From an uncultured delta proteobacterium (GTDB lineage: Bacteria; Desulfobacterota; Desulfuromonadia; Desulfuromonadales; BM103), in assembly GCA_963715335.1 (NCBI GenBank), contig CAVQRZ010000019.1:64001-128000 (forward strand): a stretch of DNA of 64,000 nucleotides, given 5' to 3'. A model generated the notes under the pieces. That model saw nothing but the letters and a program-made list of their open reading frames with translations, did no database searches and had not been told where the DNA came from. Position numbers and translations under genes: made by a program. This document shows positions 1-64,000 of the stretch, piece after piece; position 1 is the stretch's first letter; every line of letters begins with the position of its first letter.

Positions 1-47
1 TAATGAACAGGTGGCTGAGTGGCCTGATCTGTTATGAGGAGTTAGTT

Positions 48-272
48 ATGGCTTTTAATCTGAAAACCAAGGTTTGGCAGACCGGTGCCCTGGAGTGGTG
101 GGCGATGCTTGACAACGAGGACGTCTATCTGGGGAGTCGGGAGTTCCCTTTGCCACCGGAAGAAGGTGACAAGTGGCATGTGAAGAAGACCGGCGACATG
201 TTCAAGATCATCGATGGTGAAATTCGTAAAGTTGGCAACAAGCCGATTACGGTCGAGCCATGGCTGGAGTAG
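48..272 (+). CDS. hypothetical protein (74 aa)
   Basis: GAGGAG RBS before ATG at 48; protein-like Trp-rich sequence; overlaps the next gene. Confidence 0.7.
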   Translation: MAFNLKTKVWQTGALEWWAMLDNEDVYLGSREFPLPPEEGDKWHVKKTGDMFKIIDGEIRKVGNKPITVEPWLE

Positions 273-883
273 CCCCGGAAATTATCCAGATTCCGGTTGC
301 GGGGACCGATAATTTTTCCTACCTGGTGATCTGTACGGAAACCGGCAAGGCTTTTGGGGTTGATCCGGGCATCTCGCCGGAGAGCATGTTGCGGATCGTC
401 CGTGAGCGTAGCCTGGATCTGGAGGTTCTGGGTAACACCCATGGTCATAACGACCATGTCGCAGGCAACGCAGAGGTCTTAAGGACGACCGGCGCAAAGC
501 TGGCAGCAAGCCCTATCGATGTGCCAGACCCGGATATCCCCTTGAAAGAGGGGAGTCAGATCCAGGTCGGCAAGGTAACGATCAATGTCCTGCACACGCC
601 CGGGCACAGCCCCGGCGCGGTGGTCTTCAACCCGCCGGGAGCGCTGATTACCGGGGACACCCTTTTTGTCACGCGTTGCGGGCGGGCTGATTTCCGGAAC
701 AGCGACCCGGCGGCGCTCTATCACAGCCTGCTGCGCCTGGCCGCCTTCCCGCCGGAAACAAAAGTGTTTCCCGGCCATGATTATGGACCGAAACCGAACT
801 CGACGATCGCCTACGAGCGGGAACATAATGACTACATGAAATGCCCTGACCTGGAGAGTTTTATCAAGCTGAGGATGGGATAA
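260..883 (+). CDS. metallo-beta-lactamase-fold hydrolase (glyoxalase II family)
   Basis: THGHNDH, HTPGH, TGDTLF and PGHDY motifs. Confidence 0.9.
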   Translation: MAGVAPEIIQIPVAGTDNFSYLVICTETGKAFGVDPGISPESMLRIVRERSLDLEVLGNTHGHNDHVAGNAEVLRTTGAKLAASPIDVPDPDIPLKEGSQIQVGKVTINVLHTPGHSPGAVVFNPPGALITGDTLFVTRCGRADFRNSDPAALYHSLLRLAAFPPETKVFPGHDYGPKPNSTIAYEREHNDYMKCPDLESFIKLRMG

Positions 884-993
884 GACCAGCGCGGGACGGG
901 ACGGGGTACGAGGAAAACATTAAATCAAAGCGAGAGCAGTATCATTCTGCTCTCGCTTTTCTGTTCAAGTGCGCTTTTGAGTGCGCGGCCTTA

Positions 994-2430
994 TCATTTC
1001 GGAACTGTCGGGCTGGAAGAATCCCAGCCTCCCCCCAGGGCCTTGATCAGAGAGACGCTTGCCTGGAAGCGTTGTTCCAGGACCTGGTTGGCCAGCAATT
1101 CGGTGGCCAGGGCGGTACGCTCGCTGACAACGACCTCGAGGTAGCTGACCATGCCGGCGCGGTAACGTTTCCCGGAAAGATCGGCAGCCTGACGCGCGGC
1201 ATCCAGGGCCCTTTGTTGGGCCTCCGCCTGTTCGGTCAGGATGCGGATATCGGAGAGGGCATCTTCAACCTCGCGGAAGGCAACCAGAACCTGTTGGCGG
1301 TAGAGCGCTACCGATTCCTGCCAGGTGGCTTCGGCCTGCGCCAATTGGGCCCGGTTGCGTCCGGCGTCAAAGATCGGCAGCGAAATGAAAGGACCCAGCG
1401 ACCACGTGTGGTTGTCCCATTCAAACAGGTTGGACAGCTCGTTGCTGGCATAGCCGGCGCTGCCGGTGAGACTGACAGCTGGGAAAAACGCCGCTTTGGC
1501 GATACCGATGCGGGCGTTGGCGGCCATCATGCGGCGTTCGGCTGCTGCGATGTCGGGACGGCGTTCCAGGAGTGTGGACGGAATTCCCGCGGCGACCTGG
1601 GGTGGTCGGGCCTCGAGATTCGGTGGGGGCAGCGGCAGCTTGAAGTTCGCTGCCGGCTCGCCGACCAGTACGGCCAGGGCGTGTTCCGTGGACACCCGCC
1701 GGCGCTTGAGAGCCGCCGTTTCGGCCTGGGCGTTGGCAAGTTCGGTTTCCGCGCGGGCGACGTCCAGGCGCCCGACCTGACCATTGTCGAAGAGACTGGT
1801 TACCAGCTGCAGGTTTTTGCGGCGCAACTCAACGGTCCGACGCAACAGATCGAGTTGGGCGTCAAGACTACGCAGGGTAAAATAATTGCGTGAGACATCA
1901 GACTGTAGTGTCAACAGGATGCTCTGCATCTCCGCCTTGCTCGCCTCATATTGTGCAGTGCCGGCCTCAACGGAGCGGCGCACGCGGCCCCACAGGTCAA
2001 TTTCATAACTTAAATCGAGAGGTGTTCGCAGAATCGTCGCGGTTCGTGCTTCGCCATCGTTGAGGTCGGCAGCGCTGCGCCCGCGCCATGCGCTGGGGTT
2101 GAGATCGAGCCGGGGATAGAGCGCGCTTTCACTGATGCGTGCTGCGGCCCTAGCCTGGCTGACTCTCGCTATCGCTGCCTGCAGGCTCTGGTTTGTAGCC
2201 TGGGCGCGTTGCTGCAATTCGTCCAGAACCGGATCGCCGTAAGCCTGCCACCAGGCTCCCTTATCCAGTTCATCGGCAGGTGCTGCTTCCTTCCAAGGGG
2301 CCTCCTCGCGGTAAGCGGCGGGGACGGTCACCTCGGGGCGTTGATAATCCGGTCCCATGGTGCACCCGGTCAGCCCGGCAACCAGAACTAAAGAAGTCAT
2401 CAGGGACAGAGTCCAGTCTTTTGCAGTCAT
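994..2430 (-). CDS. RND efflux outer-membrane lipoprotein (NodT/OprM family)
   Basis: lipobox LTGC, SYEIDLWG, LLERRPDI, C-terminal ALGGGW. Confidence 0.95.
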   Translation of the reverse strand: MTAKDWTLSLMTSLVLVAGLTGCTMGPDYQRPEVTVPAAYREEAPWKEAAPADELDKGAWWQAYGDPVLDELQQRAQATNQSLQAAIARVSQARAAARISESALYPRLDLNPSAWRGRSAADLNDGEARTATILRTPLDLSYEIDLWGRVRRSVEAGTAQYEASKAEMQSILLTLQSDVSRNYFTLRSLDAQLDLLRRTVELRRKNLQLVTSLFDNGQVGRLDVARAETELANAQAETAALKRRRVSTEHALAVLVGEPAANFKLPLPPPNLEARPPQVAAGIPSTLLERRPDIAAAERRMMAANARIGIAKAAFFPAVSLTGSAGYASNELSNLFEWDNHTWSLGPFISLPIFDAGRNRAQLAQAEATWQESVALYRQQVLVAFREVEDALSDIRILTEQAEAQQRALDAARQAADLSGKRYRAGMVSYLEVVVSERTALATELLANQVLEQRFQASVSLIKALGGGWDSSSPTVPK

Positions 2431-2453
2431 GGCAACAACCTTCTGTGTTTAGG

Positions 2454-5400
2454 TCAGATAGTGTGACCGGTCTGGGCCGGTGTCGCCGGCGTTTCTACGT
2501 GGTCATCATGTTTTTCACGGCGGCGGGCAATCAGCATGTAGGCCGTTGGCACGACAAACAGGGTCAGAATTGTGCCGAACGACATGCCGCCGACAATCAC
2601 CCAGCCGATTGCCTGGCGGCTCTCCGCCCCGGCGCCATGCGCCCAGGCCAAAGGCAGTGCCCCAAGCACCATTGCACCCGTGGTCATCAGGATCGGGCGC
2701 AGACGCAGGGTTGCTGATTCAATGACCGCTTCAAGCTTGTCTCGGTTTTGCTCACGCAGCTGGTTAGCAAATTCAACGATCAGAATACCATGTTTAGTGA
2801 TCAGGCCGATCAGGGTCACCAGGCCGATCTGGCTGTAGACGTTCAGGGTGTTGCCCGTTAGTTTCAGCGCGAGCAGTGCACCGGCAATACTGAGCGGCAC
2901 GGAGAACATGATAATAAGCGGGTCAATAAAACTTTCAAACTGCGCAGCCAACACCAGGTAGATGAATGCAAGGGCCAGCAGGAAGGTGATGTAGAGGCTG
3001 GCGCTGCTCTCCTTGAATTCCCGTGAGGGGCCATCATAATCGACCACTGCGGTTACCGGCAGGACTTCCGCGGCAATTTCCTCAAGCTTGCTCAAGCCTT
3101 CAGAGAGGGCATAACCCGGGGCCAGGCTGGCGGTGATTTTGGCGGCACGCAGCTGGTTGAAGTGATTCAACTCTTTAGGCGCCACGGTTTCCCTGACCGT
3201 GACCAGGTTGGCCAGCTGGATCATTTGGTCAGACTTCCCTCGCACATAGATCGATGCCAGGTCGTTGGGTGTCACACGATCGACGTCTGCAACCTGGACG
3301 ATAACGTCGTACTGTTTCCCCTCGCGTTTGAAGCGAGTGACCAGACGACCGCCCAGCATCGTTTCCATGGTGCGACCTATGGTCGCTACGTCAACCCCAA
3401 CATCCACCGCCTTGTCACGGTCTACATCGACCGAGAGCTGCGGCTTGATCAGTTTGAGATCGGTGTCCAGGTTGATAAAGCCCGGCCACTCACGAGCCTT
3501 GGCCATAACGGCATCGGTCATCTGCTGCAGCTCTTCGTAGGGAGCAGAGGTCTGGATGACGAACTGCACCGGTTTGGCCAGCGGGCTCTGCCCAAGCGGG
3601 GCGCGGTTGATCGGGAAGGCCATGATCCCGGGGATGCCGCCATACAGTTTCGGCTGGAGCTCCTTGACGATCTCCTGCTGCGTGCGGTCCCTTTTCTGCC
3701 AGTCGACAAGTCCGGCAAAGGAGATGACCTGCGAAATTGACGGTCGACCGGCGGCAACGAAGTAGCGTTCGATCTCCGGCGTGTCCTCATAAACCTTCTC
3801 CATCATGCGGGCATATCTGTCAGTGTAGGCAATGGTCGCCCCTTCCGGAGCAATGCCGACGCCGATAACGATGCCGCGATCCTCGGTGGGCGCCAGCTCC
3901 GATTTCAGGGACCCCAACAGAAACCAGGCTGCAGCGGCGACGATCACCGCCAGAGCGATGATGACGATTTTCACCCGCAGGAGCCGGCGCAACAGGCGCT
4001 GGTAACCATTCGTCAGCGCGACGAAGAAGGATTCGATGAGGTTATAGATGGCCATGTGCTGATCACGCTGCCTGAGCAGCTTTGAGCACATCATCGGCGA
4101 CAGGGTCAGGGCGACAAAGCCCGAGACCAGAACGGCCCCCGCCAGAGTCAGGGCAAACTCGGTGAAGAGCCTGCCGGTCCGTCCCTGCATAAACCCGATC
4201 GGTGCGTAAACAGCCGCCAGGGTTACGGTCATGGCGATGACAGCGAAAGCGATCTCGCGGCTCCCCTGGAATGCCGCCTGGCGGACAGGCACGCCATTTT
4301 CCACATGCCGGAAGATATTCTCCAGGACAACGATCGCGTCATCAACAACCAGGCCGATGGCGAGCACCATGGCCAGCAAAGTCAGGGTATTGATGGTAAA
4401 ACCGAACAGGTACAACAGTCCAAAGGCGCCAATCAGTGACACCGGGATGGTGACCAGGGGGATCAGGGTCGAGCGGAAACTGCGCAGGAACAAGAAGATC
4501 ACCAGGATGACAAGGAGGACGGCCTCACCGATCGTCTGGAAGACATTGCTGATTGAGCGATCGATGAAGATTGAGCTGTCATAGGCAACATCGACTTTCA
4601 TCCCTTCCGGCAGGCTGGCCTCGATGGCCGGGATAGTCTCTTTGACCGCCTTGGAAATATCAAGGGGGTTAGCTGTCCCTTGTTTGACCACGCCCATGGC
4701 AACAGCCGGTTTGCTCTTAAAACGGACGACGCTGCGCTCACTCTCGGCGCCAAGCTCGGTCCGTCCGACATCCTTGAGGCGTACAAGGTAGCCGCCGGCA
4801 TCCTTGAGAATCATTTCGTCGAACTCGGCCGGCGTGCGCAGGTCCGTCTCGGAAAGCACGGTGAATTCGCGTTCGGTCGATTCGATCCTCCCGGAGGGGA
4901 TCTCTACATTCTGTTTGCGCAACGCATTTTCAACGTCCTGCGAGGTCAGCCCGAACGCTGCCAGGCGAACCCGGTCGAGCCAGATGCGCATGGCGTATCG
5001 GCGCTCTCCGAGCAGCAGTACGTTGGCAACCCCCTGGATGTTTTGCAGGCGGTCCTTGACATACCGGTCGGCGTAGTCTGTTACTTCAAGAGGGGTGTGC
5101 TCGCTTGAAGAAAACGCCAGATAAATGATCGGTTGGGCATCCGCTTCCACCTTGCTGATCACCGGGTCGTCGATATCGCCAGGAAGCTTGCCGCGCACCC
5201 GGGCCACCCTGTCCCGCACATCGTTGGCCGATTCGTCGGGATCGCGTGAAAGCTTGAACTTGACGGTGATCTGACTATTTTCCGTGCGCGAAATCGACGT
5301 CATGACCTCGATTCCCTCAATTCCAGCCAGGCTTTCTTCGAGAGGCTGGGTGATCTGCGACTCAATGATTTCCGCGGTTGCTCCACGGTAGGTTGTCTCG

Positions 5401-5540
5401 ACGTTGACGACCGGCTCATCGATATTCGGATATTCACGAACGGTGAGGCGGTCATAGCTGATCAGGCCGACCAGAACCACGACCAGGCTCATCACGGTCG
5501 CGAGCACCGGGCGCTTGATGGAAAGATCAGAAAGTACCAT
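2454..5540 (-). CDS. RND efflux permease (AcrB/D/F family)
   Basis: start re-assigned to MVLSDLSIKRP; GLVVDDAIVVLENI and RLRPILMT motifs. Confidence 0.95.
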   Translation of the reverse strand: MVLSDLSIKRPVLATVMSLVVVLVGLISYDRLTVREYPNIDEPVVNVETTYRGATAEIIESQITQPLEESLAGIEGIEVMTSISRTENSQITVKFKLSRDPDESANDVRDRVARVRGKLPGDIDDPVISKVEADAQPIIYLAFSSSEHTPLEVTDYADRYVKDRLQNIQGVANVLLLGERRYAMRIWLDRVRLAAFGLTSQDVENALRKQNVEIPSGRIESTEREFTVLSETDLRTPAEFDEMILKDAGGYLVRLKDVGRTELGAESERSVVRFKSKPAVAMGVVKQGTANPLDISKAVKETIPAIEASLPEGMKVDVAYDSSIFIDRSISNVFQTIGEAVLLVILVIFLFLRSFRSTLIPLVTIPVSLIGAFGLLYLFGFTINTLTLLAMVLAIGLVVDDAIVVLENIFRHVENGVPVRQAAFQGSREIAFAVIAMTVTLAAVYAPIGFMQGRTGRLFTEFALTLAGAVLVSGFVALTLSPMMCSKLLRQRDQHMAIYNLIESFFVALTNGYQRLLRRLLRVKIVIIALAVIVAAAAWFLLGSLKSELAPTEDRGIVIGVGIAPEGATIAYTDRYARMMEKVYEDTPEIERYFVAAGRPSISQVISFAGLVDWQKRDRTQQEIVKELQPKLYGGIPGIMAFPINRAPLGQSPLAKPVQFVIQTSAPYEELQQMTDAVMAKAREWPGFINLDTDLKLIKPQLSVDVDRDKAVDVGVDVATIGRTMETMLGGRLVTRFKREGKQYDVIVQVADVDRVTPNDLASIYVRGKSDQMIQLANLVTVRETVAPKELNHFNQLRAAKITASLAPGYALSEGLSKLEEIAAEVLPVTAVVDYDGPSREFKESSASLYITFLLALAFIYLVLAAQFESFIDPLIIMFSVPLSIAGALLALKLTGNTLNVYSQIGLVTLIGLITKHGILIVEFANQLREQNRDKLEAVIESATLRLRPILMTTGAMVLGALPLAWAHGAGAESRQAIGWVIVGGMSFGTILTLFVVPTAYMLIARRREKHDDHVETPATPAQTGHTI

Positions 5541-5544
5541 GGTG

Positions 5545-6618
5545 TTATTTCCCGTTACCTGCTGCGGCCTGTGTTGCCGGAAGTGCCGTGACCGGCATCC
5601 CGGGGCGAACCTTGATTTGGCCGGCTGTAATGATCGTCTCTCCCGGCTCCAGGCCCTTAGTAATCTCAACTTTGCCTTTGGTCCTCAGGCCGGTTTCCAC
5701 CACTGTTGCCTCGACCTTGCCGTCAACGACCTTGAAGACCTGTTGCCGGCCGCCACCTGGAATCAGAGCTTCCTCGGGAATCATCAGCGCATCCGGATGC
5801 TCTTCGAGAACCAGAGCGATGCGCGCGAACATGCCGGGACGTAGCGGGCCTTCTTCTTGCACCACCTTGGCTCGCACCATGACGCTTCGGCCGTTGACGT
5901 CGATCTGCGGATCGATGGCGAAAACTTTGCCGGTAAAGGTCCTCCCGGGAACGGCATCCACGTTCATGCGAATGGCCTGGTTGACGCGCAACTGGTGAGC
6001 AAAGACCTCCGGAACCCTGAAGTCGACCTTGATCGGGTCAATGTCGTCCAGGCTGACAATCGTTTCCCCGGGCTGCAGATACTCTCCTATGCTGACACGA
6101 CGCAAACCGAGCATCCCCGAGAAAGGCGCTTTGATCACGGTCTTTGCCAATTGTGCTTGCGTCAGCCGCAAGGTCGCTTCGTCAAGACGCCATTTTGCAT
6201 AGGCTTCGTCGCGTTCCCGCTCCGAGATGGCCTGCTCCTGGAGGAGCCGTTCGGCGCGTTTGATGTTGGTTTCACTCAAGTTGAGGTTCGCCTGGGCCCG
6301 ATCCTTTTCCGCGGTTAAAACCGACTGGTCGAGCTGCAGCATGACTTGCCCAGCAGTGACCTTTTCGCCGTCATCAAAGAACAGTTGCGTGACCTTCCCG
6401 GCGACCTCTGCGGTAATAACAACTGACTCGTTGGAGTAGAGAGTCCCCGTAGCACTCAACTCGTTACTCAAGGGAGAGGTCGAAGTTACAATGGTCTCAA
6501 CAGGCAGTCCCTGCGGCTTGGCTTGGGTTTGGTCGGCTTTTTTCTCTTCCGCACAGGCAGGGGCGAAGGTGAAAATGAGGCACAGGGTGACGGTTGTTGC
6601 GAGGGCAAGTTTATGCAT
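5545..6618 (-). CDS. RND efflux periplasmic adaptor (MFP)
   Basis: start MHKLALA overlaps the TetR stop; IKAPFSG and LRPGMF motifs. Confidence 0.93.
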   Translation of the reverse strand: MHKLALATTVTLCLIFTFAPACAEEKKADQTQAKPQGLPVETIVTSTSPLSNELSATGTLYSNESVVITAEVAGKVTQLFFDDGEKVTAGQVMLQLDQSVLTAEKDRAQANLNLSETNIKRAERLLQEQAISERERDEAYAKWRLDEATLRLTQAQLAKTVIKAPFSGMLGLRRVSIGEYLQPGETIVSLDDIDPIKVDFRVPEVFAHQLRVNQAIRMNVDAVPGRTFTGKVFAIDPQIDVNGRSVMVRAKVVQEEGPLRPGMFARIALVLEEHPDALMIPEEALIPGGGRQQVFKVVDGKVEATVVETGLRTKGKVEITKGLEPGETIITAGQIKVRPGMPVTALPATQAAAGNGK

Positions 6619-7255
6619 GGTGACGGCTCCCGATTCCTTGCAGGGAAAACTGCGTAATATGTTCAATGACATCTTCAATAAAAGGTCGGTTCTGTTCTTG
6701 GCTGTGAATGCCGTACAAAATGTCCCTGCTCCGGATGAAGTGCAGGACCTGGCCGGTGATGCTGCTGACGCAGAAGGAGGCGCGTTTATCGCCAAGCCCC
6801 GGGCTTGCCCTAAGGATCAGTTCCTTGAACGCCCGATTGATCGGTACCACCAGGCGTGAGGCGACCAGGTCGCCGGTGACGGCATCCGGGCCCATCTCGC
6901 GGTAGATGGTCTGCATGAGCCGGTCGCTGTCCGGTGGGGAGAGACGCGAGTCAAAAAAGCTGCGGATATATGCGCGTAAAATTTCCTCAAGCGTTGCCGG
7001 GGGCTGTTGCCTGTCGAGTCGTTCAAGCAGGCTGAGCTTGTCTGCGGTGATGCTGTCCAGAATGCGCACAAGGACTTCGCGGTACAGGCCGGTCTTGTCG
7101 CTGAAGTGATAGTTGACAGAGGCCACATTGGCGCCGCTTGCCCTGGTGATCTGACGAATGCTGACACCTTCGTAGCCATGGGCAAGGAAGAGCCTCTGTG
7201 CACATTCCAACAGGGCGGCTCTGGTGTCTTTATGGTTTAAGGGCTGCTTTTTCAT
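6611..7255 (-). CDS. TetR/AcrR-family regulator (CerR/YbiH-like)
   Basis: N-terminal HTH GYEGVSIRQIT...VNYHF; first gene of the efflux operon. Confidence 0.92.
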   Translation of the reverse strand: MKKQPLNHKDTRAALLECAQRLFLAHGYEGVSIRQITRASGANVASVNYHFSDKTGLYREVLVRILDSITADKLSLLERLDRQQPPATLEEILRAYIRSFFDSRLSPPDSDRLMQTIYREMGPDAVTGDLVASRLVVPINRAFKELILRASPGLGDKRASFCVSSITGQVLHFIRSRDILYGIHSQEQNRPFIEDVIEHITQFSLQGIGSRHHA

Positions 7256-7256
7256 G

Positions 7257-7293
7257 TAAACGTTGTTTTAAACGCCGTTTGAAAGAATGTCAA
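7257..7293 (-). promoter_or_regulatory. sigma70 promoter overlapped by putative TetR operators
   Basis: TTGACA (7293-7288), 17 bp, TAAAAC (7270-7265); two imperfect AAACG-NN-GTTT dyads at 7258-7281. Confidence 0.6.
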
Positions 7294-7425
7294 GAACAAC
7301 CCGTGCAATCGAGTCGGCAAAGCCTGAGGCACTGGCAGGGGTTGGAAGGGGTAAGTTGTTGTCAAATCAGAAAGAAGGCTGATCTAGAAAATAAGCTTAG
7401 GCCCTGGCTGCATCTCTTGCCGGTT

Positions 7426-8184
7426 TCATCCATTATCGACCGGGGGCTGACGCCAATCGCCATAGAGATACTGCAAAATGGGCGTTGCCGCCAAGCCGGC
7501 AGTTTCAGTGCGCAGAATTCTCGGTCCCAGGTGTACGGCCCGAAACCCGGCCGCCGCAATGTCATCGATTTCCTGGTCGGTAAAACCGCCTTCCGGTCCG
7601 ATCAGAAGCCTGACCCCGGAGGGTCTCTCCCCGGGCAAGGCCTCTGCAAGGGGGACCGACCCCGCCTCCCAGAGCACGAGCTTGAGGTCACTTGTCTGCT
7701 CTTCGATCACTGCAGACAGCCTTTGCATCGACCGGATCTGAGGGAGAAAACTGCGCCGGCACTGCCTTGCGGCTTCGCTCGCTATGCGTATCCAGCGCTG
7801 TTGGCGCTTGTCCATGCGGGCTTCGTTGACTTGCGCTACTGAGTATGCAGTCTCGACGGGCTGAAAGCAGTGCACCCCGAGTTCGGTGCCCTTTTGCAGG
7901 ACGAGGTCAAACTTGTCGCCTTTCGGCATGGCCTGGATAAGGGTAATCGGTAAGCTGCGGTCTTCGTCCCGCCAGCGTCGAACCACCCGGGCGGACGCTT
8001 GCCGTTTGCTGATACTCTCCAGCTCGACTTCGCAACAGAGTCCCCGGCCGTCGAGCAGGGTCAGGACACTGCCGAGCCTGGTACGCAGAACGTTGTGCAG
8101 GTGGTGATGCGGGTCGCCGCTGATGTCCACCTGGTCGCCTTGCAGAGTTTCAGGCGGAACGAAAAAACGCAGCGGATCACTCAT
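7426..8184 (-). CDS. rsmE: 16S rRNA m3U1498 methyltransferase
   Basis: QKGTELGV, IGPEGGF, LGPRILRTETA; start MSDPLRFF. Confidence 0.95.
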   Translation of the reverse strand: MSDPLRFFVPPETLQGDQVDISGDPHHHLHNVLRTRLGSVLTLLDGRGLCCEVELESISKRQASARVVRRWRDEDRSLPITLIQAMPKGDKFDLVLQKGTELGVHCFQPVETAYSVAQVNEARMDKRQQRWIRIASEAARQCRRSFLPQIRSMQRLSAVIEEQTSDLKLVLWEAGSVPLAEALPGERPSGVRLLIGPEGGFTDQEIDDIAAAGFRAVHLGPRILRTETAGLAATPILQYLYGDWRQPPVDNG

Positions 8185-9100
8185 GGCTCTGGTAGACGAT
8201 ACAGGTCCACTCGTCACGGTGGTTGCTGGCGAGCAATGCCAGGGGGAAGCCGGCAAAGCCATTGATAACCGTCTGCTCCTGTTCGATCAGGATTCCGGAG
8301 AGAACCAGCCGCCCTGATCCGGGAGTAAGGTGCGCGACCAGCTGGTCGGCGAGACGCAGGTTCTCGGCCGCGAGGATGTTGGCAAGCACCAGGTCGTATG
8401 TTCCGGGAATCTCCTCCAGTGTCGCGTCGGTAACTGAAACCAGGTGGTCGAGTCGGTTGCTTGCGATGTTGTGCCGGGCGACCTCGCATGCGTCGTTGTC
8501 GATGTCAGTGGCAATCACCTGGCTGGCGCCGAGTGCGGCCCCCGCCATGGCCAAAATTCCCGAGCCTGTGCCGACATCCAGAATGTTTTTGGGGGGTTGC
8601 TCGCTGGCAAAATGCTCGGCCAGCGCGTCCAGGCAAAGGCTGGTGGTGGCATGGGTGCCGGTACCAAAGGCCTGGCCCGGGTCAAGGGTGAGGACCGCTT
8701 CGTCGCCGGTGGCTTGCCAGTCTATCCATGAGGGGCGAATGACGAGACGGCGGCCAACCCTGAATGGCGGGAAATGCTGTTGCCAGTCACTCGCCCAGTC
8801 CTGGTCGGCCAGTTCGCGGGATTCGAGGCGGGTCTTGGCAAGCTCTGGATGAACGACCGCGAGTTCGGAGAGGGTCTGCTGTACGGCTGCCAGCAGTGCA
8901 TCCACCTTGTCCGGGTAGATGAAGTAAGCTTTTACGACCGGATCGTTGATCAGGTTCTCCGGTGCCGGCACAACAAAGGTGTCCAGCTGTGTTTCGGCTG
9001 CAGTGACACCGGTACAGCCAATTTCCATCAGGTTTTGTGAAACCAGGTCGACGGCTTCGTCCGGCACAGCGAGGCGTATCTCCAGCCATTTGCTTGTCAT
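8177..9100 (-). CDS. prmA: ribosomal protein L11 methyltransferase
   Basis: LDPGQAFGTGTHATT, LDVGTGSGIL, ANILA. Confidence 0.95.
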   Translation of the reverse strand: MTSKWLEIRLAVPDEAVDLVSQNLMEIGCTGVTAAETQLDTFVVPAPENLINDPVVKAYFIYPDKVDALLAAVQQTLSELAVVHPELAKTRLESRELADQDWASDWQQHFPPFRVGRRLVIRPSWIDWQATGDEAVLTLDPGQAFGTGTHATTSLCLDALAEHFASEQPPKNILDVGTGSGILAMAGAALGASQVIATDIDNDACEVARHNIASNRLDHLVSVTDATLEEIPGTYDLVLANILAAENLRLADQLVAHLTPGSGRLVLSGILIEQEQTVINGFAGFPLALLASNHRDEWTCIVYQSHE

Positions 9101-9350
9101 GAAGGTTGTTTAGCGAAGTTTCCGGGGCATTGCAACAGAAATTCTTGACCAGCTTGAGGAGGGTCTGAAATAATGGCCTTTAACTTAATGAGATAAAGTG
9201 CGCATATCGCATTTAATAACCTTTTTGTGATACATTAACCTGCCAGAAGTTGCTGATTTGCCAAGTAAAGTCAAGATTTTCCCGGCTTTTGGTGTTTGCT
9301 TTTTCATTAGACTCTGTTAGACTTCACCGGTGTTTTCATGAGGATTTTCA

Positions 9351-10160
9351 ATGTCTGCTGCTGCCCAAGTTATCTATCTTCTTTCTGACGCGACCGGCGA
9401 AACTGCAGAAAAAATGGTCATGGCAGCGCTAACGCAGTTTCGTGACAGGCCGGTCCGTTTGAAACGGATTAACAACGTCCGGACCAAGAACCAGGTGTAC
9501 GAGACCCTGGACGAAGCGCTCGACAAGCAGGCCCTTGTGGTTTTCACTATTGTCAACCGCGACCTGGCCCAACTGGTCCATGACGAGTGCGACAGCCTCG
9601 GTCTGGTCAGCATTGACCTGCTGACCCCGCTGTTGATGAAAGTGGCACACTGTCTTGGGCGGTCGCCGAAAGAGACGCCCGGCCTGTTGCATGGGATCGA
9701 TGAGGCCTATTTCAGACGTATCGAGGCGATTGAATTTACCGTCAAGCATGATGACGGGCAGGAACCCCGCAATCTTTATCAGGCTGACATCGTTCTGGTC
9801 GGGATTTCCCGTACCAGTAAAACACCACTCTCCATCTATCTGGCTCACAGGGGGTGGAAGGTGGCAAACGTGCCCCTGGTGAAAGGCATCGATCCGCCGC
9901 CGCAACTTTTTGAAGTAGATCCAAAGAGGATTGCGGCCCTTGTTATCGACCCACAGAGACTGTTTGAAGTGCGCGCCTCGCGGCTGCGGAATCTTGGCCA
10001 GGACCCGAAGGCGGCTTACGCCGATTATGAAGAGATCGAGGAGGAGTTGAAGCACGCGAAGAGATTCTTCCGCCAGCACCCATGGGTGGTGATCGATGTC
10101 TCCAGCAAGGCTATCGAGGAGACGGCCAATGAGGTGCTGGTTCGCCTTGGACTCAAATAG
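9351..10160 (+). CDS. PPDK/PEPS regulatory kinase-pyrophosphorylase (DUF299)
   Basis: [28 protein letters not shown]. Confidence 0.93.
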
Positions 10161-10267
10161 TTGCCGGTTGGTGTGCTGCGCGTACCGGTTTTGATGATGA
10201 TCCCCTGACAATCGACGCTCGGACCATTTTACGAAGATAGCAGTTCATTTAGAAAAGGAGAAACCTC

Positions 10268-10939
10268 ATGCACATTCTGGTTGTGGAAGATGAGAAGAAA
10301 GTTGCCAGCTTTATTCAACGCGGCCTTGAAGGTGAAGGCTATACCGTTGATGTCGCCAATGATGGTGAGTCGGGAGTCGAACTTGGTTCCAAGAACAACT
10401 ACGATCTGATCCTCATGGACATCATGCTGCCCAAGATGGACGGCCTCGAGGCGGTCAAGGCCCTGCGTGCCAATGGTGTGGTGTCACCCGTTCTCTGCCT
10501 GACGGCCAAGGACACGGTCGACGATATCGTCGCCGGCCTGGAAGTCGGCAGCGACGACTACCTGACCAAGCCTTTCGCCTTCGCCGAACTTCTGGCCCGG
10601 GTCCGGGCTCTGGCCCGCCGGGGCACCCAGGAGCGCGGGGCGGAAGTCACCTATGCTGATTTGCGGCTTGATCCGGTTGCCCACAAGGTCTGGCGTGGAG
10701 AAAACGAGATTGACCTGACCGCAAAGGAATATGCCCTGCTCGAATTTTTCATGCGCAATCCGGAAACGACATTGACGCGGACGATGATCGCTGAGCATGT
10801 CTGGGATTATACGTTTGATTCGTTCACCAATATCATTGACGTCTATGTCAATTATCTGCGCAAGAAGGTTGACCGCGACTTCACCAAGAAACTGATTCAT
10901 ACCGTTCGCGGAATCGGTTACGTCCTCAAGGAGGACTAG
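10268..10939 (+). CDS. OmpR-family response regulator (CusR-like)
   Basis: receiver VVEDE...D...KPF plus winged helix TVRGIGY. Confidence 0.95.
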   Translation: MHILVVEDEKKVASFIQRGLEGEGYTVDVANDGESGVELGSKNNYDLILMDIMLPKMDGLEAVKALRANGVVSPVLCLTAKDTVDDIVAGLEVGSDDYLTKPFAFAELLARVRALARRGTQERGAEVTYADLRLDPVAHKVWRGENEIDLTAKEYALLEFFMRNPETTLTRTMIAEHVWDYTFDSFTNIIDVYVNYLRKKVDRDFTKKLIHTVRGIGYVLKED

Positions 10940-10940
10940 C

Positions 10941-12401
10941 TTGGCCATTTCACCTTTGGGGTCGATCCGGGTCCGCCTGACGTTCTGGTATGCAATGACG
11001 CTGGCTGTCATCCTGGCAGTCAGCGCTCTGTTTTCTTATCATTATTTTTCTCACAACCTGAGAGAACAGGTGGACCGTCAGGCTCGCGAGATCGCCCGCA
11101 TCATTGACCAGCACTACGTTGACACCTTGTCCGAGGCTGTTCATTCAGGGGATTGTCAGGGCCTGCAGACGCTGGCCCACAATTACAACTGGGATGCTTT
11201 TCTGGTCTTGCGCGATGCCGGCCTGCAGGAAATCTGCAGAACAGAGAATTTGATGGAGCGTGACCTGCCGTTCGGGCCGGTGGCCCGCCAGCAGGTCCGA
11301 TGGCTGAACGAGCACCTGGAAACAATCGCGCTGGAGCCCAACCGGCAGATGAGGCTCCTCTCCTATCCCTTGTTGGAAAAGGGTAAGCTGATCGGCGTGG
11401 CCCAGATTGGCCAGGAACTCGGCCCCCTGCAGCAGACCATCGAAGAGCTGCGCGTGATCTACCTGGTGGTCGGACCCTTTGCAATTTTCTGGCTCTGTCT
11501 CGGCTGCTGGCTGTTGGCCGAACGCACGATCGCGCCGATCATCGAGGTGACCGAAGCGGCCCAGGGTATAACCGCAGACAACCTGACCCGCCGCCTGCCT
11601 TTCGGCAATCATCAGGATGAGCTGTCGCAGATGGTTGCCTGCCTGAACCAGATGCTTGATCGTCTTGAAAAATCTTTCCGGCGGATCCGGCAATTCTCCG
11701 GTGATGCCTCCCATGAGCTGCGCACGCCTCTCACCATCTTGCGGGGTGAAACCGAAGTGACCCTGCGCTGGGCGAAAACGACCGACGAGTTCCGCGATAT
11801 GCTGCGTTCCAACATGGAAGAAATCGATCGCATGGAGCGGATCATTGAAAGCCTGCTGACGCTGGCCAAGAGTGAAGTCGGTGAATTGACGCTGGAAATG
11901 AAGCAGCTCAGCCTCAGCGACATGGTCCAGGAGCTGTACCTGCAGAGCCAGCTCCTCTGCGAAACCAAGCAGATCGAAGTTAGTATGGGCCTGAAGGTCG
12001 AGGAGGAGGTCCGGATCCGCGGTGACGAACTGCGCTTGCGGCAGATGTTCCTCAACCTGATCTCCAACGCCATCAAATATACCCCTGAAGGCGGTGAGCT
12101 GAAGATCGTTCTGGCCCAGGAAGATGATTTTGCCGTGGTCGATATCGTCGACACGGGAATCGGCATGCACGCCGAGCATCTGTCCCATATCTTTGACCGA
12201 TTCTACCGGGTCGACAAGGCGCGCAACCGTATGGACGGAGGCACCGGTCTTGGCCTGGCGATTGTCAAGTGGATCGCCGAGGCCCACGGTGGAAGCATCT
12301 CGGTCACGTCCGAGGTTGGCAAGGGCAGCTCATTCTCGGTACGCCTGCCTCTAAAGGGACCGGAAGAAGGCAAACACCCGAAAACGACCATTCTGGATTA
12401 A
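10941..12401 (+). CDS. HAMP sensor histidine kinase
   Basis: two TM segments, H-box ASHELRTPL, N, G1 and G2 boxes; TTG start. Confidence 0.95.
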   Translation: MAISPLGSIRVRLTFWYAMTLAVILAVSALFSYHYFSHNLREQVDRQAREIARIIDQHYVDTLSEAVHSGDCQGLQTLAHNYNWDAFLVLRDAGLQEICRTENLMERDLPFGPVARQQVRWLNEHLETIALEPNRQMRLLSYPLLEKGKLIGVAQIGQELGPLQQTIEELRVIYLVVGPFAIFWLCLGCWLLAERTIAPIIEVTEAAQGITADNLTRRLPFGNHQDELSQMVACLNQMLDRLEKSFRRIRQFSGDASHELRTPLTILRGETEVTLRWAKTTDEFRDMLRSNMEEIDRMERIIESLLTLAKSEVGELTLEMKQLSLSDMVQELYLQSQLLCETKQIEVSMGLKVEEEVRIRGDELRLRQMFLNLISNAIKYTPEGGELKIVLAQEDDFAVVDIVDTGIGMHAEHLSHIFDRFYRVDKARNRMDGGTGLGLAIVKWIAEAHGGSISVTSEVGKGSSFSVRLPLKGPEEGKHPKTTILD

Positions 12402-12506
12402 CCTTTCACAACTGCACATTCCATCAGTTGATTACTGTGCTGCTGACGATTGACAGTGCGCACGGCGGTTATTACATTTGTTATTATAACCACGATGGAG
12501 GACATC

Positions 12507-13898
12507 ATGAACAACCTGTTACGCTCGAAACACTTCCTGCTCATATCCCTTTTGATATTCGGCTGGGCTGTCACCGTCTCGGCACAGCCGCCGGATTTTG
12601 TCACCCTGGCAGAGCAGCTCAAACCCGCAGTCGTCAACATCGGCACCGCCAAGACCGTAAAGCCCAGGGCGCCGATGCCCCCCGGCCCGCATGGCCCCGG
12701 TGGTGACATGTTCGATGAATTTTTCGAACGGTTCTTCCGCAACTCGCCACAGTCGCCGCGCAAGGAGAGATCCCTCGGCTCCGGGTTCATCATCTCTGAA
12801 GACGGCTATATCCTGACCAATGACCACGTGGTCGATGGCGCAGATGAAATCAAGGTCAAGCTCTCGGACGGCCGGGAATTCACCGGCGAGATTCGCGGAC
12901 TGGACCCGAAACTGGACCTGGCGCTGATCAAGATCGATGCCGGCGAAAACCTGCCTGTCGCAAAGCTTGGCGACAGCGAGGCAATCAAGGTTGGTGAATG
13001 GGTCATGGCGATCGGCAATCCCTTTGGCCTGGAGCAGACCGTCACGGTCGGTATTGTCTCAGCGAAGGGCCGCGTCATAGGGGCCGGGCCCTACGATGAT
13101 TTTATCCAGACGGACGCATCGATCAATCCTGGCAACTCGGGCGGCCCGCTCTTCAATGTGCAGGGTGAGGTCATCGGCATCAACACTGCGATTGTTGCCC
13201 AGGGTCAGGGGATCGGTTTCGCCATCCCGGTCAACATGGCCAAGCAGATCATCCCCCAGTTGCGTGACGAAGGTCATGTGACCCGCGGCTGGCTCGGTGT
13301 GACCGTCCAGGCGCTGAACAAGGAGCTCGCCGATTCATTTGGCCTGGACAGCACTCATGGCGCCCTGGTCAACGAAGTCATCAATGATTCCCCTGCCGAC
13401 AAGGCCGGCCTGAAGCGGGGCGATATTATCGTCGAATATGATGGCAAGCAGGTCGGTGAGCTCAATGACCTGCCGCGACTGGTTGCTGCAACCCCGGTCG
13501 GCGAAACGGTCCAGGTCAAGGTCTTCCGTGACGGCAAGGAACGCACGGTCAAGGTCCAGATCGGCAGGCTCGACGACGGCAAGGCGGAGCTGGCTGCCGA
13601 TGACGGGGAAAGCGGCGGGGCTCTCGGTCTCACGGTCGCGAATGTGACCCCGGAGCTGGTCGAGCGCTACAGCCTGGAGAGCGACAAGGGCGTTCTGATC
13701 ACCAGAATCGACCCGGAAGGCCCGGCTGCCGAAGCCAACCTGAGAGTCGGTGACCTGGTTGTCGAGGCTGACGGCAAGGAAGTCGGTACGGTCAAGGAGT
13801 TTGAAGGATTGGTTGACAAGATGGCCGCCGGCAAGGTGTTGCGGCTGCTGATTCAGCGCAGGGCGACCCTGCTCTACACGACGGTGACGTTGAAATAG
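12507..13898 (+). CDS. HtrA/DegP/DegQ periplasmic serine protease with two PDZ domains
   Basis: signal peptide, TNDHVV, GNSGGPL; GGAGG RBS before ATG 12507. Confidence 0.95.
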   Translation: MNNLLRSKHFLLISLLIFGWAVTVSAQPPDFVTLAEQLKPAVVNIGTAKTVKPRAPMPPGPHGPGGDMFDEFFERFFRNSPQSPRKERSLGSGFIISEDGYILTNDHVVDGADEIKVKLSDGREFTGEIRGLDPKLDLALIKIDAGENLPVAKLGDSEAIKVGEWVMAIGNPFGLEQTVTVGIVSAKGRVIGAGPYDDFIQTDASINPGNSGGPLFNVQGEVIGINTAIVAQGQGIGFAIPVNMAKQIIPQLRDEGHVTRGWLGVTVQALNKELADSFGLDSTHGALVNEVINDSPADKAGLKRGDIIVEYDGKQVGELNDLPRLVAATPVGETVQVKVFRDGKERTVKVQIGRLDDGKAELAADDGESGGALGLTVANVTPELVERYSLESDKGVLITRIDPEGPAAEANLRVGDLVVEADGKEVGTVKEFEGLVDKMAAGKVLRLLIQRRATLLYTTVTLK

Positions 13899-13922
13899 TT
13901 GATACTGAAATATGTTTTATCG

Positions 13923-13956
13923 AGCCCCTGCTGCGTTTTGCGGCGGGGGCTTTTTT
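13923..13956 (+). terminator. rho-independent terminator
   Basis: GC hairpin followed by T7 after the protease gene. Confidence 0.75.
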
Positions 13957-14003
13957 GTAACGCAAAGATGCAAAGGGGAAGACAAAGGGAAGGGGAAAGA
14001 GGG

Positions 14004-14037
14004 AAGAAAAGAGCCCGGCTGGATGGACCAGCCGGGC
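14004..14037 (-). terminator. rho-independent terminator of the cytochrome-porin operon
   Basis: GCCCGGCTGG/CCAGCCGGGC hairpin then U-rich tract; lies just after the proposed stop at 14075. Confidence 0.7.
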
Positions 14038-14074
14038 ATGACATAAAGAGGCAAATCTTTATCAGCTTGGTTGT

Positions 14075-16418
14075 TTAAAAGCGGTAACCGAAACCGAGAT
14101 AGCCGTAATAGGCTTCACCGTCCTCATCGCCGTAGACATAGTCTTCATCGCTGATGAATTTGTCGTAGGTGAGCGATGCCGTGGTATAGCAGCTCGGTGT
14201 GAAGTTGTAGGTGCCGCCCACGGTGACCTGGATCTGCTCATAGGACAGATCGGAGTAGCTGTCGATATTGTTGTTCTGCTCCCAGGTGTCGTAATTGATC
14301 GGTGCATATGGTCCTGGGGGCTGTGCGGATTCATTGATGGGATCCGGTCAAGGCGTCTTCCCTGAGGACTGTCGCCCTCTCGGTAAAGTCATTCCAGTCC
14401 CAGCTGTCCTTGGCGTTGTTGTAGGTGAATCCCGCATTGAGCGCGAGTTTTTCAGTGGCCTGGTAATCCATGTTCAGAGCGACGGTGTGGACATCAGATT
14501 CGTATTCAGCGGTGTTACAGATCGAGCCAAACTGGCCCGACGAGACGTCGTTCGCTCAGCCATGGTACCAGCCGACACACATCTGGTTCTCCGTCTCCTG
14601 CTTGTTGAAGGTGTAGGCCATGGTCAGGTTCAACTTGCCGTTGGGGGCGTAGTAGAGCGAGGCTCCCGGAACATAGGTGTGTTGCTCGTACTGGACCTCG
14701 TCGTTCTCTTCGTAACGAACCCTGGCGAACACGGTGGCGGCCATATTGGTCGACGGCGACCATGTGGCCGACATCTTGCCCTCGTGGACTTCATCCGGCT
14801 GGCTGGTTGATGACAGCTGGCGGTTCGGATAGACATCCGTCCAGTACCAGGTCGGTACAGTCGGTATATTGAAGTCACTGGTATTGTAGTACCATAGGTT
14901 CGGGTCCCCAGTGATGTCCTGGATTCCATCTCCTTGCGCAATACCGACATGAGCACCGGCCATTGGCTCGTCGATGTCCTGGTAGGTGTAGCTGATGTTG
15001 CCTGAGAACTCCTTGTTGATGCGCGATTTAAGCGCGAGCTTGAAGGTGTTGGTCTCTGTTTCACCCAGCTCTTCTTCGTCGCGATCAACGTCTTCGTATT
15101 CATAGCCGAAACGCAGCGTGGTCCCTCTCGCTAACCGGTAAACGATATCGAAACCGAACTCGTTGACTTCCCTTTCTTCAGCCGAGTGGTATTCGTCTGT
15201 CGCGTCTCCCGGCCAGGCAGCGGCTGCGCTGGCGGTCGCTTCGCGTGCGGGGTAGTAGATAGTGTTGCCGTCGGCATCGATGGTGTATCGGCTGCCATGC
15301 ATTGACAGGCGGAAATCGCCGATTTTGGTCGCGATCTTGCCACCGAATGACTCGTACTCAGTCTTCAGATCGTTGCCCTGCAGGAGTTCGTACTCGCCCT
15401 GAGTCGCGGACTTGGAGCTTTCCACGTCGGATTTTACGTAGCTGGCAGTAACGCTGGTGTTCTGAGGGAGATCCACTCGCGCTTTCAGCTTGTGACTGTC
15501 TTTGTCAGAGTCTGGGGTGCGCGCATAGGGGTAGTCTCCATCTTCATAAAGAAGGTTGTAAGCGGTCGGATTGCCAGCATTTTCATAATAACGAACCGGC
15601 GTGGCGCCGTCTTCCGAGAAAGTCCGCTTCAGGTATTCGTAATCGACTGTGACCGGGCCAAATTTGCCGGTTGCACCAAAAGTGTAATCTTCCGTGCTCT
15701 CATCAATTTTCTTGCCGCCTGCAGAGACATGACAGGTGTCACACTTGGTTACGCCGATGGCCTGCTCAAGACCTTCGCGGGTTTCGATCCGCATGCCGGT
15801 ATGGAAGGTTACGTTGGGAAGATTCGGCAGGGTCAGGTCGGCTTCGCTCTTCAGCTCCCGGCGGGTCACGATGTAATTGTTGTCCAGCTCCTGCTGATAG
15901 GCTTCGGCGGCATCATAATTAATCGTGCCTCCGCCGACGTCTGTTGGCAACCCTGCCTCGTCCAACTCGGCAAAGAGCTTGTCCGTCATGACGGAGGGCT
16001 GGCCTCCAGCTGTATCGTTTCTACCAGTTGCCCCCATCTGATCAAGGGTCTCGTGGTCCTTCCAGTGTTCCAGGACCTGGTAGTCGACACCCAACCGGAA
16101 AATCCGGTTCAGGTCCAGGTCCAGGTTGTATTGCTGGTCCCGGGGGCCGTTGATGTCGGCATCAAGATCGAGTTCGGAGTTTTCTCCGAACTTTCCTTCA
16201 AGGGAAACTTTCGGTGCAAAGCTGAGGCCGTCATCGGACCTGCCGTTTGCATATTCATTGACGCGTGCGGGGTTATCCTTGGTGTCCATACCTGAAACAC
16301 CGATCTCCACTTGTCCGCTGAAAGCCTTGTCTTCAGCGACAGCTGCGGTGGTGATCGTCATTAAGGTAAGGACGGACAACACAGCAAGCAGCCATTTATG
16401 GCATCTCTTCATGTTCAT
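14075..16418 (-). CDS. MtrB/PioB-like outer-membrane beta-barrel with CXXCH; probable selenoprotein (UGA 14556-14558), with an additional +1 frameshift at 14334-14347
   Basis: signal peptide; CDTCH; beta-strand pattern continues past UGA (ANDVSSGQFGSICNTAEYESDVHTVALNMDYQ...); the shifted frame ends in GYLGFGYRF*; resembles the GSU2204-type family as recalled. Confidence 0.8.
14521..14558 (-). promoter_or_regulatory. putative bacterial SECIS element
   Basis: GUCGGGCC-AGUUU-GGCUCGAU hairpin; loop starts 22 nt after UGA and contains GU. Confidence 0.7.
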
Positions 16419-16428
16419 CCTCCTTAAG

Positions 16429-17406
16429 TTAACGTGTCAGACCGCCACCATTGAGCGGTTGCGATGGGTAATCGCTGCCGTGAACAACCTTGTGACAGGT
16501 TGTGCACTTGGTACCGAACGAAGTCTGGAAGCCTTCACTGCCATGCGCTGCGTTGACGACGGCTGCAGCATCGATTCGAGCTTGCGGTTGTTGTGGTCCA
16601 TTAATGCGTTCAAAATTCGCTTCGCGCAAAAGATGGAAGTGGCCTTCGTGGCACTGCAGGCAGAGGAACGGTTCGTTCTGCACCAGCAGGTTGTTGGCTA
16701 CTGAACCATGTGCGTCATGGCAGATGGTGCAGTCGTCTTCAACCGGCGCATGGCCGAATACGAACGGACCCTGGTAACGGCTGTGGCAATTCAGGCACAG
16801 ATCGGTGGTGCGCTCGTCGGTGTTGAGTTCGCCGTGTGGGTTGTGGCAATCGCCGCAGGTCATCTTGCCTTCCTTGATCGGATGATGGGAAGGGAAGCTG
16901 GCCTTGGCCATCTGCTCCTGGTGGCAGCTGTAGCAGAGCTCCGGGTCCTGCTGCTTCAGGGCGGTCTTGTTGCCGCCGTGAATCGAGTGACAGTCGTTGC
17001 AGCCCACGTCGCTCAGGGCGTGCTCGCTGTGTGTCCAGTCCATCAGCTTGCCGTCGGTGTGACACTTGGCGCAAACCGCTGCCGATTCTTCGGGCAGAAG
17101 CTCACCGAATTTGAGGATCTTGTCGCCGTCCGAGTCGACATGCAGGCTGCCGCCGCCATGGCAGGCTTCGCACCCTGCGGTGCCGCCCATATACTCGAAG
17201 CCGGACAGGCGCGAGTGAACCCCTGCGCCCTTACCTTCGTGACACTCCAGGCAGGCTTCTGAGCCGACTGAAGTAGCGCCCTCGATGACTGGTAACGTCA
17301 ACTGCTTCTCCCTGATTGCTCCGGTGGCGCATGCCGCCAAAAGCAGTAACAGGGGAAGGAGTTTGACCAGCCAGGACGCCCTGGATAGTGATACCTTCCT
17401 GTGCAT
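16429..17406 (-). CDS. decaheme c-type cytochrome lipoprotein (MtrA/DmsE-like)
   Basis: 10 CXXCH motifs counted; lipobox LLAAC; AGGAG RBS before ATG 17406. Confidence 0.95.
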   Translation of the reverse strand: MHRKVSLSRASWLVKLLPLLLLLAACATGAIREKQLTLPVIEGATSVGSEACLECHEGKGAGVHSRLSGFEYMGGTAGCEACHGGGSLHVDSDGDKILKFGELLPEESAAVCAKCHTDGKLMDWTHSEHALSDVGCNDCHSIHGGNKTALKQQDPELCYSCHQEQMAKASFPSHHPIKEGKMTCGDCHNPHGELNTDERTTDLCLNCHSRYQGPFVFGHAPVEDDCTICHDAHGSVANNLLVQNEPFLCLQCHEGHFHLLREANFERINGPQQPQARIDAAAVVNAAHGSEGFQTSFGTKCTTCHKVVHGSDYPSQPLNGGGLTR

Positions 17407-17596
17407 GATTTCTCCTTTCCGTGCTGAATGCCTCAATAAATGAGATGTAAACAAATGCTGTACCGGTTTGGTCCGAGCCTGACGGCTTTGTTCGGTGGCC
17501 GGTAAAGCGCCAAAAATACCCGTTTAGACATTCGGAATCGGTTGAATCATAAAGCCCTTTAATGCTAGGGTAAAACGAATCATTTTAATGCCTCTT

Positions 17597-17611
17597 ATAA
17601 GTAATATTTAT
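17597..17611. promoter_or_regulatory. LysR-type binding box
   Basis: ATAA-N7-TTAT dyad (T-N11-A) in the AT-rich divergent promoter region. Confidence 0.6.
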
Positions 17612-17640
17612 AGTTTTTAATGATATATATGGATGTGTGA

Positions 17641-18576
17641 ATGGAAACGCGGTACCTGAACACTCTGATCGCTGCTGTTGAAACGGGAACCTTTTCCAGG
17701 GCCGCGGAATCATTACACATTACCCAGTCTGCCGTTTCCCAGCGGATAAAGTTCCTGGAGGAGCATTTCGGTCAGCAATTGCTCGACCGGTCCGGCCAGC
17801 GACTGGCATTGACCGCGGCCGGGCAGCTGGTTTTCAACAAGGCCAGGGACATCCTGGAAAAAGAGCGGGAACTTTTGGCCTGCCTGCACGATAATGCAAC
17901 CCAGAAGCACCTCTCCCTGTGTTGCACACCGACCTTCGGTATGGCCTACCTGCCCCAGGTGCTGAGTAATTTTCTCAGAGCGCATTCCGATCTGAGCGAT
18001 CTCAAATTCATCTTCCTCCAACCGGAAGAGGCTCTGCGCGGGTTGCGCCAGGAAGAGTTTGACCTTGCGGTCATCGAACATAGCCTGGATCTCAAATTCG
18101 CCGGCTTCAACCGGTTCTCGATGCCGGATGACGAGATGCTGGTGGTCACTTCCGCTGCTGCAGCAATCCCGAATGACAACGGTGTAGTGGAGCTCTCGGC
18201 ATTGAAAGGAAGTCGCCTTTACGCGCGACGCGACGGCTGCAGCTCAAAGGAGCTGATGCGCTGCAACCTCAGGGCGCAAGGCTTTGACTTCAACGATTTT
18301 GCCAGTGTCGTGATCTCCGATGATCTGCGCTTTACCCTCCAGTCGGTCCTTGCCGGCGAAGGGATTGCTTATGTGTCCCAGGCCCTGGTCAGCAATTACC
18401 TGGAGTCAGGGCAGATGATCGGCTTGCATGTCGCCGGTTTCGGGCGCCGACGGGGGCGCAGCGTCGTGATGCTGCCGCATAGAGGTGAAGATCCTTTGGT
18501 CAAGGAGTTCCTGGAGAGTCTCTTCGAAGTGGTTTCGCCTTTCTGGCGGCCGAAAATGGTGAGTGCGGCAGGTTAA
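17641..18576 (+). CDS. LysR-family transcriptional regulator
   Basis: HTH FSRAAESLHITQSAVSQRI; divergent from the cytochrome operon. Confidence 0.95.
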   Translation: METRYLNTLIAAVETGTFSRAAESLHITQSAVSQRIKFLEEHFGQQLLDRSGQRLALTAAGQLVFNKARDILEKERELLACLHDNATQKHLSLCCTPTFGMAYLPQVLSNFLRAHSDLSDLKFIFLQPEEALRGLRQEEFDLAVIEHSLDLKFAGFNRFSMPDDEMLVVTSAAAAIPNDNGVVELSALKGSRLYARRDGCSSKELMRCNLRAQGFDFNDFASVVISDDLRFTLQSVLAGEGIAYVSQALVSNYLESGQMIGLHVAGFGRRRGRSVVMLPHRGEDPLVKEFLESLFEVVSPFWRPKMVSAAG

Positions 18577-18636
18577 ATACCCTCCGCGCCACCGACTTCA
18601 GCCGCGACTGAAGCTTTGCATGTTTCAAGGAGTTTT

Positions 18637-19278
18637 ATGGAAAAGCTGTTCAGGGGGATTGCCAAGTTTCGGCGTGAGGATTTTGAATCGCACCGGAAGC
18701 TGTTCCAGACTTTGGGCCGCAAACAGCAGCCGCACACCCTGTTTATCGGTTGCTCCGATTCCCGTGTCGTTCCAGAACTGATCACGCGTACCCGGCCCGG
18801 TGAGCTTTTTATGATCCGGAACGTTGCCAACATCGTGCCGCCGTTCCGCAAAACCGAAGATTTTGCCGGGACGACCTCGGCGATCGAATATGCCGTTCAG
18901 GTCTTGAATGTAGAGGCGATCGTGGTCTGTGGCCACTCGAACTGTGGGGGCTGCGCTGCGATGCACCAGAGCCCTGAGGCGCTGCAGCATATTCCGAATG
19001 TGGCGCGCTGGCTTAATGTCTCCAGCGAGGTGAAAGAGCGGGTTAGAAAACAGGTCGTAGAGGGGACGCCGGAAGAGCAAGAATGGCTTACTGAGCAGAT
19101 CAATATCCTGGTGCAGATGCGCAACCTGCTGAGTTATCCTTATATCCGCGAGCGCTATGATAAAGGCGAAATCGAGATTCTCGGCTGGTATTACATTATT
19201 GAGACCGGCGAAATTTTCAACTTCAATGATCGCACCGAAACCTTCGAGTTGATTTCCACTCCGGCGGAAGGGCCCTGA
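18637..19278 (+). CDS. beta-class carbonic anhydrase
   Basis: CSDSR, RNVAN and HSNCGG zinc ligands. Confidence 0.95.
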   Translation: MEKLFRGIAKFRREDFESHRKLFQTLGRKQQPHTLFIGCSDSRVVPELITRTRPGELFMIRNVANIVPPFRKTEDFAGTTSAIEYAVQVLNVEAIVVCGHSNCGGCAAMHQSPEALQHIPNVARWLNVSSEVKERVRKQVVEGTPEEQEWLTEQINILVQMRNLLSYPYIRERYDKGEIEILGWYYIIETGEIFNFNDRTETFELISTPAEGP

Positions 19279-19296
19279 CCCGGCTGCACGCCAGCA

Positions 19297-19599
19297 TTAT
19301 TCCCCCTCCGCCCTGCCGCTCCAGAGTGGATCCCAGCCAAACTGCCGGCGCAGACGTTCTCCCGGGTTCTGCTCTAAAAACTCCGCCTCGCTGAAACAAT
19401 AACGGTAACCCGCACAATAGGTTGTGAGGATCGTGTAGGCGTCATTGATTTTGCGGATCAATGCCGGGTCGGCGGCGTCGCTCTGGTCGGGGTGGTGCCT
19501 TTTGACCAGTTCGCGATGACGCTGCTTGATCTGCTCGAGGGTCGCGCGCTCAGTGATGCCAAACGTCTCAAGAGCGGCTTCAAGTTCCTGGTAAGTCAT
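19297..19599 (-). CDS. small J-domain (DnaJ-like) protein
   Basis: HHPD motif and INDAY helix. Confidence 0.85.
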   Translation of the reverse strand: MTYQELEAALETFGITERATLEQIKQRHRELVKRHHPDQSDAADPALIRKINDAYTILTTYCAGYRYCFSEAEFLEQNPGERLRRQFGWDPLWSGRAEGE

Positions 19600-19875
19600 T
19601 AGAGTGTCCCATAGCTGAGTCGCGGTAATGCCTGTGTTTTTTGAAAGGGCCACTGGATTTCAAGGTTGAAGCGATCCCTGGGCCAGCGGGCTTTTTTTAG
19701 CACGAGGGCTGGAAATGGTGTCCGGTAACACCTATGATAATCCAAGGTTCTCGTCTAGTACAATATTCAGGACAACTGTATCAACTTTTGGATCGTTGTC
19801 AGAAGTTGTGCGGTATCAACAAAGCCACCCCAAGAGGATTCCTTTAATCTTCATCCGTTGCCTATGCCCATAAAA

Positions 19876-20433
19876 TTATTGACTTGTGACTTGAAAAGAC
19901 TGAACGACCTCCTCGTAGGTCGGCAGGTCTCGCGGGTAATAGTGGAGGCTGGTCCCGTAATATTTGATCAGATAAACCTGCTTCTCGGTAGCGAATCCGC
20001 TGATAATCCCTTCGTAATCCAGACCCTTGGATGTTTCATACTTGATGTGAAGACGAAAGCCCTGGTGTCCTGCAATCAGGACTGGGGTGTTCTGTAACAG
20101 GGTCACCCGACTCGCCGGGAGCTCGTTTTTAACCAGCGCCAAGGCCAGTTCCGCCAGTTCTGACGGAAGCATGTCTAAGGTTATTTTTTTGTTGATGGCT
20201 GCAAAGGCATCATCGTGGCTACCTTCTTGAATTTCAATACCTTGCAGCATAGGGCCGTCGTGAGAGATAAACAGTTCCTTGTTATTGGATGTGTTGTGCA
20301 TCCAACCCGCAGGCAGTTTAACCTGGTAACTCTTTCCCGAAGCTATCTGGGATTCAGGAATAACTTTCCAGGGTGGGGCGCAGGCGACCAAACCCAGGGT
20401 CAGACAACAACATATCAGGAAATAACGTTTCAT
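19876..20433 (-). CDS. hypothetical lipoprotein
   Basis: lipobox LVAC; RBS present. Confidence 0.8.
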   Translation of the reverse strand: MKRYFLICCCLTLGLVACAPPWKVIPESQIASGKSYQVKLPAGWMHNTSNNKELFISHDGPMLQGIEIQEGSHDDAFAAINKKITLDMLPSELAELALALVKNELPASRVTLLQNTPVLIAGHQGFRLHIKYETSKGLDYEGIISGFATEKQVYLIKYYGTSLHYYPRDLPTYEEVVQSFQVTSQ

Positions 20434-20590
20434 GATCCTTCCCCTTTATCAAGTGCCTCAATGTAGTGATTGATATACTCCCTGTCGATGGCGTCTGGGT
20501 CTCGTTGCAGGTAGGTCTCCAAGAGGCAAGGAACATGAACAGGATCAGCAGGGAACCTTTCAGATGCCCAGAGCGAAGATGCCGTTTCAT
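20430..20590 (-). pseudogene. internally deleted gene remnant (signal peptide fused out of frame to a TPR-like C-terminus)
   Basis: ATGA overlaps at both ends; N-terminus MKRHLRSGHLKGSLLILFMFLAS; other frame LETYLQRDPDAIDREYINHYIEAL...*. Confidence 0.55.
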
Positions 20591-21315
20591 TTGCCGCTGT
20601 AGCCTTCCATCGCTTTAGCAAACAGCGTGCTGGCGTCTTCAGGTTTTCGGAGATCGAGGTTCCCTTGGGCGAAGCTGTGCTGGAACCACAGGATATCTCC
20701 ATCTTCGAGATCCACCACGCCAACCAGAACCTTTGACGATCCTAGCGGCATACCGACTCCTGCCAACGCGGCTATGGCGATCATGGTTTTTCGTCCTCCG
20801 GTTGAAATACTGTCGTACCCGATGACGATTAGGGCCGCTTCGGCGCCCGACTTCTGCTTCAGAAAACGCAGCCCGTTGCCCAGGGAATAATGAAAATCAT
20901 CAGCAAGGTGGCTCCAGCCGTAGGCCGGTACGTTCGCTGCAATATAGGCTTGGCTGGCAACGACATCGTAAAGGAGGACATGTTCGTGGACCAGTTCCTT
21001 CTCCTCATCGGTCAATTCAGGTACAGTCTGAAGCGACGTGGCCCCCTGCTTGGCAAAGAACCCATTTACAGCGAGAGTCATGGCTGACTCCCCTTGCTTG
21101 CTCCATGTCGGGTCCTCCTGAACCACCCCTCCAGCAGAAATCTCGTTAATGGACACCGAGACTGGCAAAACCAGCAACTTGTTGGGCAGAGACGCCGAGC
21201 CTTTTCTGATGTCTGAACCCACGGACGGTTTCCCGGCCATGGTGCAGGCGGTCAATGGGAAGAGAAGGACAACAACGACAAAGAGAAAGAAGGGCATTCT
21301 GTGGCATGGCTCCAT
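20587..21315 (-). CDS. hypothetical lipoprotein
   Basis: lipobox LTAC; AGGAGG RBS. Confidence 0.8.
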   Translation of the reverse strand: MEPCHRMPFFLFVVVVLLFPLTACTMAGKPSVGSDIRKGSASLPNKLLVLPVSVSINEISAGGVVQEDPTWSKQGESAMTLAVNGFFAKQGATSLQTVPELTDEEKELVHEHVLLYDVVASQAYIAANVPAYGWSHLADDFHYSLGNGLRFLKQKSGAEAALIVIGYDSISTGGRKTMIAIAALAGVGMPLGSSKVLVGVVDLEDGDILWFQHSFAQGNLDLRKPEDASTLFAKAMEGYSGK

Positions 21316-21529
21316 GATATCCTCCTGGCGGAAAACCTCTATAAATCTTTTATATGTCCTGCCTTATAGGTTGCCAACCATGCTGTCCGAAATTTAAATA
21401 GACTGGGCAATACACGGGAGAAGTAACGTAAATTCCCCGAGCATCAGAGTTTAGATGCTTAAGCCATGAATTAAAAAAACCACTGGTCAGTACAATGCTG
21501 ACAACAGGGGGTAATTAAGTAATCTTCTG

Positions 21530-21635
21530 ATCGCATCAAGGGCCACTCGCTCACGTGATGCCGAAAACCTTGAGAGCGGCCTCAAGTTGCTGGTAAGTCA
21601 TACGAGAGTTCCATAGCCGAGTCGCAGTAATGCCT
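21530..21635 (-). pseudogene. degenerate 5' fragment of a J-domain gene paralogous to 19297-19599
   Basis: ATG 21601 gives MTYQQLEAALKVFGIT* versus MTYQELEAALETFGITE; upstream 25 nt match 23/25. Confidence 0.8.
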
Positions 21636-21840
21636 TCGTGATTATTTTAAAATGTTAAATTAACATGCTGTGCATAAGGAAAGCCACTTTCTGGAGCTCG
21701 GACCCTCGATTTCCCCGGACGTCTTGCCCGTTGCCCGGCAGGCTTTCAGAAGCTATTCCCTTGCGCGGAGCAAGGGCCATATGATAAAAAATTCAGGTTT
21801 GGATTGCTAATATTTTTGCTTGTTTCGAAGGTGTCTGATC

Positions 21841-22908
21841 ATGGAACTCCAAGTTTTGCCGCTGGAACAGAAAAAACCGCTGATCAAAGACGAATCACAA
21901 TTACATTTCGGCAAACAGTTTACCGACCGGATGTTCGTCATGAAGTACAAGACCGGTCTGGGGTGGTATGATGCCAAGATTCAGCCTTACCAGGCGTTCT
22001 CGCTCGATCCTGCCGCCATGGTGCTGCATTACGCCCAGGAGATTTTCGAGGGACTCAAGGCGTTCCGGCGGCCCGATGGCCAGATAGCACTGTTCCGCCC
22101 GCAGGACAACTTTCGCCGCTTCAATCATGGTGCGCGGCGGATGTGCATGCCCGAGGTCGATGAAGCTTTCATGCTGAAGTCCCTGAAAGAGCTGATCCGG
22201 CTCGAAGCTGAGTGGGTACCGCACAGCGAGGGGACCAGCCTGTATATCCGGCCGGCCATGATCGCCTCCGAGCCGATGCTCGGTGTGCGGGCTGCTGATG
22301 AGTACCTGTGCTTCATCATCCTCTGTCCGGTCGGGACCTATTACAAGGGTGGTCTGGCGCCGGTCAAGATCTGGATCTCCGATCACTACGTCCGCGCTGC
22401 TCATGGCGGCACGGGGGAAGTCAAGACCGGGGGTAATTACGCGGCCAGCCTCTTTGCTGCGCGCGAAGCGGCGGCAAAAGGGTATGACCAGGTCCTCTGG
22501 CTGGATGCCAGAGAGAAAAAATATGTAGAAGAGGTCGGCAGTATGAACATCTGCTTCGTCGAAAAAAATAAGCTGGTGACCTCGCCCCTGCATGGCACGA
22601 TCCTGGATGGCATCACGCGCCGCTCGGTCCTGGAACTGGCACGCTACAACGGGCTGGAAATCGAGGAGCGTGCTATGTCGGTCGATGAAATTTTTACCGG
22701 GGTGGAGGAGGGTCGCATCCTGGAGGCCTTTGGTACCGGCACGGCAGTGGTCATCTCGCCGGTTGGCCAGTTCACCTACAAGGACCGCACTGTCGTGCTG
22801 GGCGATGGCAAGACCACCGGTGCGGTTACGCAAGAGCTCTATGACACCCTGACCGGGATTCAATACGGGCGTTTGCCTGACCCCCACGGTTGGGTCGAAC
22901 TGCTCTGA
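21841..22908 (+). CDS. ilvE: branched-chain amino acid aminotransferase
   Basis: LHYAQEIFEGLKA, YIRP, KTGGNY, ILDGITR, GTAVVISP. Confidence 0.95.
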   Translation: MELQVLPLEQKKPLIKDESQLHFGKQFTDRMFVMKYKTGLGWYDAKIQPYQAFSLDPAAMVLHYAQEIFEGLKAFRRPDGQIALFRPQDNFRRFNHGARRMCMPEVDEAFMLKSLKELIRLEAEWVPHSEGTSLYIRPAMIASEPMLGVRAADEYLCFIILCPVGTYYKGGLAPVKIWISDHYVRAAHGGTGEVKTGGNYAASLFAAREAAAKGYDQVLWLDAREKKYVEEVGSMNICFVEKNKLVTSPLHGTILDGITRRSVLELARYNGLEIEERAMSVDEIFTGVEEGRILEAFGTGTAVVISPVGQFTYKDRTVVLGDGKTTGAVTQELYDTLTGIQYGRLPDPHGWVELL

Positions 22909-22929
22909 TTCGATTTTTTCGCAATCAAG

Positions 22930-22968
22930 TGCAAAAGCCTCCTGCCGTCGCGGCAGGAGGCTTTTGCA
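22930..22968 (+). terminator. rho-independent terminator (possibly bidirectional)
   Basis: AAAAGCCTCCTGCCG/CGGCAGGAGGCTTTT. Confidence 0.8.
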
Positions 22969-23076
22969 TGTGGATTCTCCTCTTAAAAAATCTATAACAA
23001 TTAAGCGGTCATCTTGACAGAACCATCAAAGGCGTTAAGGTTTGTTAACGTTTAGCTAGGATACGGGGGCCTTTCC

Positions 23077-23283
23077 ATGTATATCCCGGTGGTGCTTACT
23101 GATGGGCATGAAGAATTGGTGAGCAAAGATGAATTACAATTTCTGATGTTTACCAGTAAAGTCATGTTTTTTAAGCGCGCTGACGGATGGGCTGTCCCTG
23201 GTCGAGACAAAATGCGTGAGAAGATAAAGCCTTACGGTGGGGAAGAGCGTCGGCAACATGACGTGTTTTCGCTGGACTACTGA
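23077..23283 (+). CDS. small GSU3473-family-like protein
   Basis: I-x-V...DG...FKRADGWAVPGRD..R....Y.G.ERR pattern. Confidence 0.8.
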   Translation: MYIPVVLTDGHEELVSKDELQFLMFTSKVMFFKRADGWAVPGRDKMREKIKPYGGEERRQHDVFSLDY

Positions 23284-23453
23284 ACCGAGTGCCCTTTTTG
23301 ACGATTGCATTATCAGGATGATAAAGAGGCAACACCCGTGACCAGGCGTTGTTGGCAAGCAATCGCCTTTAATGTTTACAGAACGCGCAAACTTTTCATA
23401 TGATGCCTCTCCGGTTAAGCGGCGCTTGATCATTTCATGCCTGGATCAAGGTT

Positions 23454-23660
23454 ATGACCAAAAGAGAACTCATTCTCGTTGAACTAAAAGAGGGGACGTC
23501 CTGCCGGATGGCCAAGCCGGCGCTTAAGGTTTTCCTTGCACATGACGGGGTCGCTCGTTTCCAGCGGTCTGATGGCTGGGTGGTGCCTGGCAAAGACCAG
23601 CTGAGAGACCCGCACAATGATCGCTCTTATGATGGTGCTGAACGTCGAGAAGTTGTGTAG
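23454..23660 (+). CDS. small GSU3473-family-like protein (paralog)
   Basis: FQRSDGWVVPGKDQLR...YDGAERR. Confidence 0.75.
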   Translation: MTKRELILVELKEGTSCRMAKPALKVFLAHDGVARFQRSDGWVVPGKDQLRDPHNDRSYDGAERREVV

Positions 23661-23936
23661 GGCCCCCGATTGATTGACGACAATTTACACATGGCCACCT
23701 GCCGACGGGTGGCCATGTTCTTGTAGGGCAGGGCCGTTATTGATTTCGCGTTTTTGCCAAACAGGCGGAATGATTTTCGCATAAACGGGGCCTTGCCGTC
23801 GCAAGGGGCCGGATGCGATCGTTTGGCCGTACATGCCAATTTGTTGCCGCCGCAGCAGCAAGGTTGCCATCGCTGGACGGGCAGATTAATATAGCGTCAG
23901 GGCTTGACGACTGATGCGGATTGACAGGAGCACCTT

Positions 23937-24677
23937 TTGAGCACTCTTTCCATCGAACTCGTACCGCGCGACCATGCTTCCCTGGAGCAGGAAATGCGGT
24001 CGATCCGGGAGCATTTCCCGGCCATCAATACGATCAATATCCCCGACCTGCTCAAATTTTCATTGCGCAGCTGGGATGCCTGCAGCAAGGCCAAGGCATT
24101 CTTCCCCCATGCCATCCCTCACCTGCGCGCCATCGATTTCGACTTGAGCAAACCCTTTCCCCTGGTGGACAATTTTACCCGGAATGGCATTGATACGGTG
24201 CTGGTGATCGCCGGCGACCAGCCGCAGGACATGTCGCGCAGGGTCTACCGCACCTCGTCGATCGAGTTGATTCGCGCCCTCAAAAAGGCGATGCCCGCGC
24301 TCAAGGTTTATGCCGGCATCGACCCCTACCGGACCGGGATCAAGACCGAGCTCGACTATGTCAAGCGCAAAGTCGATGCCGGCGCCGACGGATTTTTTAC
24401 CCAGCCCTTCTTTGACCTGCGTTTGATGGAGATCTACTACGACCTGTTGGCAGGGCTGGATGTCTTCTGGGGGATCAGTCCGGTCATGAGTGAACGCAGC
24501 AAGGATTATTGGGACAACCTCAACAACGCGATCTTCCCGCCGGATTTCGAGCCGACCCTGGAATGGAACCGGCGACTGGCAAAGGACGCGCTGGTTTTTG
24601 CCGGGCAAACCGGTTCAAACATCTACTTCATGCCGATTCGCATTGACCTGGTTGGATACCTGAAAGGGATTCTTTGA
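23937..24677 (+). CDS. metF: methylenetetrahydrofolate reductase (short form)
   Basis: SIELVP, HLRAID, IAGD, KVDAGADGFFTQPFFD; AGGAG RBS and TTG start. Confidence 0.85.
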   Translation: MSTLSIELVPRDHASLEQEMRSIREHFPAINTINIPDLLKFSLRSWDACSKAKAFFPHAIPHLRAIDFDLSKPFPLVDNFTRNGIDTVLVIAGDQPQDMSRRVYRTSSIELIRALKKAMPALKVYAGIDPYRTGIKTELDYVKRKVDAGADGFFTQPFFDLRLMEIYYDLLAGLDVFWGISPVMSERSKDYWDNLNNAIFPPDFEPTLEWNRRLAKDALVFAGQTGSNIYFMPIRIDLVGYLKGIL

Positions 24678-24688
24678 ATCCTGGATGA

Positions 24689-24847
24689 TCAATCCAGCGG
24701 GTCAAAAGTATCCTTGTCTGCGTAGCAGAGGGGACAGACCCAGTTGTCGGGCAGATCATCAAAGGCCGTACCCGGCGGGATGTCGTTCATCGAGTCCCCC
24801 TGGGCGGGGTCGTAAATGTAACCACAGTTGGCGCAGATATACCGCAT
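24689..24847 (-). CDS. rubredoxin (52 aa; absent from the ORF track)
   Basis: hand translation [18 protein letters not shown]...[18 protein letters not shown]...; GGAGG RBS. Confidence 0.95.
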
Positions 24848-24881
24848 CCTACCCTCCTATTTGTTGTCCCGCGTTCCGATA

Positions 24882-27332
24882 TCAAACGGCAAAATATTTT
24901 GCCTGCGGATGGTGGGCAATAATCGCCGAGGTGCTCACCTCTGGAACCATCTCCATCGTCTCGGTCAGGGTCACCCCGATCACTTCCGGTTGAAGTAATT
25001 TAAAGAGCATTTCATGGGCATCAAGATCGGGGCAGGCCGGATAACCGAAGCCGTAACGTGACCCCTGGTAGCCCTGAGTAACGTAGCCGGTCATATCCGT
25101 GGGCTTGTCCCTGGCTATGCCGAGTTCACGACGCATTTCTTCGTGCCAGTATTCAGCCAGGGCATCGGTCACCTCGACGCTGAAGCCGTGTAGCATCAGG
25201 TAATCGTGGTAGGCGTCTGCCTCGAACAGGCGTTTGGTTTCAATTGCGATACGGTCACCAATCGTCACGACAAAGAAAGCGGCGACATCACCCCCCTCAT
25301 CGCGACTGCGGTAGTAATCGGCTATACAGAGATGCGGTGGCGACAGCTGTCGCGGGAACGCGAAAGCCATGACCTCATCGCCGGCTTCAACAAAGACCGT
25401 GTCCCCCTCGCTGTAACAGCGGAAGTACCCGTAGGCCGCCTTCGGCTGCAGCAACCCTTCTTCGATGGCACGTACTTTGAGCTGTTCGTACAGCGGGCTG
25501 ACTGTCGTCCGCATCAGCTCGGCATAGTCCTCTGCAGTGGAACTGGAGGTGCGACGGTAGCCCCAGCGCCCGCGGAACAGCGCCTGTTCGTTGACATATG
25601 AGAAGAGCCTGGCCGGGTCGATATCGACCACGTGACGCAGTCCGTAAAAAGGTGGCTCCGGCACCGGGTGGCTGTGATCGATATTGACGTCCTTTACTCC
25701 CGGTTTCATGCGAGGCTTGCCACCCTTCGGTATGGCAGCAGTGGCGGTCAGTTGCCCGGCCTCGAAATCTTTCAGTGCCTTGAGCCCGGCGAAGGCATCC
25801 GCACAGTAAACCACCGGCGCATCATAATTCGGTACACAGGCGGTGGCGACGAAATCACTGGTAAGAGCAGCGCCACCGAGCAGGATCGGTATCTTGAGCC
25901 CCGCTTCCCGGTATTGCGGCATACTCTCCTGCATGACAATCGCCGACTTCACCAGCAGACCCGAGAGCCCAATCATATCCACATTCAGCTCGCGGGCCTT
26001 GGCGATAATCGTCTCGGCCGGTACCTTGATACCGATGTTGAAGACCTTGTAGCCATTGTTGGAAAGCAGGATATCAACCAGGTTTTTGCCGATATCGTGC
26101 ACATCACCCTGGACCGTGGCCAGCAGGATCTTGGTCCCCTCCTCATGGTCGACCTTCTGCATATGCGGCTCAAGCCAGGCGACGCTCTTCTTCATCGCCT
26201 CGGCCGATTGCAGCACGAAAGGGAGCAGCAGTTCACCCTTGCCGAACAGCTCGCCGACGTGGCGCATCGCCGGCACCAGGATCTGGTTGACGATATCGAG
26301 CGGCGGGTAACGGTCGAGCAGCACCGCCAGAATATCCTCGATGCCGTCCTTGTCGCCGCGCACGATCTTTTCGTGTAAAGCCTGCTCGGGGCGTTTGACC
26401 TCCGATTCTTCCTCATCGCCGCCGTCAACACGCTCGGAGAAATGGTCGATGAAACGCATCAGCGGCGATTTCTCCGCACCCTGGTCGCGGTTGTACATCA
26501 GGTCACGGCAGAAGCCCCGATCCTCTTCGCTGATCTGTGCCAGCGGCAGGATCTTGCCGGCGTCGATAATCGCCGCATCAAGGCCCGCTTCAACCGCCTC
26601 GTGCAGAAACACGGAATTGAGGATCTTCCGCGCAGCAGGGGGCAGGCCGAAGGAAATATTGCTCAATCCTAGCAGCGTATAGACGCCGGGCAATTCCGCC
26701 TTGATGCGCCTGATTCCGTCCAGGGTCTGGATCGCGGCATCGAGCAGGTTCTCATCACCGGCGCCGATAGTAAAGGTAAGGGGATCAAAGAGGATGTCCT
26801 GAGGTCGCAGGCCGTGTTTGCCGACCGCCAGGTCGTAAATCTGCCGGGCCGTTTCAACCTTCTCATCGGCAGTCATGGCCATACCCTGCTCATTGATGGT
26901 CAAAGCCACTACTGCCGCACCGTACTTCTTCGCCAACCGGCAAACCCGATCGAGGGTCTTGCCACCATCTTCCAGGTTGATCGAGTTGATGATGCAGCGA
27001 CCGGGATAGATTTTCAGACAGGCCTCTACGCAGTCGGCGTTGGTTGAATCAATCATGATCGGAATCTTCAACGACTCGGCGTGAAGTTTAACCAGGCGGG
27101 TCAGGTCGGCAAGCTCGTCGCGACCGACATAAGCGGCACAGATGTCAAGAACCTGGGCGCCTTTGGCTTCCTGGTCCAGTCCGATCCGCAGACAGCCATC
27201 AAAATCATCGGCCAACAGAGATTCGCGGAATTTTTTCGAGCCGTTCGGATTGGACCGCTCGCCGATCAACAGCGGCGGGATTTCCTGGGCGATTTCTACG
27301 GCCTGATAGAGGCTTGAGAGAGAAGGTTTCAT
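24882..27332 (-). CDS. metH: B12-dependent methionine synthase: pterin, cap, cobalamin-binding and reactivation domains
   Basis: IGERSNPNGSKKF, GDVHDIGKN, SGLL, GYPACPD. Confidence 0.92.
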   Translation of the reverse strand: MKPSLSSLYQAVEIAQEIPPLLIGERSNPNGSKKFRESLLADDFDGCLRIGLDQEAKGAQVLDICAAYVGRDELADLTRLVKLHAESLKIPIMIDSTNADCVEACLKIYPGRCIINSINLEDGGKTLDRVCRLAKKYGAAVVALTINEQGMAMTADEKVETARQIYDLAVGKHGLRPQDILFDPLTFTIGAGDENLLDAAIQTLDGIRRIKAELPGVYTLLGLSNISFGLPPAARKILNSVFLHEAVEAGLDAAIIDAGKILPLAQISEEDRGFCRDLMYNRDQGAEKSPLMRFIDHFSERVDGGDEEESEVKRPEQALHEKIVRGDKDGIEDILAVLLDRYPPLDIVNQILVPAMRHVGELFGKGELLLPFVLQSAEAMKKSVAWLEPHMQKVDHEEGTKILLATVQGDVHDIGKNLVDILLSNNGYKVFNIGIKVPAETIIAKARELNVDMIGLSGLLVKSAIVMQESMPQYREAGLKIPILLGGAALTSDFVATACVPNYDAPVVYCADAFAGLKALKDFEAGQLTATAAIPKGGKPRMKPGVKDVNIDHSHPVPEPPFYGLRHVVDIDPARLFSYVNEQALFRGRWGYRRTSSSTAEDYAELMRTTVSPLYEQLKVRAIEEGLLQPKAAYGYFRCYSEGDTVFVEAGDEVMAFAFPRQLSPPHLCIADYYRSRDEGGDVAAFFVVTIGDRIAIETKRLFEADAYHDYLMLHGFSVEVTDALAEYWHEEMRRELGIARDKPTDMTGYVTQGYQGSRYGFGYPACPDLDAHEMLFKLLQPEVIGVTLTETMEMVPEVSTSAIIAHHPQAKYFAV

Positions 27333-28252
27333 AACGTCACCTGCCGTGCCGCAGGGGTCAAGCCGGAGCAGGCCGCCGCGAGTTGGCGGATATGTCCAGG
27401 GGTCGTGCCACAACAGCCGCCGATGATGCTGACACCATCCTGTTCGACAAACGAGGTCATGTGATGAACAAAATCAGCGGGTGTCAACGGGTAGTGGGTT
27501 TTGCCATCCACCACTTCGGGCAGGCCCTGATTCGGCATGCAGGAGATGCGATAGGGCCAGTTATGGCTTAGATAGCGGATATGCGAAGCCATGTCGCTCG
27601 GCCCGGTCGCACAGTTGAGACCGAGGGAGAAGACCGGGAACGGCTCCAGTGTAGCGCAGATGGCCGCTATGTCGCTGCCGACCAGCATGGTCCCCTGACG
27701 CTCCATCGTCACCGAGACCAGCACCGGGATCTCTTTGCCGGTCTCTGCGAGGACTTCGAAGCAGGCCACCAGGGCTGTCTTAACCTGCAGCAGGTCCTGG
27801 CAGGTTTCAATCGCAAGGGCATCAACTCCAGCTTCGACCAGGGCGCGTATCTGCTCCGCCAGGGACCGGGACAACTCCTCCACCGAAATATGCCCCAGCG
27901 ACGGCAGCTTAGTGGTCGGTCCAACCGAACCGGCAATGTAACGACCGGTTCGACCGCCGATCGCGGTGCGGGCGTTGGCAACGGCAGCACGATTGATTTC
28001 GACTACCTTGTCACCAAGATCGTATTCGGCGAGGACAATCGAACTGGCCCCGAAGGTGTTGGTTTCCACAACCATCGCCCCGGCATCGAGAAACGATCCG
28101 TGCAGGGCAACGATCGTATCCGGGGCAGTCAGGTTAAGCAGCTCATTGCACCCTTCACATCCCTGCCATGCTTGATCAGGTATCTGCATCTCCTGCAGGT
28201 TGGTGCCGCAGGCACCGTCGAACAGGAGGACTTTCTCATCACCAAAACTCAT
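27329..28252 (-). CDS. metH: homocysteine S-methyltransferase domain of split methionine synthase
   Basis: DGACGT, ETNTF, GLNC, GGCCGTTP; 4-nt overlap with the downstream half. Confidence 0.92.
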   Translation of the reverse strand: MSFGDEKVLLFDGACGTNLQEMQIPDQAWQGCEGCNELLNLTAPDTIVALHGSFLDAGAMVVETNTFGASSIVLAEYDLGDKVVEINRAAVANARTAIGGRTGRYIAGSVGPTTKLPSLGHISVEELSRSLAEQIRALVEAGVDALAIETCQDLLQVKTALVACFEVLAETGKEIPVLVSVTMERQGTMLVGSDIAAICATLEPFPVFSLGLNCATGPSDMASHIRYLSHNWPYRISCMPNQGLPEVVDGKTHYPLTPADFVHHMTSFVEQDGVSIIGGCCGTTPGHIRQLAAACSGLTPAARQVTL

Positions 28253-28365
28253 AACGTGACCATATCCTTGCAAATTAATCGTACGCTTTGACTTCTTTCA
28301 ATTACATTCCAACAAACAGGGCGAACCCGATGGCCCGCCCCGGCAGGTTGCTCAGCTGCAAAAGC

Positions 28366-28557
28366 TCACTGCATCTTCGAACTGCCACACACTATGCACA
28401 CCCGGGCCGTTTCATAGAGGCCATTGTCCTTGTTGTAGACAGAGGCAGGACGCAGGTGCAATTCACAAGTTACCCGAAAGCAGAGGTCGCAGGCCCGGCT
28501 CTCGGTGTTGTCCGATTTGTAATCGCAGACATGACATATCCAGGGGGATTTTTCCAT
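28366..28557 (-). CDS. small Cys-rich zinc-finger-like protein (63 aa)
   Basis: CHVC, CDLC, CELH and CIVC pairs. Confidence 0.7.
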   Translation of the reverse strand: MEKSPWICHVCDYKSDNTESRACDLCFRVTCELHLRPASVYNKDNGLYETARVCIVCGSSKMQ

Positions 28558-28809
28558 TTTACTCTCTAGCGGGAGCGGTGCGCCGTCTGCAACTCTCCGC
28601 AAACTCTCTCTGGCTACCGATGCATTATGACCTCTGGGGGGCATAAAGGCAAGTCAACGCAGACCTGAACCTTAATCTGTGCAGGCCGCTGGAAAGCGCC
28701 TCTTGACCCTTCGGGATAAAACGGTATCCTTGCTTTTGATATTCAGGAGGCGGGGCCGCCTGCGGCCATCCTGATCCAGACCAAGAACTCTCACCCAGAA
28801 GGAATTCCC

Positions 28810-29988
28810 ATGCAAACATTCAATCCACCTGTTCGTACCTTGATGGGCCCCGGACCATCCGATGTTCACCCGAGAGTTCTCGAAGCCCTGTCGCGGCCGA
28901 CCATCGGCCACCTGGACCCGGCTTTTATCAGGATGATGGATGAACTCAAGGAGCTTCTCCAATACACTTTCCAGACCAGCAATGCCATGACCATGCCGGT
29001 CTCCGCCCCCGGTTCGGCTGGGATGGAAACCTGCTTCGTCAACCTGGTGGAACCGGGTGACAAGGTGATCGTCTGCCAGAATGGCGTCTTCGGTGGACGC
29101 ATGAAGGAAAATGTCGAACGCTGCGGCGGTATCGCAGTGATGGTTGAAGACAAATGGGGAGAAGCCATCGACATCAACAAGCTCGAAGATGCCCTCAAGG
29201 CCAACAACGACGCCAGGATTGTTGCCATGGTCCATGCCGAGACGTCCACGGGAGCCCAGTCTGACATAAAATCATTGGTCAGGCTTGCCCACGAGCACGA
29301 TTGCCTGACGATCGTTGACACCGTCACCTCCCTCGGCGGGACCCCGGTTAAGGTTGACGAGTGGGGCATCGATGCCATCTACTCCGGGTCGCAGAAATGC
29401 CTCTCCTGCACGCCCGGTATTGCCCCGGTCAGTTTCAATGAACGTGCCCTGGACAAGGTCCGCAATCGGCAGACCAAAGTACAGAGCTGGTTCATGGACC
29501 TCACCCTGGTCATGGGCTATTGGGGCGAGGGAACCAAGCGGGCTTATCATCACACCGCGCCGATCAATGCGCTTTACGCTCTCCATGAAGCGTTGCTGAT
29601 TCTCCAGGAAGAAGGCCTGGAAAAGGCCTGGGCGCGTCACCGGAAGAACCATCTGGCGCTCAGGGCTGGCCTTGAAGCAATGGGGCTGTCGTTCATCGTC
29701 AAGGAGGCTGACCGGCTGCCGCAATTGAACGCCGTCACCATCCCCGCCGGAGTTGACGATGCGACGGTCCGCGGCCGTCTGCTCAACGAGTACAATCTGG
29801 AGATCGGTGCCGGTCTCGGTGCCCTGGCCGGCAAAGTCTGGCGGATCGGCCTCATGGGCCACGCCAGCCGCGCTGAAAATATCCTGCTCTGCGTTGGTGC
29901 GCTTGAGTCTGTTCTGGGGGACCTGGGCGCCACGATCAACAAAGGGGTCGCCCTGCCGGCCATGCAGAAGGCTCTCGCCCAGCCCTGA
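28810..29988 (+). CDS. alanine/serine-glyoxylate aminotransferase (class V PLP)
   Basis: MGPGPS, HAETSTG, SQKCL, WRIGLMG. Confidence 0.93.
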   Translation: MQTFNPPVRTLMGPGPSDVHPRVLEALSRPTIGHLDPAFIRMMDELKELLQYTFQTSNAMTMPVSAPGSAGMETCFVNLVEPGDKVIVCQNGVFGGRMKENVERCGGIAVMVEDKWGEAIDINKLEDALKANNDARIVAMVHAETSTGAQSDIKSLVRLAHEHDCLTIVDTVTSLGGTPVKVDEWGIDAIYSGSQKCLSCTPGIAPVSFNERALDKVRNRQTKVQSWFMDLTLVMGYWGEGTKRAYHHTAPINALYALHEALLILQEEGLEKAWARHRKNHLALRAGLEAMGLSFIVKEADRLPQLNAVTIPAGVDDATVRGRLLNEYNLEIGAGLGALAGKVWRIGLMGHASRAENILLCVGALESVLGDLGATINKGVALPAMQKALAQP

Positions 29989-30095
29989 AAGTCCTTTTGC
30001 AAACGGCCTGGCAGCGACACGAGTGTCCCGGCCAGGCCGTAACCTGCGGCCTTTTCTCTTTCGTCAACCCGCCCGTCGCGCCCTGGGTGCTCGCC

Positions 30096-31724
30096 TCAGT
30101 AATTTTCGTGACCGCTTTTCTGCAGGTAGTAATCGTAATTGCCTTCGTAGGAGAGCATCTCTCCATGATCAATGGCAAAAACCCGCGACACCAGTGAACG
30201 CAGGAAGTGGCGGTCGTGGCTGACCAGAACCACGGTGCCGGCGAAAGCCTGCAAAGCCTCCAGCAAGACCTCGCGTGATTGAATGTCCAGGTGATTGGTC
30301 GGTTCATCAAGCACCAGGAAGTTGAGTGGCCGAGCCAGGAGCATCGCCAGCACCACCCGGCTCTTCTCCCCGCCGGACAGGTTCGCTATGCGTTTTTCAA
30401 CATCATCGCCCTGAAACAAAAATGCGGCGCAAAGGTTGCGGATGACCCCGATCGAAGCCATCGGCATCGTCTCCTGGATCGTTGCAAAAACGGTCTTTCC
30501 CGCATCGAGCAGCTCCATCGAATGCTGACTGAAGTAACCGAGATGGACGTTGGCGCCAATCGTCACACTCCCGGCCGTCGGTTCGGTCTGCCCCGCCAGG
30601 CATTTCAGAAAGGTTGACTTGCCGGCGCCGTTGACCCCGACTACGGCAATCTTCTCGCCGCGGCGGATCAAGCCGGAGACCCCGCCAAAGACGGACTTTT
30701 CTTGCCCCTCAGGCAGCGGCCAGATTTTGGCCAAGCCGTCTATCCTGGCAACGTCATCGCCAGCGCGTGGCGGCTCGGCAAATTGGAATTTGACCACTTT
30801 CTGTTCGGCCGGGATTTCAATGCGCTCGATCTTCTCGAGCTTTTTGACCCGTGACTGCACCTGGGCTGCATGGGAAGCGCGGGCCGCGAACCGGCTGATG
30901 AAGTCCTCTTCCTTGGCGAGCATTTCCTGCTGGCGCCGGTGGCTGGCGAGCAACTGTTCACGACGGAGCTCCCGCTCGCGCAGATAAAAATCGTAATTGC
31001 CACTATAGGTCGTGATGGTCCCGGAGCAGACCTCGATGATCCGCGACACCAGGCGATTCATGAATTCACGATCATGGCTCGTCATCAGCACCGCGCCCTT
31101 GAATTCGGTTGCCAGCCAATTCTCGAGCCAGACAATCGACTCGACATCAAGGTGGTTGGTCGGCTCATCCAGCAGCAGCACATCCGGGTTGAGTGTCAGT
31201 ATCCTGGCCAGGGCAATCCGCATTTTCCAGCCGCCGCTGAAGCTCTCGACCGGCCGGTGGTAAGCTTCCGGACCGACCCCGAGCCCTGTCAGGACCGCCT
31301 GGGCGCGGTTCTCCAGATCATAACCGCCACGATGCTCAAACTCTTCCTGTGCATCGCCATACTTTTCCAGCAGTGTCGTCAGGGCGTCATCAGCCATCGG
31401 CTCGCACATGGCGGCTTCCATGGCTTTGATCTCTTCACCAAGCTGCATGGTGCGGGCAGATGCTGCCATAACCTCGACCAGGGCTGACCGGCCGTTCATT
31501 TCACCAACGTCCTGTGAGAAATAACCGATGACGGTTTTTTTACTGCAGCTGATCTCGCCGCCATCGAGTTGTTCCTCGCCAGTGATCAGGCGGAAGATTG
31601 TCGACTTGCCGGCACCGTTCGGGCCGACCAGGCCGCTGCGACTGCCCGGAGTGATCTGGAAGCTGGCGTTCTGGAAGAGGACGTGCGTGCCGTGCTGTCG
31701 GGTGATGTTGATCAGATGTACCAT
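30096..31724 (-). CDS. ABC-F family ATPase
   Basis: two ABC cassettes (GPNGAGKS, GVNGAGKS; DEPTNHLD twice); no TM domains. Confidence 0.95.
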   Translation of the reverse strand: MVHLINITRQHGTHVLFQNASFQITPGSRSGLVGPNGAGKSTIFRLITGEEQLDGGEISCSKKTVIGYFSQDVGEMNGRSALVEVMAASARTMQLGEEIKAMEAAMCEPMADDALTTLLEKYGDAQEEFEHRGGYDLENRAQAVLTGLGVGPEAYHRPVESFSGGWKMRIALARILTLNPDVLLLDEPTNHLDVESIVWLENWLATEFKGAVLMTSHDREFMNRLVSRIIEVCSGTITTYSGNYDFYLRERELRREQLLASHRRQQEMLAKEEDFISRFAARASHAAQVQSRVKKLEKIERIEIPAEQKVVKFQFAEPPRAGDDVARIDGLAKIWPLPEGQEKSVFGGVSGLIRRGEKIAVVGVNGAGKSTFLKCLAGQTEPTAGSVTIGANVHLGYFSQHSMELLDAGKTVFATIQETMPMASIGVIRNLCAAFLFQGDDVEKRIANLSGGEKSRVVLAMLLARPLNFLVLDEPTNHLDIQSREVLLEALQAFAGTVVLVSHDRHFLRSLVSRVFAIDHGEMLSYEGNYDYYLQKSGHENY

Positions 31725-31741
31725 TGATTGACCTCAAAGAA

Positions 31742-31778
31742 CCGGGGAGCAGCCAACTGGCTGCTCCCCGGGAAAACA
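31742..31778 (-). terminator. hairpin/terminator after ppnP
   Basis: CCGGGGAGCAGCC/GGCTGCTCCCCGG. Confidence 0.6.
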
Positions 31779-31795
31779 TTTTTTCATGGACCGCT

Positions 31796-32125
31796 TTACT
31801 CGAAGGAACAGACGTACTCGGTGATGCCGGTCTTGACCTCGATGGTAAAAGACGAATTGCCAGGCACTTTGAAAAATGAACCAGGTGCGTAGTCCGTCGA
31901 CTGCTCTTCCCCGGCCAAGAGAACCCGGCAGCTGCCGGCTATAATTTCCATGACTTCGGGGACTTTGGTGTCAAATTTATAACTTCCCGGGTAAACCAGG
32001 CCGAAGGTCTTGCGACGGCCATCAGCCAGGACGATAGTGTGGCTGACGACCTTGCCATCGAAATAGATATTTGCCTTGCAGGCTGCAGTGACATTGGTAA
32101 ATTTTTCGGGGGCTGTATAACTCAC
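31796..32125 (-). CDS. ppnP: pyrimidine/purine nucleoside phosphorylase (DUF1255)
   Basis: ANIYFDGKVVSH, F.VPGNSSF, Y.CSF; AAGGAG RBS and GTG start. Confidence 0.88.
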   Translation of the reverse strand: MSYTAPEKFTNVTAACKANIYFDGKVVSHTIVLADGRRKTFGLVYPGSYKFDTKVPEVMEIIAGSCRVLLAGEEQSTDYAPGSFFKVPGNSSFTIEVKTGITEYVCSFE

Positions 32126-32375
32126 GATCGTCTCCTTGGCTCGCGATTGCAACTTCTGTGTGTGACCTTCTACAACACAGCCTAATCTTTGTCACGCGGA
32201 AAACATTCCCGTCCCTGTCCTCTCGCATATTCAGGTGAAAAAATCCCGAGAGGTTCTTTCATCCGGAACAAACTACGGTATCCTGTAGCACAATGAGATC
32301 ACAGGAAATGTCCAGCGTTCAGGGCTCTCCGGGGCGCTCGTCGTCAAAAAAAATCACGTACACAAAAAAAATGAT

Positions 32376-32417
32376 TGACCTTCAAGGTAAATAATTATTA
32401 ACTGACCAAAATGGTCA
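32376..32417. promoter_or_regulatory. paired operator sites upstream of the glyoxylate operon
   Basis: TGACC-N5-GGTAA (32376-32390) and perfect TGACCA-AAA-TGGTCA (32403-32417). Confidence 0.6.
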
Positions 32418-32460
32418 TATATACTGGCCTATCACAGCATCACATAGGGGGAGACATCAG

Positions 32461-34377
32461 ATGAGTAAAGCCGCAACGAGCAACCCGAGCACCAAACTGA
32501 CTATCAGAGACCATCTCGCCGAAGAATATTCTGACATTTACACACCTGAAGCGCTGGCTGCGCTCGCTCACATGGCCCGGTTCGACCTTGAACAGAAACG
32601 CCTGATGGACGAGCGCACCAAACGTCGCCTCGCCCGGATGCGCGATCGCCGACCAATCGGCTTTCTGCCGGCAAATAGCGAGATCAAGGGAACCGGGATC
32701 CGTGTCCAGGCCGCCCGCGATGGCAACTTCGTCGGTGCGGTGATCCCGCACGACCTCCAGCGCCAGTGGCTGCAGGGCACAGGGCCCGCGGCCAAGCCGA
32801 ATTCTCCGGTCAAGGCCAATCTCCGCAATGTCGCCTACGCTCTGCTCTCCGGTGCCGACGGCTGGATGTTCGATGGTGAAGATGCCCTGGGCCAGATCAC
32901 CAACATGTCTCTCGATAACCTGCGCAGCCTCAAGCTGGCAATTGCCCGCGACCCGCAATTCCTCGAAGTCGCTGAGGCGGTCGCCGAAGAGATGAACGCC
33001 TGGGCGCGCGACTTCTTCGGTCGCGAGATTGTCTCTGACTGGCGCAAGCAGCTTGATTTCACCACCAAGATCTTCCGTGCCCGCGGCCTGCATCTCGATG
33101 ACCGCCACATCCGTCTGAATGGTGAATCGTTCTCTGCATCGATAACCGACATGACCCTGTACGTGGTCAACAATTATAAAGTCTTGCAGGCGGCCGGTTC
33201 TTCAATTGTCCTGTACCTGCCGAAAATCCAGACCGCCGAGGAAGCCGGGTTCTGGAACCGGCTGCTTACTGCACTGGAAAGTTACCTGGGGCTGGACCAG
33301 GGCACGATCAAGGTCTACGTGCTGGTGGAACAGCTTGAGCAAACCTTCCAGTTGATGGAAATCAGGGCCGCGCTCGGTTTGCATTTCGTCGGCTTCAACA
33401 CCGGCCGCTGGGATTATATCAACAGCGTCTCCGACGCCAACTGCTGGGATCCGGACTTCATCAATCCCAACATCGAATCGATCGTTATGACCTACGGCTA
33501 CATGCGCAACTATGAGGACCGCGTCCGCCGGGCCGTCAACACTCCGGACGCCAACGGCAACTTCGCCCTCTGGCAGGGCGGCATGGAGCCGAATATCCCG
33601 GTCGGTTCGAAAGAAGGTGTTGCCAGCAGCATGAAGAAGGCCAAGGCCGGTGCCGTACGAGAGCAGCAGGAAGGGGCCTGCGGCAAGTGGATCGCGCACT
33701 GGAAGATGGCCCACATCATCCGACCGGTCTGGGAGGAGGTCGGTGAAGACAACCAGAGCGGTCGCAAGTTCCCGCCCCTGACCTACACCGATGAGGACGC
33801 TGCCGGCCTGACCCTGCTCGAACCGGCTCCGCGCACGGTGCGTGGTGCCCGCAACCTGCTCAGCGTCGCCCTGCAATATGGCAACGCCTTCGGCCAGGGG
33901 ATGCAGGCCGCGGCACTCAAGCCTGCGGACTTTTTCGGCAATGACGATATTCTCTACCTGATGGAGGATATGGCGACCGGCGAGATTCGCCTGAGCATCC
34001 TGTGGGAGTGGATTCACAAAGGTGCCGCCCTCACCGAGGACGACCCTGCAACCGGCCTGAAGGCCGGCGATGTTTTCAGCGTGGGAATTTTCAACCGTCT
34101 GCTCGAGGAGGAATACGCCAAACTTCAGGCAGCGAGCAATCGCGATGTTCACGACAACTCCAAGGGAACCACCCTGCCGATTGCCCGCGCCATCGTCGAG
34201 GCCTATGTCCTCGATGACACCAAGGCCCCCTGGTACATCGACCTGTTGAATATCAATCTCAACAACCACGACCTCAATGTGGCCAAACAACGCATCAGCC
34301 GATATCTGGAGGCTTTCAAAAAAGAGGGCACTCGTATCACTGAAAATCTTGACACTTTGCCGGCCCAAGGCCGCTAG
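32461..34377 (+). CDS. aceB: malate synthase
   Basis: RARGLHLDD, YLPK, GFNTGRWDYI, LMEDMATGEIR. Confidence 0.88.
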   Translation: MSKAATSNPSTKLTIRDHLAEEYSDIYTPEALAALAHMARFDLEQKRLMDERTKRRLARMRDRRPIGFLPANSEIKGTGIRVQAARDGNFVGAVIPHDLQRQWLQGTGPAAKPNSPVKANLRNVAYALLSGADGWMFDGEDALGQITNMSLDNLRSLKLAIARDPQFLEVAEAVAEEMNAWARDFFGREIVSDWRKQLDFTTKIFRARGLHLDDRHIRLNGESFSASITDMTLYVVNNYKVLQAAGSSIVLYLPKIQTAEEAGFWNRLLTALESYLGLDQGTIKVYVLVEQLEQTFQLMEIRAALGLHFVGFNTGRWDYINSVSDANCWDPDFINPNIESIVMTYGYMRNYEDRVRRAVNTPDANGNFALWQGGMEPNIPVGSKEGVASSMKKAKAGAVREQQEGACGKWIAHWKMAHIIRPVWEEVGEDNQSGRKFPPLTYTDEDAAGLTLLEPAPRTVRGARNLLSVALQYGNAFGQGMQAAALKPADFFGNDDILYLMEDMATGEIRLSILWEWIHKGAALTEDDPATGLKAGDVFSVGIFNRLLEEEYAKLQAASNRDVHDNSKGTTLPIARAIVEAYVLDDTKAPWYIDLLNINLNNHDLNVAKQRISRYLEAFKKEGTRITENLDTLPAQGR

Positions 34378-34395
34378 GATAAACGGGAGAAACAA

Positions 34396-36651
34396 ATGAA
34401 CAGATTCGCTGAGGACGTCAAGGCAACCCGAGACTGGTTCGCCAACCCGCGCTTTGAGGGCATCCTGCGCCTCTATACGCCCGACCAGGTGGTCGAGCAG
34501 CGCGGGACCATCCCGGTTGACTACACGATTGCACGGGACGCCGCGGCAGCTTTCTACGACCGCCTGCGGGAGTTGTTCAACGCAGGCAAATCCATCACCA
34601 CCTTCGGCCCCTACTCGCCAGGCCAGGCCGTTTCCATCAAGCGTATGGGGATCGAAGGGATTTATCTCGGTGGCTGGGCAACCTCGGCCAAAGGCTCAGT
34701 CAATGAGGACCCCGGTCCCGATCTGGCCAGCTATCCCTTGAGTCAGGTCCCCGATGAGGCCGCGCCGTTGGTCAGGGCTCTCCTGGCTGCAGACCGCAAC
34801 CAGTACTTTCTGCGTCTGCGCATGAGTGAAAAAGACCGCGCCCGGGTGCCGGAAGTTGACTACCGGCCCTTCATTATCGCAGATGCCGACACCGGCCACG
34901 GCGGTGACGCCCACGTGCGCAACCTGGTCCGACGCTTCGTTGAAGTCGGTGTGCCGGGTTACCACATTGAAGACCAGAAACCGGGTGTGAAAAAGTGCGG
35001 CCACCAGGCCGGCAAGGTTCTGGTCCCGGTCGATGAGCAGATCAAGCGCCTCAACGCGGCACGCTTTCAGCTTGACGTCATGCGGGTGCCGGGGATCATC
35101 GTTGCCAGGACCGACGCCGAGGCGGCGACCTTCCTCGACGGCCGCGGCGATGAGCGCGATCATCGCTTCATCCTGGGCGCCACCAATACCAATATTCCCA
35201 ACTACAAGACGGCTTTCCTCGCCGTCATGCGCCGGTTCCACGCCAAAGGGGTTCCGGAGATCAACGGCCACCTGATGTACCGCATCTCCGACGAGGCCTA
35301 CGCCGCGGCTGATGAATGGCTGAACAAGAATGGCCTCTCCGCAGAAATCGACGCCGCGATCAAGGCGCTGCCTGAGCATAGCACCATCGTGATCAACGCC
35401 GCCCTCGATGATGCGGCAACCCGCCTGCTCGACCTCTGGCAGATGGAAGCCAGCATGAAGACCTACGGTGAAGCCGTTGCCGACGTCATGGCCTTCCACC
35501 TCGACGAGGGTGCCGAACTGCCGATGAGCGTCGAGGATTGGAACGCTTTCGTCGAACAGGCTTCTTTCGTCGAGGCGCGCCAGAAAGCCCGTTCCATGGG
35601 CTTCAATATCATCTGGAATTGCGATATCGCCCGCACCCCGGAAGGCTATTACCAGGTCAAGGGCGGCATCCCCTACGCTATCGCCAAGTCTCTGGCCGTA
35701 GCGCCCTTTGCCGATATCCTGTGGATGGAGACCAAGACCGCCGACCTCCACGATGCCAAGATCTTCGCCGACGCCATCCACGCGGTCTATCCGGACAAGA
35801 TGATGGCCTACAACCTCTCGCCATCTTTCAACTGGGACTCTACCGGCATGAGTGAAGAGGCAATGAGCGCCTTTCCAACGGAACTCGGCAAGATGGGCTT
35901 CGTCTTCAACTTCATTACCTACGGCGGTCACCAGGTCGACGGCATGGCCGGTGAAGAGTTTGCCCGCGCCCTCAAGGAGGACGGCATGCTCGCCCTGGCC
36001 CGCCTGCAGCGCAAGCTGAGGCTGGTCGACTCACCCTACAAGACCCCACAGACCTACGTTGGCGGCCCGCGCTCCGATGCCGGGTTGATGGCAGTATCCG
36101 GCGGCACCGCGACCACCAAGGCAATGGGCAAGGGTTCAACCCAGTACCAGCACCTGATCGAAACCGAAGTGCCGCCGAAGCGCCTGGAAGATTGGCTCAA
36201 GCACTGGGCCGGGCACTACAAACTGGACTCAGATCTGCGGGTCACGCTCAGACCGCACACGGCGGGTTCGGAGTTGCTCCAATTAACGGTCGTCGACAGC
36301 AAGAATGCGAAAATGGCGAACATCATCTTCGCCGTTCTGCAGGATCGTCGCGAGCGCAACATGCTCTCGATCCGCGACCAGAACACCTTCAACGAGGACT
36401 TCCGCAAGAAACGCCTGATGACCCTGATTACGCTGTTCCTGATCCATCGTTACAAGGCCGTGTCTGTCCACTATGTCACCCCGACCGAGGACAACCAGTT
36501 TCAGGCCGAGGGGATGCAGGGGCTTGGCCTGTACGAGGAGATCCGTACCGAGATCGGCGAGATCATCGTCGCCCAGGTCAACGCCGACCGGGTCAAAGAC
36601 CTGGTCAAGCCGGACAGCGAGGAGTTGAAGAAGCTGATTGCGAAAAGCTGA
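34396..36651 (+). CDS. aceA: isocitrate lyase, long ICL2-type
   Basis: ADADTGHGG, catalytic [19 protein letters not shown]; internal insert and C-terminal extension. Confidence 0.92.
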
Positions 36652-36674
36652 GTTAACCGGACAGGACTCAACGC

Positions 36675-36710
36675 AGAACACCGCTGGACAGAGGGTCCAG
36701 CGGTGTTCTT
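36675..36710 (+). terminator. terminator after isocitrate lyase
   Basis: AGAACACCGCTGGAC/GTCCAGCGGTGTTCT. Confidence 0.7.
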
Positions 36711-37244
36711 GTTACCGGGTGCTTGCACAGAGCCGGGGGATGTCTCAGGATGCCCGATATAATCTGAGAACCATTGCGAGGGTTGGTTGCAATTCGGTTA
36801 GGCGCGCCTGGGACTTTACCGCTGATCGTGACCTGCAAGAAAAAAGCCCCACAGTTCTGGAGGTAGAGACTGTGGGGCAAGCTTTTCTATGTTTAGGAGG
36901 TTTTGAAGAAGATTATCTCTGACCCGCCTGCCACAGCAAGTCTTCGATGGTTGTCAATTTAGCGAATCCTGCAAGAAAAAGATACGTGGGGTTTCGTAAA
37001 CTTTACATCGATACCACACGAAACCGTACTGTGCAAAGGCGCATTACCGTGCTGCCGAGCAACAGTGATCAATAAACCCGTTCTCGTCGTCTCAGGATGA
37101 GTGCCTTCTGTGCGAGGCTAAATCCTGTGGCCTGTTTGGCTTTTTTGCCTTCAAGGCTTCCCTGAGACGACGAATCGTTTATAATGCCTGAATCTCGATC
37201 CGTGACTAACTGCATTCAGCCATAAATATTTTGGGAGCGCAAAG

Positions 37245-38327
37245 ATGTCCAGTTCTCTTGGTACCCTGTTTCGTGTCAGTACTTTTGGTGAATCCCATGG
37301 TGTCGGAGTCGGTGCGATTGTCGACGGTTGTCCGGCCGGTTTGCAGCTGTCCGAGTCTGACATCCAGCCGCAACTCGATCGCCGTCGGCCGGGGCAGAGT
37401 GATCTCACCACGCCACGCGAAGAAGCCGACCGCGTAACGATTCTTTCCGGGGTCGAAAACGGGCTGACTCTCGGCACTCCGATCGGCCTGCTGGTGCACA
37501 ACAAGGACCAGCGCCCCGGTGATTATGGCGAAATGGACCAGATTCCCCGCCCTTCGCATGCTGATTTTACTTACCAGGCCAAGTACGGCATTCGTGCCAG
37601 CAGTGGCGGTGGCCGGTCGAGTGCCCGCGAGACTATCGGCCGGGTGGCGGCCGGGGCGATCGCGGAAAAAATTCTGCGTGAGATGTGGGGTGTGGAGATC
37701 GTTGCCTGGGTCAGCTCTGTGGGTGCCGAAGAGGCCACTGATGTGGATGCTGACAACGTCAGCCGTGACCAGGTCGATGCCAACCTGTCGCGCTGCCCGG
37801 ACAACTCTTCGGCGGCCCGGATGGAGGCCCTGGTGCGCGAAGTCTTGGGGGCCAAGGATTCGGTCGGGGGCGTGGTCAGCTGCGTCTGCCGGCATCTTCC
37901 GGTCGGCTGGGGGGAGCCGGTATTCGACAAGCTCGAAGCCAAGCTCGCCCAGGCGATGCTGTCCCTGCCGGCGACCAAGGGCTTTGAGATCGGCTCCGGC
38001 TTCGCCGGGACCCGTTTGCGAGGTTCCCAGCACAATGACCCTTTCGTTCAGAAAGGCGACCGACTGGGTACGGTGACCAATTATGCCGGCGGCACCCTCG
38101 GCGGCATCTCCAGTGGTGAGCCGGTCCTGTTCCGGGTGGCCTTCAAGCCGGTGGCAACGATTGGTCGGTCACAACAGACGGTCGATTTCAAAGGCAAGCC
38201 GGTGACCCTGGAGGCTAAGGGCCGGCACGACCCGTGTGTGGTGCCGCGCGCCGTGCCGATCGTCGAATCGATGGCGGCACTGGTGCTGCTCGATTTAGCG
38301 CTGAGACAGAAGGTCCGAGGCGTGTAG
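37245..38327 (+). CDS. aroC: chorismate synthase
   Basis: GESHG, RPSHAD, RSSARET, FKP, RHDPC. Confidence 0.97.
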
Positions 38328-38537
38328 CGCGAGGCGTGATGAGTTTTTACATCAAAATCTTTGTTTCACGCTAAGACGTAGAGGGAAGCAAAGCATCTTT
38401 TGGCTAAATGCAGATCTTTCTTCGCGCCTTTGCGTCTTGAGCGAGCAAATCGAACGGGCGTGATAACCGCCTTTGTTCTGCTTGAATTGTAATGCAATGG
38501 GCGTTTCCTGCGTTCCACGTCGAGGGCTGTTGCTTCC

Positions 38538-40343
38538 ATGACAAAATCAATTGATCCTCGCCAGACCCTGCAAGAGGTGTTTGGCTATTCCGAATTCCGT
38601 CCGCACCAGGAACCCATCATCACAAGCCTGATCGAAGGCCGCGATGCGTTTGTCCTGATGCCGACCGGCGGCGGCAAGTCGCTCTGTTACCAGGTTCCAG
38701 CCCTGCATCGCGACGGGGTCGCAATTATCGTGTCGCCCCTGATCTCACTGATGAAGGACCAGGTCGATGCGTTGGTCGTCAACGGTGTCCGGGCGGCATT
38801 CTATAATTCCTCTCTCAAGGCTGAAGAAGCACGCAAAATTCTCGCCCAACTGCATGCCAGGCAACTGGACCTGCTCTACGTTGCTCCGGAGCGGCTGTTG
38901 AGCAATGATTTCCTCGAGCGGCTGCGTGGCCTGGAGATCGCTCTGTTTGCGATTGACGAGGCGCACTGTGTGTCCCAGTGGGGTCACGACTTCCGGCCCG
39001 AGTATGTGCAACTGGGGCAGCTGCGCAGGCATTTCCCCAAAGTGCCGATGATCGGCCTGACCGCCACGGCTGACCCACAGACCCGGCAGGATATACTGCA
39101 CAAACTTGGTCTGCAGCAAGCCGAGTGTTTTGTCACCGGGTTCGACCGGCCGAATATCCGTTACACGGTTGTCGAAAAACAGAAGCCATTCGATCAGCTG
39201 CAGGCTTTTCTTGCCAATCATCGCGGCGAAGCAGGGATCGTTTATGCCTTGTCGCGCAAGCGGGTCGAAGAGGTGGCTGAGCGATTGGCTGCGTCCGGAG
39301 TCAGGGCACGGGCCTACCATGCCGGCCTGGGCGACAAGGAGCGTAAAACGGTCCAGGAGATGTTCCTGCGCGACGACATCGAAATCGTCGTCGCAACAGT
39401 CGCCTTCGGGATGGGTATCGACAAGCCGAATGTCCGCTTCGTGGTGCACTACGACCTGCCGAAAAACATCGAGAGTTATTATCAGGAAACCGGTCGCTCC
39501 GGACGCGACGGTTTACCGGCGGAAGCGTTGTTGCTGTTCGGCTATGGGGATATCGCTATCTGTCGCGGCCTGATTGAAAAGGGCGGCAACCCGGAACAGA
39601 AACGCATCGAACTACACAAGCTGCAGGCGATGGTCGGTTTCGGCGAGGCCCAGACCTGCCGTCGGCGGGTGTTGCTTGGCTATTTTGGTGAGCGGCTCGA
39701 GCAAGACTGCGGCAATTGCGATGTCTGCCTCAATCCACCGGAGAGCTACGACGCGACAGTCGATGCACAGAAGGCGCTCTCCTGCGTCTTCCGGGTCGGG
39801 CAGCGCTTCGGCGTCGGTCATGTGGTCGATGTCCTGCGCGGCGCGCATACCCAGCGCGTACTTGATCTCGGCCACGACCAGCTATCAACTTACGGGATCG
39901 GCGCCGAAAAGGTCGCCGAAGCCTGGAACAGTCTGATCCGACAGTTGATCCATCGCGGCTACCTGGTGCAGGACGTTGCCGCTTACTCGGTGTTGAAACT
40001 CACCGGAGCGGCTCGCCCGCTTTTACGCGGCGAGGAAAAGTTGTTGCTGGCGAAGCCACGGATCAAGGTGAAACCCTTGCAGAAGAAGGGTCGGATCCAG
40101 GTTGGTGACTTTGATTACGATGACGACCTCTTTGAGCTTTTGCGCATGCGGCGGAAAAGAATCGCTGACGCCGCAGGGGTCCCGCCTTACGTCATCTTCG
40201 CTGATGCGACGCTGGCGGAGATGGCGGCAAAAATGCCGACTGATGAAGAGGCTATGATGGCGATCAACGGTGTCGGCAAACACAAGCTGCGCAGGTTCGG
40301 TGCCGAGTTTATAGATGAGATTGTCGGTTATATGTGCCGCTGA
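38538..40343 (+). CDS. recQ: ATP-dependent DNA helicase RecQ
   Basis: [25 protein letters not shown], Zn/RQC domain, HRDC (VPPYVIF). Confidence 0.97.
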
Positions 40344-40370
40344 CGTTTGCTACGCCATCTGTTCCACCAG

Positions 40371-40943
40371 TCAGGTGCGCAGGCTGTAGGAACGCTGAAG
40401 AGCAAGTGGCCGCTTTGTTATGGCCATCTCAGGGCCGGAGGAACTGGCGAAGCGGATGTTTTCAACGGTGTAGGTGGCTTGGGGGTTGTGCTGGCGGATC
40501 AGCGCGATGACCTCTGGCAACTGCTTGCGGCGTACGATGGTGAACAGGACCATCACCTGGCCGTGCCCTCCTTCGGCATCGATTCTGGTGACGTTGTAAG
40601 CCGCACCGCGCATAGCTTCGACCAGAGTGCTTGCGTCGCGCTGGGTTATGATCCTGATGACAAGCGTACCAAGGGCGATTTTCTCTTCCAGCCAGATGCC
40701 AACGACGTTGCCGCTGGCAAAGCCACCGGCAAAGGCAAGGTAAGCGGCCCAGCTGTTGACATTGTTCATAACCTGGCTGATCGCGATGATCCAGATCAGC
40801 GATTCGAAAAAACCAATCAATGCAGACAGCGTTTTCAACCCCCGAGTGAGGAAGATAATCCGCATCGTCCCTATGGAAACATCGATGACTCGAGCACAGA
40901 AAATCGCTAATAAAATGATCAGTGTCGACTCGTTTATCTCCAT
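40371..40943 (-). CDS. DUF2179/DUF5698 (UPF0316) membrane protein
   Basis: IFCARVIDVSIGTMRII, GFFESLIW, GFASGN..G. Confidence 0.85.
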   Translation of the reverse strand: MEINESTLIILLAIFCARVIDVSIGTMRIIFLTRGLKTLSALIGFFESLIWIIAISQVMNNVNSWAAYLAFAGGFASGNVVGIWLEEKIALGTLVIRIITQRDASTLVEAMRGAAYNVTRIDAEGGHGQVMVLFTIVRRKQLPEVIALIRQHNPQATYTVENIRFASSSGPEMAITKRPLALQRSYSLRT

Positions 40944-41468
40944 TCAGAAACCCTCTTGGTCATCCTTGCGACGCAGTCTCTTTATGCGTGCATGAACACC
41001 GTGTTGCAGGCTGGTGAATACTGATTCAAGGAGGTTGACACCGACCAGAATTCCGACCGTCAATATCGCGACAACGATAGCCGCAACGTTGCGGTCCTCC
41101 CCCGCCAGGACGCCGATTGCTGCAAGGACCCAGATGGTCGCTGCTGAGGTGACTCCCAACACAGAACCTTCACGGGTCAGAATAACCCCTGCGCCGAGAA
41201 AACCGATGCCGGTGACCACCTGGCCGACGACCCGCGACGGGTCGCCGAAGCTGCCGGCCACAGAACCACCGACCGCAACAAAAACATAGGTTCCCATGCA
41301 GATCAGGGTGCTGGTGCGAATCCCGGCAGGCTTGCCACAGAGCTGGCGTTCGAGACCCACAATGGCGCCGCAGAGAAAGGTTGTGATCAGGCCGCTCAAA
41401 CGCAAGGGTTCGATTGCCAGCTCAAACTGCTGAATGAGACTCAGGTCCACGGGCTGTTCCTTCTCCAT
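40944..41468 (-). CDS. MgtC/SapB family membrane protein
   Basis: GLER...AGIRT, DPSRVVGQVVTGIGFLGAG, TSAATIW. Confidence 0.9.
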   Translation of the reverse strand: MEKEQPVDLSLIQQFELAIEPLRLSGLITTFLCGAIVGLERQLCGKPAGIRTSTLICMGTYVFVAVGGSVAGSFGDPSRVVGQVVTGIGFLGAGVILTREGSVLGVTSAATIWVLAAIGVLAGEDRNVAAIVVAILTVGILVGVNLLESVFTSLQHGVHARIKRLRRKDDQEGF

Positions 41469-41537
41469 GCGCTCAAAAGAGCGATGAGCCGCCAAAGACT
41501 GCGTTGATTCTGCCCCTTAAACGCAGGATTTTCCGTT

Positions 41538-42635
41538 TCAGCCCCCCGTCTTTCTGGCATTGGCCACCTGCAATGGTACTTCTGCGGGCAGCTGCTGCTG
41601 GACATTGACGTAGGTGTAGGTCTCCCCCAGGTAATTTTTCAAAATAACCTCGTTGCCGAGACTCTGCAGGTAGTCCGGCAGGATTGGAATCTTGCCGCCG
41701 CCGCCGGGGGCATCGATGACGTAGGCTGGCACGCCTAAACCCGAGGTGTGGCCACGCAGGGCACGGATGATCTCGATCCCTTCCTCGACGCTGGTCCGGA
41801 AGTGGTCGGTCCCCTGGACCATGTCGGCCTGATAGATGTAGTAAGGGCGGACACGGATGGCAAGGAGCCTCTGCATCAGACGTTTCATCACTACCGGGTC
41901 GTCATTGACACCGCGCAGCAGGACAGTCTGGTTGCCGAGCGGGATGCCGGCATCGGCCAGGCGGGCGCAGGCCTTGGCCGAGGTCTCGGTAATCTCGTCC
42001 GGGTGGTTGAAGTGGGTATTGAGATAGATCGGCTGGTGCTTGCGCAACACGCGGATCAGCCCCATGGTGATGCGCTGCGGCAGGACCACGGGAATGCGGC
42101 TGCCGATGCGGATGATCTCTATGTGCGGGATGGCGCGCAATTCCGTCAATATCCAGTCAAGTTTTTCGTCTGCGAGCAGCAGCGGGTCGCCGCCGGAGAC
42201 GATGACGTCGCGGATCTCCTGGTGCTCACGTAGATAAGCGAGACCGCGCTCGAGGGTATCGCGGTTGATCAGCATGTTCTCGCCACCGACCTTGCGCTTG
42301 CGGGTGCAGAAGCGGCAGTACATGGCACATTCGGAGCAGACCAGGAACAGGGCCCGGTCCGGGTAACGGTGCACCAGGTTGGGCACCGGGCTCTGGTTTT
42401 CCTCCTCGAGCGGGTCGGCATAACAGACCGAATCGTGGACCTCTTTTTCAGAAGGGACCGCCTGCCGCCAGATCGGATCGTCAACTTCCTTGATCAGTCC
42501 CAGGTAATATGGGTTGACCCGCATCGGGTACTGTTCGGCAACCTCTTCGAGGGGCTGCGGGTCGATGCCGTACTTGCGAGTCAAATCGCCTGGTTTGGTG
42601 GTGCTTGCTTGCAGAAGTTTCTGCCATGTTTCCAT
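41538..42635 (-). CDS. KamA-family radical SAM/PLP aminomutase (lysine 2,3-aminomutase-like)
   Basis: HRYPDR, CAMYCRFCTRKR, SGGDPL, HFNHP, DAPGGGGK. Confidence 0.93.
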   Translation of the reverse strand: METWQKLLQASTTKPGDLTRKYGIDPQPLEEVAEQYPMRVNPYYLGLIKEVDDPIWRQAVPSEKEVHDSVCYADPLEEENQSPVPNLVHRYPDRALFLVCSECAMYCRFCTRKRKVGGENMLINRDTLERGLAYLREHQEIRDVIVSGGDPLLLADEKLDWILTELRAIPHIEIIRIGSRIPVVLPQRITMGLIRVLRKHQPIYLNTHFNHPDEITETSAKACARLADAGIPLGNQTVLLRGVNDDPVVMKRLMQRLLAIRVRPYYIYQADMVQGTDHFRTSVEEGIEIIRALRGHTSGLGVPAYVIDAPGGGGKIPILPDYLQSLGNEVILKNYLGETYTYVNVQQQLPAEVPLQVANARKTGG

Positions 42636-42660
42636 TGCCGGGATTCTCCTTTGTCTGCGA

Positions 42661-43125
42661 TCAGAAGCGTTTGACGTAGGTTAGGCGGTCGTCGCCGGGC
42701 TTGTAGAAGTCGCGGATGCACGATTCTTCGATGTAGCCCGCCTTTTCATAAAACGACCTGGTTCGCAGGTAGCCTCCCTGCGAAGAGGTCTCCAGGCAGA
42801 GCAGCCGGCCGCCGCGCTTGATCACCTGGTCTTCGACATGCTTCATCAGCCGCCGGCCGACGCCGCTCCCCTGAGTGCCGGGGTCGACGGCGATCCAGTA
42901 AAGGTCGTAATTCCCCTCGGTCATTGGCACCGGCCCAAACAACACGTAGCCGGCAACGCGGTCGCCGATATCCGCCACGGCCACCTCGTAGTCCTGCTGG
43001 AGAGGATCGTTGGCGACCGTTTCCAGAAGTTCAACGGCAACAGTCACCTCGGCATCCGTGAAGGCGCCGGTGGCAATCAGGATCTCCTCCAGCATGGGGA
43101 TGTCATCGTGTCTCAGTTTGCGCAT
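42661..43125 (-). CDS. GNAT N-acetyltransferase
   Basis: WIAVDPGTQGSGVG (motif A), ETSS, FYEKAGY. Confidence 0.9.
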   Translation of the reverse strand: MRKLRHDDIPMLEEILIATGAFTDAEVTVAVELLETVANDPLQQDYEVAVADIGDRVAGYVLFGPVPMTEGNYDLYWIAVDPGTQGSGVGRRLMKHVEDQVIKRGGRLLCLETSSQGGYLRTRSFYEKAGYIEESCIRDFYKPGDDRLTYVKRF

Positions 43126-43135
43126 GTCAGTAGCC

Positions 43136-44134
43136 TCATTTTTTTCGCTTGCTGGCAATTGCCAGGATTCGGTCAATCAGTTGTGGATAGCTTAGGTCGG
43201 CCTCGCGGGCGCTGCGGGCCAGCCCTGCCTCGGGGCTGATGTCCGGGTTGGCGTTGACTTCCAGAATGTAGGGGATGCCGTCGCGCAAGCGAAAATCGAC
43301 CCGCGCGTAGTCGCGGCATTCGAGGAGTTTGTAGGCCCGTAGTGCGACGTCGCGCAACAGCATCTCAGTTCGCATTTTGAGCGATGCCGGACAGACCGGC
43401 TCGGTCAGCTTGTACTGCTGGGACTGCTCGAGCCATTTCCCCTCGTAGCTGACAATCGGCTGGGCCAGGTCAGGGTGAAATTTGATTTCAGAGAGCGGCA
43501 GCACGTCATGAGGCCCGTTGCCGATAATGGCCGCATTGATTTCGCGGCCCTCGATAAACTCTTCGACCAGGGCTCCCTGACGGTAGGTCCGATGTACATA
43601 GTCGATGCGGTCGAGCAGCTTTTTCTCATTGCTGACCACGCTTTCGTTGGAGATCCCCTGCGAGGCATCTTCCCAGCGGGGTTTGACGATCAGGGGATAG
43701 ACCATTTCCTTGACTCGCGAATAATGCTCGCCGAGCTTGACCAGGCAGTATTTGGGGGTCGGCAGTTGATGCTTCGAGAGCAGGTCCTTGGTGCGGGCCT
43801 TATCCTGGGTCAACCCGAGGGAAAGCGGAGGGGCTCCTGTGTAGGTGATGCCGAGCAGATCGAAGAGTGCAGCGACGTGCATCTCCTTGCGGCTGTCGCC
43901 CCAGAAAGCTTCACAGAGATTGAATGCGATGTCGGGGTGCAGGCGACGCAGCTCGGCGGCGAAAGCGGCAACATCTTCGCCCAGGGCGATCAGCTCAGGC
44001 TTGTGGCCAAGCTTGGTCAAGGCGGCAGCAACCGAGCGTGCTTCGTGCTCAGCGCCCTGTTCGGCGATGCGGTCAATCGCTTCACCTCGGCCGGTTCCGG
44101 GAGGAACGAGGTTATAACATACGGCGACGTTCAC
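43136..44134 (-). CDS. ATP-grasp ligase, D-Ala-D-Ala ligase-like (copy 2)
   Basis: GAGGAG RBS and GTG at 44134; YTGA..L...DK, IVKP, VEEFIEGRE, ARVDFR, EVNANPD. Confidence 0.88.
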   Translation of the reverse strand: MNVAVCYNLVPPGTGRGEAIDRIAEQGAEHEARSVAAALTKLGHKPELIALGEDVAAFAAELRRLHPDIAFNLCEAFWGDSRKEMHVAALFDLLGITYTGAPPLSLGLTQDKARTKDLLSKHQLPTPKYCLVKLGEHYSRVKEMVYPLIVKPRWEDASQGISNESVVSNEKKLLDRIDYVHRTYRQGALVEEFIEGREINAAIIGNGPHDVLPLSEIKFHPDLAQPIVSYEGKWLEQSQQYKLTEPVCPASLKMRTEMLLRDVALRAYKLLECRDYARVDFRLRDGIPYILEVNANPDISPEAGLARSAREADLSYPQLIDRILAIASKRKK

Positions 44135-45191
44135 GGTTCTCCTCGACTGGCAATTCAAGCCGCGAACAGGCGGCGTCGACGACAGCCAGAATCGTCTCCT
44201 CGTATGAGAGGCCGGCAGCCCGGCCCGCTTTGGGGAAACAACTGTTCTGTTCCGGGCGGGGCAGGATGCCAGGGAGAGGGTTGAGCTCGATGATGTGCGG
44301 CTGGCCCTGGCCATCGAGACGAACGTCGATGCGGCACCAGTCACGGCAACCCAGAGCATGAAAAGCTGATTTGCAGAGGTTTTCGATCTTGATGCGCAGC
44401 AAAGGGTCGAGCTCAGCCGGACAGGTGAATATCTGCAGCGGGTCTTCTTCACGGTCCCACAGCCACTTGGCTTCATAGGAATAGATCGGCTGCACACCTG
44501 CCGGCAGGGTGTCGAAATTGATTTCGACAATCGGCAGGACAACCAGGTCGCTGCCGTTGCCGATCAAGGCAACGGTGAACTCGCGGCCGGGGAGGAACTC
44601 TTCGACCAGGGCCGGTTGCCGGTAGGTGTCAAGCACCCATTCCAGCTGGCGGACAAGCTCCTGCCGGTTGCGGACCAGGGCTTTGTCGGTCACCCCTTTG
44701 CTTGATCCTTCAAGGGTCGGTTTGACCATCAGCGGGTAGTCGAGGGCGGTTGGAATCTCTGCCAATGAATTGATGACAGTGAACTCCGGCGTAGCGATGC
44801 CGTTGTGGGCGAGGATTTCCTTGGTGCGGCGTTTGTCAAGGCAGAGGCCGAGAGTCAGTGGGTCGCTGCCTGTGTAGGGGATGCCGAGCATGTCGAGTAT
44901 GGCAGGTATCTGCGATTCGCGACTGGCGCCATGCAGACCTTCGGCGATGTTGAAAACCAGATCTGGGCGGATTCGCCGGTAGATCTCAAAAGCATCGAGA
45001 TTGGCCTCGACCAATGTGACCTGATGGCGCAACGCCAGGGCCGCTTCCATTGCCTTGATGGTATGGATGTCGTCCCATTCGGCGTAAAGATCGTCGGATG
45101 TAGAACCGGGAGGTTCCGAGGGAGGTTCGGCCGGTTCTTCCTTAAGTCCGGCCGCATCTCCCTTCAGATTGAAGGAAAGCGCGATATGCAT
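44112..45191 (-). CDS. ATP-grasp ligase, D-Ala-D-Ala ligase-like (copy 1)
   Basis: PYTGS..L..CLDK, VKP..EGSS, EEFLPGRE, RIDVR, ELNPLPG. Confidence 0.9.
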   Translation of the reverse strand: MHIALSFNLKGDAAGLKEEPAEPPSEPPGSTSDDLYAEWDDIHTIKAMEAALALRHQVTLVEANLDAFEIYRRIRPDLVFNIAEGLHGASRESQIPAILDMLGIPYTGSDPLTLGLCLDKRRTKEILAHNGIATPEFTVINSLAEIPTALDYPLMVKPTLEGSSKGVTDKALVRNRQELVRQLEWVLDTYRQPALVEEFLPGREFTVALIGNGSDLVVLPIVEINFDTLPAGVQPIYSYEAKWLWDREEDPLQIFTCPAELDPLLRIKIENLCKSAFHALGCRDWCRIDVRLDGQGQPHIIELNPLPGILPRPEQNSCFPKAGRAAGLSYEETILAVVDAACSRLELPVEENRERRRML

Positions 45192-45358
45192 GTGTTAACC
45201 CCTAACAAAAACAGCCAGCTGCGAAATAGTAGCCTTCCACGAGGAAGGGTTGATGGCGTCTTCAGGGCCGGTTAGCCTTGCGGCTTGCGGCTGGTTCAAG
45301 GGGTCAACTTTTTCAGCGGGCACGTCTCTGGGTTCCGGCCCCTGAACGCCAGTCAATT
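45192..45358 (-). ncRNA. candidate structured cis-regulatory 5' leader
   Basis: about 16-bp helix pairing 45335-45351 with 45254-45271; GCAA tetraloop; anti-SD; TTGACA at 45393-45388. Confidence 0.5.
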
Positions 45359-45459
45359 ACCTGTCATATACGCCTGCGGTTTTTGCTTGTCAACATAAAA
45401 ATGTGTGTAAAGTAATAAGCTTTGATTTCAGCAGCTTACAGGGCCACTGCAGGAGCCCT

Positions 45460-47205
45460 TCAGGGGGTGAATGCACCCGACCACAGCCCGGTAAAAAAGC
45501 TTTTGGCGTTAGTGCCGATATTGCGGGTGCGATAGCCCCCTTCCTGGACCAGCAAAGTCGGTAGTTTCATTTGGCCAATGGCCTGTCCGACCTGGTTGAA
45601 GTCTGCTCCGGTAAGTTCCCACGTGCCGGTCGGGTCACCCTTGGCGGTGTCGAACCCGATGCATACGACCAGGTGGTCTGGCTGGAAGCGAGTGATGCGT
45701 TTGATGGCCTTGCCTAGTGCGGCAAGGTATTGCTCAGTGGTAAGCTGCTCGGGTAACGGCAGATTCATGTTGAAGCCGGCACCGTCAGCTTCGCCGAGCT
45801 CATCCTCGAAGCCGCTGAAATACGGATAGGCAAAGCGTGGATGGCCATGGATCGAAACAGTCAGAATATCGCTGCGCTGGTAGAAGATGACCTGCTGACC
45901 ATTGCCGTGGTGATAATCGATATCGAGGATCGCGACGCGGCCGAAATCCGAGAGCATCTGGGCCGCGATGGCTGCATTGTTAAAATAGCAGAACCCGCCA
46001 AAGGCGCGGCGCTCGGCATGGTGTCCCGGTGGGCGGACCAGAGCGTAAGCCAGGCGGTATCCCTCGAGGATTGTGGTGGCGGCGGTCAGGGCGCAATCGA
46101 CTGCGCCCTTGGCAGCTTTCCAGGCGTTGATGTTCAGCGGTGTAAATGTGTCTATGCAGAAGTATCCGGCGCGCACGGCCAGTTCCTTGGGCGGCCGGGC
46201 GCTGTTGCGGATCGGGAAGACATAGGGGTAGAGAGAGCGTCCGGCAGGCAGGTTGCGGCAGACCTTGCGGAAGTATTCGACATAGTCGCGGTCGTGGGTG
46301 CTGAGAAGAAAGCGCTCCGAATAAGTCCGGGGAGGATGGCGCTGAAAAAGTTCGGTCTTGTCAAGCTCCTTGAGGATGCTGCGTACCCGGACCGGAGATT
46401 CGACGTAGCCACGCTCCCGGACATGGTGGATTTCATGGCTCTCATTGACAATCAGCGCGATGCGCTGCGAGCGGGTAACGCGGGGACGGGTTTCGCTGGA
46501 AACTTTCTTGTGGTAGCGCGGTGCCCGTAGCTGGACCGGGTCGTCTGTAAAGGAATCGACCACTTTGGCAATGTATTCCGGCGAGCAGAGATCGCCATAA
46601 CGGAGCTCGAGGATGGCCCGCACGATCGGTTGCGCCTGAGCACACGTCAGGGCCTCAGTTTGGCCGAGAGCATCGAACACCAGGTAGGGAGGGTTGTCGT
46701 CGTGGGGCTTCAGCGGCGTCTCGTAGGCAGTGCCGATGATCGGAAAGGCACCGTACTTTTCGTAGAACCTGAGTCGCGCCTGGTTTTGCTTGAGTGTCTC
46801 GGGATCTTTGCAGAGAGCCGGATCGTCGGGCAGGCACTCGAAAAAAATGCCGAGGACGCCCATAGTCAAGGATTCTTCACGGATGTGCGCGTAGAGGGCT
46901 CCGCCAATGCCGCCGCCGGTGGTGCGCCTGGCGGCTGAAATGTAGTCCAGGTAGCAGAAACGCAGGTCCGGTGCATGCGAGATCAGGGCAAACCCCTGGA
47001 CGCGCTGGTGGGCATCCTCTGCGACGTAAAGAATCGAGCGGAAGCCCTGCTTGACCGGGTTGCGCAGAAGTTCGGGGATCTTCTCGACGTCGCTCTTGGC
47101 GAGCTGTGGGAACTGGTCCTCGAGAATTTGTTCAACCTGGGTGATGGCGGCCTGGTTGACCGGGAGCAGGTTGTCATGAATGCGGCGGATACGAAACATG
47201 GTCAT
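45460..47205 (-). CDS. GNAT-like domain fused to a Zn-dependent deacetylase (HDAC/acetylpolyamine amidohydrolase family)
   Basis: N-terminal YLDYIS...GGGIGG...RLRFYE; C-terminal RPPGHHA, GFCYFNN, DIDYHHGNG, GFD, QEGGY. Confidence 0.9.
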   Translation of the reverse strand: MTMFRIRRIHDNLLPVNQAAITQVEQILEDQFPQLAKSDVEKIPELLRNPVKQGFRSILYVAEDAHQRVQGFALISHAPDLRFCYLDYISAARRTTGGGIGGALYAHIREESLTMGVLGIFFECLPDDPALCKDPETLKQNQARLRFYEKYGAFPIIGTAYETPLKPHDDNPPYLVFDALGQTEALTCAQAQPIVRAILELRYGDLCSPEYIAKVVDSFTDDPVQLRAPRYHKKVSSETRPRVTRSQRIALIVNESHEIHHVRERGYVESPVRVRSILKELDKTELFQRHPPRTYSERFLLSTHDRDYVEYFRKVCRNLPAGRSLYPYVFPIRNSARPPKELAVRAGYFCIDTFTPLNINAWKAAKGAVDCALTAATTILEGYRLAYALVRPPGHHAERRAFGGFCYFNNAAIAAQMLSDFGRVAILDIDYHHGNGQQVIFYQRSDILTVSIHGHPRFAYPYFSGFEDELGEADGAGFNMNLPLPEQLTTEQYLAALGKAIKRITRFQPDHLVVCIGFDTAKGDPTGTWELTGADFNQVGQAIGQMKLPTLLVQEGGYRTRNIGTNAKSFFTGLWSGAFTP

Positions 47206-47435
47206 GCCTCGCAGGCACTAGCGTAGCGGCCACACCTTGTGGTGCACGTATGCCCGTGAGATGCACTTATACGCTGATTTTCCCAACTGTCAATAAGAAG
47301 TTCAGAAAGGGCGTTTTTCAGCGTGTCCTGGTTTTAGAGGGTTCAGAGCTTCGATCTCTGGCCTGGTTGACGGGCACAAAAAATGCGGAGCCAGAAGAGC
47401 TCCGCATTCGAAAAGATTATCTATTTGACGCAGAA

Positions 47436-47663
47436 TTAGTGCGGCAGGTGATGCATGGTCCGGCGAATCCAGGCGAGGCGATGCTTCTTCGGCACAGCGA
47501 AATCAAGCTCTATCGGTTTTTTGACAACGGGCTTGCTCTCCACTCGTAATTCCTCGGGAATCCAGTCCGATGCCTGGCGCGCCATGTCATCATAGGCGCT
47601 TTCGCGGACCCATTGGTGAACGTGTTTTGCGGTCCTGCTGAGTACTGCTGTTAGGGCAAACAT
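47436..47663 (-). CDS. small hypothetical protein
   Basis: AAGGA RBS, AT-rich upstream region, terminator hairpin at about 47378-47410. Confidence 0.5.
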   Translation of the reverse strand: MFALTAVLSRTAKHVHQWVRESAYDDMARQASDWIPEELRVESKPVVKKPIELDFAVPKKHRLAWIRRTMHHLPH

Positions 47664-48009
47664 GATCTTTCCTTTTCTTTTATTGGGTGAATTTAGGTAA
47701 ATGGTAAGACCAATAAGATTGTTCCGTCAATAGGGAAAATTTCTTAAAATACTGTTTTTAAAAGGGAAAACCTTTCAAGATGGCGATTTATATAAAGAAA
47801 TTCGAACGTGATTTATGTGAATAAAATGTAAAAAAATACCTTTTCTGGATTTTGAGACGCTGTCTTCGTCACTTTGAGGGCAAACCTGAAAAGTCTCATA
47901 TGCGACCAGGGCCACTAAATCAAAGGGGAATGGATATGATCCATTCCCCTTTGCGTGACTCCACAGAAAATATTAAATGATTGAGCCGGTCCGTTCCCTG
48001 CTAGTTGTT

Positions 48010-48192
48010 CTAAGATTGTTCCGGAAGTACTCTGGCAGCAACCTGTGCTGCCACAATGATCACGATATAGCCGAGTAACGGCATCAGGAGATAGTCCCCC
48101 GCATTGTGCGTCATGCGCGGAAGGGTAAAGCCTGAGAGCCAACTGCTGCAGAAAAATGCCACACTACCAATAAGGGCCGAGAGCTTGAACAT
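48010..48192 (-). CDS. small hydrophobic (two-TM) protein
   Basis: AGGAG RBS; sigma54 site upstream. Confidence 0.6.
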   Translation of the reverse strand: MFKLSALIGSVAFFCSSWLSGFTLPRMTHNAGDYLLMPLLGYIVIIVAAQVAARVLPEQS

Positions 48193-48251
48193 ATTGATCT
48201 CCTTTCTCGACGGATTCGGGAACGGACAGCGAAAGCGATATCACCTGTTAA

Positions 48252-48267
48252 TGCATCAGGCGTGCCA
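48252..48267 (-). promoter_or_regulatory. sigma54 (-24/-12) promoter
   Basis: TGGCACGCCTGATGCA (GG-N10-GC). Confidence 0.7.
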
Positions 48268-48413
48268 TTTTTTTACATATAAGGTGTGCGCGTGGATGTG
48301 TCTGAAATAATTTGACTTATCAGGCTGTTTTAATGGTCGAGACGATGTTATGTAGGGTAATACGTGGAAAAGAGCAGCTTTTTGTCCGCAGTTTGGTGAA
48401 AACACCGAGTTGT

Positions 48414-49427
48414 TCAGCAGATTCTGGGGAGTTGTTCACCGGCAAGCATTTCAATGGCTCGCAGTCCGCCGATCGCCGTCTGCAGGCGTACTTTGCCCCT
48501 GTTGGCCGATGTCACTTCGCCAATGATTGCGGCGCCTTTCCCGTATTCATGGCGGCGCATAATCTGCAAGGCGTGTTCAGCGGCCTCAGGTGCAACGAAA
48601 GCAAGCAACTTGCCTTCGTTGGCCACGAACAGCGGGTCAAGACCGAGTATGGCGCAGGCTCCAGCCACTGCCGGACTAACAGGCAGGGAGTCCTCCCGCA
48701 GCGTGATCTCCACTTCTGATTGGATGGCGATTTCCTTCAGCGTCGTGGCAACGCCGCCACGGGTCGGGTCGCGCAGGGTGTGCAGTCGGCTACCCACTGC
48801 GAGCACCAGGTCTGCGACCAGGCTGTTGAGCGGTGCGCTGTCCGAGGTGATGTCGCTCGCCAGCTCCAGACCTTCACGGCTGGCCATGACCGCCATGCCG
48901 TGATCGCCGATCGTGCCATTGATCAGGATCTTGTCGCCGATCTGTGCGCTGCGACCGGAAATTTCCAGGTCATGTCCCATAACTCCGATACCAGACGTGT
49001 TGATAAAGATTTTGTCTGCCTTGCCACGCGGTACGACTTTGGTATCGCCAGTCATGATTCTGACTCCGGCATCTTGTGCCGCGGTACGCATATCCTCGAG
49101 GATAGTCCGCAGGGTGCACACCGCAAACCCCTCTTCAAGGATCAACCCGACACTTATGGCGACCGGTGTCGCGCCGGCCATGGCCAGATCGTTAACCGTG
49201 CCATGAATGGCAAGGCCGCCAATGCTGCCGCCAGGGAAAAAGATTGGATCGACCACATAAGAGTCGGTCGTAAAGGCAAGTCGCCCCCGCTGCTCAACCA
49301 GTACGGCGGCATCGTTCTGGTCGCGCTGACCGATTCCGGAGAGAATCGGCACGATCAGATCATCGAGAAGCTCATGGCTGAGCTTGCCGCCACTGCCGTG
49401 GCCGAGCAGAATGATATCGGATTTCAT
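48414..49427 (-). CDS. hypE: hydrogenase maturation protein HypE
   Basis: GHGSGG, TTDSYVV, RDPTRGG, C-terminal LPRIC. Confidence 0.97.
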   Translation of the reverse strand: MKSDIILLGHGSGGKLSHELLDDLIVPILSGIGQRDQNDAAVLVEQRGRLAFTTDSYVVDPIFFPGGSIGGLAIHGTVNDLAMAGATPVAISVGLILEEGFAVCTLRTILEDMRTAAQDAGVRIMTGDTKVVPRGKADKIFINTSGIGVMGHDLEISGRSAQIGDKILINGTIGDHGMAVMASREGLELASDITSDSAPLNSLVADLVLAVGSRLHTLRDPTRGGVATTLKEIAIQSEVEITLREDSLPVSPAVAGACAILGLDPLFVANEGKLLAFVAPEAAEHALQIMRRHEYGKGAAIIGEVTSANRGKVRLQTAIGGLRAIEMLAGEQLPRIC

Positions 49428-50599
49428 GGTAACTCCGGGGGCTGAGGGTCGGGGACTGGGGGCTGGAGGCTGGAGGCTGGCAATGAGCTTTCACCAGTCC
49501 CCGGCCCCCAGTCCCCGTATTTGTACTCAGCTGCACAGGTTCCTTCACTCGAAACCATGCAGGCGCCAACCGGGGCCTCCGGAGTACAGGTCGTGCGAAA
49601 CAGCGGACAGTCGACCGGTCGGAGTTTCCCCTTGAGAATTTCGCCGCACATACATCCGATCGGTTCAACAGCAGGTTCGACTTCAACCGGCAGAGCACGG
49701 TCCGCATCAAAACGAGCATATGCTGCGCGCAGCCGCAGGCCGCTGTCAGGGATGTCGCCAATTCCTCGCCAGCGTGCGTCACATGGTTCGAACACCCGGT
49801 AAAGGAGTTCCCGGGCTTTCTGATTGCCATCAGGTTTAACCACGCGACGATACTGGGTTTCGACTCGGGCCTCCCCGGCGACGACCTGCCTGGTCAGCAT
49901 CAGAATGCCCTGCAGGACGTCCAGTGGCTCGAACCCGGTAATCACGCAGGGAACCCGGAATGCATCGACCAGGGGCTGGTAGGCGTTGGCGCCGATTATT
50001 GCGGAGACATGTGCCGGGCAAAGATAGCCGTCAACCTGGAGATCCGGGTCACCGGCAAGAATCGCCATCGGTGCAGGCATGGTCTTGTGTGAGCAGAGGG
50101 TATAAAAATTTTTCAGATTTTTCTTTTCTGCGGTCAGTATCGCCCCGGCGATTGTCGGCGTCGTGGTTTCGAAGCCGACGCCGAGGAAGACCACGTCGCT
50201 GGCAGGATTGTTCTCGGCGAGGATCACGGCGTCAAGGGGTGAATAGACGATTCTGATCGTTGCTCCCCGGGCCTGTTCGTGGAGCAGGCTGGTAGATGAG
50301 CCGGGAACGCGAACCATGTCACCAAATGTGGCTATGATCGTATTGGCACGCCTGGCAAGGGCGACGGCCTGGTCGACGTAGCCGACCGAAGTAACGCAGA
50401 CCGGACAGCCGGGGCCCGAGACCAGCTTGATCTGCTCCGGCAACAGGGAGCGGATCCCGTGCTGGTAGATTGCCATGGTATGGGTGCCACAGACTTCCAT
50501 GAAAGTCATGGCGCGGTCGAACCCGGCGACGGTCTCAGTAATCGCCCGCAATTGCAAGCGGGCCAGTTCCGGGTCGCGGTACTCGTTATGATGCTTCAT
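49424..50599 (-). CDS. hypD: hydrogenase maturation protein HypD
   Basis: MEVCGTH, GPGCPVC, GFETT, CMVSSEGTC. Confidence 0.97.
   Translation of the reverse strand: MKHHNEYRDPELARLQLRAITETVAGFDRAMTFMEVCGTHTMAIYQHGIRSLLPEQIKLVSGPGCPVCVTSVGYVDQAVALARRANTIIATFGDMVRVPGSSTSLLHEQARGATIRIVYSPLDAVILAENNPASDVVFLGVGFETTTPTIAGAILTAEKKNLKNFYTLCSHKTMPAPMAILAGDPDLQVDGYLCPAHVSAIIGANAYQPLVDAFRVPCVITGFEPLDVLQGILMLTRQVVAGEARVETQYRRVVKPDGNQKARELLYRVFEPCDARWRGIGDIPDSGLRLRAAYARFDADRALPVEVEPAVEPIGCMCGEILKGKLRPVDCPLFRTTCTPEAPVGACMVSSEGTCAAEYKYGDWGPGTGESSLPASSLQPPVPDPQPPELP
49436..49517. repeat. 7-mer tandem repeats in inverted arrangement inside the hypD 3' end
   Basis: GGGACTG/GGGGCTG/GAGGCTG units opposed by CCAGTCC/CCGGCCC units. 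Confidence 0.7.
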
Positions 50600-50826
50600 T
50601 CCGGAAACAGACCCATATCAAGTGCTTCACGCAGGGCCTGCAATGTCAGCCGGGCTTGCTCTTCATCAATTTTCTCAATGGCAAAGCCGGCGTGGATCAG
50701 GACATAGTCGCCAACTTCGACATCATCAATCATCATCAGGCTGGCTTCGCGCTGCACGCCATCAATTTCACAGACCGCCATCTCGTTTGCTATGGTCTTG
50801 ACCTGCATCGGGACACCTAAGCACAT
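50596..50826 (-). CDS. hypC: hydrogenase chaperone HypC
   Basis: MCLGVP, GDYVLIHAGFA. Confidence 0.97.
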   Translation of the reverse strand: MCLGVPMQVKTIANEMAVCEIDGVQREASLMMIDDVEVGDYVLIHAGFAIEKIDEEQARLTLQALREALDMGLFPE

Positions 50827-50891
50827 TGGTTTGCTCCTTCGCTACAGCTCGTGAAACGCGAAGTGCGCGACGCGAGATGCGAAAAAAAAGG

Positions 50892-51620
50892 CTACCCGCC
50901 TTGCGTCTCGCGCTTCCGGGTGGTCTCTTGCACCAACCAGTCATACCATTGCTGCATGCCTGCGCCGCTATGGCAGGACAACTCCATGATCTCGATCCGC
51001 GGGTTGACCTGTCGAGCGGAGGTCTTGCACTGTTCAAGGTCGAATTTCAAGTAAGGGAGCAAGTCGATCTTGTTGATCAGCATAAGGTCTGCGGCCTGGA
51101 ACATCTGTGAATACTTGAGAGGTTTGTCCTCCCCTTCGGTTACGGAAAGGACCACTACCTTATGGTCTTCACCAAGATCGAACGATGCCGGGCAGACCAA
51201 ATTGCCAACATTCTCAATCATCAGGATGTCGGTTGCCGCCAGGTCAAAATCGTCGACACCGTGACCGATCATGTGCGCGTCGAGGTGACAGCCCGTGCCG
51301 GTGTTGATCTGCTTCACCGGTACCCCCGTTGCAGCAATGCGATCGGCATCGTTGGCGGTCTGCTGGTCGCCCTCGAGAACCGCAAAGTTGAGTTGTCCCT
51401 TGAGATCGGTGAGCGTCCGTTCCAGGATCGAAGTTTTGCCTGAGCCCGGCGAGCTTACAAGGTTCAGTACCAGCAGCCGGTTTGTTAAGAAGAGCTGCCG
51501 GTTGCCGGCCGCCAACCGGTTGTTCTTTGCCAGCAGATCTTCCTCGACACGGACCGTGCGAGGCTCGTGCTTATGTTGATGGGTATGGTCCGTCGAGCTG
51601 CAGCCACAGTCGGTGCACAT
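50892..51620 (-). CDS. hypB: hydrogenase nickel GTPase HypB
   Basis: MCTDCGC, SSPGSGKT, CHLDA, ENVGNLVCP, NKID. Confidence 0.97.
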   Translation of the reverse strand: MCTDCGCSSTDHTHQHKHEPRTVRVEEDLLAKNNRLAAGNRQLFLTNRLLVLNLVSSPGSGKTSILERTLTDLKGQLNFAVLEGDQQTANDADRIAATGVPVKQINTGTGCHLDAHMIGHGVDDFDLAATDILMIENVGNLVCPASFDLGEDHKVVVLSVTEGEDKPLKYSQMFQAADLMLINKIDLLPYLKFDLEQCKTSARQVNPRIEIMELSCHSGAGMQQWYDWLVQETTRKRETQGG

Positions 51621-51622
51621 GA

Positions 51623-51964
51623 TCAGTCAATCTCCATTTCGGTGAATTTCATCTCTCGCCCCTGCACCGTTTCCAGGGCCAGGCTGCTGCAGTGCGGGCA
51701 GACATGGGTCAAGCTTGCGATTTCTGCCGCTTTACCGCAGTCCAGGCATTGCCCCCTGCCGGTGATGTGGTGAATTTTCAGATCAGCCCCCTCGGCCAGA
51801 GTGCCTTTGCTACAGACATCAAAGGCGAACTCGACGGCCTCAGCGACCACACCAGAGAGAGCGCCGATCTCCAGGGTGATGCTGAGAATCTTTTTGGCGT
51901 CTTCGCGCGCGGCGTGTTCGATTGCCAGGTCGACGATGTTTTGTGTGAGGCTGAGTTCGTGCAA
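51623..51964 (-). CDS. hypA: hydrogenase nickel metallochaperone HypA
   Basis: MHELS (TTG start), CLDC and CPHC. Confidence 0.95.
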   Translation of the reverse strand: MHELSLTQNIVDLAIEHAAREDAKKILSITLEIGALSGVVAEAVEFAFDVCSKGTLAEGADLKIHHITGRGQCLDCGKAAEIASLTHVCPHCSSLALETVQGREMKFTEMEID

Positions 51965-52221
51965 AGAGTCATGTCCAAAAGTTATACCGCTTAAAAAAGC
52001 CGAAACTTATCGATCAATATAATGAAAGGCCAGCGCAAAAAGCAAGGGAACAGCGAACCGCTGGATCGGAATGAAACAATTTGTCAGGCAAGAGCCTTGC
52101 CCAACAATTAAAGTATCTGCTAGATTGCGGAGACGTGACTTGCTAGGGTTTTGTCGTACGACGCAGAGCTGTTTATTCGCTCAGTGGCGATTTTTCTGAG
52201 AGGCTTTCCAGTGAGGGTATC

Positions 52222-52809
52222 ATGAATAAGTTATCTGCCAGTGTTGTTGCCCTTGTCCTTGTCGTGACCGCGTCTGCCGCCTTGGCTGACAATCTGGACG
52301 ATGCTTTGGATGCTGCCAACTTTGGTAATTATGAAAAAGCCTATCAGCTCTGGCTGATTGAGGCCGAAAATGGTAGCGCCATTGCCCAGGCAAACATTGG
52401 GCTTCTGTATGCAGACGGTCTGGGTGTCCCCCGCAGCGACAAGGAGGCCGTCAAGTGGTATCGCATGGCAGCCGAGCAAGCAGAGCCGCGAGCCCAATAC
52501 TATTTGGGTACGGTCTTTGAGGAGGGCCGTGGTGTGCCGCAGGATTTCAAAGCGGCGGCCAAAAACTATCGCCTCGCAGCTTTGCAGGGATATGTGAATG
52601 CCCAATACAAACTGGGCCTTTTGTATCTCAAGGGCCTGGGGGTCGAGCAAAGCACTGAAGAGGCCTATGCCTGGTGGTCCGTGGCCGCCTCAAAGGGTCA
52701 TGAAGATGCGCAAAAATACAAGGACAGCGCCCAGCAACAGATGACCTCTAAGCAAATAGAAACGGCTCAGGAAATAGCTAAGCAGCTTTGGGCGGAACTT
52801 GGCAATTAA
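52222..52809 (+). CDS. secreted Sel1-repeat protein
   Basis: signal peptide; AQ..LG..Y..G.GV...A..WY..AA repeats. Confidence 0.92.
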   Translation: MNKLSASVVALVLVVTASAALADNLDDALDAANFGNYEKAYQLWLIEAENGSAIAQANIGLLYADGLGVPRSDKEAVKWYRMAAEQAEPRAQYYLGTVFEEGRGVPQDFKAAAKNYRLAALQGYVNAQYKLGLLYLKGLGVEQSTEEAYAWWSVAASKGHEDAQKYKDSAQQQMTSKQIETAQEIAKQLWAELGN

Positions 52810-52979
52810 ACCATTGGTATTTCATAAGTTCATCAAACCGCACGGGTCTCGAGTGCGGTTTTTTGTTTGAGGTGTGACAATCGGGGGCCTTGGCTTTTTG
52901 ACGGGCGCAACAGTTTCGGCACTGCTGATGCATTCTCCTATATGTCAATTCATACACTGAGGATGAGGAGCACTCTGCC

Positions 52980-53543
52980 ATGAAGCGTGCATTGGTTGTT
53001 GATGATGAACCTTTTTTGCGGCGCCAGGTCGCCGAAATCGTTGCCGGCTACGGGTTTGATGAGATTCTTGAAGCTGAAAACGGTGTTCAGGCGGTTGAAA
53101 TCGCGACTCACCAGGAGATTTTGCTGGTCGTCATGGATGTCGGTATGCCTGTTATGGACGGCGTCACCGCTGCTGAAAAAATAGGCAAGATAAAGCCCTT
53201 GCCGATCGTTCTGGTGACGGCCAATACGGAATCCGCCACCATCGAACGTGCCCGCCTGGCGGGAGTCATGAATTACGTGGTCAAGCCGGTTCGCGCCGAA
53301 CAGTTGTTTGTCGCTGTCGATCTGGCCATCCACCAGTTCGTCGAACTTGCCACGCTGCGTGATGAGGTCGGCAAGCTGCGGGAGACGCTTGAGGCGAGAA
53401 AAATTATCGATCGGGCCAAGGGTGTCCTCATGAAGCGCGGCATGGATGAGCCCCAGGCCTTCCGGCGCCTGCAGAAGCTTGCCATGGACAAACGCAAATC
53501 ACTGCGGGAAGTTGCCGAGGCGGTTCTTTTGACAGAAGATTGA
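52980..53543 (+). CDS. ANTAR-domain response regulator (AmiR/NasT type)
   Basis: receiver domain, coiled coil, RKIIDRAKGVLM...AF..LQK.AM. Confidence 0.93.
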   Translation: MKRALVVDDEPFLRRQVAEIVAGYGFDEILEAENGVQAVEIATHQEILLVVMDVGMPVMDGVTAAEKIGKIKPLPIVLVTANTESATIERARLAGVMNYVVKPVRAEQLFVAVDLAIHQFVELATLRDEVGKLRETLEARKIIDRAKGVLMKRGMDEPQAFRRLQKLAMDKRKSLREVAEAVLLTED

Positions 53544-53628
53544 CCTGCCGGGTTTTGTCAGTTTGCGGTAATTCTGCAAGGTAATGCTATACTGGCGAAA
53601 ACAATCTCAAGCTCGCAACGGAGTCCAT

Positions 53629-53826
53629 ATGCCCGAACCTGTTAATAAAGAATGTGCCGATCAGAAATCCCATCACCTGCATCTCTGCCAGTTGAAGAAA
53701 AAAGGTTTAACGGAAGAGGTTGCTGCCCGAACGAACGATCCCGGATATGTCTGCCATAACTGTAATATTACGGCGAATCGAGCAGAAGACCTATGCAATT
53801 GTAGCCCTTTTGTAAAGAGAAGCTGA
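53629..53826 (+). CDS. small Cys/His-rich protein
   Basis: GGAG RBS; HHLHLC...CHNC...LCNC. Confidence 0.65.
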   Translation: MPEPVNKECADQKSHHLHLCQLKKKGLTEEVAARTNDPGYVCHNCNITANRAEDLCNCSPFVKRS

Positions 53827-53887
53827 CCGGTTTGCTGAATCCGGTTTAAATGTGACCATAATCGTTCGCAAATCAAGGGAGTTTTGT

Positions 53888-53997
53888 TTGGCGATCTGGA
53901 ATTGTGAAAAGTGTGCTACGAAAAGGAAGGGCGTTGCAAACCAAAGAAGTGTCCGGAATGCAATGACCAGACTGTTTTTGTCAAGCAGGAACAGTAA
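53888..53997 (+). pseudogene. RCKP-type rubredoxin-like miniprotein with a 1-nt deletion at about 53915
   Basis: AAGGGAG RBS and TTG; restoring one G gives MAIWNCEKCGYEKEGRCKPKKCPECNDQTVFVKQEQ*. Confidence 0.75.
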
Positions 53998-54048
53998 GCG
54001 AACGAGACCAGGTGCCTGTTGAGCAGGCTGCCATACAGGATAAATAGG

Positions 54049-54080
54049 AAGGGCCCGCCAATTGATGGCGGGCCTTTTGT
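54049..54080 (+). terminator. rho-independent terminator
   Basis: GGCCCGCCA/TGGCGGGCC followed by a T tract. Confidence 0.75.
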
Positions 54081-54096
54081 TGTTTCCGTGGAAAAG

Positions 54097-54843
54097 TTAT
54101 TCGATCAACGTTTGCATGACCTGTCCTGCGCTTTCGTTGAAACAGATTGCGGCCAGGTGGTCATACGGCGTCGCCGCGCGGTTAATGAAGATCAGGCTGG
54201 CGCCCGCTTGATGGGCGATCAGGGGGAACTGGTTGGCGGGTTGGACTTCCAGTGAAGAACCGATCATCAGAAGCAGGTCGCAGCTGGCGGCGGCCTGATA
54301 GGCCTGGTCCATGGCTTCGGCGGGCATTGATTGACCGAAGGACACCGTGTCGGGTTTGATCAGGCCATGGCATTCCTCGCAGTGCGGGTCCAGGTCTCCC
54401 GTTTCCAGGCGCTGCTGGATTTCGGTGATTGGCCACTGTCGGCTGCAGGTCAGGCATGACGCGGTCAGGTTGGTGCCGTGCAGTTCAATGACGCGTCTGC
54501 TGCCTGCTGCCTGCTGCAGGCCATCGATGTTCTGGGTAATTACATAGTCCAGCCTGCCGTCTGCTTCAAGTTTTGCCAGGGCAAAATGTGCCGGATTCGG
54601 CCGCGCGTTGAGCAGACCGGGAATCAGCTCCCGACGCATCGACCAGTACTCGACGCGATTTTCGTGGCTGGCGAGGAATTCCTGGAAAGTAACGACGCGA
54701 TAGCGATCCCAAAGACCGCCTTTGGAACGAAAATCTGCCAGGCCGGACTCGGTTGAGATGCCTGCTCCGCAAAAGGCGACGATCCGGTTTGCCCTGCCCA
54801 GCAGGGCTCTGCCCTGGTCAATCTGTTCAGCGAGAGTTCCCAT
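54097..54843 (-). CDS. Sir2-family NAD-dependent deacylase
   Basis: GAGISTESG..DFR, TQNIDGL, ELHG, two CxxC, GSSL.V. Confidence 0.93.
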   Translation of the reverse strand: MGTLAEQIDQGRALLGRANRIVAFCGAGISTESGLADFRSKGGLWDRYRVVTFQEFLASHENRVEYWSMRRELIPGLLNARPNPAHFALAKLEADGRLDYVITQNIDGLQQAAGSRRVIELHGTNLTASCLTCSRQWPITEIQQRLETGDLDPHCEECHGLIKPDTVSFGQSMPAEAMDQAYQAAASCDLLLMIGSSLEVQPANQFPLIAHQAGASLIFINRAATPYDHLAAICFNESAGQVMQTLIE

Positions 54844-54854
54844 AGTGCCTACGG

Positions 54855-56333
54855 TCAGCCGATCGCCTGCTGCAGACCGGGAAAATAAGTGATCAACCCA
54901 TCTGTTTCCTGGATCCGTTTGCCTTGTTCAACCGCCCTTTGTACGGCGGCAGTCAATTGCATGTCGCCATAGAGGGCCGCGCCGACGATCTGTCCGTCAC
55001 GACAGACCAGCCCGCGATAACTGTCGTTCTCCTGGACTTCGAAGAGTCGCGAACTGGCATCGGTCGGCTGGACCAGGCCGATGCTGAAGAGGTCAACATC
55101 GAGCACCTTGATGCGGTTGGTCATCGGTATGCCGGTAAATTCCACGGAGCCACCAATCGCATTGGTCCCGGCAACCAGTCCCTGGGCATAGCTGGCCGGC
55201 CAGATTCCGTAAACCCGCCCCTGGTGCTCGGTGACGTCGCCTGCGGCAAGGATATGCTCGTCGGAGGTGAACAATCGATCATTCACAATGACCCCGTTTT
55301 GCACCTTGAGACCACACTCTCTCGCCAGGTAGCTGTTCGGCCTCACGCCGGTGGCCAGGATGACAATGTCGGCCGGGATTTCACGGCCATCTTCAAGCAG
55401 GACGCCGTGCACGGCTTCGTCACCGGTGAATTCCTTGATCTGAATACCGCATTCAACAGCCATGTGTTGATTGTGCAGATGGGTCTTGAGCAATGCCGCT
55501 GCCTTTGGCGGGAGCTGGCGTGGCAGAAGCCAATTGAACCCTTCCAGAACCGTGACGGATGCTCCGCGTTTCCGCAGGGCCCATGCCGTTTCCAGCCCGA
55601 GCAGACCACCGCCGACGCAGACCGCACGGCATCCCGGCCGCAGGGAGTCGATCAGTTTGCGGGCATTTTCAAGTGTCCGCAGCACGGTCACCCCATCACG
55701 GCTGGCACCGGGAATCGGAGGGATGAAGGGGTGTGCGCCATTGCTCAGAATCAGCCTGTCGTACCCCAGCTGCCGGCCGTCGCGTAAAGTTACTTGCCGC
55801 AGGTTACGGTCGATTGCCTGGGCATCGCCGGTAAGATATTTGATCTTTAGCGTCTCGAACCAGTCCTGATGCTGTATCAGCAGCGCGTTTTCTGCAACTT
55901 CGCCAGCCAGGAAGCGGGTCAGGTTCAAACGGAAATAGGGGAGGGCCATTTCCCGGGAGACAAGGGTGATCTCGACGTCGGCGGATTGCCGACGGGCCTC
56001 TTCTGCGGCAGTCAACCCGGCGATCCCGGCCCCCAGGATAACCAGGCTGCGGATATCTGCCTGAATGGCGGACACTGCCGCTATCGCGTAGGGGTGGAAG
56101 AGTGCCGCCGCTGCGCCACATACCGGGCAGAAATTCGGTGCGGTCTCCCCCTCGGCGATATGGTCGCAGATGCTGCATTGCCATGCTCCAGCCGTCTCTT
56201 TTGCGGCGGGCGCCCTTTTGATCACCAGGGGCGAAAAATGGCTTTTGTCTGCGCCGCAGACCGGACAGGATGATGGTGCCTCAACGCCGTTGTGGACGTA
56301 GCCACAGAGGTCACACTTCCAGGTGTTGTTCAT
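54855..56333 (-). CDS. FAD/NAD(P)H oxidoreductase with two N-terminal rubredoxin-like domains
   Basis: CDLC/CPVC and CSIC/CPVC; GAGIAG, GGGLLGLE, AAGD. Confidence 0.9.
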   Translation of the reverse strand: MNNTWKCDLCGYVHNGVEAPSSCPVCGADKSHFSPLVIKRAPAAKETAGAWQCSICDHIAEGETAPNFCPVCGAAAALFHPYAIAAVSAIQADIRSLVILGAGIAGLTAAEEARRQSADVEITLVSREMALPYFRLNLTRFLAGEVAENALLIQHQDWFETLKIKYLTGDAQAIDRNLRQVTLRDGRQLGYDRLILSNGAHPFIPPIPGASRDGVTVLRTLENARKLIDSLRPGCRAVCVGGGLLGLETAWALRKRGASVTVLEGFNWLLPRQLPPKAAALLKTHLHNQHMAVECGIQIKEFTGDEAVHGVLLEDGREIPADIVILATGVRPNSYLARECGLKVQNGVIVNDRLFTSDEHILAAGDVTEHQGRVYGIWPASYAQGLVAGTNAIGGSVEFTGIPMTNRIKVLDVDLFSIGLVQPTDASSRLFEVQENDSYRGLVCRDGQIVGAALYGDMQLTAAVQRAVEQGKRIQETDGLITYFPGLQQAIG

Positions 56334-56933
56334 GAGAAAACCCTTACAGCCCCTGAGCGATCCGGGCTCAGAGACAGAAAGATATGGTCAGCTGTGCAGG
56401 CTGACGGTTAATGTCTGTGGAAGAAAGACCCCACTAATGGTTGGTTCTCTTTGGCGCTGAACCGGGCAACAAGATTCGCCGAGATCCTCACCGTCTCCTG
56501 TTGTGCCGGTCGCTGCAACGGTTGGAATATTTAGCCCTATCATTCTAAACTGTTTTCAGTACTGTGCAATCCCTGTCTGACCACGGTCAGAAGTTTTCCG
56601 ATGAGGAGTAAGAATTGGATCACAAAGGCTGCTTTTTGCCCCGGGTCGCCACCAACTGCCACAATCTTCGAGCCATGAATTTGAACCGCATGTCAGCCTG
56701 CTCTATCAGTCCCTCCCCGTCTCCGTGCGGGCAAGGCTGGCCGGGAAAATCAGAGCTGCCGATGCAGGAAATCTGTTTTGACCAGATATGGGCCGTTGCC
56801 ATTCCTGAGACAATTCTTGCTGCTGAAAACTTGTCAGGTTGGCGGACGCTTTTGAACTGTCGGCTTGCTTCCAACGTAATAGTCGATAACCTTTAGGTTG
56901 CCATCTTCGTTCGCAAAAAGCAGATTGGAGCCA

Positions 56934-57458
56934 ATGCTTGTGGAAGACAGGATCGACATAGTTCAAGGTGACATTACCCTGCTGGAGGTCGATGCGATTG
57001 TCAACGCCGCCAACCAGAGCCTTCTCGGAGGCGGTGGCGTGGATGGTGCCATCCATCGGGCTGCAGGCCCGGAATTGCTGGAAGAATGTCGCAAGCTGGG
57101 CGGGTGTCCGACAGGAGAAGCCAAGATTACTTCCGGCTACAACCTGTCCGCCCACTATGTGATTCACACGGTGGGCCCGGTTTGGCATGGCGGTGACCGC
57201 AACGAGGACAACCTCCTGGCAAGCTGCTACCGCAACAGCCTGGACCTGGCGTTTCAGCACAAATTGCGGAGTATCGCATTCCCGTCGATCAGCACCGGAG
57301 TTTACCGGTTTCCGATAGCAAGGGCCAGCAGAATTGCATTGCGGGTGATCCACGATTTTGTCGTTTCGGAAGAAGCTGCGCCGCGGGTGATGATCGTCTG
57401 CTTTTCCGAAGAGGACCAGGCTGCTTATCTGAAGGCCTATCAGGAATTAGTATTTTAA
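56934..57458 (+). CDS. macrodomain O-acetyl-ADP-ribose deacetylase (YmdB-like)
   Basis: [37 protein letters not shown]. Confidence 0.93.
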
Positions 57459-57572
57459 GCGGGTTTGTGCCCTGTCGATTTTGCTGTGCCTGTGCCGATA
57501 TCCGACCCAATTTTTAGTTGTTCTTTGCAAAAAGAAAGCCCAAGTCAATTCCTGGCATTATACCTTTGTTGA

Positions 57573-57588
57573 TGGAATTAAATTTGCA
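57573..57588 (+). promoter_or_regulatory. possible sigma54 promoter
   Basis: TGGAATTAAATTTGCA (GG-N10-GC) upstream of the CBS gene. Confidence 0.45.
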
Positions 57589-57700
57589 TGGTAATTCTGG
57601 ATGTATTGAATCAAGCCTTTTTTGCCTTAATTTCAGGGAAATAACCTGATCGGGGCAGGGGAATGACGGAATTTTGATGAGAATAGGTTTTGGGGGGAAG

Positions 57701-58537
57701 ATGAACCAGACAATTGGTCAATATGCAACGCGTCCGGTTGTGGCTGTTGAGTCAACTTCGACGGTTCTTGATGCATTGAAGCTGATGAGTGAGAAACGGA
57801 TCAGCTGCGTCGTTGCTCTTGCGCACGGCGAGCCGATCGGGATCCTGACGGAAAGAGACATTGTCTTCGCCGCAAACTGGTTGTTGGGACAGCCCGATCT
57901 CCTGATTAATGAAGTCATGAACAAGCCGGTGATGACGGCATCGGAGAACATGACCGTCGCCCAGGCTTACCGCGTATTCAGCCAGCATAATATCCGTCAT
58001 CTCGTGGTGCGCGATACCCGGCTTGAGATGGCAGGAATCTTTACCCAGACAGACCTCGTACGGTCCCTGCATGACGAGGTGTTTGAAGGGGTCAGTGATA
58101 TCATCGAGCTGATGTCCTCGAAGGTTCTGACCGTGGCAGCGGACGTCCCTGCCCGCTATGCTCTCTCTATGATGGCACGTCGGTCGGTCAGCTGTATTGT
58201 GGTTATCGATGGGCTGATTCCCGTTGGCATGTTTACAGAACGTGACGTGGTACGCTGCATTGCCGAAGGGGTTGACTTGACAACCGCTTCGGTAGGCGAA
58301 GTGATGTGCCCGTCAATCGTGACAACGCCGATGACGACCGCTCCTCATGCAACCATCAGCATGATGCAGAAGAAGACGGTCAGGCGTGTCCTTGTGGTTG
58401 ATGATCTGGGCGGCGTTGCCGGGATTCTGACCCAGACCGATATCGGCAGGATTCTCGATCGAAAAGAGCCCGGCCATATCAGTCGTCTTTTTGGCGAGGT
58501 CGGCAGCGGGGTAGAAGCTTCACCTGGGCCGATGTGA
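57701..58537 (+). CDS. stand-alone four-CBS-domain protein
   Basis: GILTERD, GIFTQTD, GMFTERD and GILTQTD repeats. Confidence 0.9.
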   Translation: MNQTIGQYATRPVVAVESTSTVLDALKLMSEKRISCVVALAHGEPIGILTERDIVFAANWLLGQPDLLINEVMNKPVMTASENMTVAQAYRVFSQHNIRHLVVRDTRLEMAGIFTQTDLVRSLHDEVFEGVSDIIELMSSKVLTVAADVPARYALSMMARRSVSCIVVIDGLIPVGMFTERDVVRCIAEGVDLTTASVGEVMCPSIVTTPMTTAPHATISMMQKKTVRRVLVVDDLGGVAGILTQTDIGRILDRKEPGHISRLFGEVGSGVEASPGPM

Positions 58538-58562
58538 TTCCCATTGAGCGATGACTAATATC

Positions 58563-58591
58563 AAGGGCCTTGCAGACCGCAAGGCCCTTTT
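58563..58591. terminator. terminator between convergent genes
   Basis: AAGGGCCTTGC/GCAAGGCCCTT. Confidence 0.7.
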
Positions 58592-58621
58592 CTCATTCAC
58601 AAACACGCGAAACCAGATTGA

Positions 58622-59068
58622 TCAGCAGATGGTGGCCAGATGCAAAGGTTGACCGCCCGCGACCAGGCACGAGTCTTTTCTGTACTCGGGACACGTCTGG
58701 CAGCAATAATTTGTCAACCAGGTGGTCGCCTCCTGCTCGTCGGTGAACAACCGTGTATCGATTCCCCGGTTGTTCATGGCAAGTTGCAGGATCTCTAGCG
58801 GTGCTGATTTGATGTCATCTAAAAGGTATGCCGCCTTCTTGCCACGGTGACCAGACTGATCCGTTGCCTTGGCTGCAAACTCGTATTGCTGGGAAAATGA
58901 ACACGTCAGGTCCGCGCCTCTGAAATCTATGATGTTGCCCTTGATGGGAACCTGTCTTGAGGCGTCTTCGACAGCCTGCAAGGCCTTGAGTCTCAGGGCC
59001 AGGTCAACCCTTCCACTATATTTGATCCAGTAAAAGCCATTTTTGCAATATCTGACGGTGAAAGGCAT
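58622..59068 (-). CDS. hypothetical protein (SpoIIAA/STAS-SEC14-like)
   Basis: IIDFR...RLFTDEQEATTWL pattern; no clear RBS. Confidence 0.6.
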   Translation of the reverse strand: MPFTVRYCKNGFYWIKYSGRVDLALRLKALQAVEDASRQVPIKGNIIDFRGADLTCSFSQQYEFAAKATDQSGHRGKKAAYLLDDIKSAPLEILQLAMNNRGIDTRLFTDEQEATTWLTNYCCQTCPEYRKDSCLVAGGQPLHLATIC

Positions 59069-59115
59069 AAAACAAAAAAGGGCACACGCAAGTATGCCCC
59101 TCCCCTGAATTTTGT

Positions 59116-59192
<77 letters not shown>

Positions 59193-59314
59193 ACGAAGAC
59201 GCCAAGCTACCGGAAGCAAGTGCCCTTGTCAACCTTTTCTCGCGATACAGGCTCTGCTGCTTGCCGTTGGGCTCCTTATTGGAGTATAACCACTGTCACT
59301 GAGGGTTGTTGGTG

Positions 59315-60370
59315 ATGTCAAAGACGATAAACCTAGAAAAGGCATTGGCCCTGCGTGACAGGGGCGCGGTGCTGATTGACGCGCGCAGCCCGGCAGAGTT
59401 TGCCGAGGCGACCATCCCGGGTGCGATCAACATACCGATCCTTGATGATGCGGAGCGCGACGAAGTCGGTACGCTATATAGGCAGGTCGGGAAAGCCCCA
59501 GCCAGACGACGCGGAGTGGTGCTGGTTGCCCCCAAGATCCCGGCCATGGTGGAGCAGGCTGCCGATCTCCAGTCCGGCACTTCCCTGCCCGTGGTTGTCT
59601 TCTGCTGGCGCGGTGGTATGCGCAGCCTCGCTTTGACCCAGTTCCTGGAACTTGCCGGTATTCCCGCCTGGCAGTTGTTGGGGGGGCATAAAGGTTTTCG
59701 CAGGCATGTCCTGGATTTCTTTGAGCAGGGTCAGTGGGGTCGCATGATAGTCTTGCGTGGTCTGACCGGAGTGGGCAAGACTCATTACCTGCATCGTCTG
59801 GCCGAAATCGGCGCTCCGGTTATTGACCTTGAAGGGTTGGCGAATCATCGCGGCAGTGCCTTCGGCAATCTCGGTTTGCCGCCGCAGCCTACCCAGAAAA
59901 TGTTCGAAGCGCTGGTTTGGAACGAGTTGTGCAAAATACCGCAAGGAGCTTTTGCCTTGGTGGAAGGGGAGAGCCGTCATATCGGTCGGGTTGCTTTGCC
60001 GATACGGCTGTACGACTCCTTGCAGGCCGAAACATCGATCTGGCTGAAGACAGATATGTCGACCCGGATCAAAAATATTTTGGCTGACTACCCGGCGCTC
60101 GACAGCCTCAAGACCAGTTTTACCGAACCGATCAAAGCTCTTAAGGAGAGGCTCGGTAAAAAGACGGTCAACCGATATCTGGAATTGCTTGATGCGGGGG
60201 AGTGGACTGACTTGGTTCGCGAGCTGATGGAGAATTATTATGACCCTCTCTATCAACATACCCTGCCGGAGAGGCGGATTGAAATCGAACTCGGGCCGGA
60301 AGAGACGGCCCTGGAGCGTATTCAATCGGCCGTCTCCTGCGTATTGGATAATCGCGTTGCACCGCAGTAA
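59315..60370 (+). CDS. selU: tRNA 2-selenouridine synthase
   Basis: rhodanese DARSP.EF...CWRGGMRS, P-loop GLTGVGKT, DLEGLANHRGSAFG, EGES..IG, YYDPLY. Confidence 0.93.
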   Translation: MSKTINLEKALALRDRGAVLIDARSPAEFAEATIPGAINIPILDDAERDEVGTLYRQVGKAPARRRGVVLVAPKIPAMVEQAADLQSGTSLPVVVFCWRGGMRSLALTQFLELAGIPAWQLLGGHKGFRRHVLDFFEQGQWGRMIVLRGLTGVGKTHYLHRLAEIGAPVIDLEGLANHRGSAFGNLGLPPQPTQKMFEALVWNELCKIPQGAFALVEGESRHIGRVALPIRLYDSLQAETSIWLKTDMSTRIKNILADYPALDSLKTSFTEPIKALKERLGKKTVNRYLELLDAGEWTDLVRELMENYYDPLYQHTLPERRIEIELGPEETALERIQSAVSCVLDNRVAPQ

Positions 60371-60436
60371 CCCTTTACTGTTCTGGCCTCCTTCACACAG
60401 AGGGTTCCCATGCAAAAGGCCTGGATGGATGCCAAC

Positions 60437-60610
60437 ATGAAGCCACTGCCGAAAGATAAATCGATCAACCCTCTTTGTCTTAAGTGCCTACGCCACTGCA
60501 AACAGCCGGCGAACAATCTTTTGCTCGAGTGCCCGCGTTATTTCCCGTTGCCGTTCAAGGTGGAGAAGCTTCGCTTTGATCAACTGGATTTGTTTGACGG
60601 GGAAGAGTGA
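60437..60610 (+). CDS. small Cys-rich protein with C-terminal QLDLF
   Basis: CLKCLRHCKQ...CPRY...QLDLFDGEE; start uncertain. Confidence 0.65.
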   Translation: MKPLPKDKSINPLCLKCLRHCKQPANNLLLECPRYFPLPFKVEKLRFDQLDLFDGEE

Positions 60611-60635
60611 GAGGGGTTTGAGATTGGTCTGAGCA

Positions 60636-61164
60636 GGCAACAGATGGTTAATCTGTTGCCCTCTGTCTTTATTCTTAAAAAGCTTAAAACCAAAACCGGC
60701 GGGTCGCGTCCCGCCCGACGCCATACTTTTGTCCGGCAACAAAAGTATGCAAAAGTGCCTTCTCCTTGCGGAGGGCATCTCCTTTGCCGGATTTCTGTGA
60801 CTTCAGGAACCTTTACTGATGGGGATCCGGCCCTGTGTCAAAGGGCCTGACCTTGCCGTGTGATTTACCAGGGAAAAGCCAAAGCAACCTCTATCAATGC
60901 AAGTCTCCACGAAAGGAGAGGCTCTCAAGAGCCTCGGCTCCTGCGGGGGAAACGCTGGGCTCTTGATCGATTAGAACCATCCGGATTGAGGTTGCCGCCT
61001 TGACGCGCCAGACATGCCCAGCGCAGCGCAGGCCTTTTTCTGCTTACTCTTTTAGGCCAGTAAAAGAGTAAGGCGCCGTCGGGGGGCGCAACCCCCGGGT
61101 TCTGTTTTTGTCTTTGATTTCCAGAGAACAACAGCAAAGGGCAACAGATTAACCATCTGTTGCC
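60636..61164. repeat. inverted pair of structured multi-hairpin repeats (REP/MITE-like)
   Basis: identical 25-bp inverted termini (60636-60660 and 61140-61164), each followed by homologous hairpins. Confidence 0.7.
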
Positions 61165-61187
61165 CTTGTTTGTTCATTTCGCAAAAT

Positions 61188-62303
61188 CTAGTTCGACAAC
61201 CGATCCAGAAACTCCACGATCTTTGGTGTAAACTTCTCCGGCTCAACCAGGAACGAATCGTGCCCATAGTCCGAGTCAACCAAGTGGTACTCCGTCGGTT
61301 TGCCCTGGGAATGCAGCACCTCGATCAACTCTTCGGTCTGATACGGTGGGTAGAGCCAGTCCGAAGAGAATGCAAACCAGAGTGATGCGCAGTTCAGGTT
61401 GCTCAGCGCTTCGTCCAGCCCTTCAAAACCCCAGGCAATATCGTAGAGGTCCAATGACTTGGCCAGGTAGAGGAAGCTGTTGGTGTCAAAGCGGTCGACA
61501 AAGTTGCGGCCGTTGTATGCCAGATAGCGTTCGATCTCGAACTGGCCGAAGAAATCAAACTGGCCATCCCGGGAAGAGAACCTCCTGCCGAACTTGAGGT
61601 TCATCGACGGGTCGGACAAAAACGAGATGTGGCCGACGGCACGGGCCAGGGCCAGGCCGTCTGCCGGGGGATGCTCCGGCTTGTAGTTACCTTTGCGCCA
61701 CATTGGATCGTTGTAGATCGCCTGTCGGGCCAGTGCATTCAGGGCGATCGCCATCGGCGACGGCCGTCCGGTTCCGGCGATCGGGATGATCGAGCAAACC
61801 CGGTCCGGGTAGTGGATTCCCCACTCGATGGCCTGCATGGCTCCCATGCTGCCGCCGATCACCGTGAGCAGCCGGTCGATCCCCAGATGGTCCAGAAGCA
61901 GCTGCTGGGCACGCACCATGTCGCGGACCATGACCACCGGGAACTGCAGGTTGTAAGGCTTGCCGGTCCGCGGGTTGGTGCTGGTCGGTCCGGTGGAGCC
62001 GAAGCAGGAACCGATCACATTCGAACAGATGACAAAATAGCGGTTGGTGTCGAGGACTTTGCCCGGGCCGATCATATCATCCCACCAGCCCGGTTTGCGA
62101 TCGTCGGCATGATGGCGCCCGGCCGCATGCGCATCACCGGTCCAGGCGTGCGCCACCAGTACGGCGTTGCTTCGGGCCTCGTTCAACATCCCGTATGTTT
62201 CATAGGCAAGCGTCAAGGGCCCGAGCAGTCGGCCGCTTTCCAGCCGCAGCTCAACGTCGAAGTCGACGTATTCTGTTTTGACGATGATTGCCGAATCGTT
62301 CAC
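61188..62303 (-). CDS. metX: homoserine O-acyltransferase
   Basis: LAYETYG, HAWTGD, GGSMG, SDWLYP, GHDSFL; probable GTG start. Confidence 0.93.
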
Positions 62304-62319
62304 GGTAAACAACCCTGTT

Positions 62320-62360
62320 GAAAATAAAAGGCCCCTTCCCGAGAAAATGAGAAGGGGCCG
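62320..62360 (-). terminator. riboswitch expression-platform terminator
   Basis: GGCCCCTTC/GAAGGGGCC hairpin and U tract just before metX. Confidence 0.8.
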
Positions 62361-62393
62361 GCAGATACTTTGTAAACTGTATTGCGGGCTCCG

Positions 62394-62520
62394 TCCTCAT
62401 CTGTCCCGTGGCTTTAACCTCGGGCCGGATTTAGCACCTGGCACCCGCTATGGCGCTTTCTTCCGCGGGCCGGTTGCTGTGGCTTCAAAGGGCCTGTCCC
62501 TCCACCACTCTTGATAAAGA
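62394..62520 (-). ncRNA. SAM-I (S-box) riboswitch
   Basis: UUAUCAAGAG-UGGUGGAGGGACAGGCCC..GAAGCC..AGCAACC...GGUGCUAAAUCC...AGAUGAG upstream of metX. Confidence 0.93.
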
Positions 62521-62586
62521 CGTGTTGCTATGTAGGCAAAACTCTAACGAAAACTGTCTGCTTTGTCAAACGCTTTGCTGCATGGG

Positions 62587-64000
62587 TTATGATTTGAAAG
62601 AACCGATCTGTTTCTCCAGTACGTTAGCCTGTTCGGCCAGGTTTTCAACCACCGTGTCGAGTTCTGTGGTGCGGACGGCGTTCTCCTCGGCAACCTTGCG
62701 CACAGCGGATGCTGATTCAACCAGCTGACGACTGCGCGCTGATTGGTCCTTGGACGACTGGTCGATCTGTTGCAGCATGTTGCGGATATTTTCCATGCTG
62801 GCGCTGATCTGGTGACTGCCCCTGGCTTGCTCGCCGGTGCTGAGCTTGACCTGTGAGGAGATGTCTTTCATAGATTCTGCCGCTTCGGCGAGGAGTTGAA
62901 TGCCGTCTGACTGTTGTTTGACGGCCGAGGAGATCTGCTGCAGCATGTTGGCAATCTGGTTGACCGCCTCGGTGATCTGGCGACTGCCCCGAGACTGTTC
63001 CTGGGTGGCGCGCACGATGCTTTTGACCTGCTCGGCAGATCGAAGGGCACTGTGGGTCAGCTTTTCCAGGGCCTCTTCGGCGACTTTTGAGCGTTCAGCC
63101 TCTTCATGGACGCGTTCGCTGCCGACCTGCATGGCCTTGACGGCCTCCACGGTGCCGGTCTGCAGGCGCCGGATGATTGCGGAAATCTCCTGGGTGGACA
63201 TGGCCGTTCGCTCCGCCAGTTCACGGATCTCGTCGGCTACCACGGCAAAACCCTTACCATGTTCACCGGCCTGTGCGGCAATAATCGATGCGTTCAGGGA
63301 CAGCAGCCTGGTCTGGTCGGCGACTTCGTCGATAACGGTCAGGATCGAGCCGATCTCGCCGGACTGCTTGCCCAGCTCTTCAATAGCCCGGCTGGCGTCT
63401 TCAACGTTCGCCCGGATCAGTTGAATGCCGGAAATCGTCTCGGCCACGGCAGCCTTGCCCAACTCCGCGTCACGGCTGGCTTGCTCCGAGAGTTCATTGG
63501 TCAGCAGGGCCGTTTCCTCGACTTCCTTGATCGATGCGTCCATCTCGGTGATCGAAGAAGCGGTTACTTCCGTCGAAGAAGAAAGGTTGTCGAGATTGTC
63601 GGCAACCTGCTGGCTGGACACCGACATTTCAGTGGTCGAGCTGGAAACCTCTTCAATCGTACTGAAGAGGCGTTCGACCTGGGCGACAATTTCTTCTATC
63701 GTCGCGCCAAGTTCCAGGGTTGCTGACGATGAAATTTCGACCGCTTCGAGCAAGGCGCTGATACTGTTGCCGACTTCGAGCGTCGATTCGTCGATGCTTT
63801 TAATTGCCACGAACGAATCCTCAAGGGCTGCAGCCTGGTTGGCCGTGCCGTTGCTGACATCCTGGGACGTGTGGCGAATTTTCTCCGTGGCGACCGAGAT
63901 ATCCGCGCCAGCCGAGCGCAGGCGCTGGACCATCTCACGCAGGCGGGCGACAAAGTTGTTGAAATTGCCGGCCAGCTCGCCAACTTCATCGTTGCTGCTG
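62587..64000 (-). CDS. methyl-accepting chemotaxis protein (5' part outside the window)
   Basis: [34 protein letters not shown] hairpin tip; frame stays open to the window edge. Confidence 0.93.

Follow-up and report, generated by a model that had tools for sequence, protein, structure and literature searches.

A heme-motif porin with a very likely selenocysteine in a two-gene OmcKL-type locus of an uncultured Desulfuromonadales bacterium

Introduction

Does an outer-membrane porin gene that seems to end at a UGA encode a longer, selenocysteine-containing barrel, and what might such a barrel do beside a decaheme cytochrome? The locus lies in a 64,000-nucleotide window (positions 64,001 to 128,000 of contig CAVQRZ010000019.1, assembly GCA_963715335.1; coordinates below are those of the window) from an uncultured member of the Desulfuromonadales. 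The family to which the porin belongs is unusual in being a selenoprotein barrel with a heme motif of its own, and gene callers cut most of its records at the UGA. An earlier sequence-only reading had proposed such a selenoprotein here, with a separate Sec/Cys redox site, and we follow up both proposals.

Results and discussion

The porin and its neighbors resemble an MtrAB-type pair

The porin ORF occupies positions 16418-14559 of the minus strand and is terminated by TGA 14558-14556, which is codon U621 when numbered from the ATG at 16418. This 5' part of the gene (14556 to 16418) encodes a signal peptide followed by the greater part of an MtrB-type barrel; ribosome-binding-site spacing and homolog starts favor the ATG at 16412 over that at 16418, and 16412 is probably the true start. 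As the earlier reading had described, the same frame continues past the UGA for 74 more codons, up to TGA 14333-14331.

Profile NF041027 covers the porin over model positions 2-580 of 580 at 645.2 bits (curated cut-off of 350), and this family (GSU2204) is the one that the sequence-only reading had connected with Geobacter annotation. PF11854 scores 62 against a cut-off of 23 (E = 5e-17), the porin profile matches MtrB chain 6R2Q_B (E = 1e-6), and TIGR03509 (MtrB/PioB) stays below threshold (45.7 against 240). Judged by these matches the porin would work like MtrB, yet it falls outside TIGR03509 membership. ESM Atlas matches are to MtrB/PioB clusters only and have low recognition value. Counting by eye from alignments gives 26 barrel strands, and automatic segmentation gives 35 pieces.

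The heme motif CDTCH, already pointed out in the sequence-only reading, is the single CxxCH of the porin (residues 226-230; 15729 to 15743, minus strand). It is invariant across 77/77 full-length homologs and is predicted to lie at the tip of an extracellular hairpin. Across 111 alignment rows, this hairpin and the one carrying the UGA codon are nearly free of insertions and deletions, while the other outer loops are variable. A PDB search with the N-terminal porin alignment returned nothing at E = 10, so the CxxCH loop is not mapped onto MtrB. Two further conserved residues of the family, His115 and His119 (L026 numbering), are alternative candidates for heme ligands.

The gene at 16429 to 17406 (minus strand) encodes a decaheme lipoprotein cytochrome of the GSU2203/OmcK family (MtrA/DmsE type), with 10 CxxCH motifs and a lipobox. 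Its decaheme profile scores are 435 bits against 325 (NF041028) and 217 against 192 (TIGR03508), and it aligns with MtrA chain 6R2Q_A (E = 2.5e-42; residues 45-317). The MtrAB-type pairing that had been suggested is supported on both sides, the cytochrome matching MtrA and the porin MtrB. The decaheme gene is directly upstream of the porin in 48/48 loci, and in the flanks fetched for these 48 loci we found no codirectional third cytochrome of the MtrC type; in Desulfobacterota, mtrC may lie elsewhere in the genome (PMC12133095). The divergent LysR gene noticed earlier is a multiheme-cytochrome-associated regulator (17641 to 18576, plus strand; NF041036, 385 bits against 210), present divergently upstream in 36/40 Sec-type loci and in 0/8 Cys-type loci.

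The in-frame UGA is very likely read as selenocysteine

Among 84 class-level loci that cover the UGA column, 76 have TGA and 8 have Cys at the site, the Cys-type loci having been chosen for their open frames; P0050, P0057 and P0088 are further homologs with Cys there. In these 76 loci the stop codon at the site is TGA without exception; TAA and TAG do not occur. Of the other 75 TGA loci, 74 stay open for another 137-164 codons and finish with a terminal Phe; the remaining locus ends with its contig. Among the loci that carry a name, TGA is found at the site in 54/64, the remaining 10 being unmatched by the search pattern or cut short. Homologs therefore run past the codon, and the closest paralogs have Cys.

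The genome (100% complete, 6.9% contaminated) carries selA, selB, selD and the tRNA-Sec gene selC, the four genes for which a check had been proposed. Of 80 genomes bearing the porin family, 75 have selB, as do 61/63 of the high-quality ones. The selU gene claimed for the window is located at 59306-60370.

A bacterial SECIS element is a hairpin that follows its UGA closely on the 3' side and has a G near the start of the loop. Here, a hairpin occupies 14521 to 14541 (minus strand), with a stem that spans +15 to +35 counted from the UGA, a 3-nt loop and the G at +24; the hairpin announced earlier does exist, although its proposed start 22 nt past the UGA is in fact the loop, and the stem begins at +15. 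An Rfam search of positions 12000-22000 gave no match, and the stability of the hairpin in this single sequence is modest (z = -2.58, -1.03 and +0.62 for pieces of 36, 54 and 79 nt, respectively). Across homologs the hairpin is conserved far beyond chance: 94.8% of stem cells are paired with 24 double-sided changes, a level reached by 0/500 shuffles, and controls slid along the alignment reach 17-59%. Against synonymous recoding, homolog hairpins have a mean z of -2.8. At the phylum level the hairpin is weaker (mean z = -1.6; 15/32 loci below -1.64). Given a column that holds TGA or Cys, a covarying stem and the presence of selA, selB, selC and selD in the genome, we conclude that the UGA is very likely translated as selenocysteine, which agrees with the selenoprotein assignment of the sequence-only reading.

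A possible surface redox site on the conduit

Our preferred, still tentative, reading is that the OmcK-OmcL pair (OmcKL) forms a conduit in which the predicted heme and the Sec of the barrel make up one surface redox site, likely acting on sulfur species. By homology, the lipid-anchored decaheme protein probably sits inside the barrel in the way that MtrA occupies MtrB, giving a two-gene conduit without MtrC in which hemes 1 to 10 would run from the periplasm to the surface. From strand counting, the CxxCH and the Sec would each sit on a long extracellular hairpin, the two arising from opposite sides of the barrel and able to come together above heme 10, the docking place of MtrC in Shewanella. 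The co-occurrence of the two features, together with the analogy to MccSep and to His/Cys hemes, suggests that Sec would ligate the heme iron or sit in its distal pocket, and the same analogy would have the site make or break S-S bonds of polysulfide or S0. MccSep offers a precedent: polysulfide is reduced there by a Sec next to a His/Cys heme (PMC13510729). Deletion of MccSep cripples S0 respiration (PMC13510729), so OmcKL is no replacement for MccSep, a point against the sulfur reading.

It is also conceivable, if rather unlikely in our judgment, that the eleventh heme of the same conduit does no more than relay electrons, in either direction, between the cell and minerals, nanowires or partner cells, with no sulfur chemistry, and that Sec (in other clades Cys, His, Met or nothing) only tunes the heme potential. 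OmcKL is upregulated 1.5- to 2.7-fold on hematite and magnetite (PMC4070692), which points to electron exchange and against sulfur. OmcKL is also highly expressed in HotSeep-1 partnered with ANME, 4-fold above OetABI (PMC10553843), and Geobacter sulfurreducens without its five other conduits retains residual electrode activity (PMC6148476). The same deletion strain no longer reduces metals, so OmcKL alone is not a metal conduit there; omcKL lies outside the deleted clusters, and the result counts against the relay to the extent that omcKL was intact and expressed.

The family record speaks on both sides. The porin family is above cut-off in 86/401 genomes of the class and 37/401 of the phylum, and CxxCH accompanies the Sec site in 91/92 representatives that end there. 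Most full-length relatives combine CxxCH with a site that lacks both Cys and Sec (3/24 have Cys), some with His or Met nearby, and the heme would therefore be independent of the Sec/Cys residue, as a relay allows. Sec is nevertheless the commonest site state, spread across many deep branches, and the Desulfuromonas Cys clade is nested inside Sec branches (quick-method, midpoint-rooted tree of 51 hand-picked rows); for a costly residue, we infer that this is more easily explained by catalysis. Mutual information with APC correction (248 rows, Neff of 168) is dominated by invariant columns and is silent on a contact between the hairpins. MccSep occurs in 38/86 porin-positive and 59/315 porin-negative genomes (raw counts, kinship ignored); the 48/86 porin-positive genomes without it include the source genome, in which NF040886 has no match over its cut-off.

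The surface-site reading has a bolder form, to which we give a low probability: the barrel itself would be the enzyme, a His/Sec-ligated c-type heme between two extracellular hairpins capping the decaheme wire, hence a mis-annotated surface sulfur reductase or oxidase widespread in Desulfobacterota and an extra G. sulfurreducens conduit outside the five-conduit deletion study. If heme and Sec do form one surface site, the result would be a catalytic conduit of a new type, possibly with a natural Sec-ligated heme, of which our literature search found no case. How sulfur is handled at the outer membrane of S0-respiring bacteria is an open question in the MccSep paper (PMC13510729), and GSU2203-2204 of G. 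sulfurreducens makes the heme/Sec question directly testable.

A probable assembly error breaks the frame of this copy

The frame ends 74 codons past the UGA because of a frameshift near 14345 (14341 to 14350, minus strand), in the most indel-rich extracellular loop, that is absent from every intact homolog. The remaining 3' part (14075 to 14347, minus strand) encodes in a shifted frame the last barrel strands, the terminal Phe and a TAA, and shares 88-94% identity with the in-frame C terminus of L026 and L049, the homologs nearest to this gene. From the UGA to the true TAA (14075) there are 484 nt (1 mod 3); the same distance in 7/7 intact homologs is 477-483 nt (0 mod 3). A terminator-like hairpin follows just past this TAA (14013 to 14037, minus strand; 10-bp stem with 9 G-C pairs, a consensus match only). 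Two other explanations of the break were rejected: a second Sec at TGA 14333, where no homolog has a stop, and a programmed frameshift, since no homolog shifts there.

The shift is probably an assembly error. Such errors occur in this assembly, where 5/153 genes are frameshifted, selA is broken on contig C6 and intact in its C40 copy, and a second-strain allele on C20 carries several shifts. Moreover, 3/3 checked contigs of relatives are in frame across the site (+5, +5 and -4 nt), and the CxxCH, the UGA, the SECIS element and both flanks are free of decay. That the frameshift is genuine, this copy being a recent pseudogene without its last strands and C-terminal assembly signal, appears unlikely to us, even though the break is present in the assembly, 0/40 tested genes on the same contig are frameshifted and a second MtrB-like gene on that contig lies in three frames, which could be conduit decay. 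Sequencing runs contained at most 26% of the words, which marks them as relatives only and makes them uninformative about habitat and expression, and we found no same-strain reads. A pseudogene here would be compatible with any of the conduit mechanisms. Elsewhere in the window, a split metH was considered as an assembly error and ruled out, the split being common to 6 relatives.

The flanking cysteines are a feature of one clade

Cys614 (14577-14579) and Cys634 (14517-14519) flank the Sec in its hairpin (14517 to 14579, minus strand), in the C-x6-U-x12-C arrangement that had been read as a redox site. As a class-level pattern the arrangement stands: both cysteines are present in 76/76 TGA loci and both are absent from 8/8 Cys-type paralogs, and the second is retained despite in-frame insertions (L023, L071, L095). 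It does not extend to the wider phylum, where the two cysteines never occur together in 32 Sec loci: the first alone is present in 21, the second alone in 1, and 10 lack both; Cys at -7 is found in only 53/101 representatives, and in the other 48 the 12 residues that precede the site include no Cys. To judge from these alignments, C-x6-U-x12-C is not part of the core of the porin family. Both positions appear to lie opposite each other across the hairpin, which suits a structural disulfide, and Cys614-Cys634 is likely a clade-specific disulfide clamp. That Sec instead cycles with these cysteines as a selenylsulfide/disulfide site apart from the heme, which their invariance and joint loss would fit, is quite improbable given the phylum-level counts.

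Hardly credible is an ordinary stop at the UGA, leaving a 620-residue barrel or one split in two: public gene callers do end the protein at the Gly before the UGA in 101/149 representatives, Rfam is silent and our literature search found no experimental proof of recoding in this family, but the exclusive use of TGA, the Cys of the paralogs, the covarying stem and the C-terminal strands with terminal Phe that continue in frame all speak against it.

Comparison with known systems

All three genes are above the curated cut-offs of NF041027, NF041028 and NF041036 and have the same arrangement as that known set; the porin copy here differs in being frameshifted after the Sec loop, and the NF041027 model itself stops at the UGA. 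A 2026 review (PMC13188914, Table 1) and a 2022 review (PMC9312934) include the GSU2204 family among one-Sec selenoprotein families, and both cite PMC2398784 for the selenoprotein listing. The porin family is thus already catalogued as a selenoprotein, and this locus is one more member, which alone adds little. The main texts of PMC2398784, PMC12013277, PMC12545173 and bioRxiv 2025.11.06.686851 contain nothing on the family, and our literature search found no bench study of GSU2204/OmcL and none showing selenium in the protein. The gene pair was named the OmcKL conduit in PMC10553843, in which the word selenocysteine is absent; OmcK is regarded there as an extracellular cytochrome without a periplasmic partner, whereas it is MtrA-like in our analysis.

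MtrAB of Shewanella (6R2Q) shares the order of decaheme and then barrel, and both chains match by sequence; the MtrB barrel has 26 strands (PMC7198977), as does our count by eye. Unlike MtrB, the barrel here has a CxxCH and a Sec, the Sec/SECIS peptide extending a loop by 13 residues relative to MtrB, and unlike in MtrAB the decaheme protein has a lipobox and the operon has no MtrC. The fused cytochrome-porin Cyc2 also has one CxxCH in an outer-membrane barrel, in an N-terminal heme domain, and is not known to have a decaheme partner or Sec; Cyc2 models gave no match among the family-profile searches of the locus. MccSep/ExtKL of G. sulfurreducens (NF040886; PMC13510729) shares the combination of Sec and c-type heme and an overlapping host range, and its Asp-Gly-Sec motif has a partial counterpart in the OmcL family, with Asp at -2 in 61/101 representatives. 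It differs in being a soluble periplasmic pentaheme protein of another family, in which Cys is the heme ligand and Sec lies beside the heme (PMC13510729).

Probable selenocysteine insertion in the porin

The minus-strand porin ORF (OmcL, GSU2204 family) running from 16418 stops at TGA 14558-14556, beyond which the frame continues for 74 further codons up to a TGA at 14333. This is as the sequence-only reading had described, and the other features that it named are likewise present: CxxCH (residues 226-230), Cys614 and Cys634 flanking the UGA (U621), a hairpin 3' of it (stem region +15 to +35, loop G at +24), the ten-heme lipoprotein ORF upstream (OmcK, GSU2203 family; 16429-17406), the divergent LysR gene and selU. 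The genome also encodes selA in two copies, selB, tRNA-Sec and a selD carrying its own UGA. Across the 84 class-level loci covering the site (86 examined, the window's own counted and one duplicate dropped), the codon is TGA in 76 and TGC/TGT in 8, the latter chosen because their frames are open. Readthrough after the TGA runs for 137-164 codons to a terminal Phe in 74 of the 75 other TGA loci, the last of which ends with its contig. The eight-pair SECIS stem is 94.8% paired over 36 aligned regions, with 24 double-sided changes; slid controls reach 17-59%, and none of 500 shuffles attained the observed pairing, although kinship inflates this test. Folding is stronger than under synonymous recoding (z < -1.64; four loci with indels excluded) in 55 of 60 distinct Sec sequences and 1 of 8 Cys-type sequences. 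The SECIS signal weakens among phylum-level loci (15/32), most of which still place the loop near +23/+24 in their lowest-energy fold. selB is present in 75 of the 80 family-bearing genomes searched, out of 107 listed. These comparisons indicate that the porin UGA is very likely read as selenocysteine.

Loci L023, L071 and L095 have in-frame insertions of 9-10 codons directly after the UGA; the inserted DNA makes a new hairpin at about SECIS distance in L023 and L071, and the best hairpin of L095 sits further away. The Cys-type paralogs L127 and L129 each have one in-frame TGA, where relatives have Arg and Trp; these are probably nonsense mutations, and both genomes also hold a Sec-type copy.

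Selenocysteine accompanies the heme motif

Equivalents of Cys614 and Cys634 are both kept in all 76 class-level TGA loci. The C-x6-U-x12-C triad put forward in the sequence-only reading nevertheless does not generalize: the 32 phylum-level Sec loci hold the first Cys in 21 cases, the second in 1, both in 0 and neither in 10. Among 149 representatives at 50% identity, 101 stop at the Gly preceding the site and are presumed to be UGA truncations, the DNA having been checked for fetched genomes only. CxxCH is found in 91 of the 92 that cover its region and the first Cys in 53 of 101; therefore, Sec accompanies the heme motif and not the triad. The converse fails, with Cys at the site in 3 of 24 full-length representatives. 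In a quick 51-row tree (root not tested), Sec lies on many deep branches, with a Desulfuromonas Cys clade nested among them.

Heme-motif porins are a broader group than the selenoprotein family. MtrB-like proteins P0124, P0127, P0129, P0132, P0135, P0138, P0140, P0144, P0151 and P0152, and porins of loci L126, L128 and L130-L132, have CxxCH in the same hairpin and neither Cys nor Sec at the site; some such porins have His or Met nearby. In Cys-type loci L039, L040, L042 and L043, a divergent gene of ~357 residues with two CxxCH takes the place of the Sec-type LysR.

Proposed conduit architecture

OmcK matches MtrA (6R2Q_A; E 2.5e-42) over all ten motifs, has a lipobox (strict pattern in 74/93 loci) and lies directly 5' of the porin in 48/48 loci, in whose fetched flanks we found no third co-directional cytochrome. 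In MtrAB the C-terminal heme points outward and contacts MtrC (PMC7198977), and Desulfobacterota mtrAB with mtrC located elsewhere are described (PMC12133095). The porin-family profile aligns with MtrB (6R2Q_B; E 1e-6), which lacks the 13-residue extension that follows Sec. From a by-eye strand count that starts at the terminal Phe and works backwards, guided by periodicity and the indel profile (automatic segmentation was not clean), we infer a 26-stranded barrel. In it, the strand 7-8 hairpin would carry CxxCH at its tip and the strand 21-22 hairpin would carry Sec, both hairpins being long, extracellular and on opposite walls. Both are almost without indels. Covariation across the porin alignment mainly reflected invariant columns and gave no signal on hairpin contact.

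A frameshift in the window copy

From the UGA to TAA 14075 there are 484 nt, one out of frame, compared with 477-483 nt in seven intact homologs. The tail in the shifted frame is 88-94% identical to the last strands of homologs and is followed by a terminator-like hairpin, and the frame break falls in the most indel-rich loop. We consider an assembly error likely, because selA on contig C6 is shifted near its 5' end (149700-149800) with its duplicate on C40 (6600-6700) intact, shifts affect 5 of 153 genes, several more occur in the second-strain allele on C20, and the frame is unbroken at this site in three contigs of relatives. That the shift is real would agree with 0 of 40 shifted genes among those tested on the same contig, and no same-strain reads were found.

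Just beyond the window (C19:130020-133255) lies a second MtrAB-like pair, with a cytochrome bearing nine CxxCH and one CxxxCH; its porin is split across three overlapping frames, compatible with error or real shift. The second-strain copy (C20:13070-15030, against window 14075-16030) has flanks of ~96% DNA identity (95.7% across an 8.3-kb match) and a porin allele of 55-76% protein identity, with ~100 nt around the UGA/SECIS nearly identical; this points to exchange of alleles or to diversifying selection acting on the surface loops.

Possible function

In MccSep, Sec adjoins a His/Cys heme and polysulfide is reduced, the outer-membrane step being left open (PMC13510729). MccSep is commoner in genomes with the porin (38/86 versus 59/315, kinship uncorrected) and is missing in 48 of the 86, the source genome among them. 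We tentatively favour a surface site shared by heme and Sec that would act on sulfur species. That the heme is a relay only seems less likely, and the Sec/Cys triad is an improbable redox site, given that no phylum-level Sec locus has both cysteines.

When five other conduits are deleted in G. sulfurreducens, metal reduction ends and some electrode activity stays (PMC6148476, whose text lacks the string 'GSU22'). GSU2203 and GSU2204 are up 1.5-2.7-fold on conductive iron oxides (PMC4070692), and OmcKL expression is high in HotSeep-1 (PMC10553843). Two pentaheme proteins of the source genome (C9:56007-57389 and C33:8304-9743) show weak, sub-cut-off likeness to MccSep/ExtKL, without an internal stop.

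Other genes in the window

A beta-carbonic anhydrase gene (18637-19278) follows LysR, as in 9/48 related loci. metH (24882-28273) is two genes, a split that we regard as natural because six relatives share it. A cluster at 41538-47205 holds a KamA-family radical SAM gene, two D-Ala-D-Ala ligase-like genes and a gene for a 581-residue protein with no NCBIfam match at 1e-20.

Relation to known systems

The porin scores above the cut-off of NF041027 ('GSU2204 family CXXCH-containing (seleno)protein'), OmcK above that of NF041028 ('GSU2203 family decaheme') and LysR above that of NF041036; the last position of the NF041027 model falls exactly at the UGA. The NF041027 family has one row in Table 1 of PMC13188914 and another in PMC9312934, omcK has a single table row in PMC13194489, and the pair is named OmcKL in PMC10553843. 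None of the openly available full texts searched describes experimental work on the Sec or the heme of GSU2204. Relatives occur among Desulfuromonadales and Geobacteraceae, for example Desulfuromusa kysingii (L171, TGA at the site). The window porin is a new member, probably broken by error, of an already catalogued family, to which the present analysis adds the demotion of the cysteine triad, a testable geometry and the reading of OmcK as MtrA-like.
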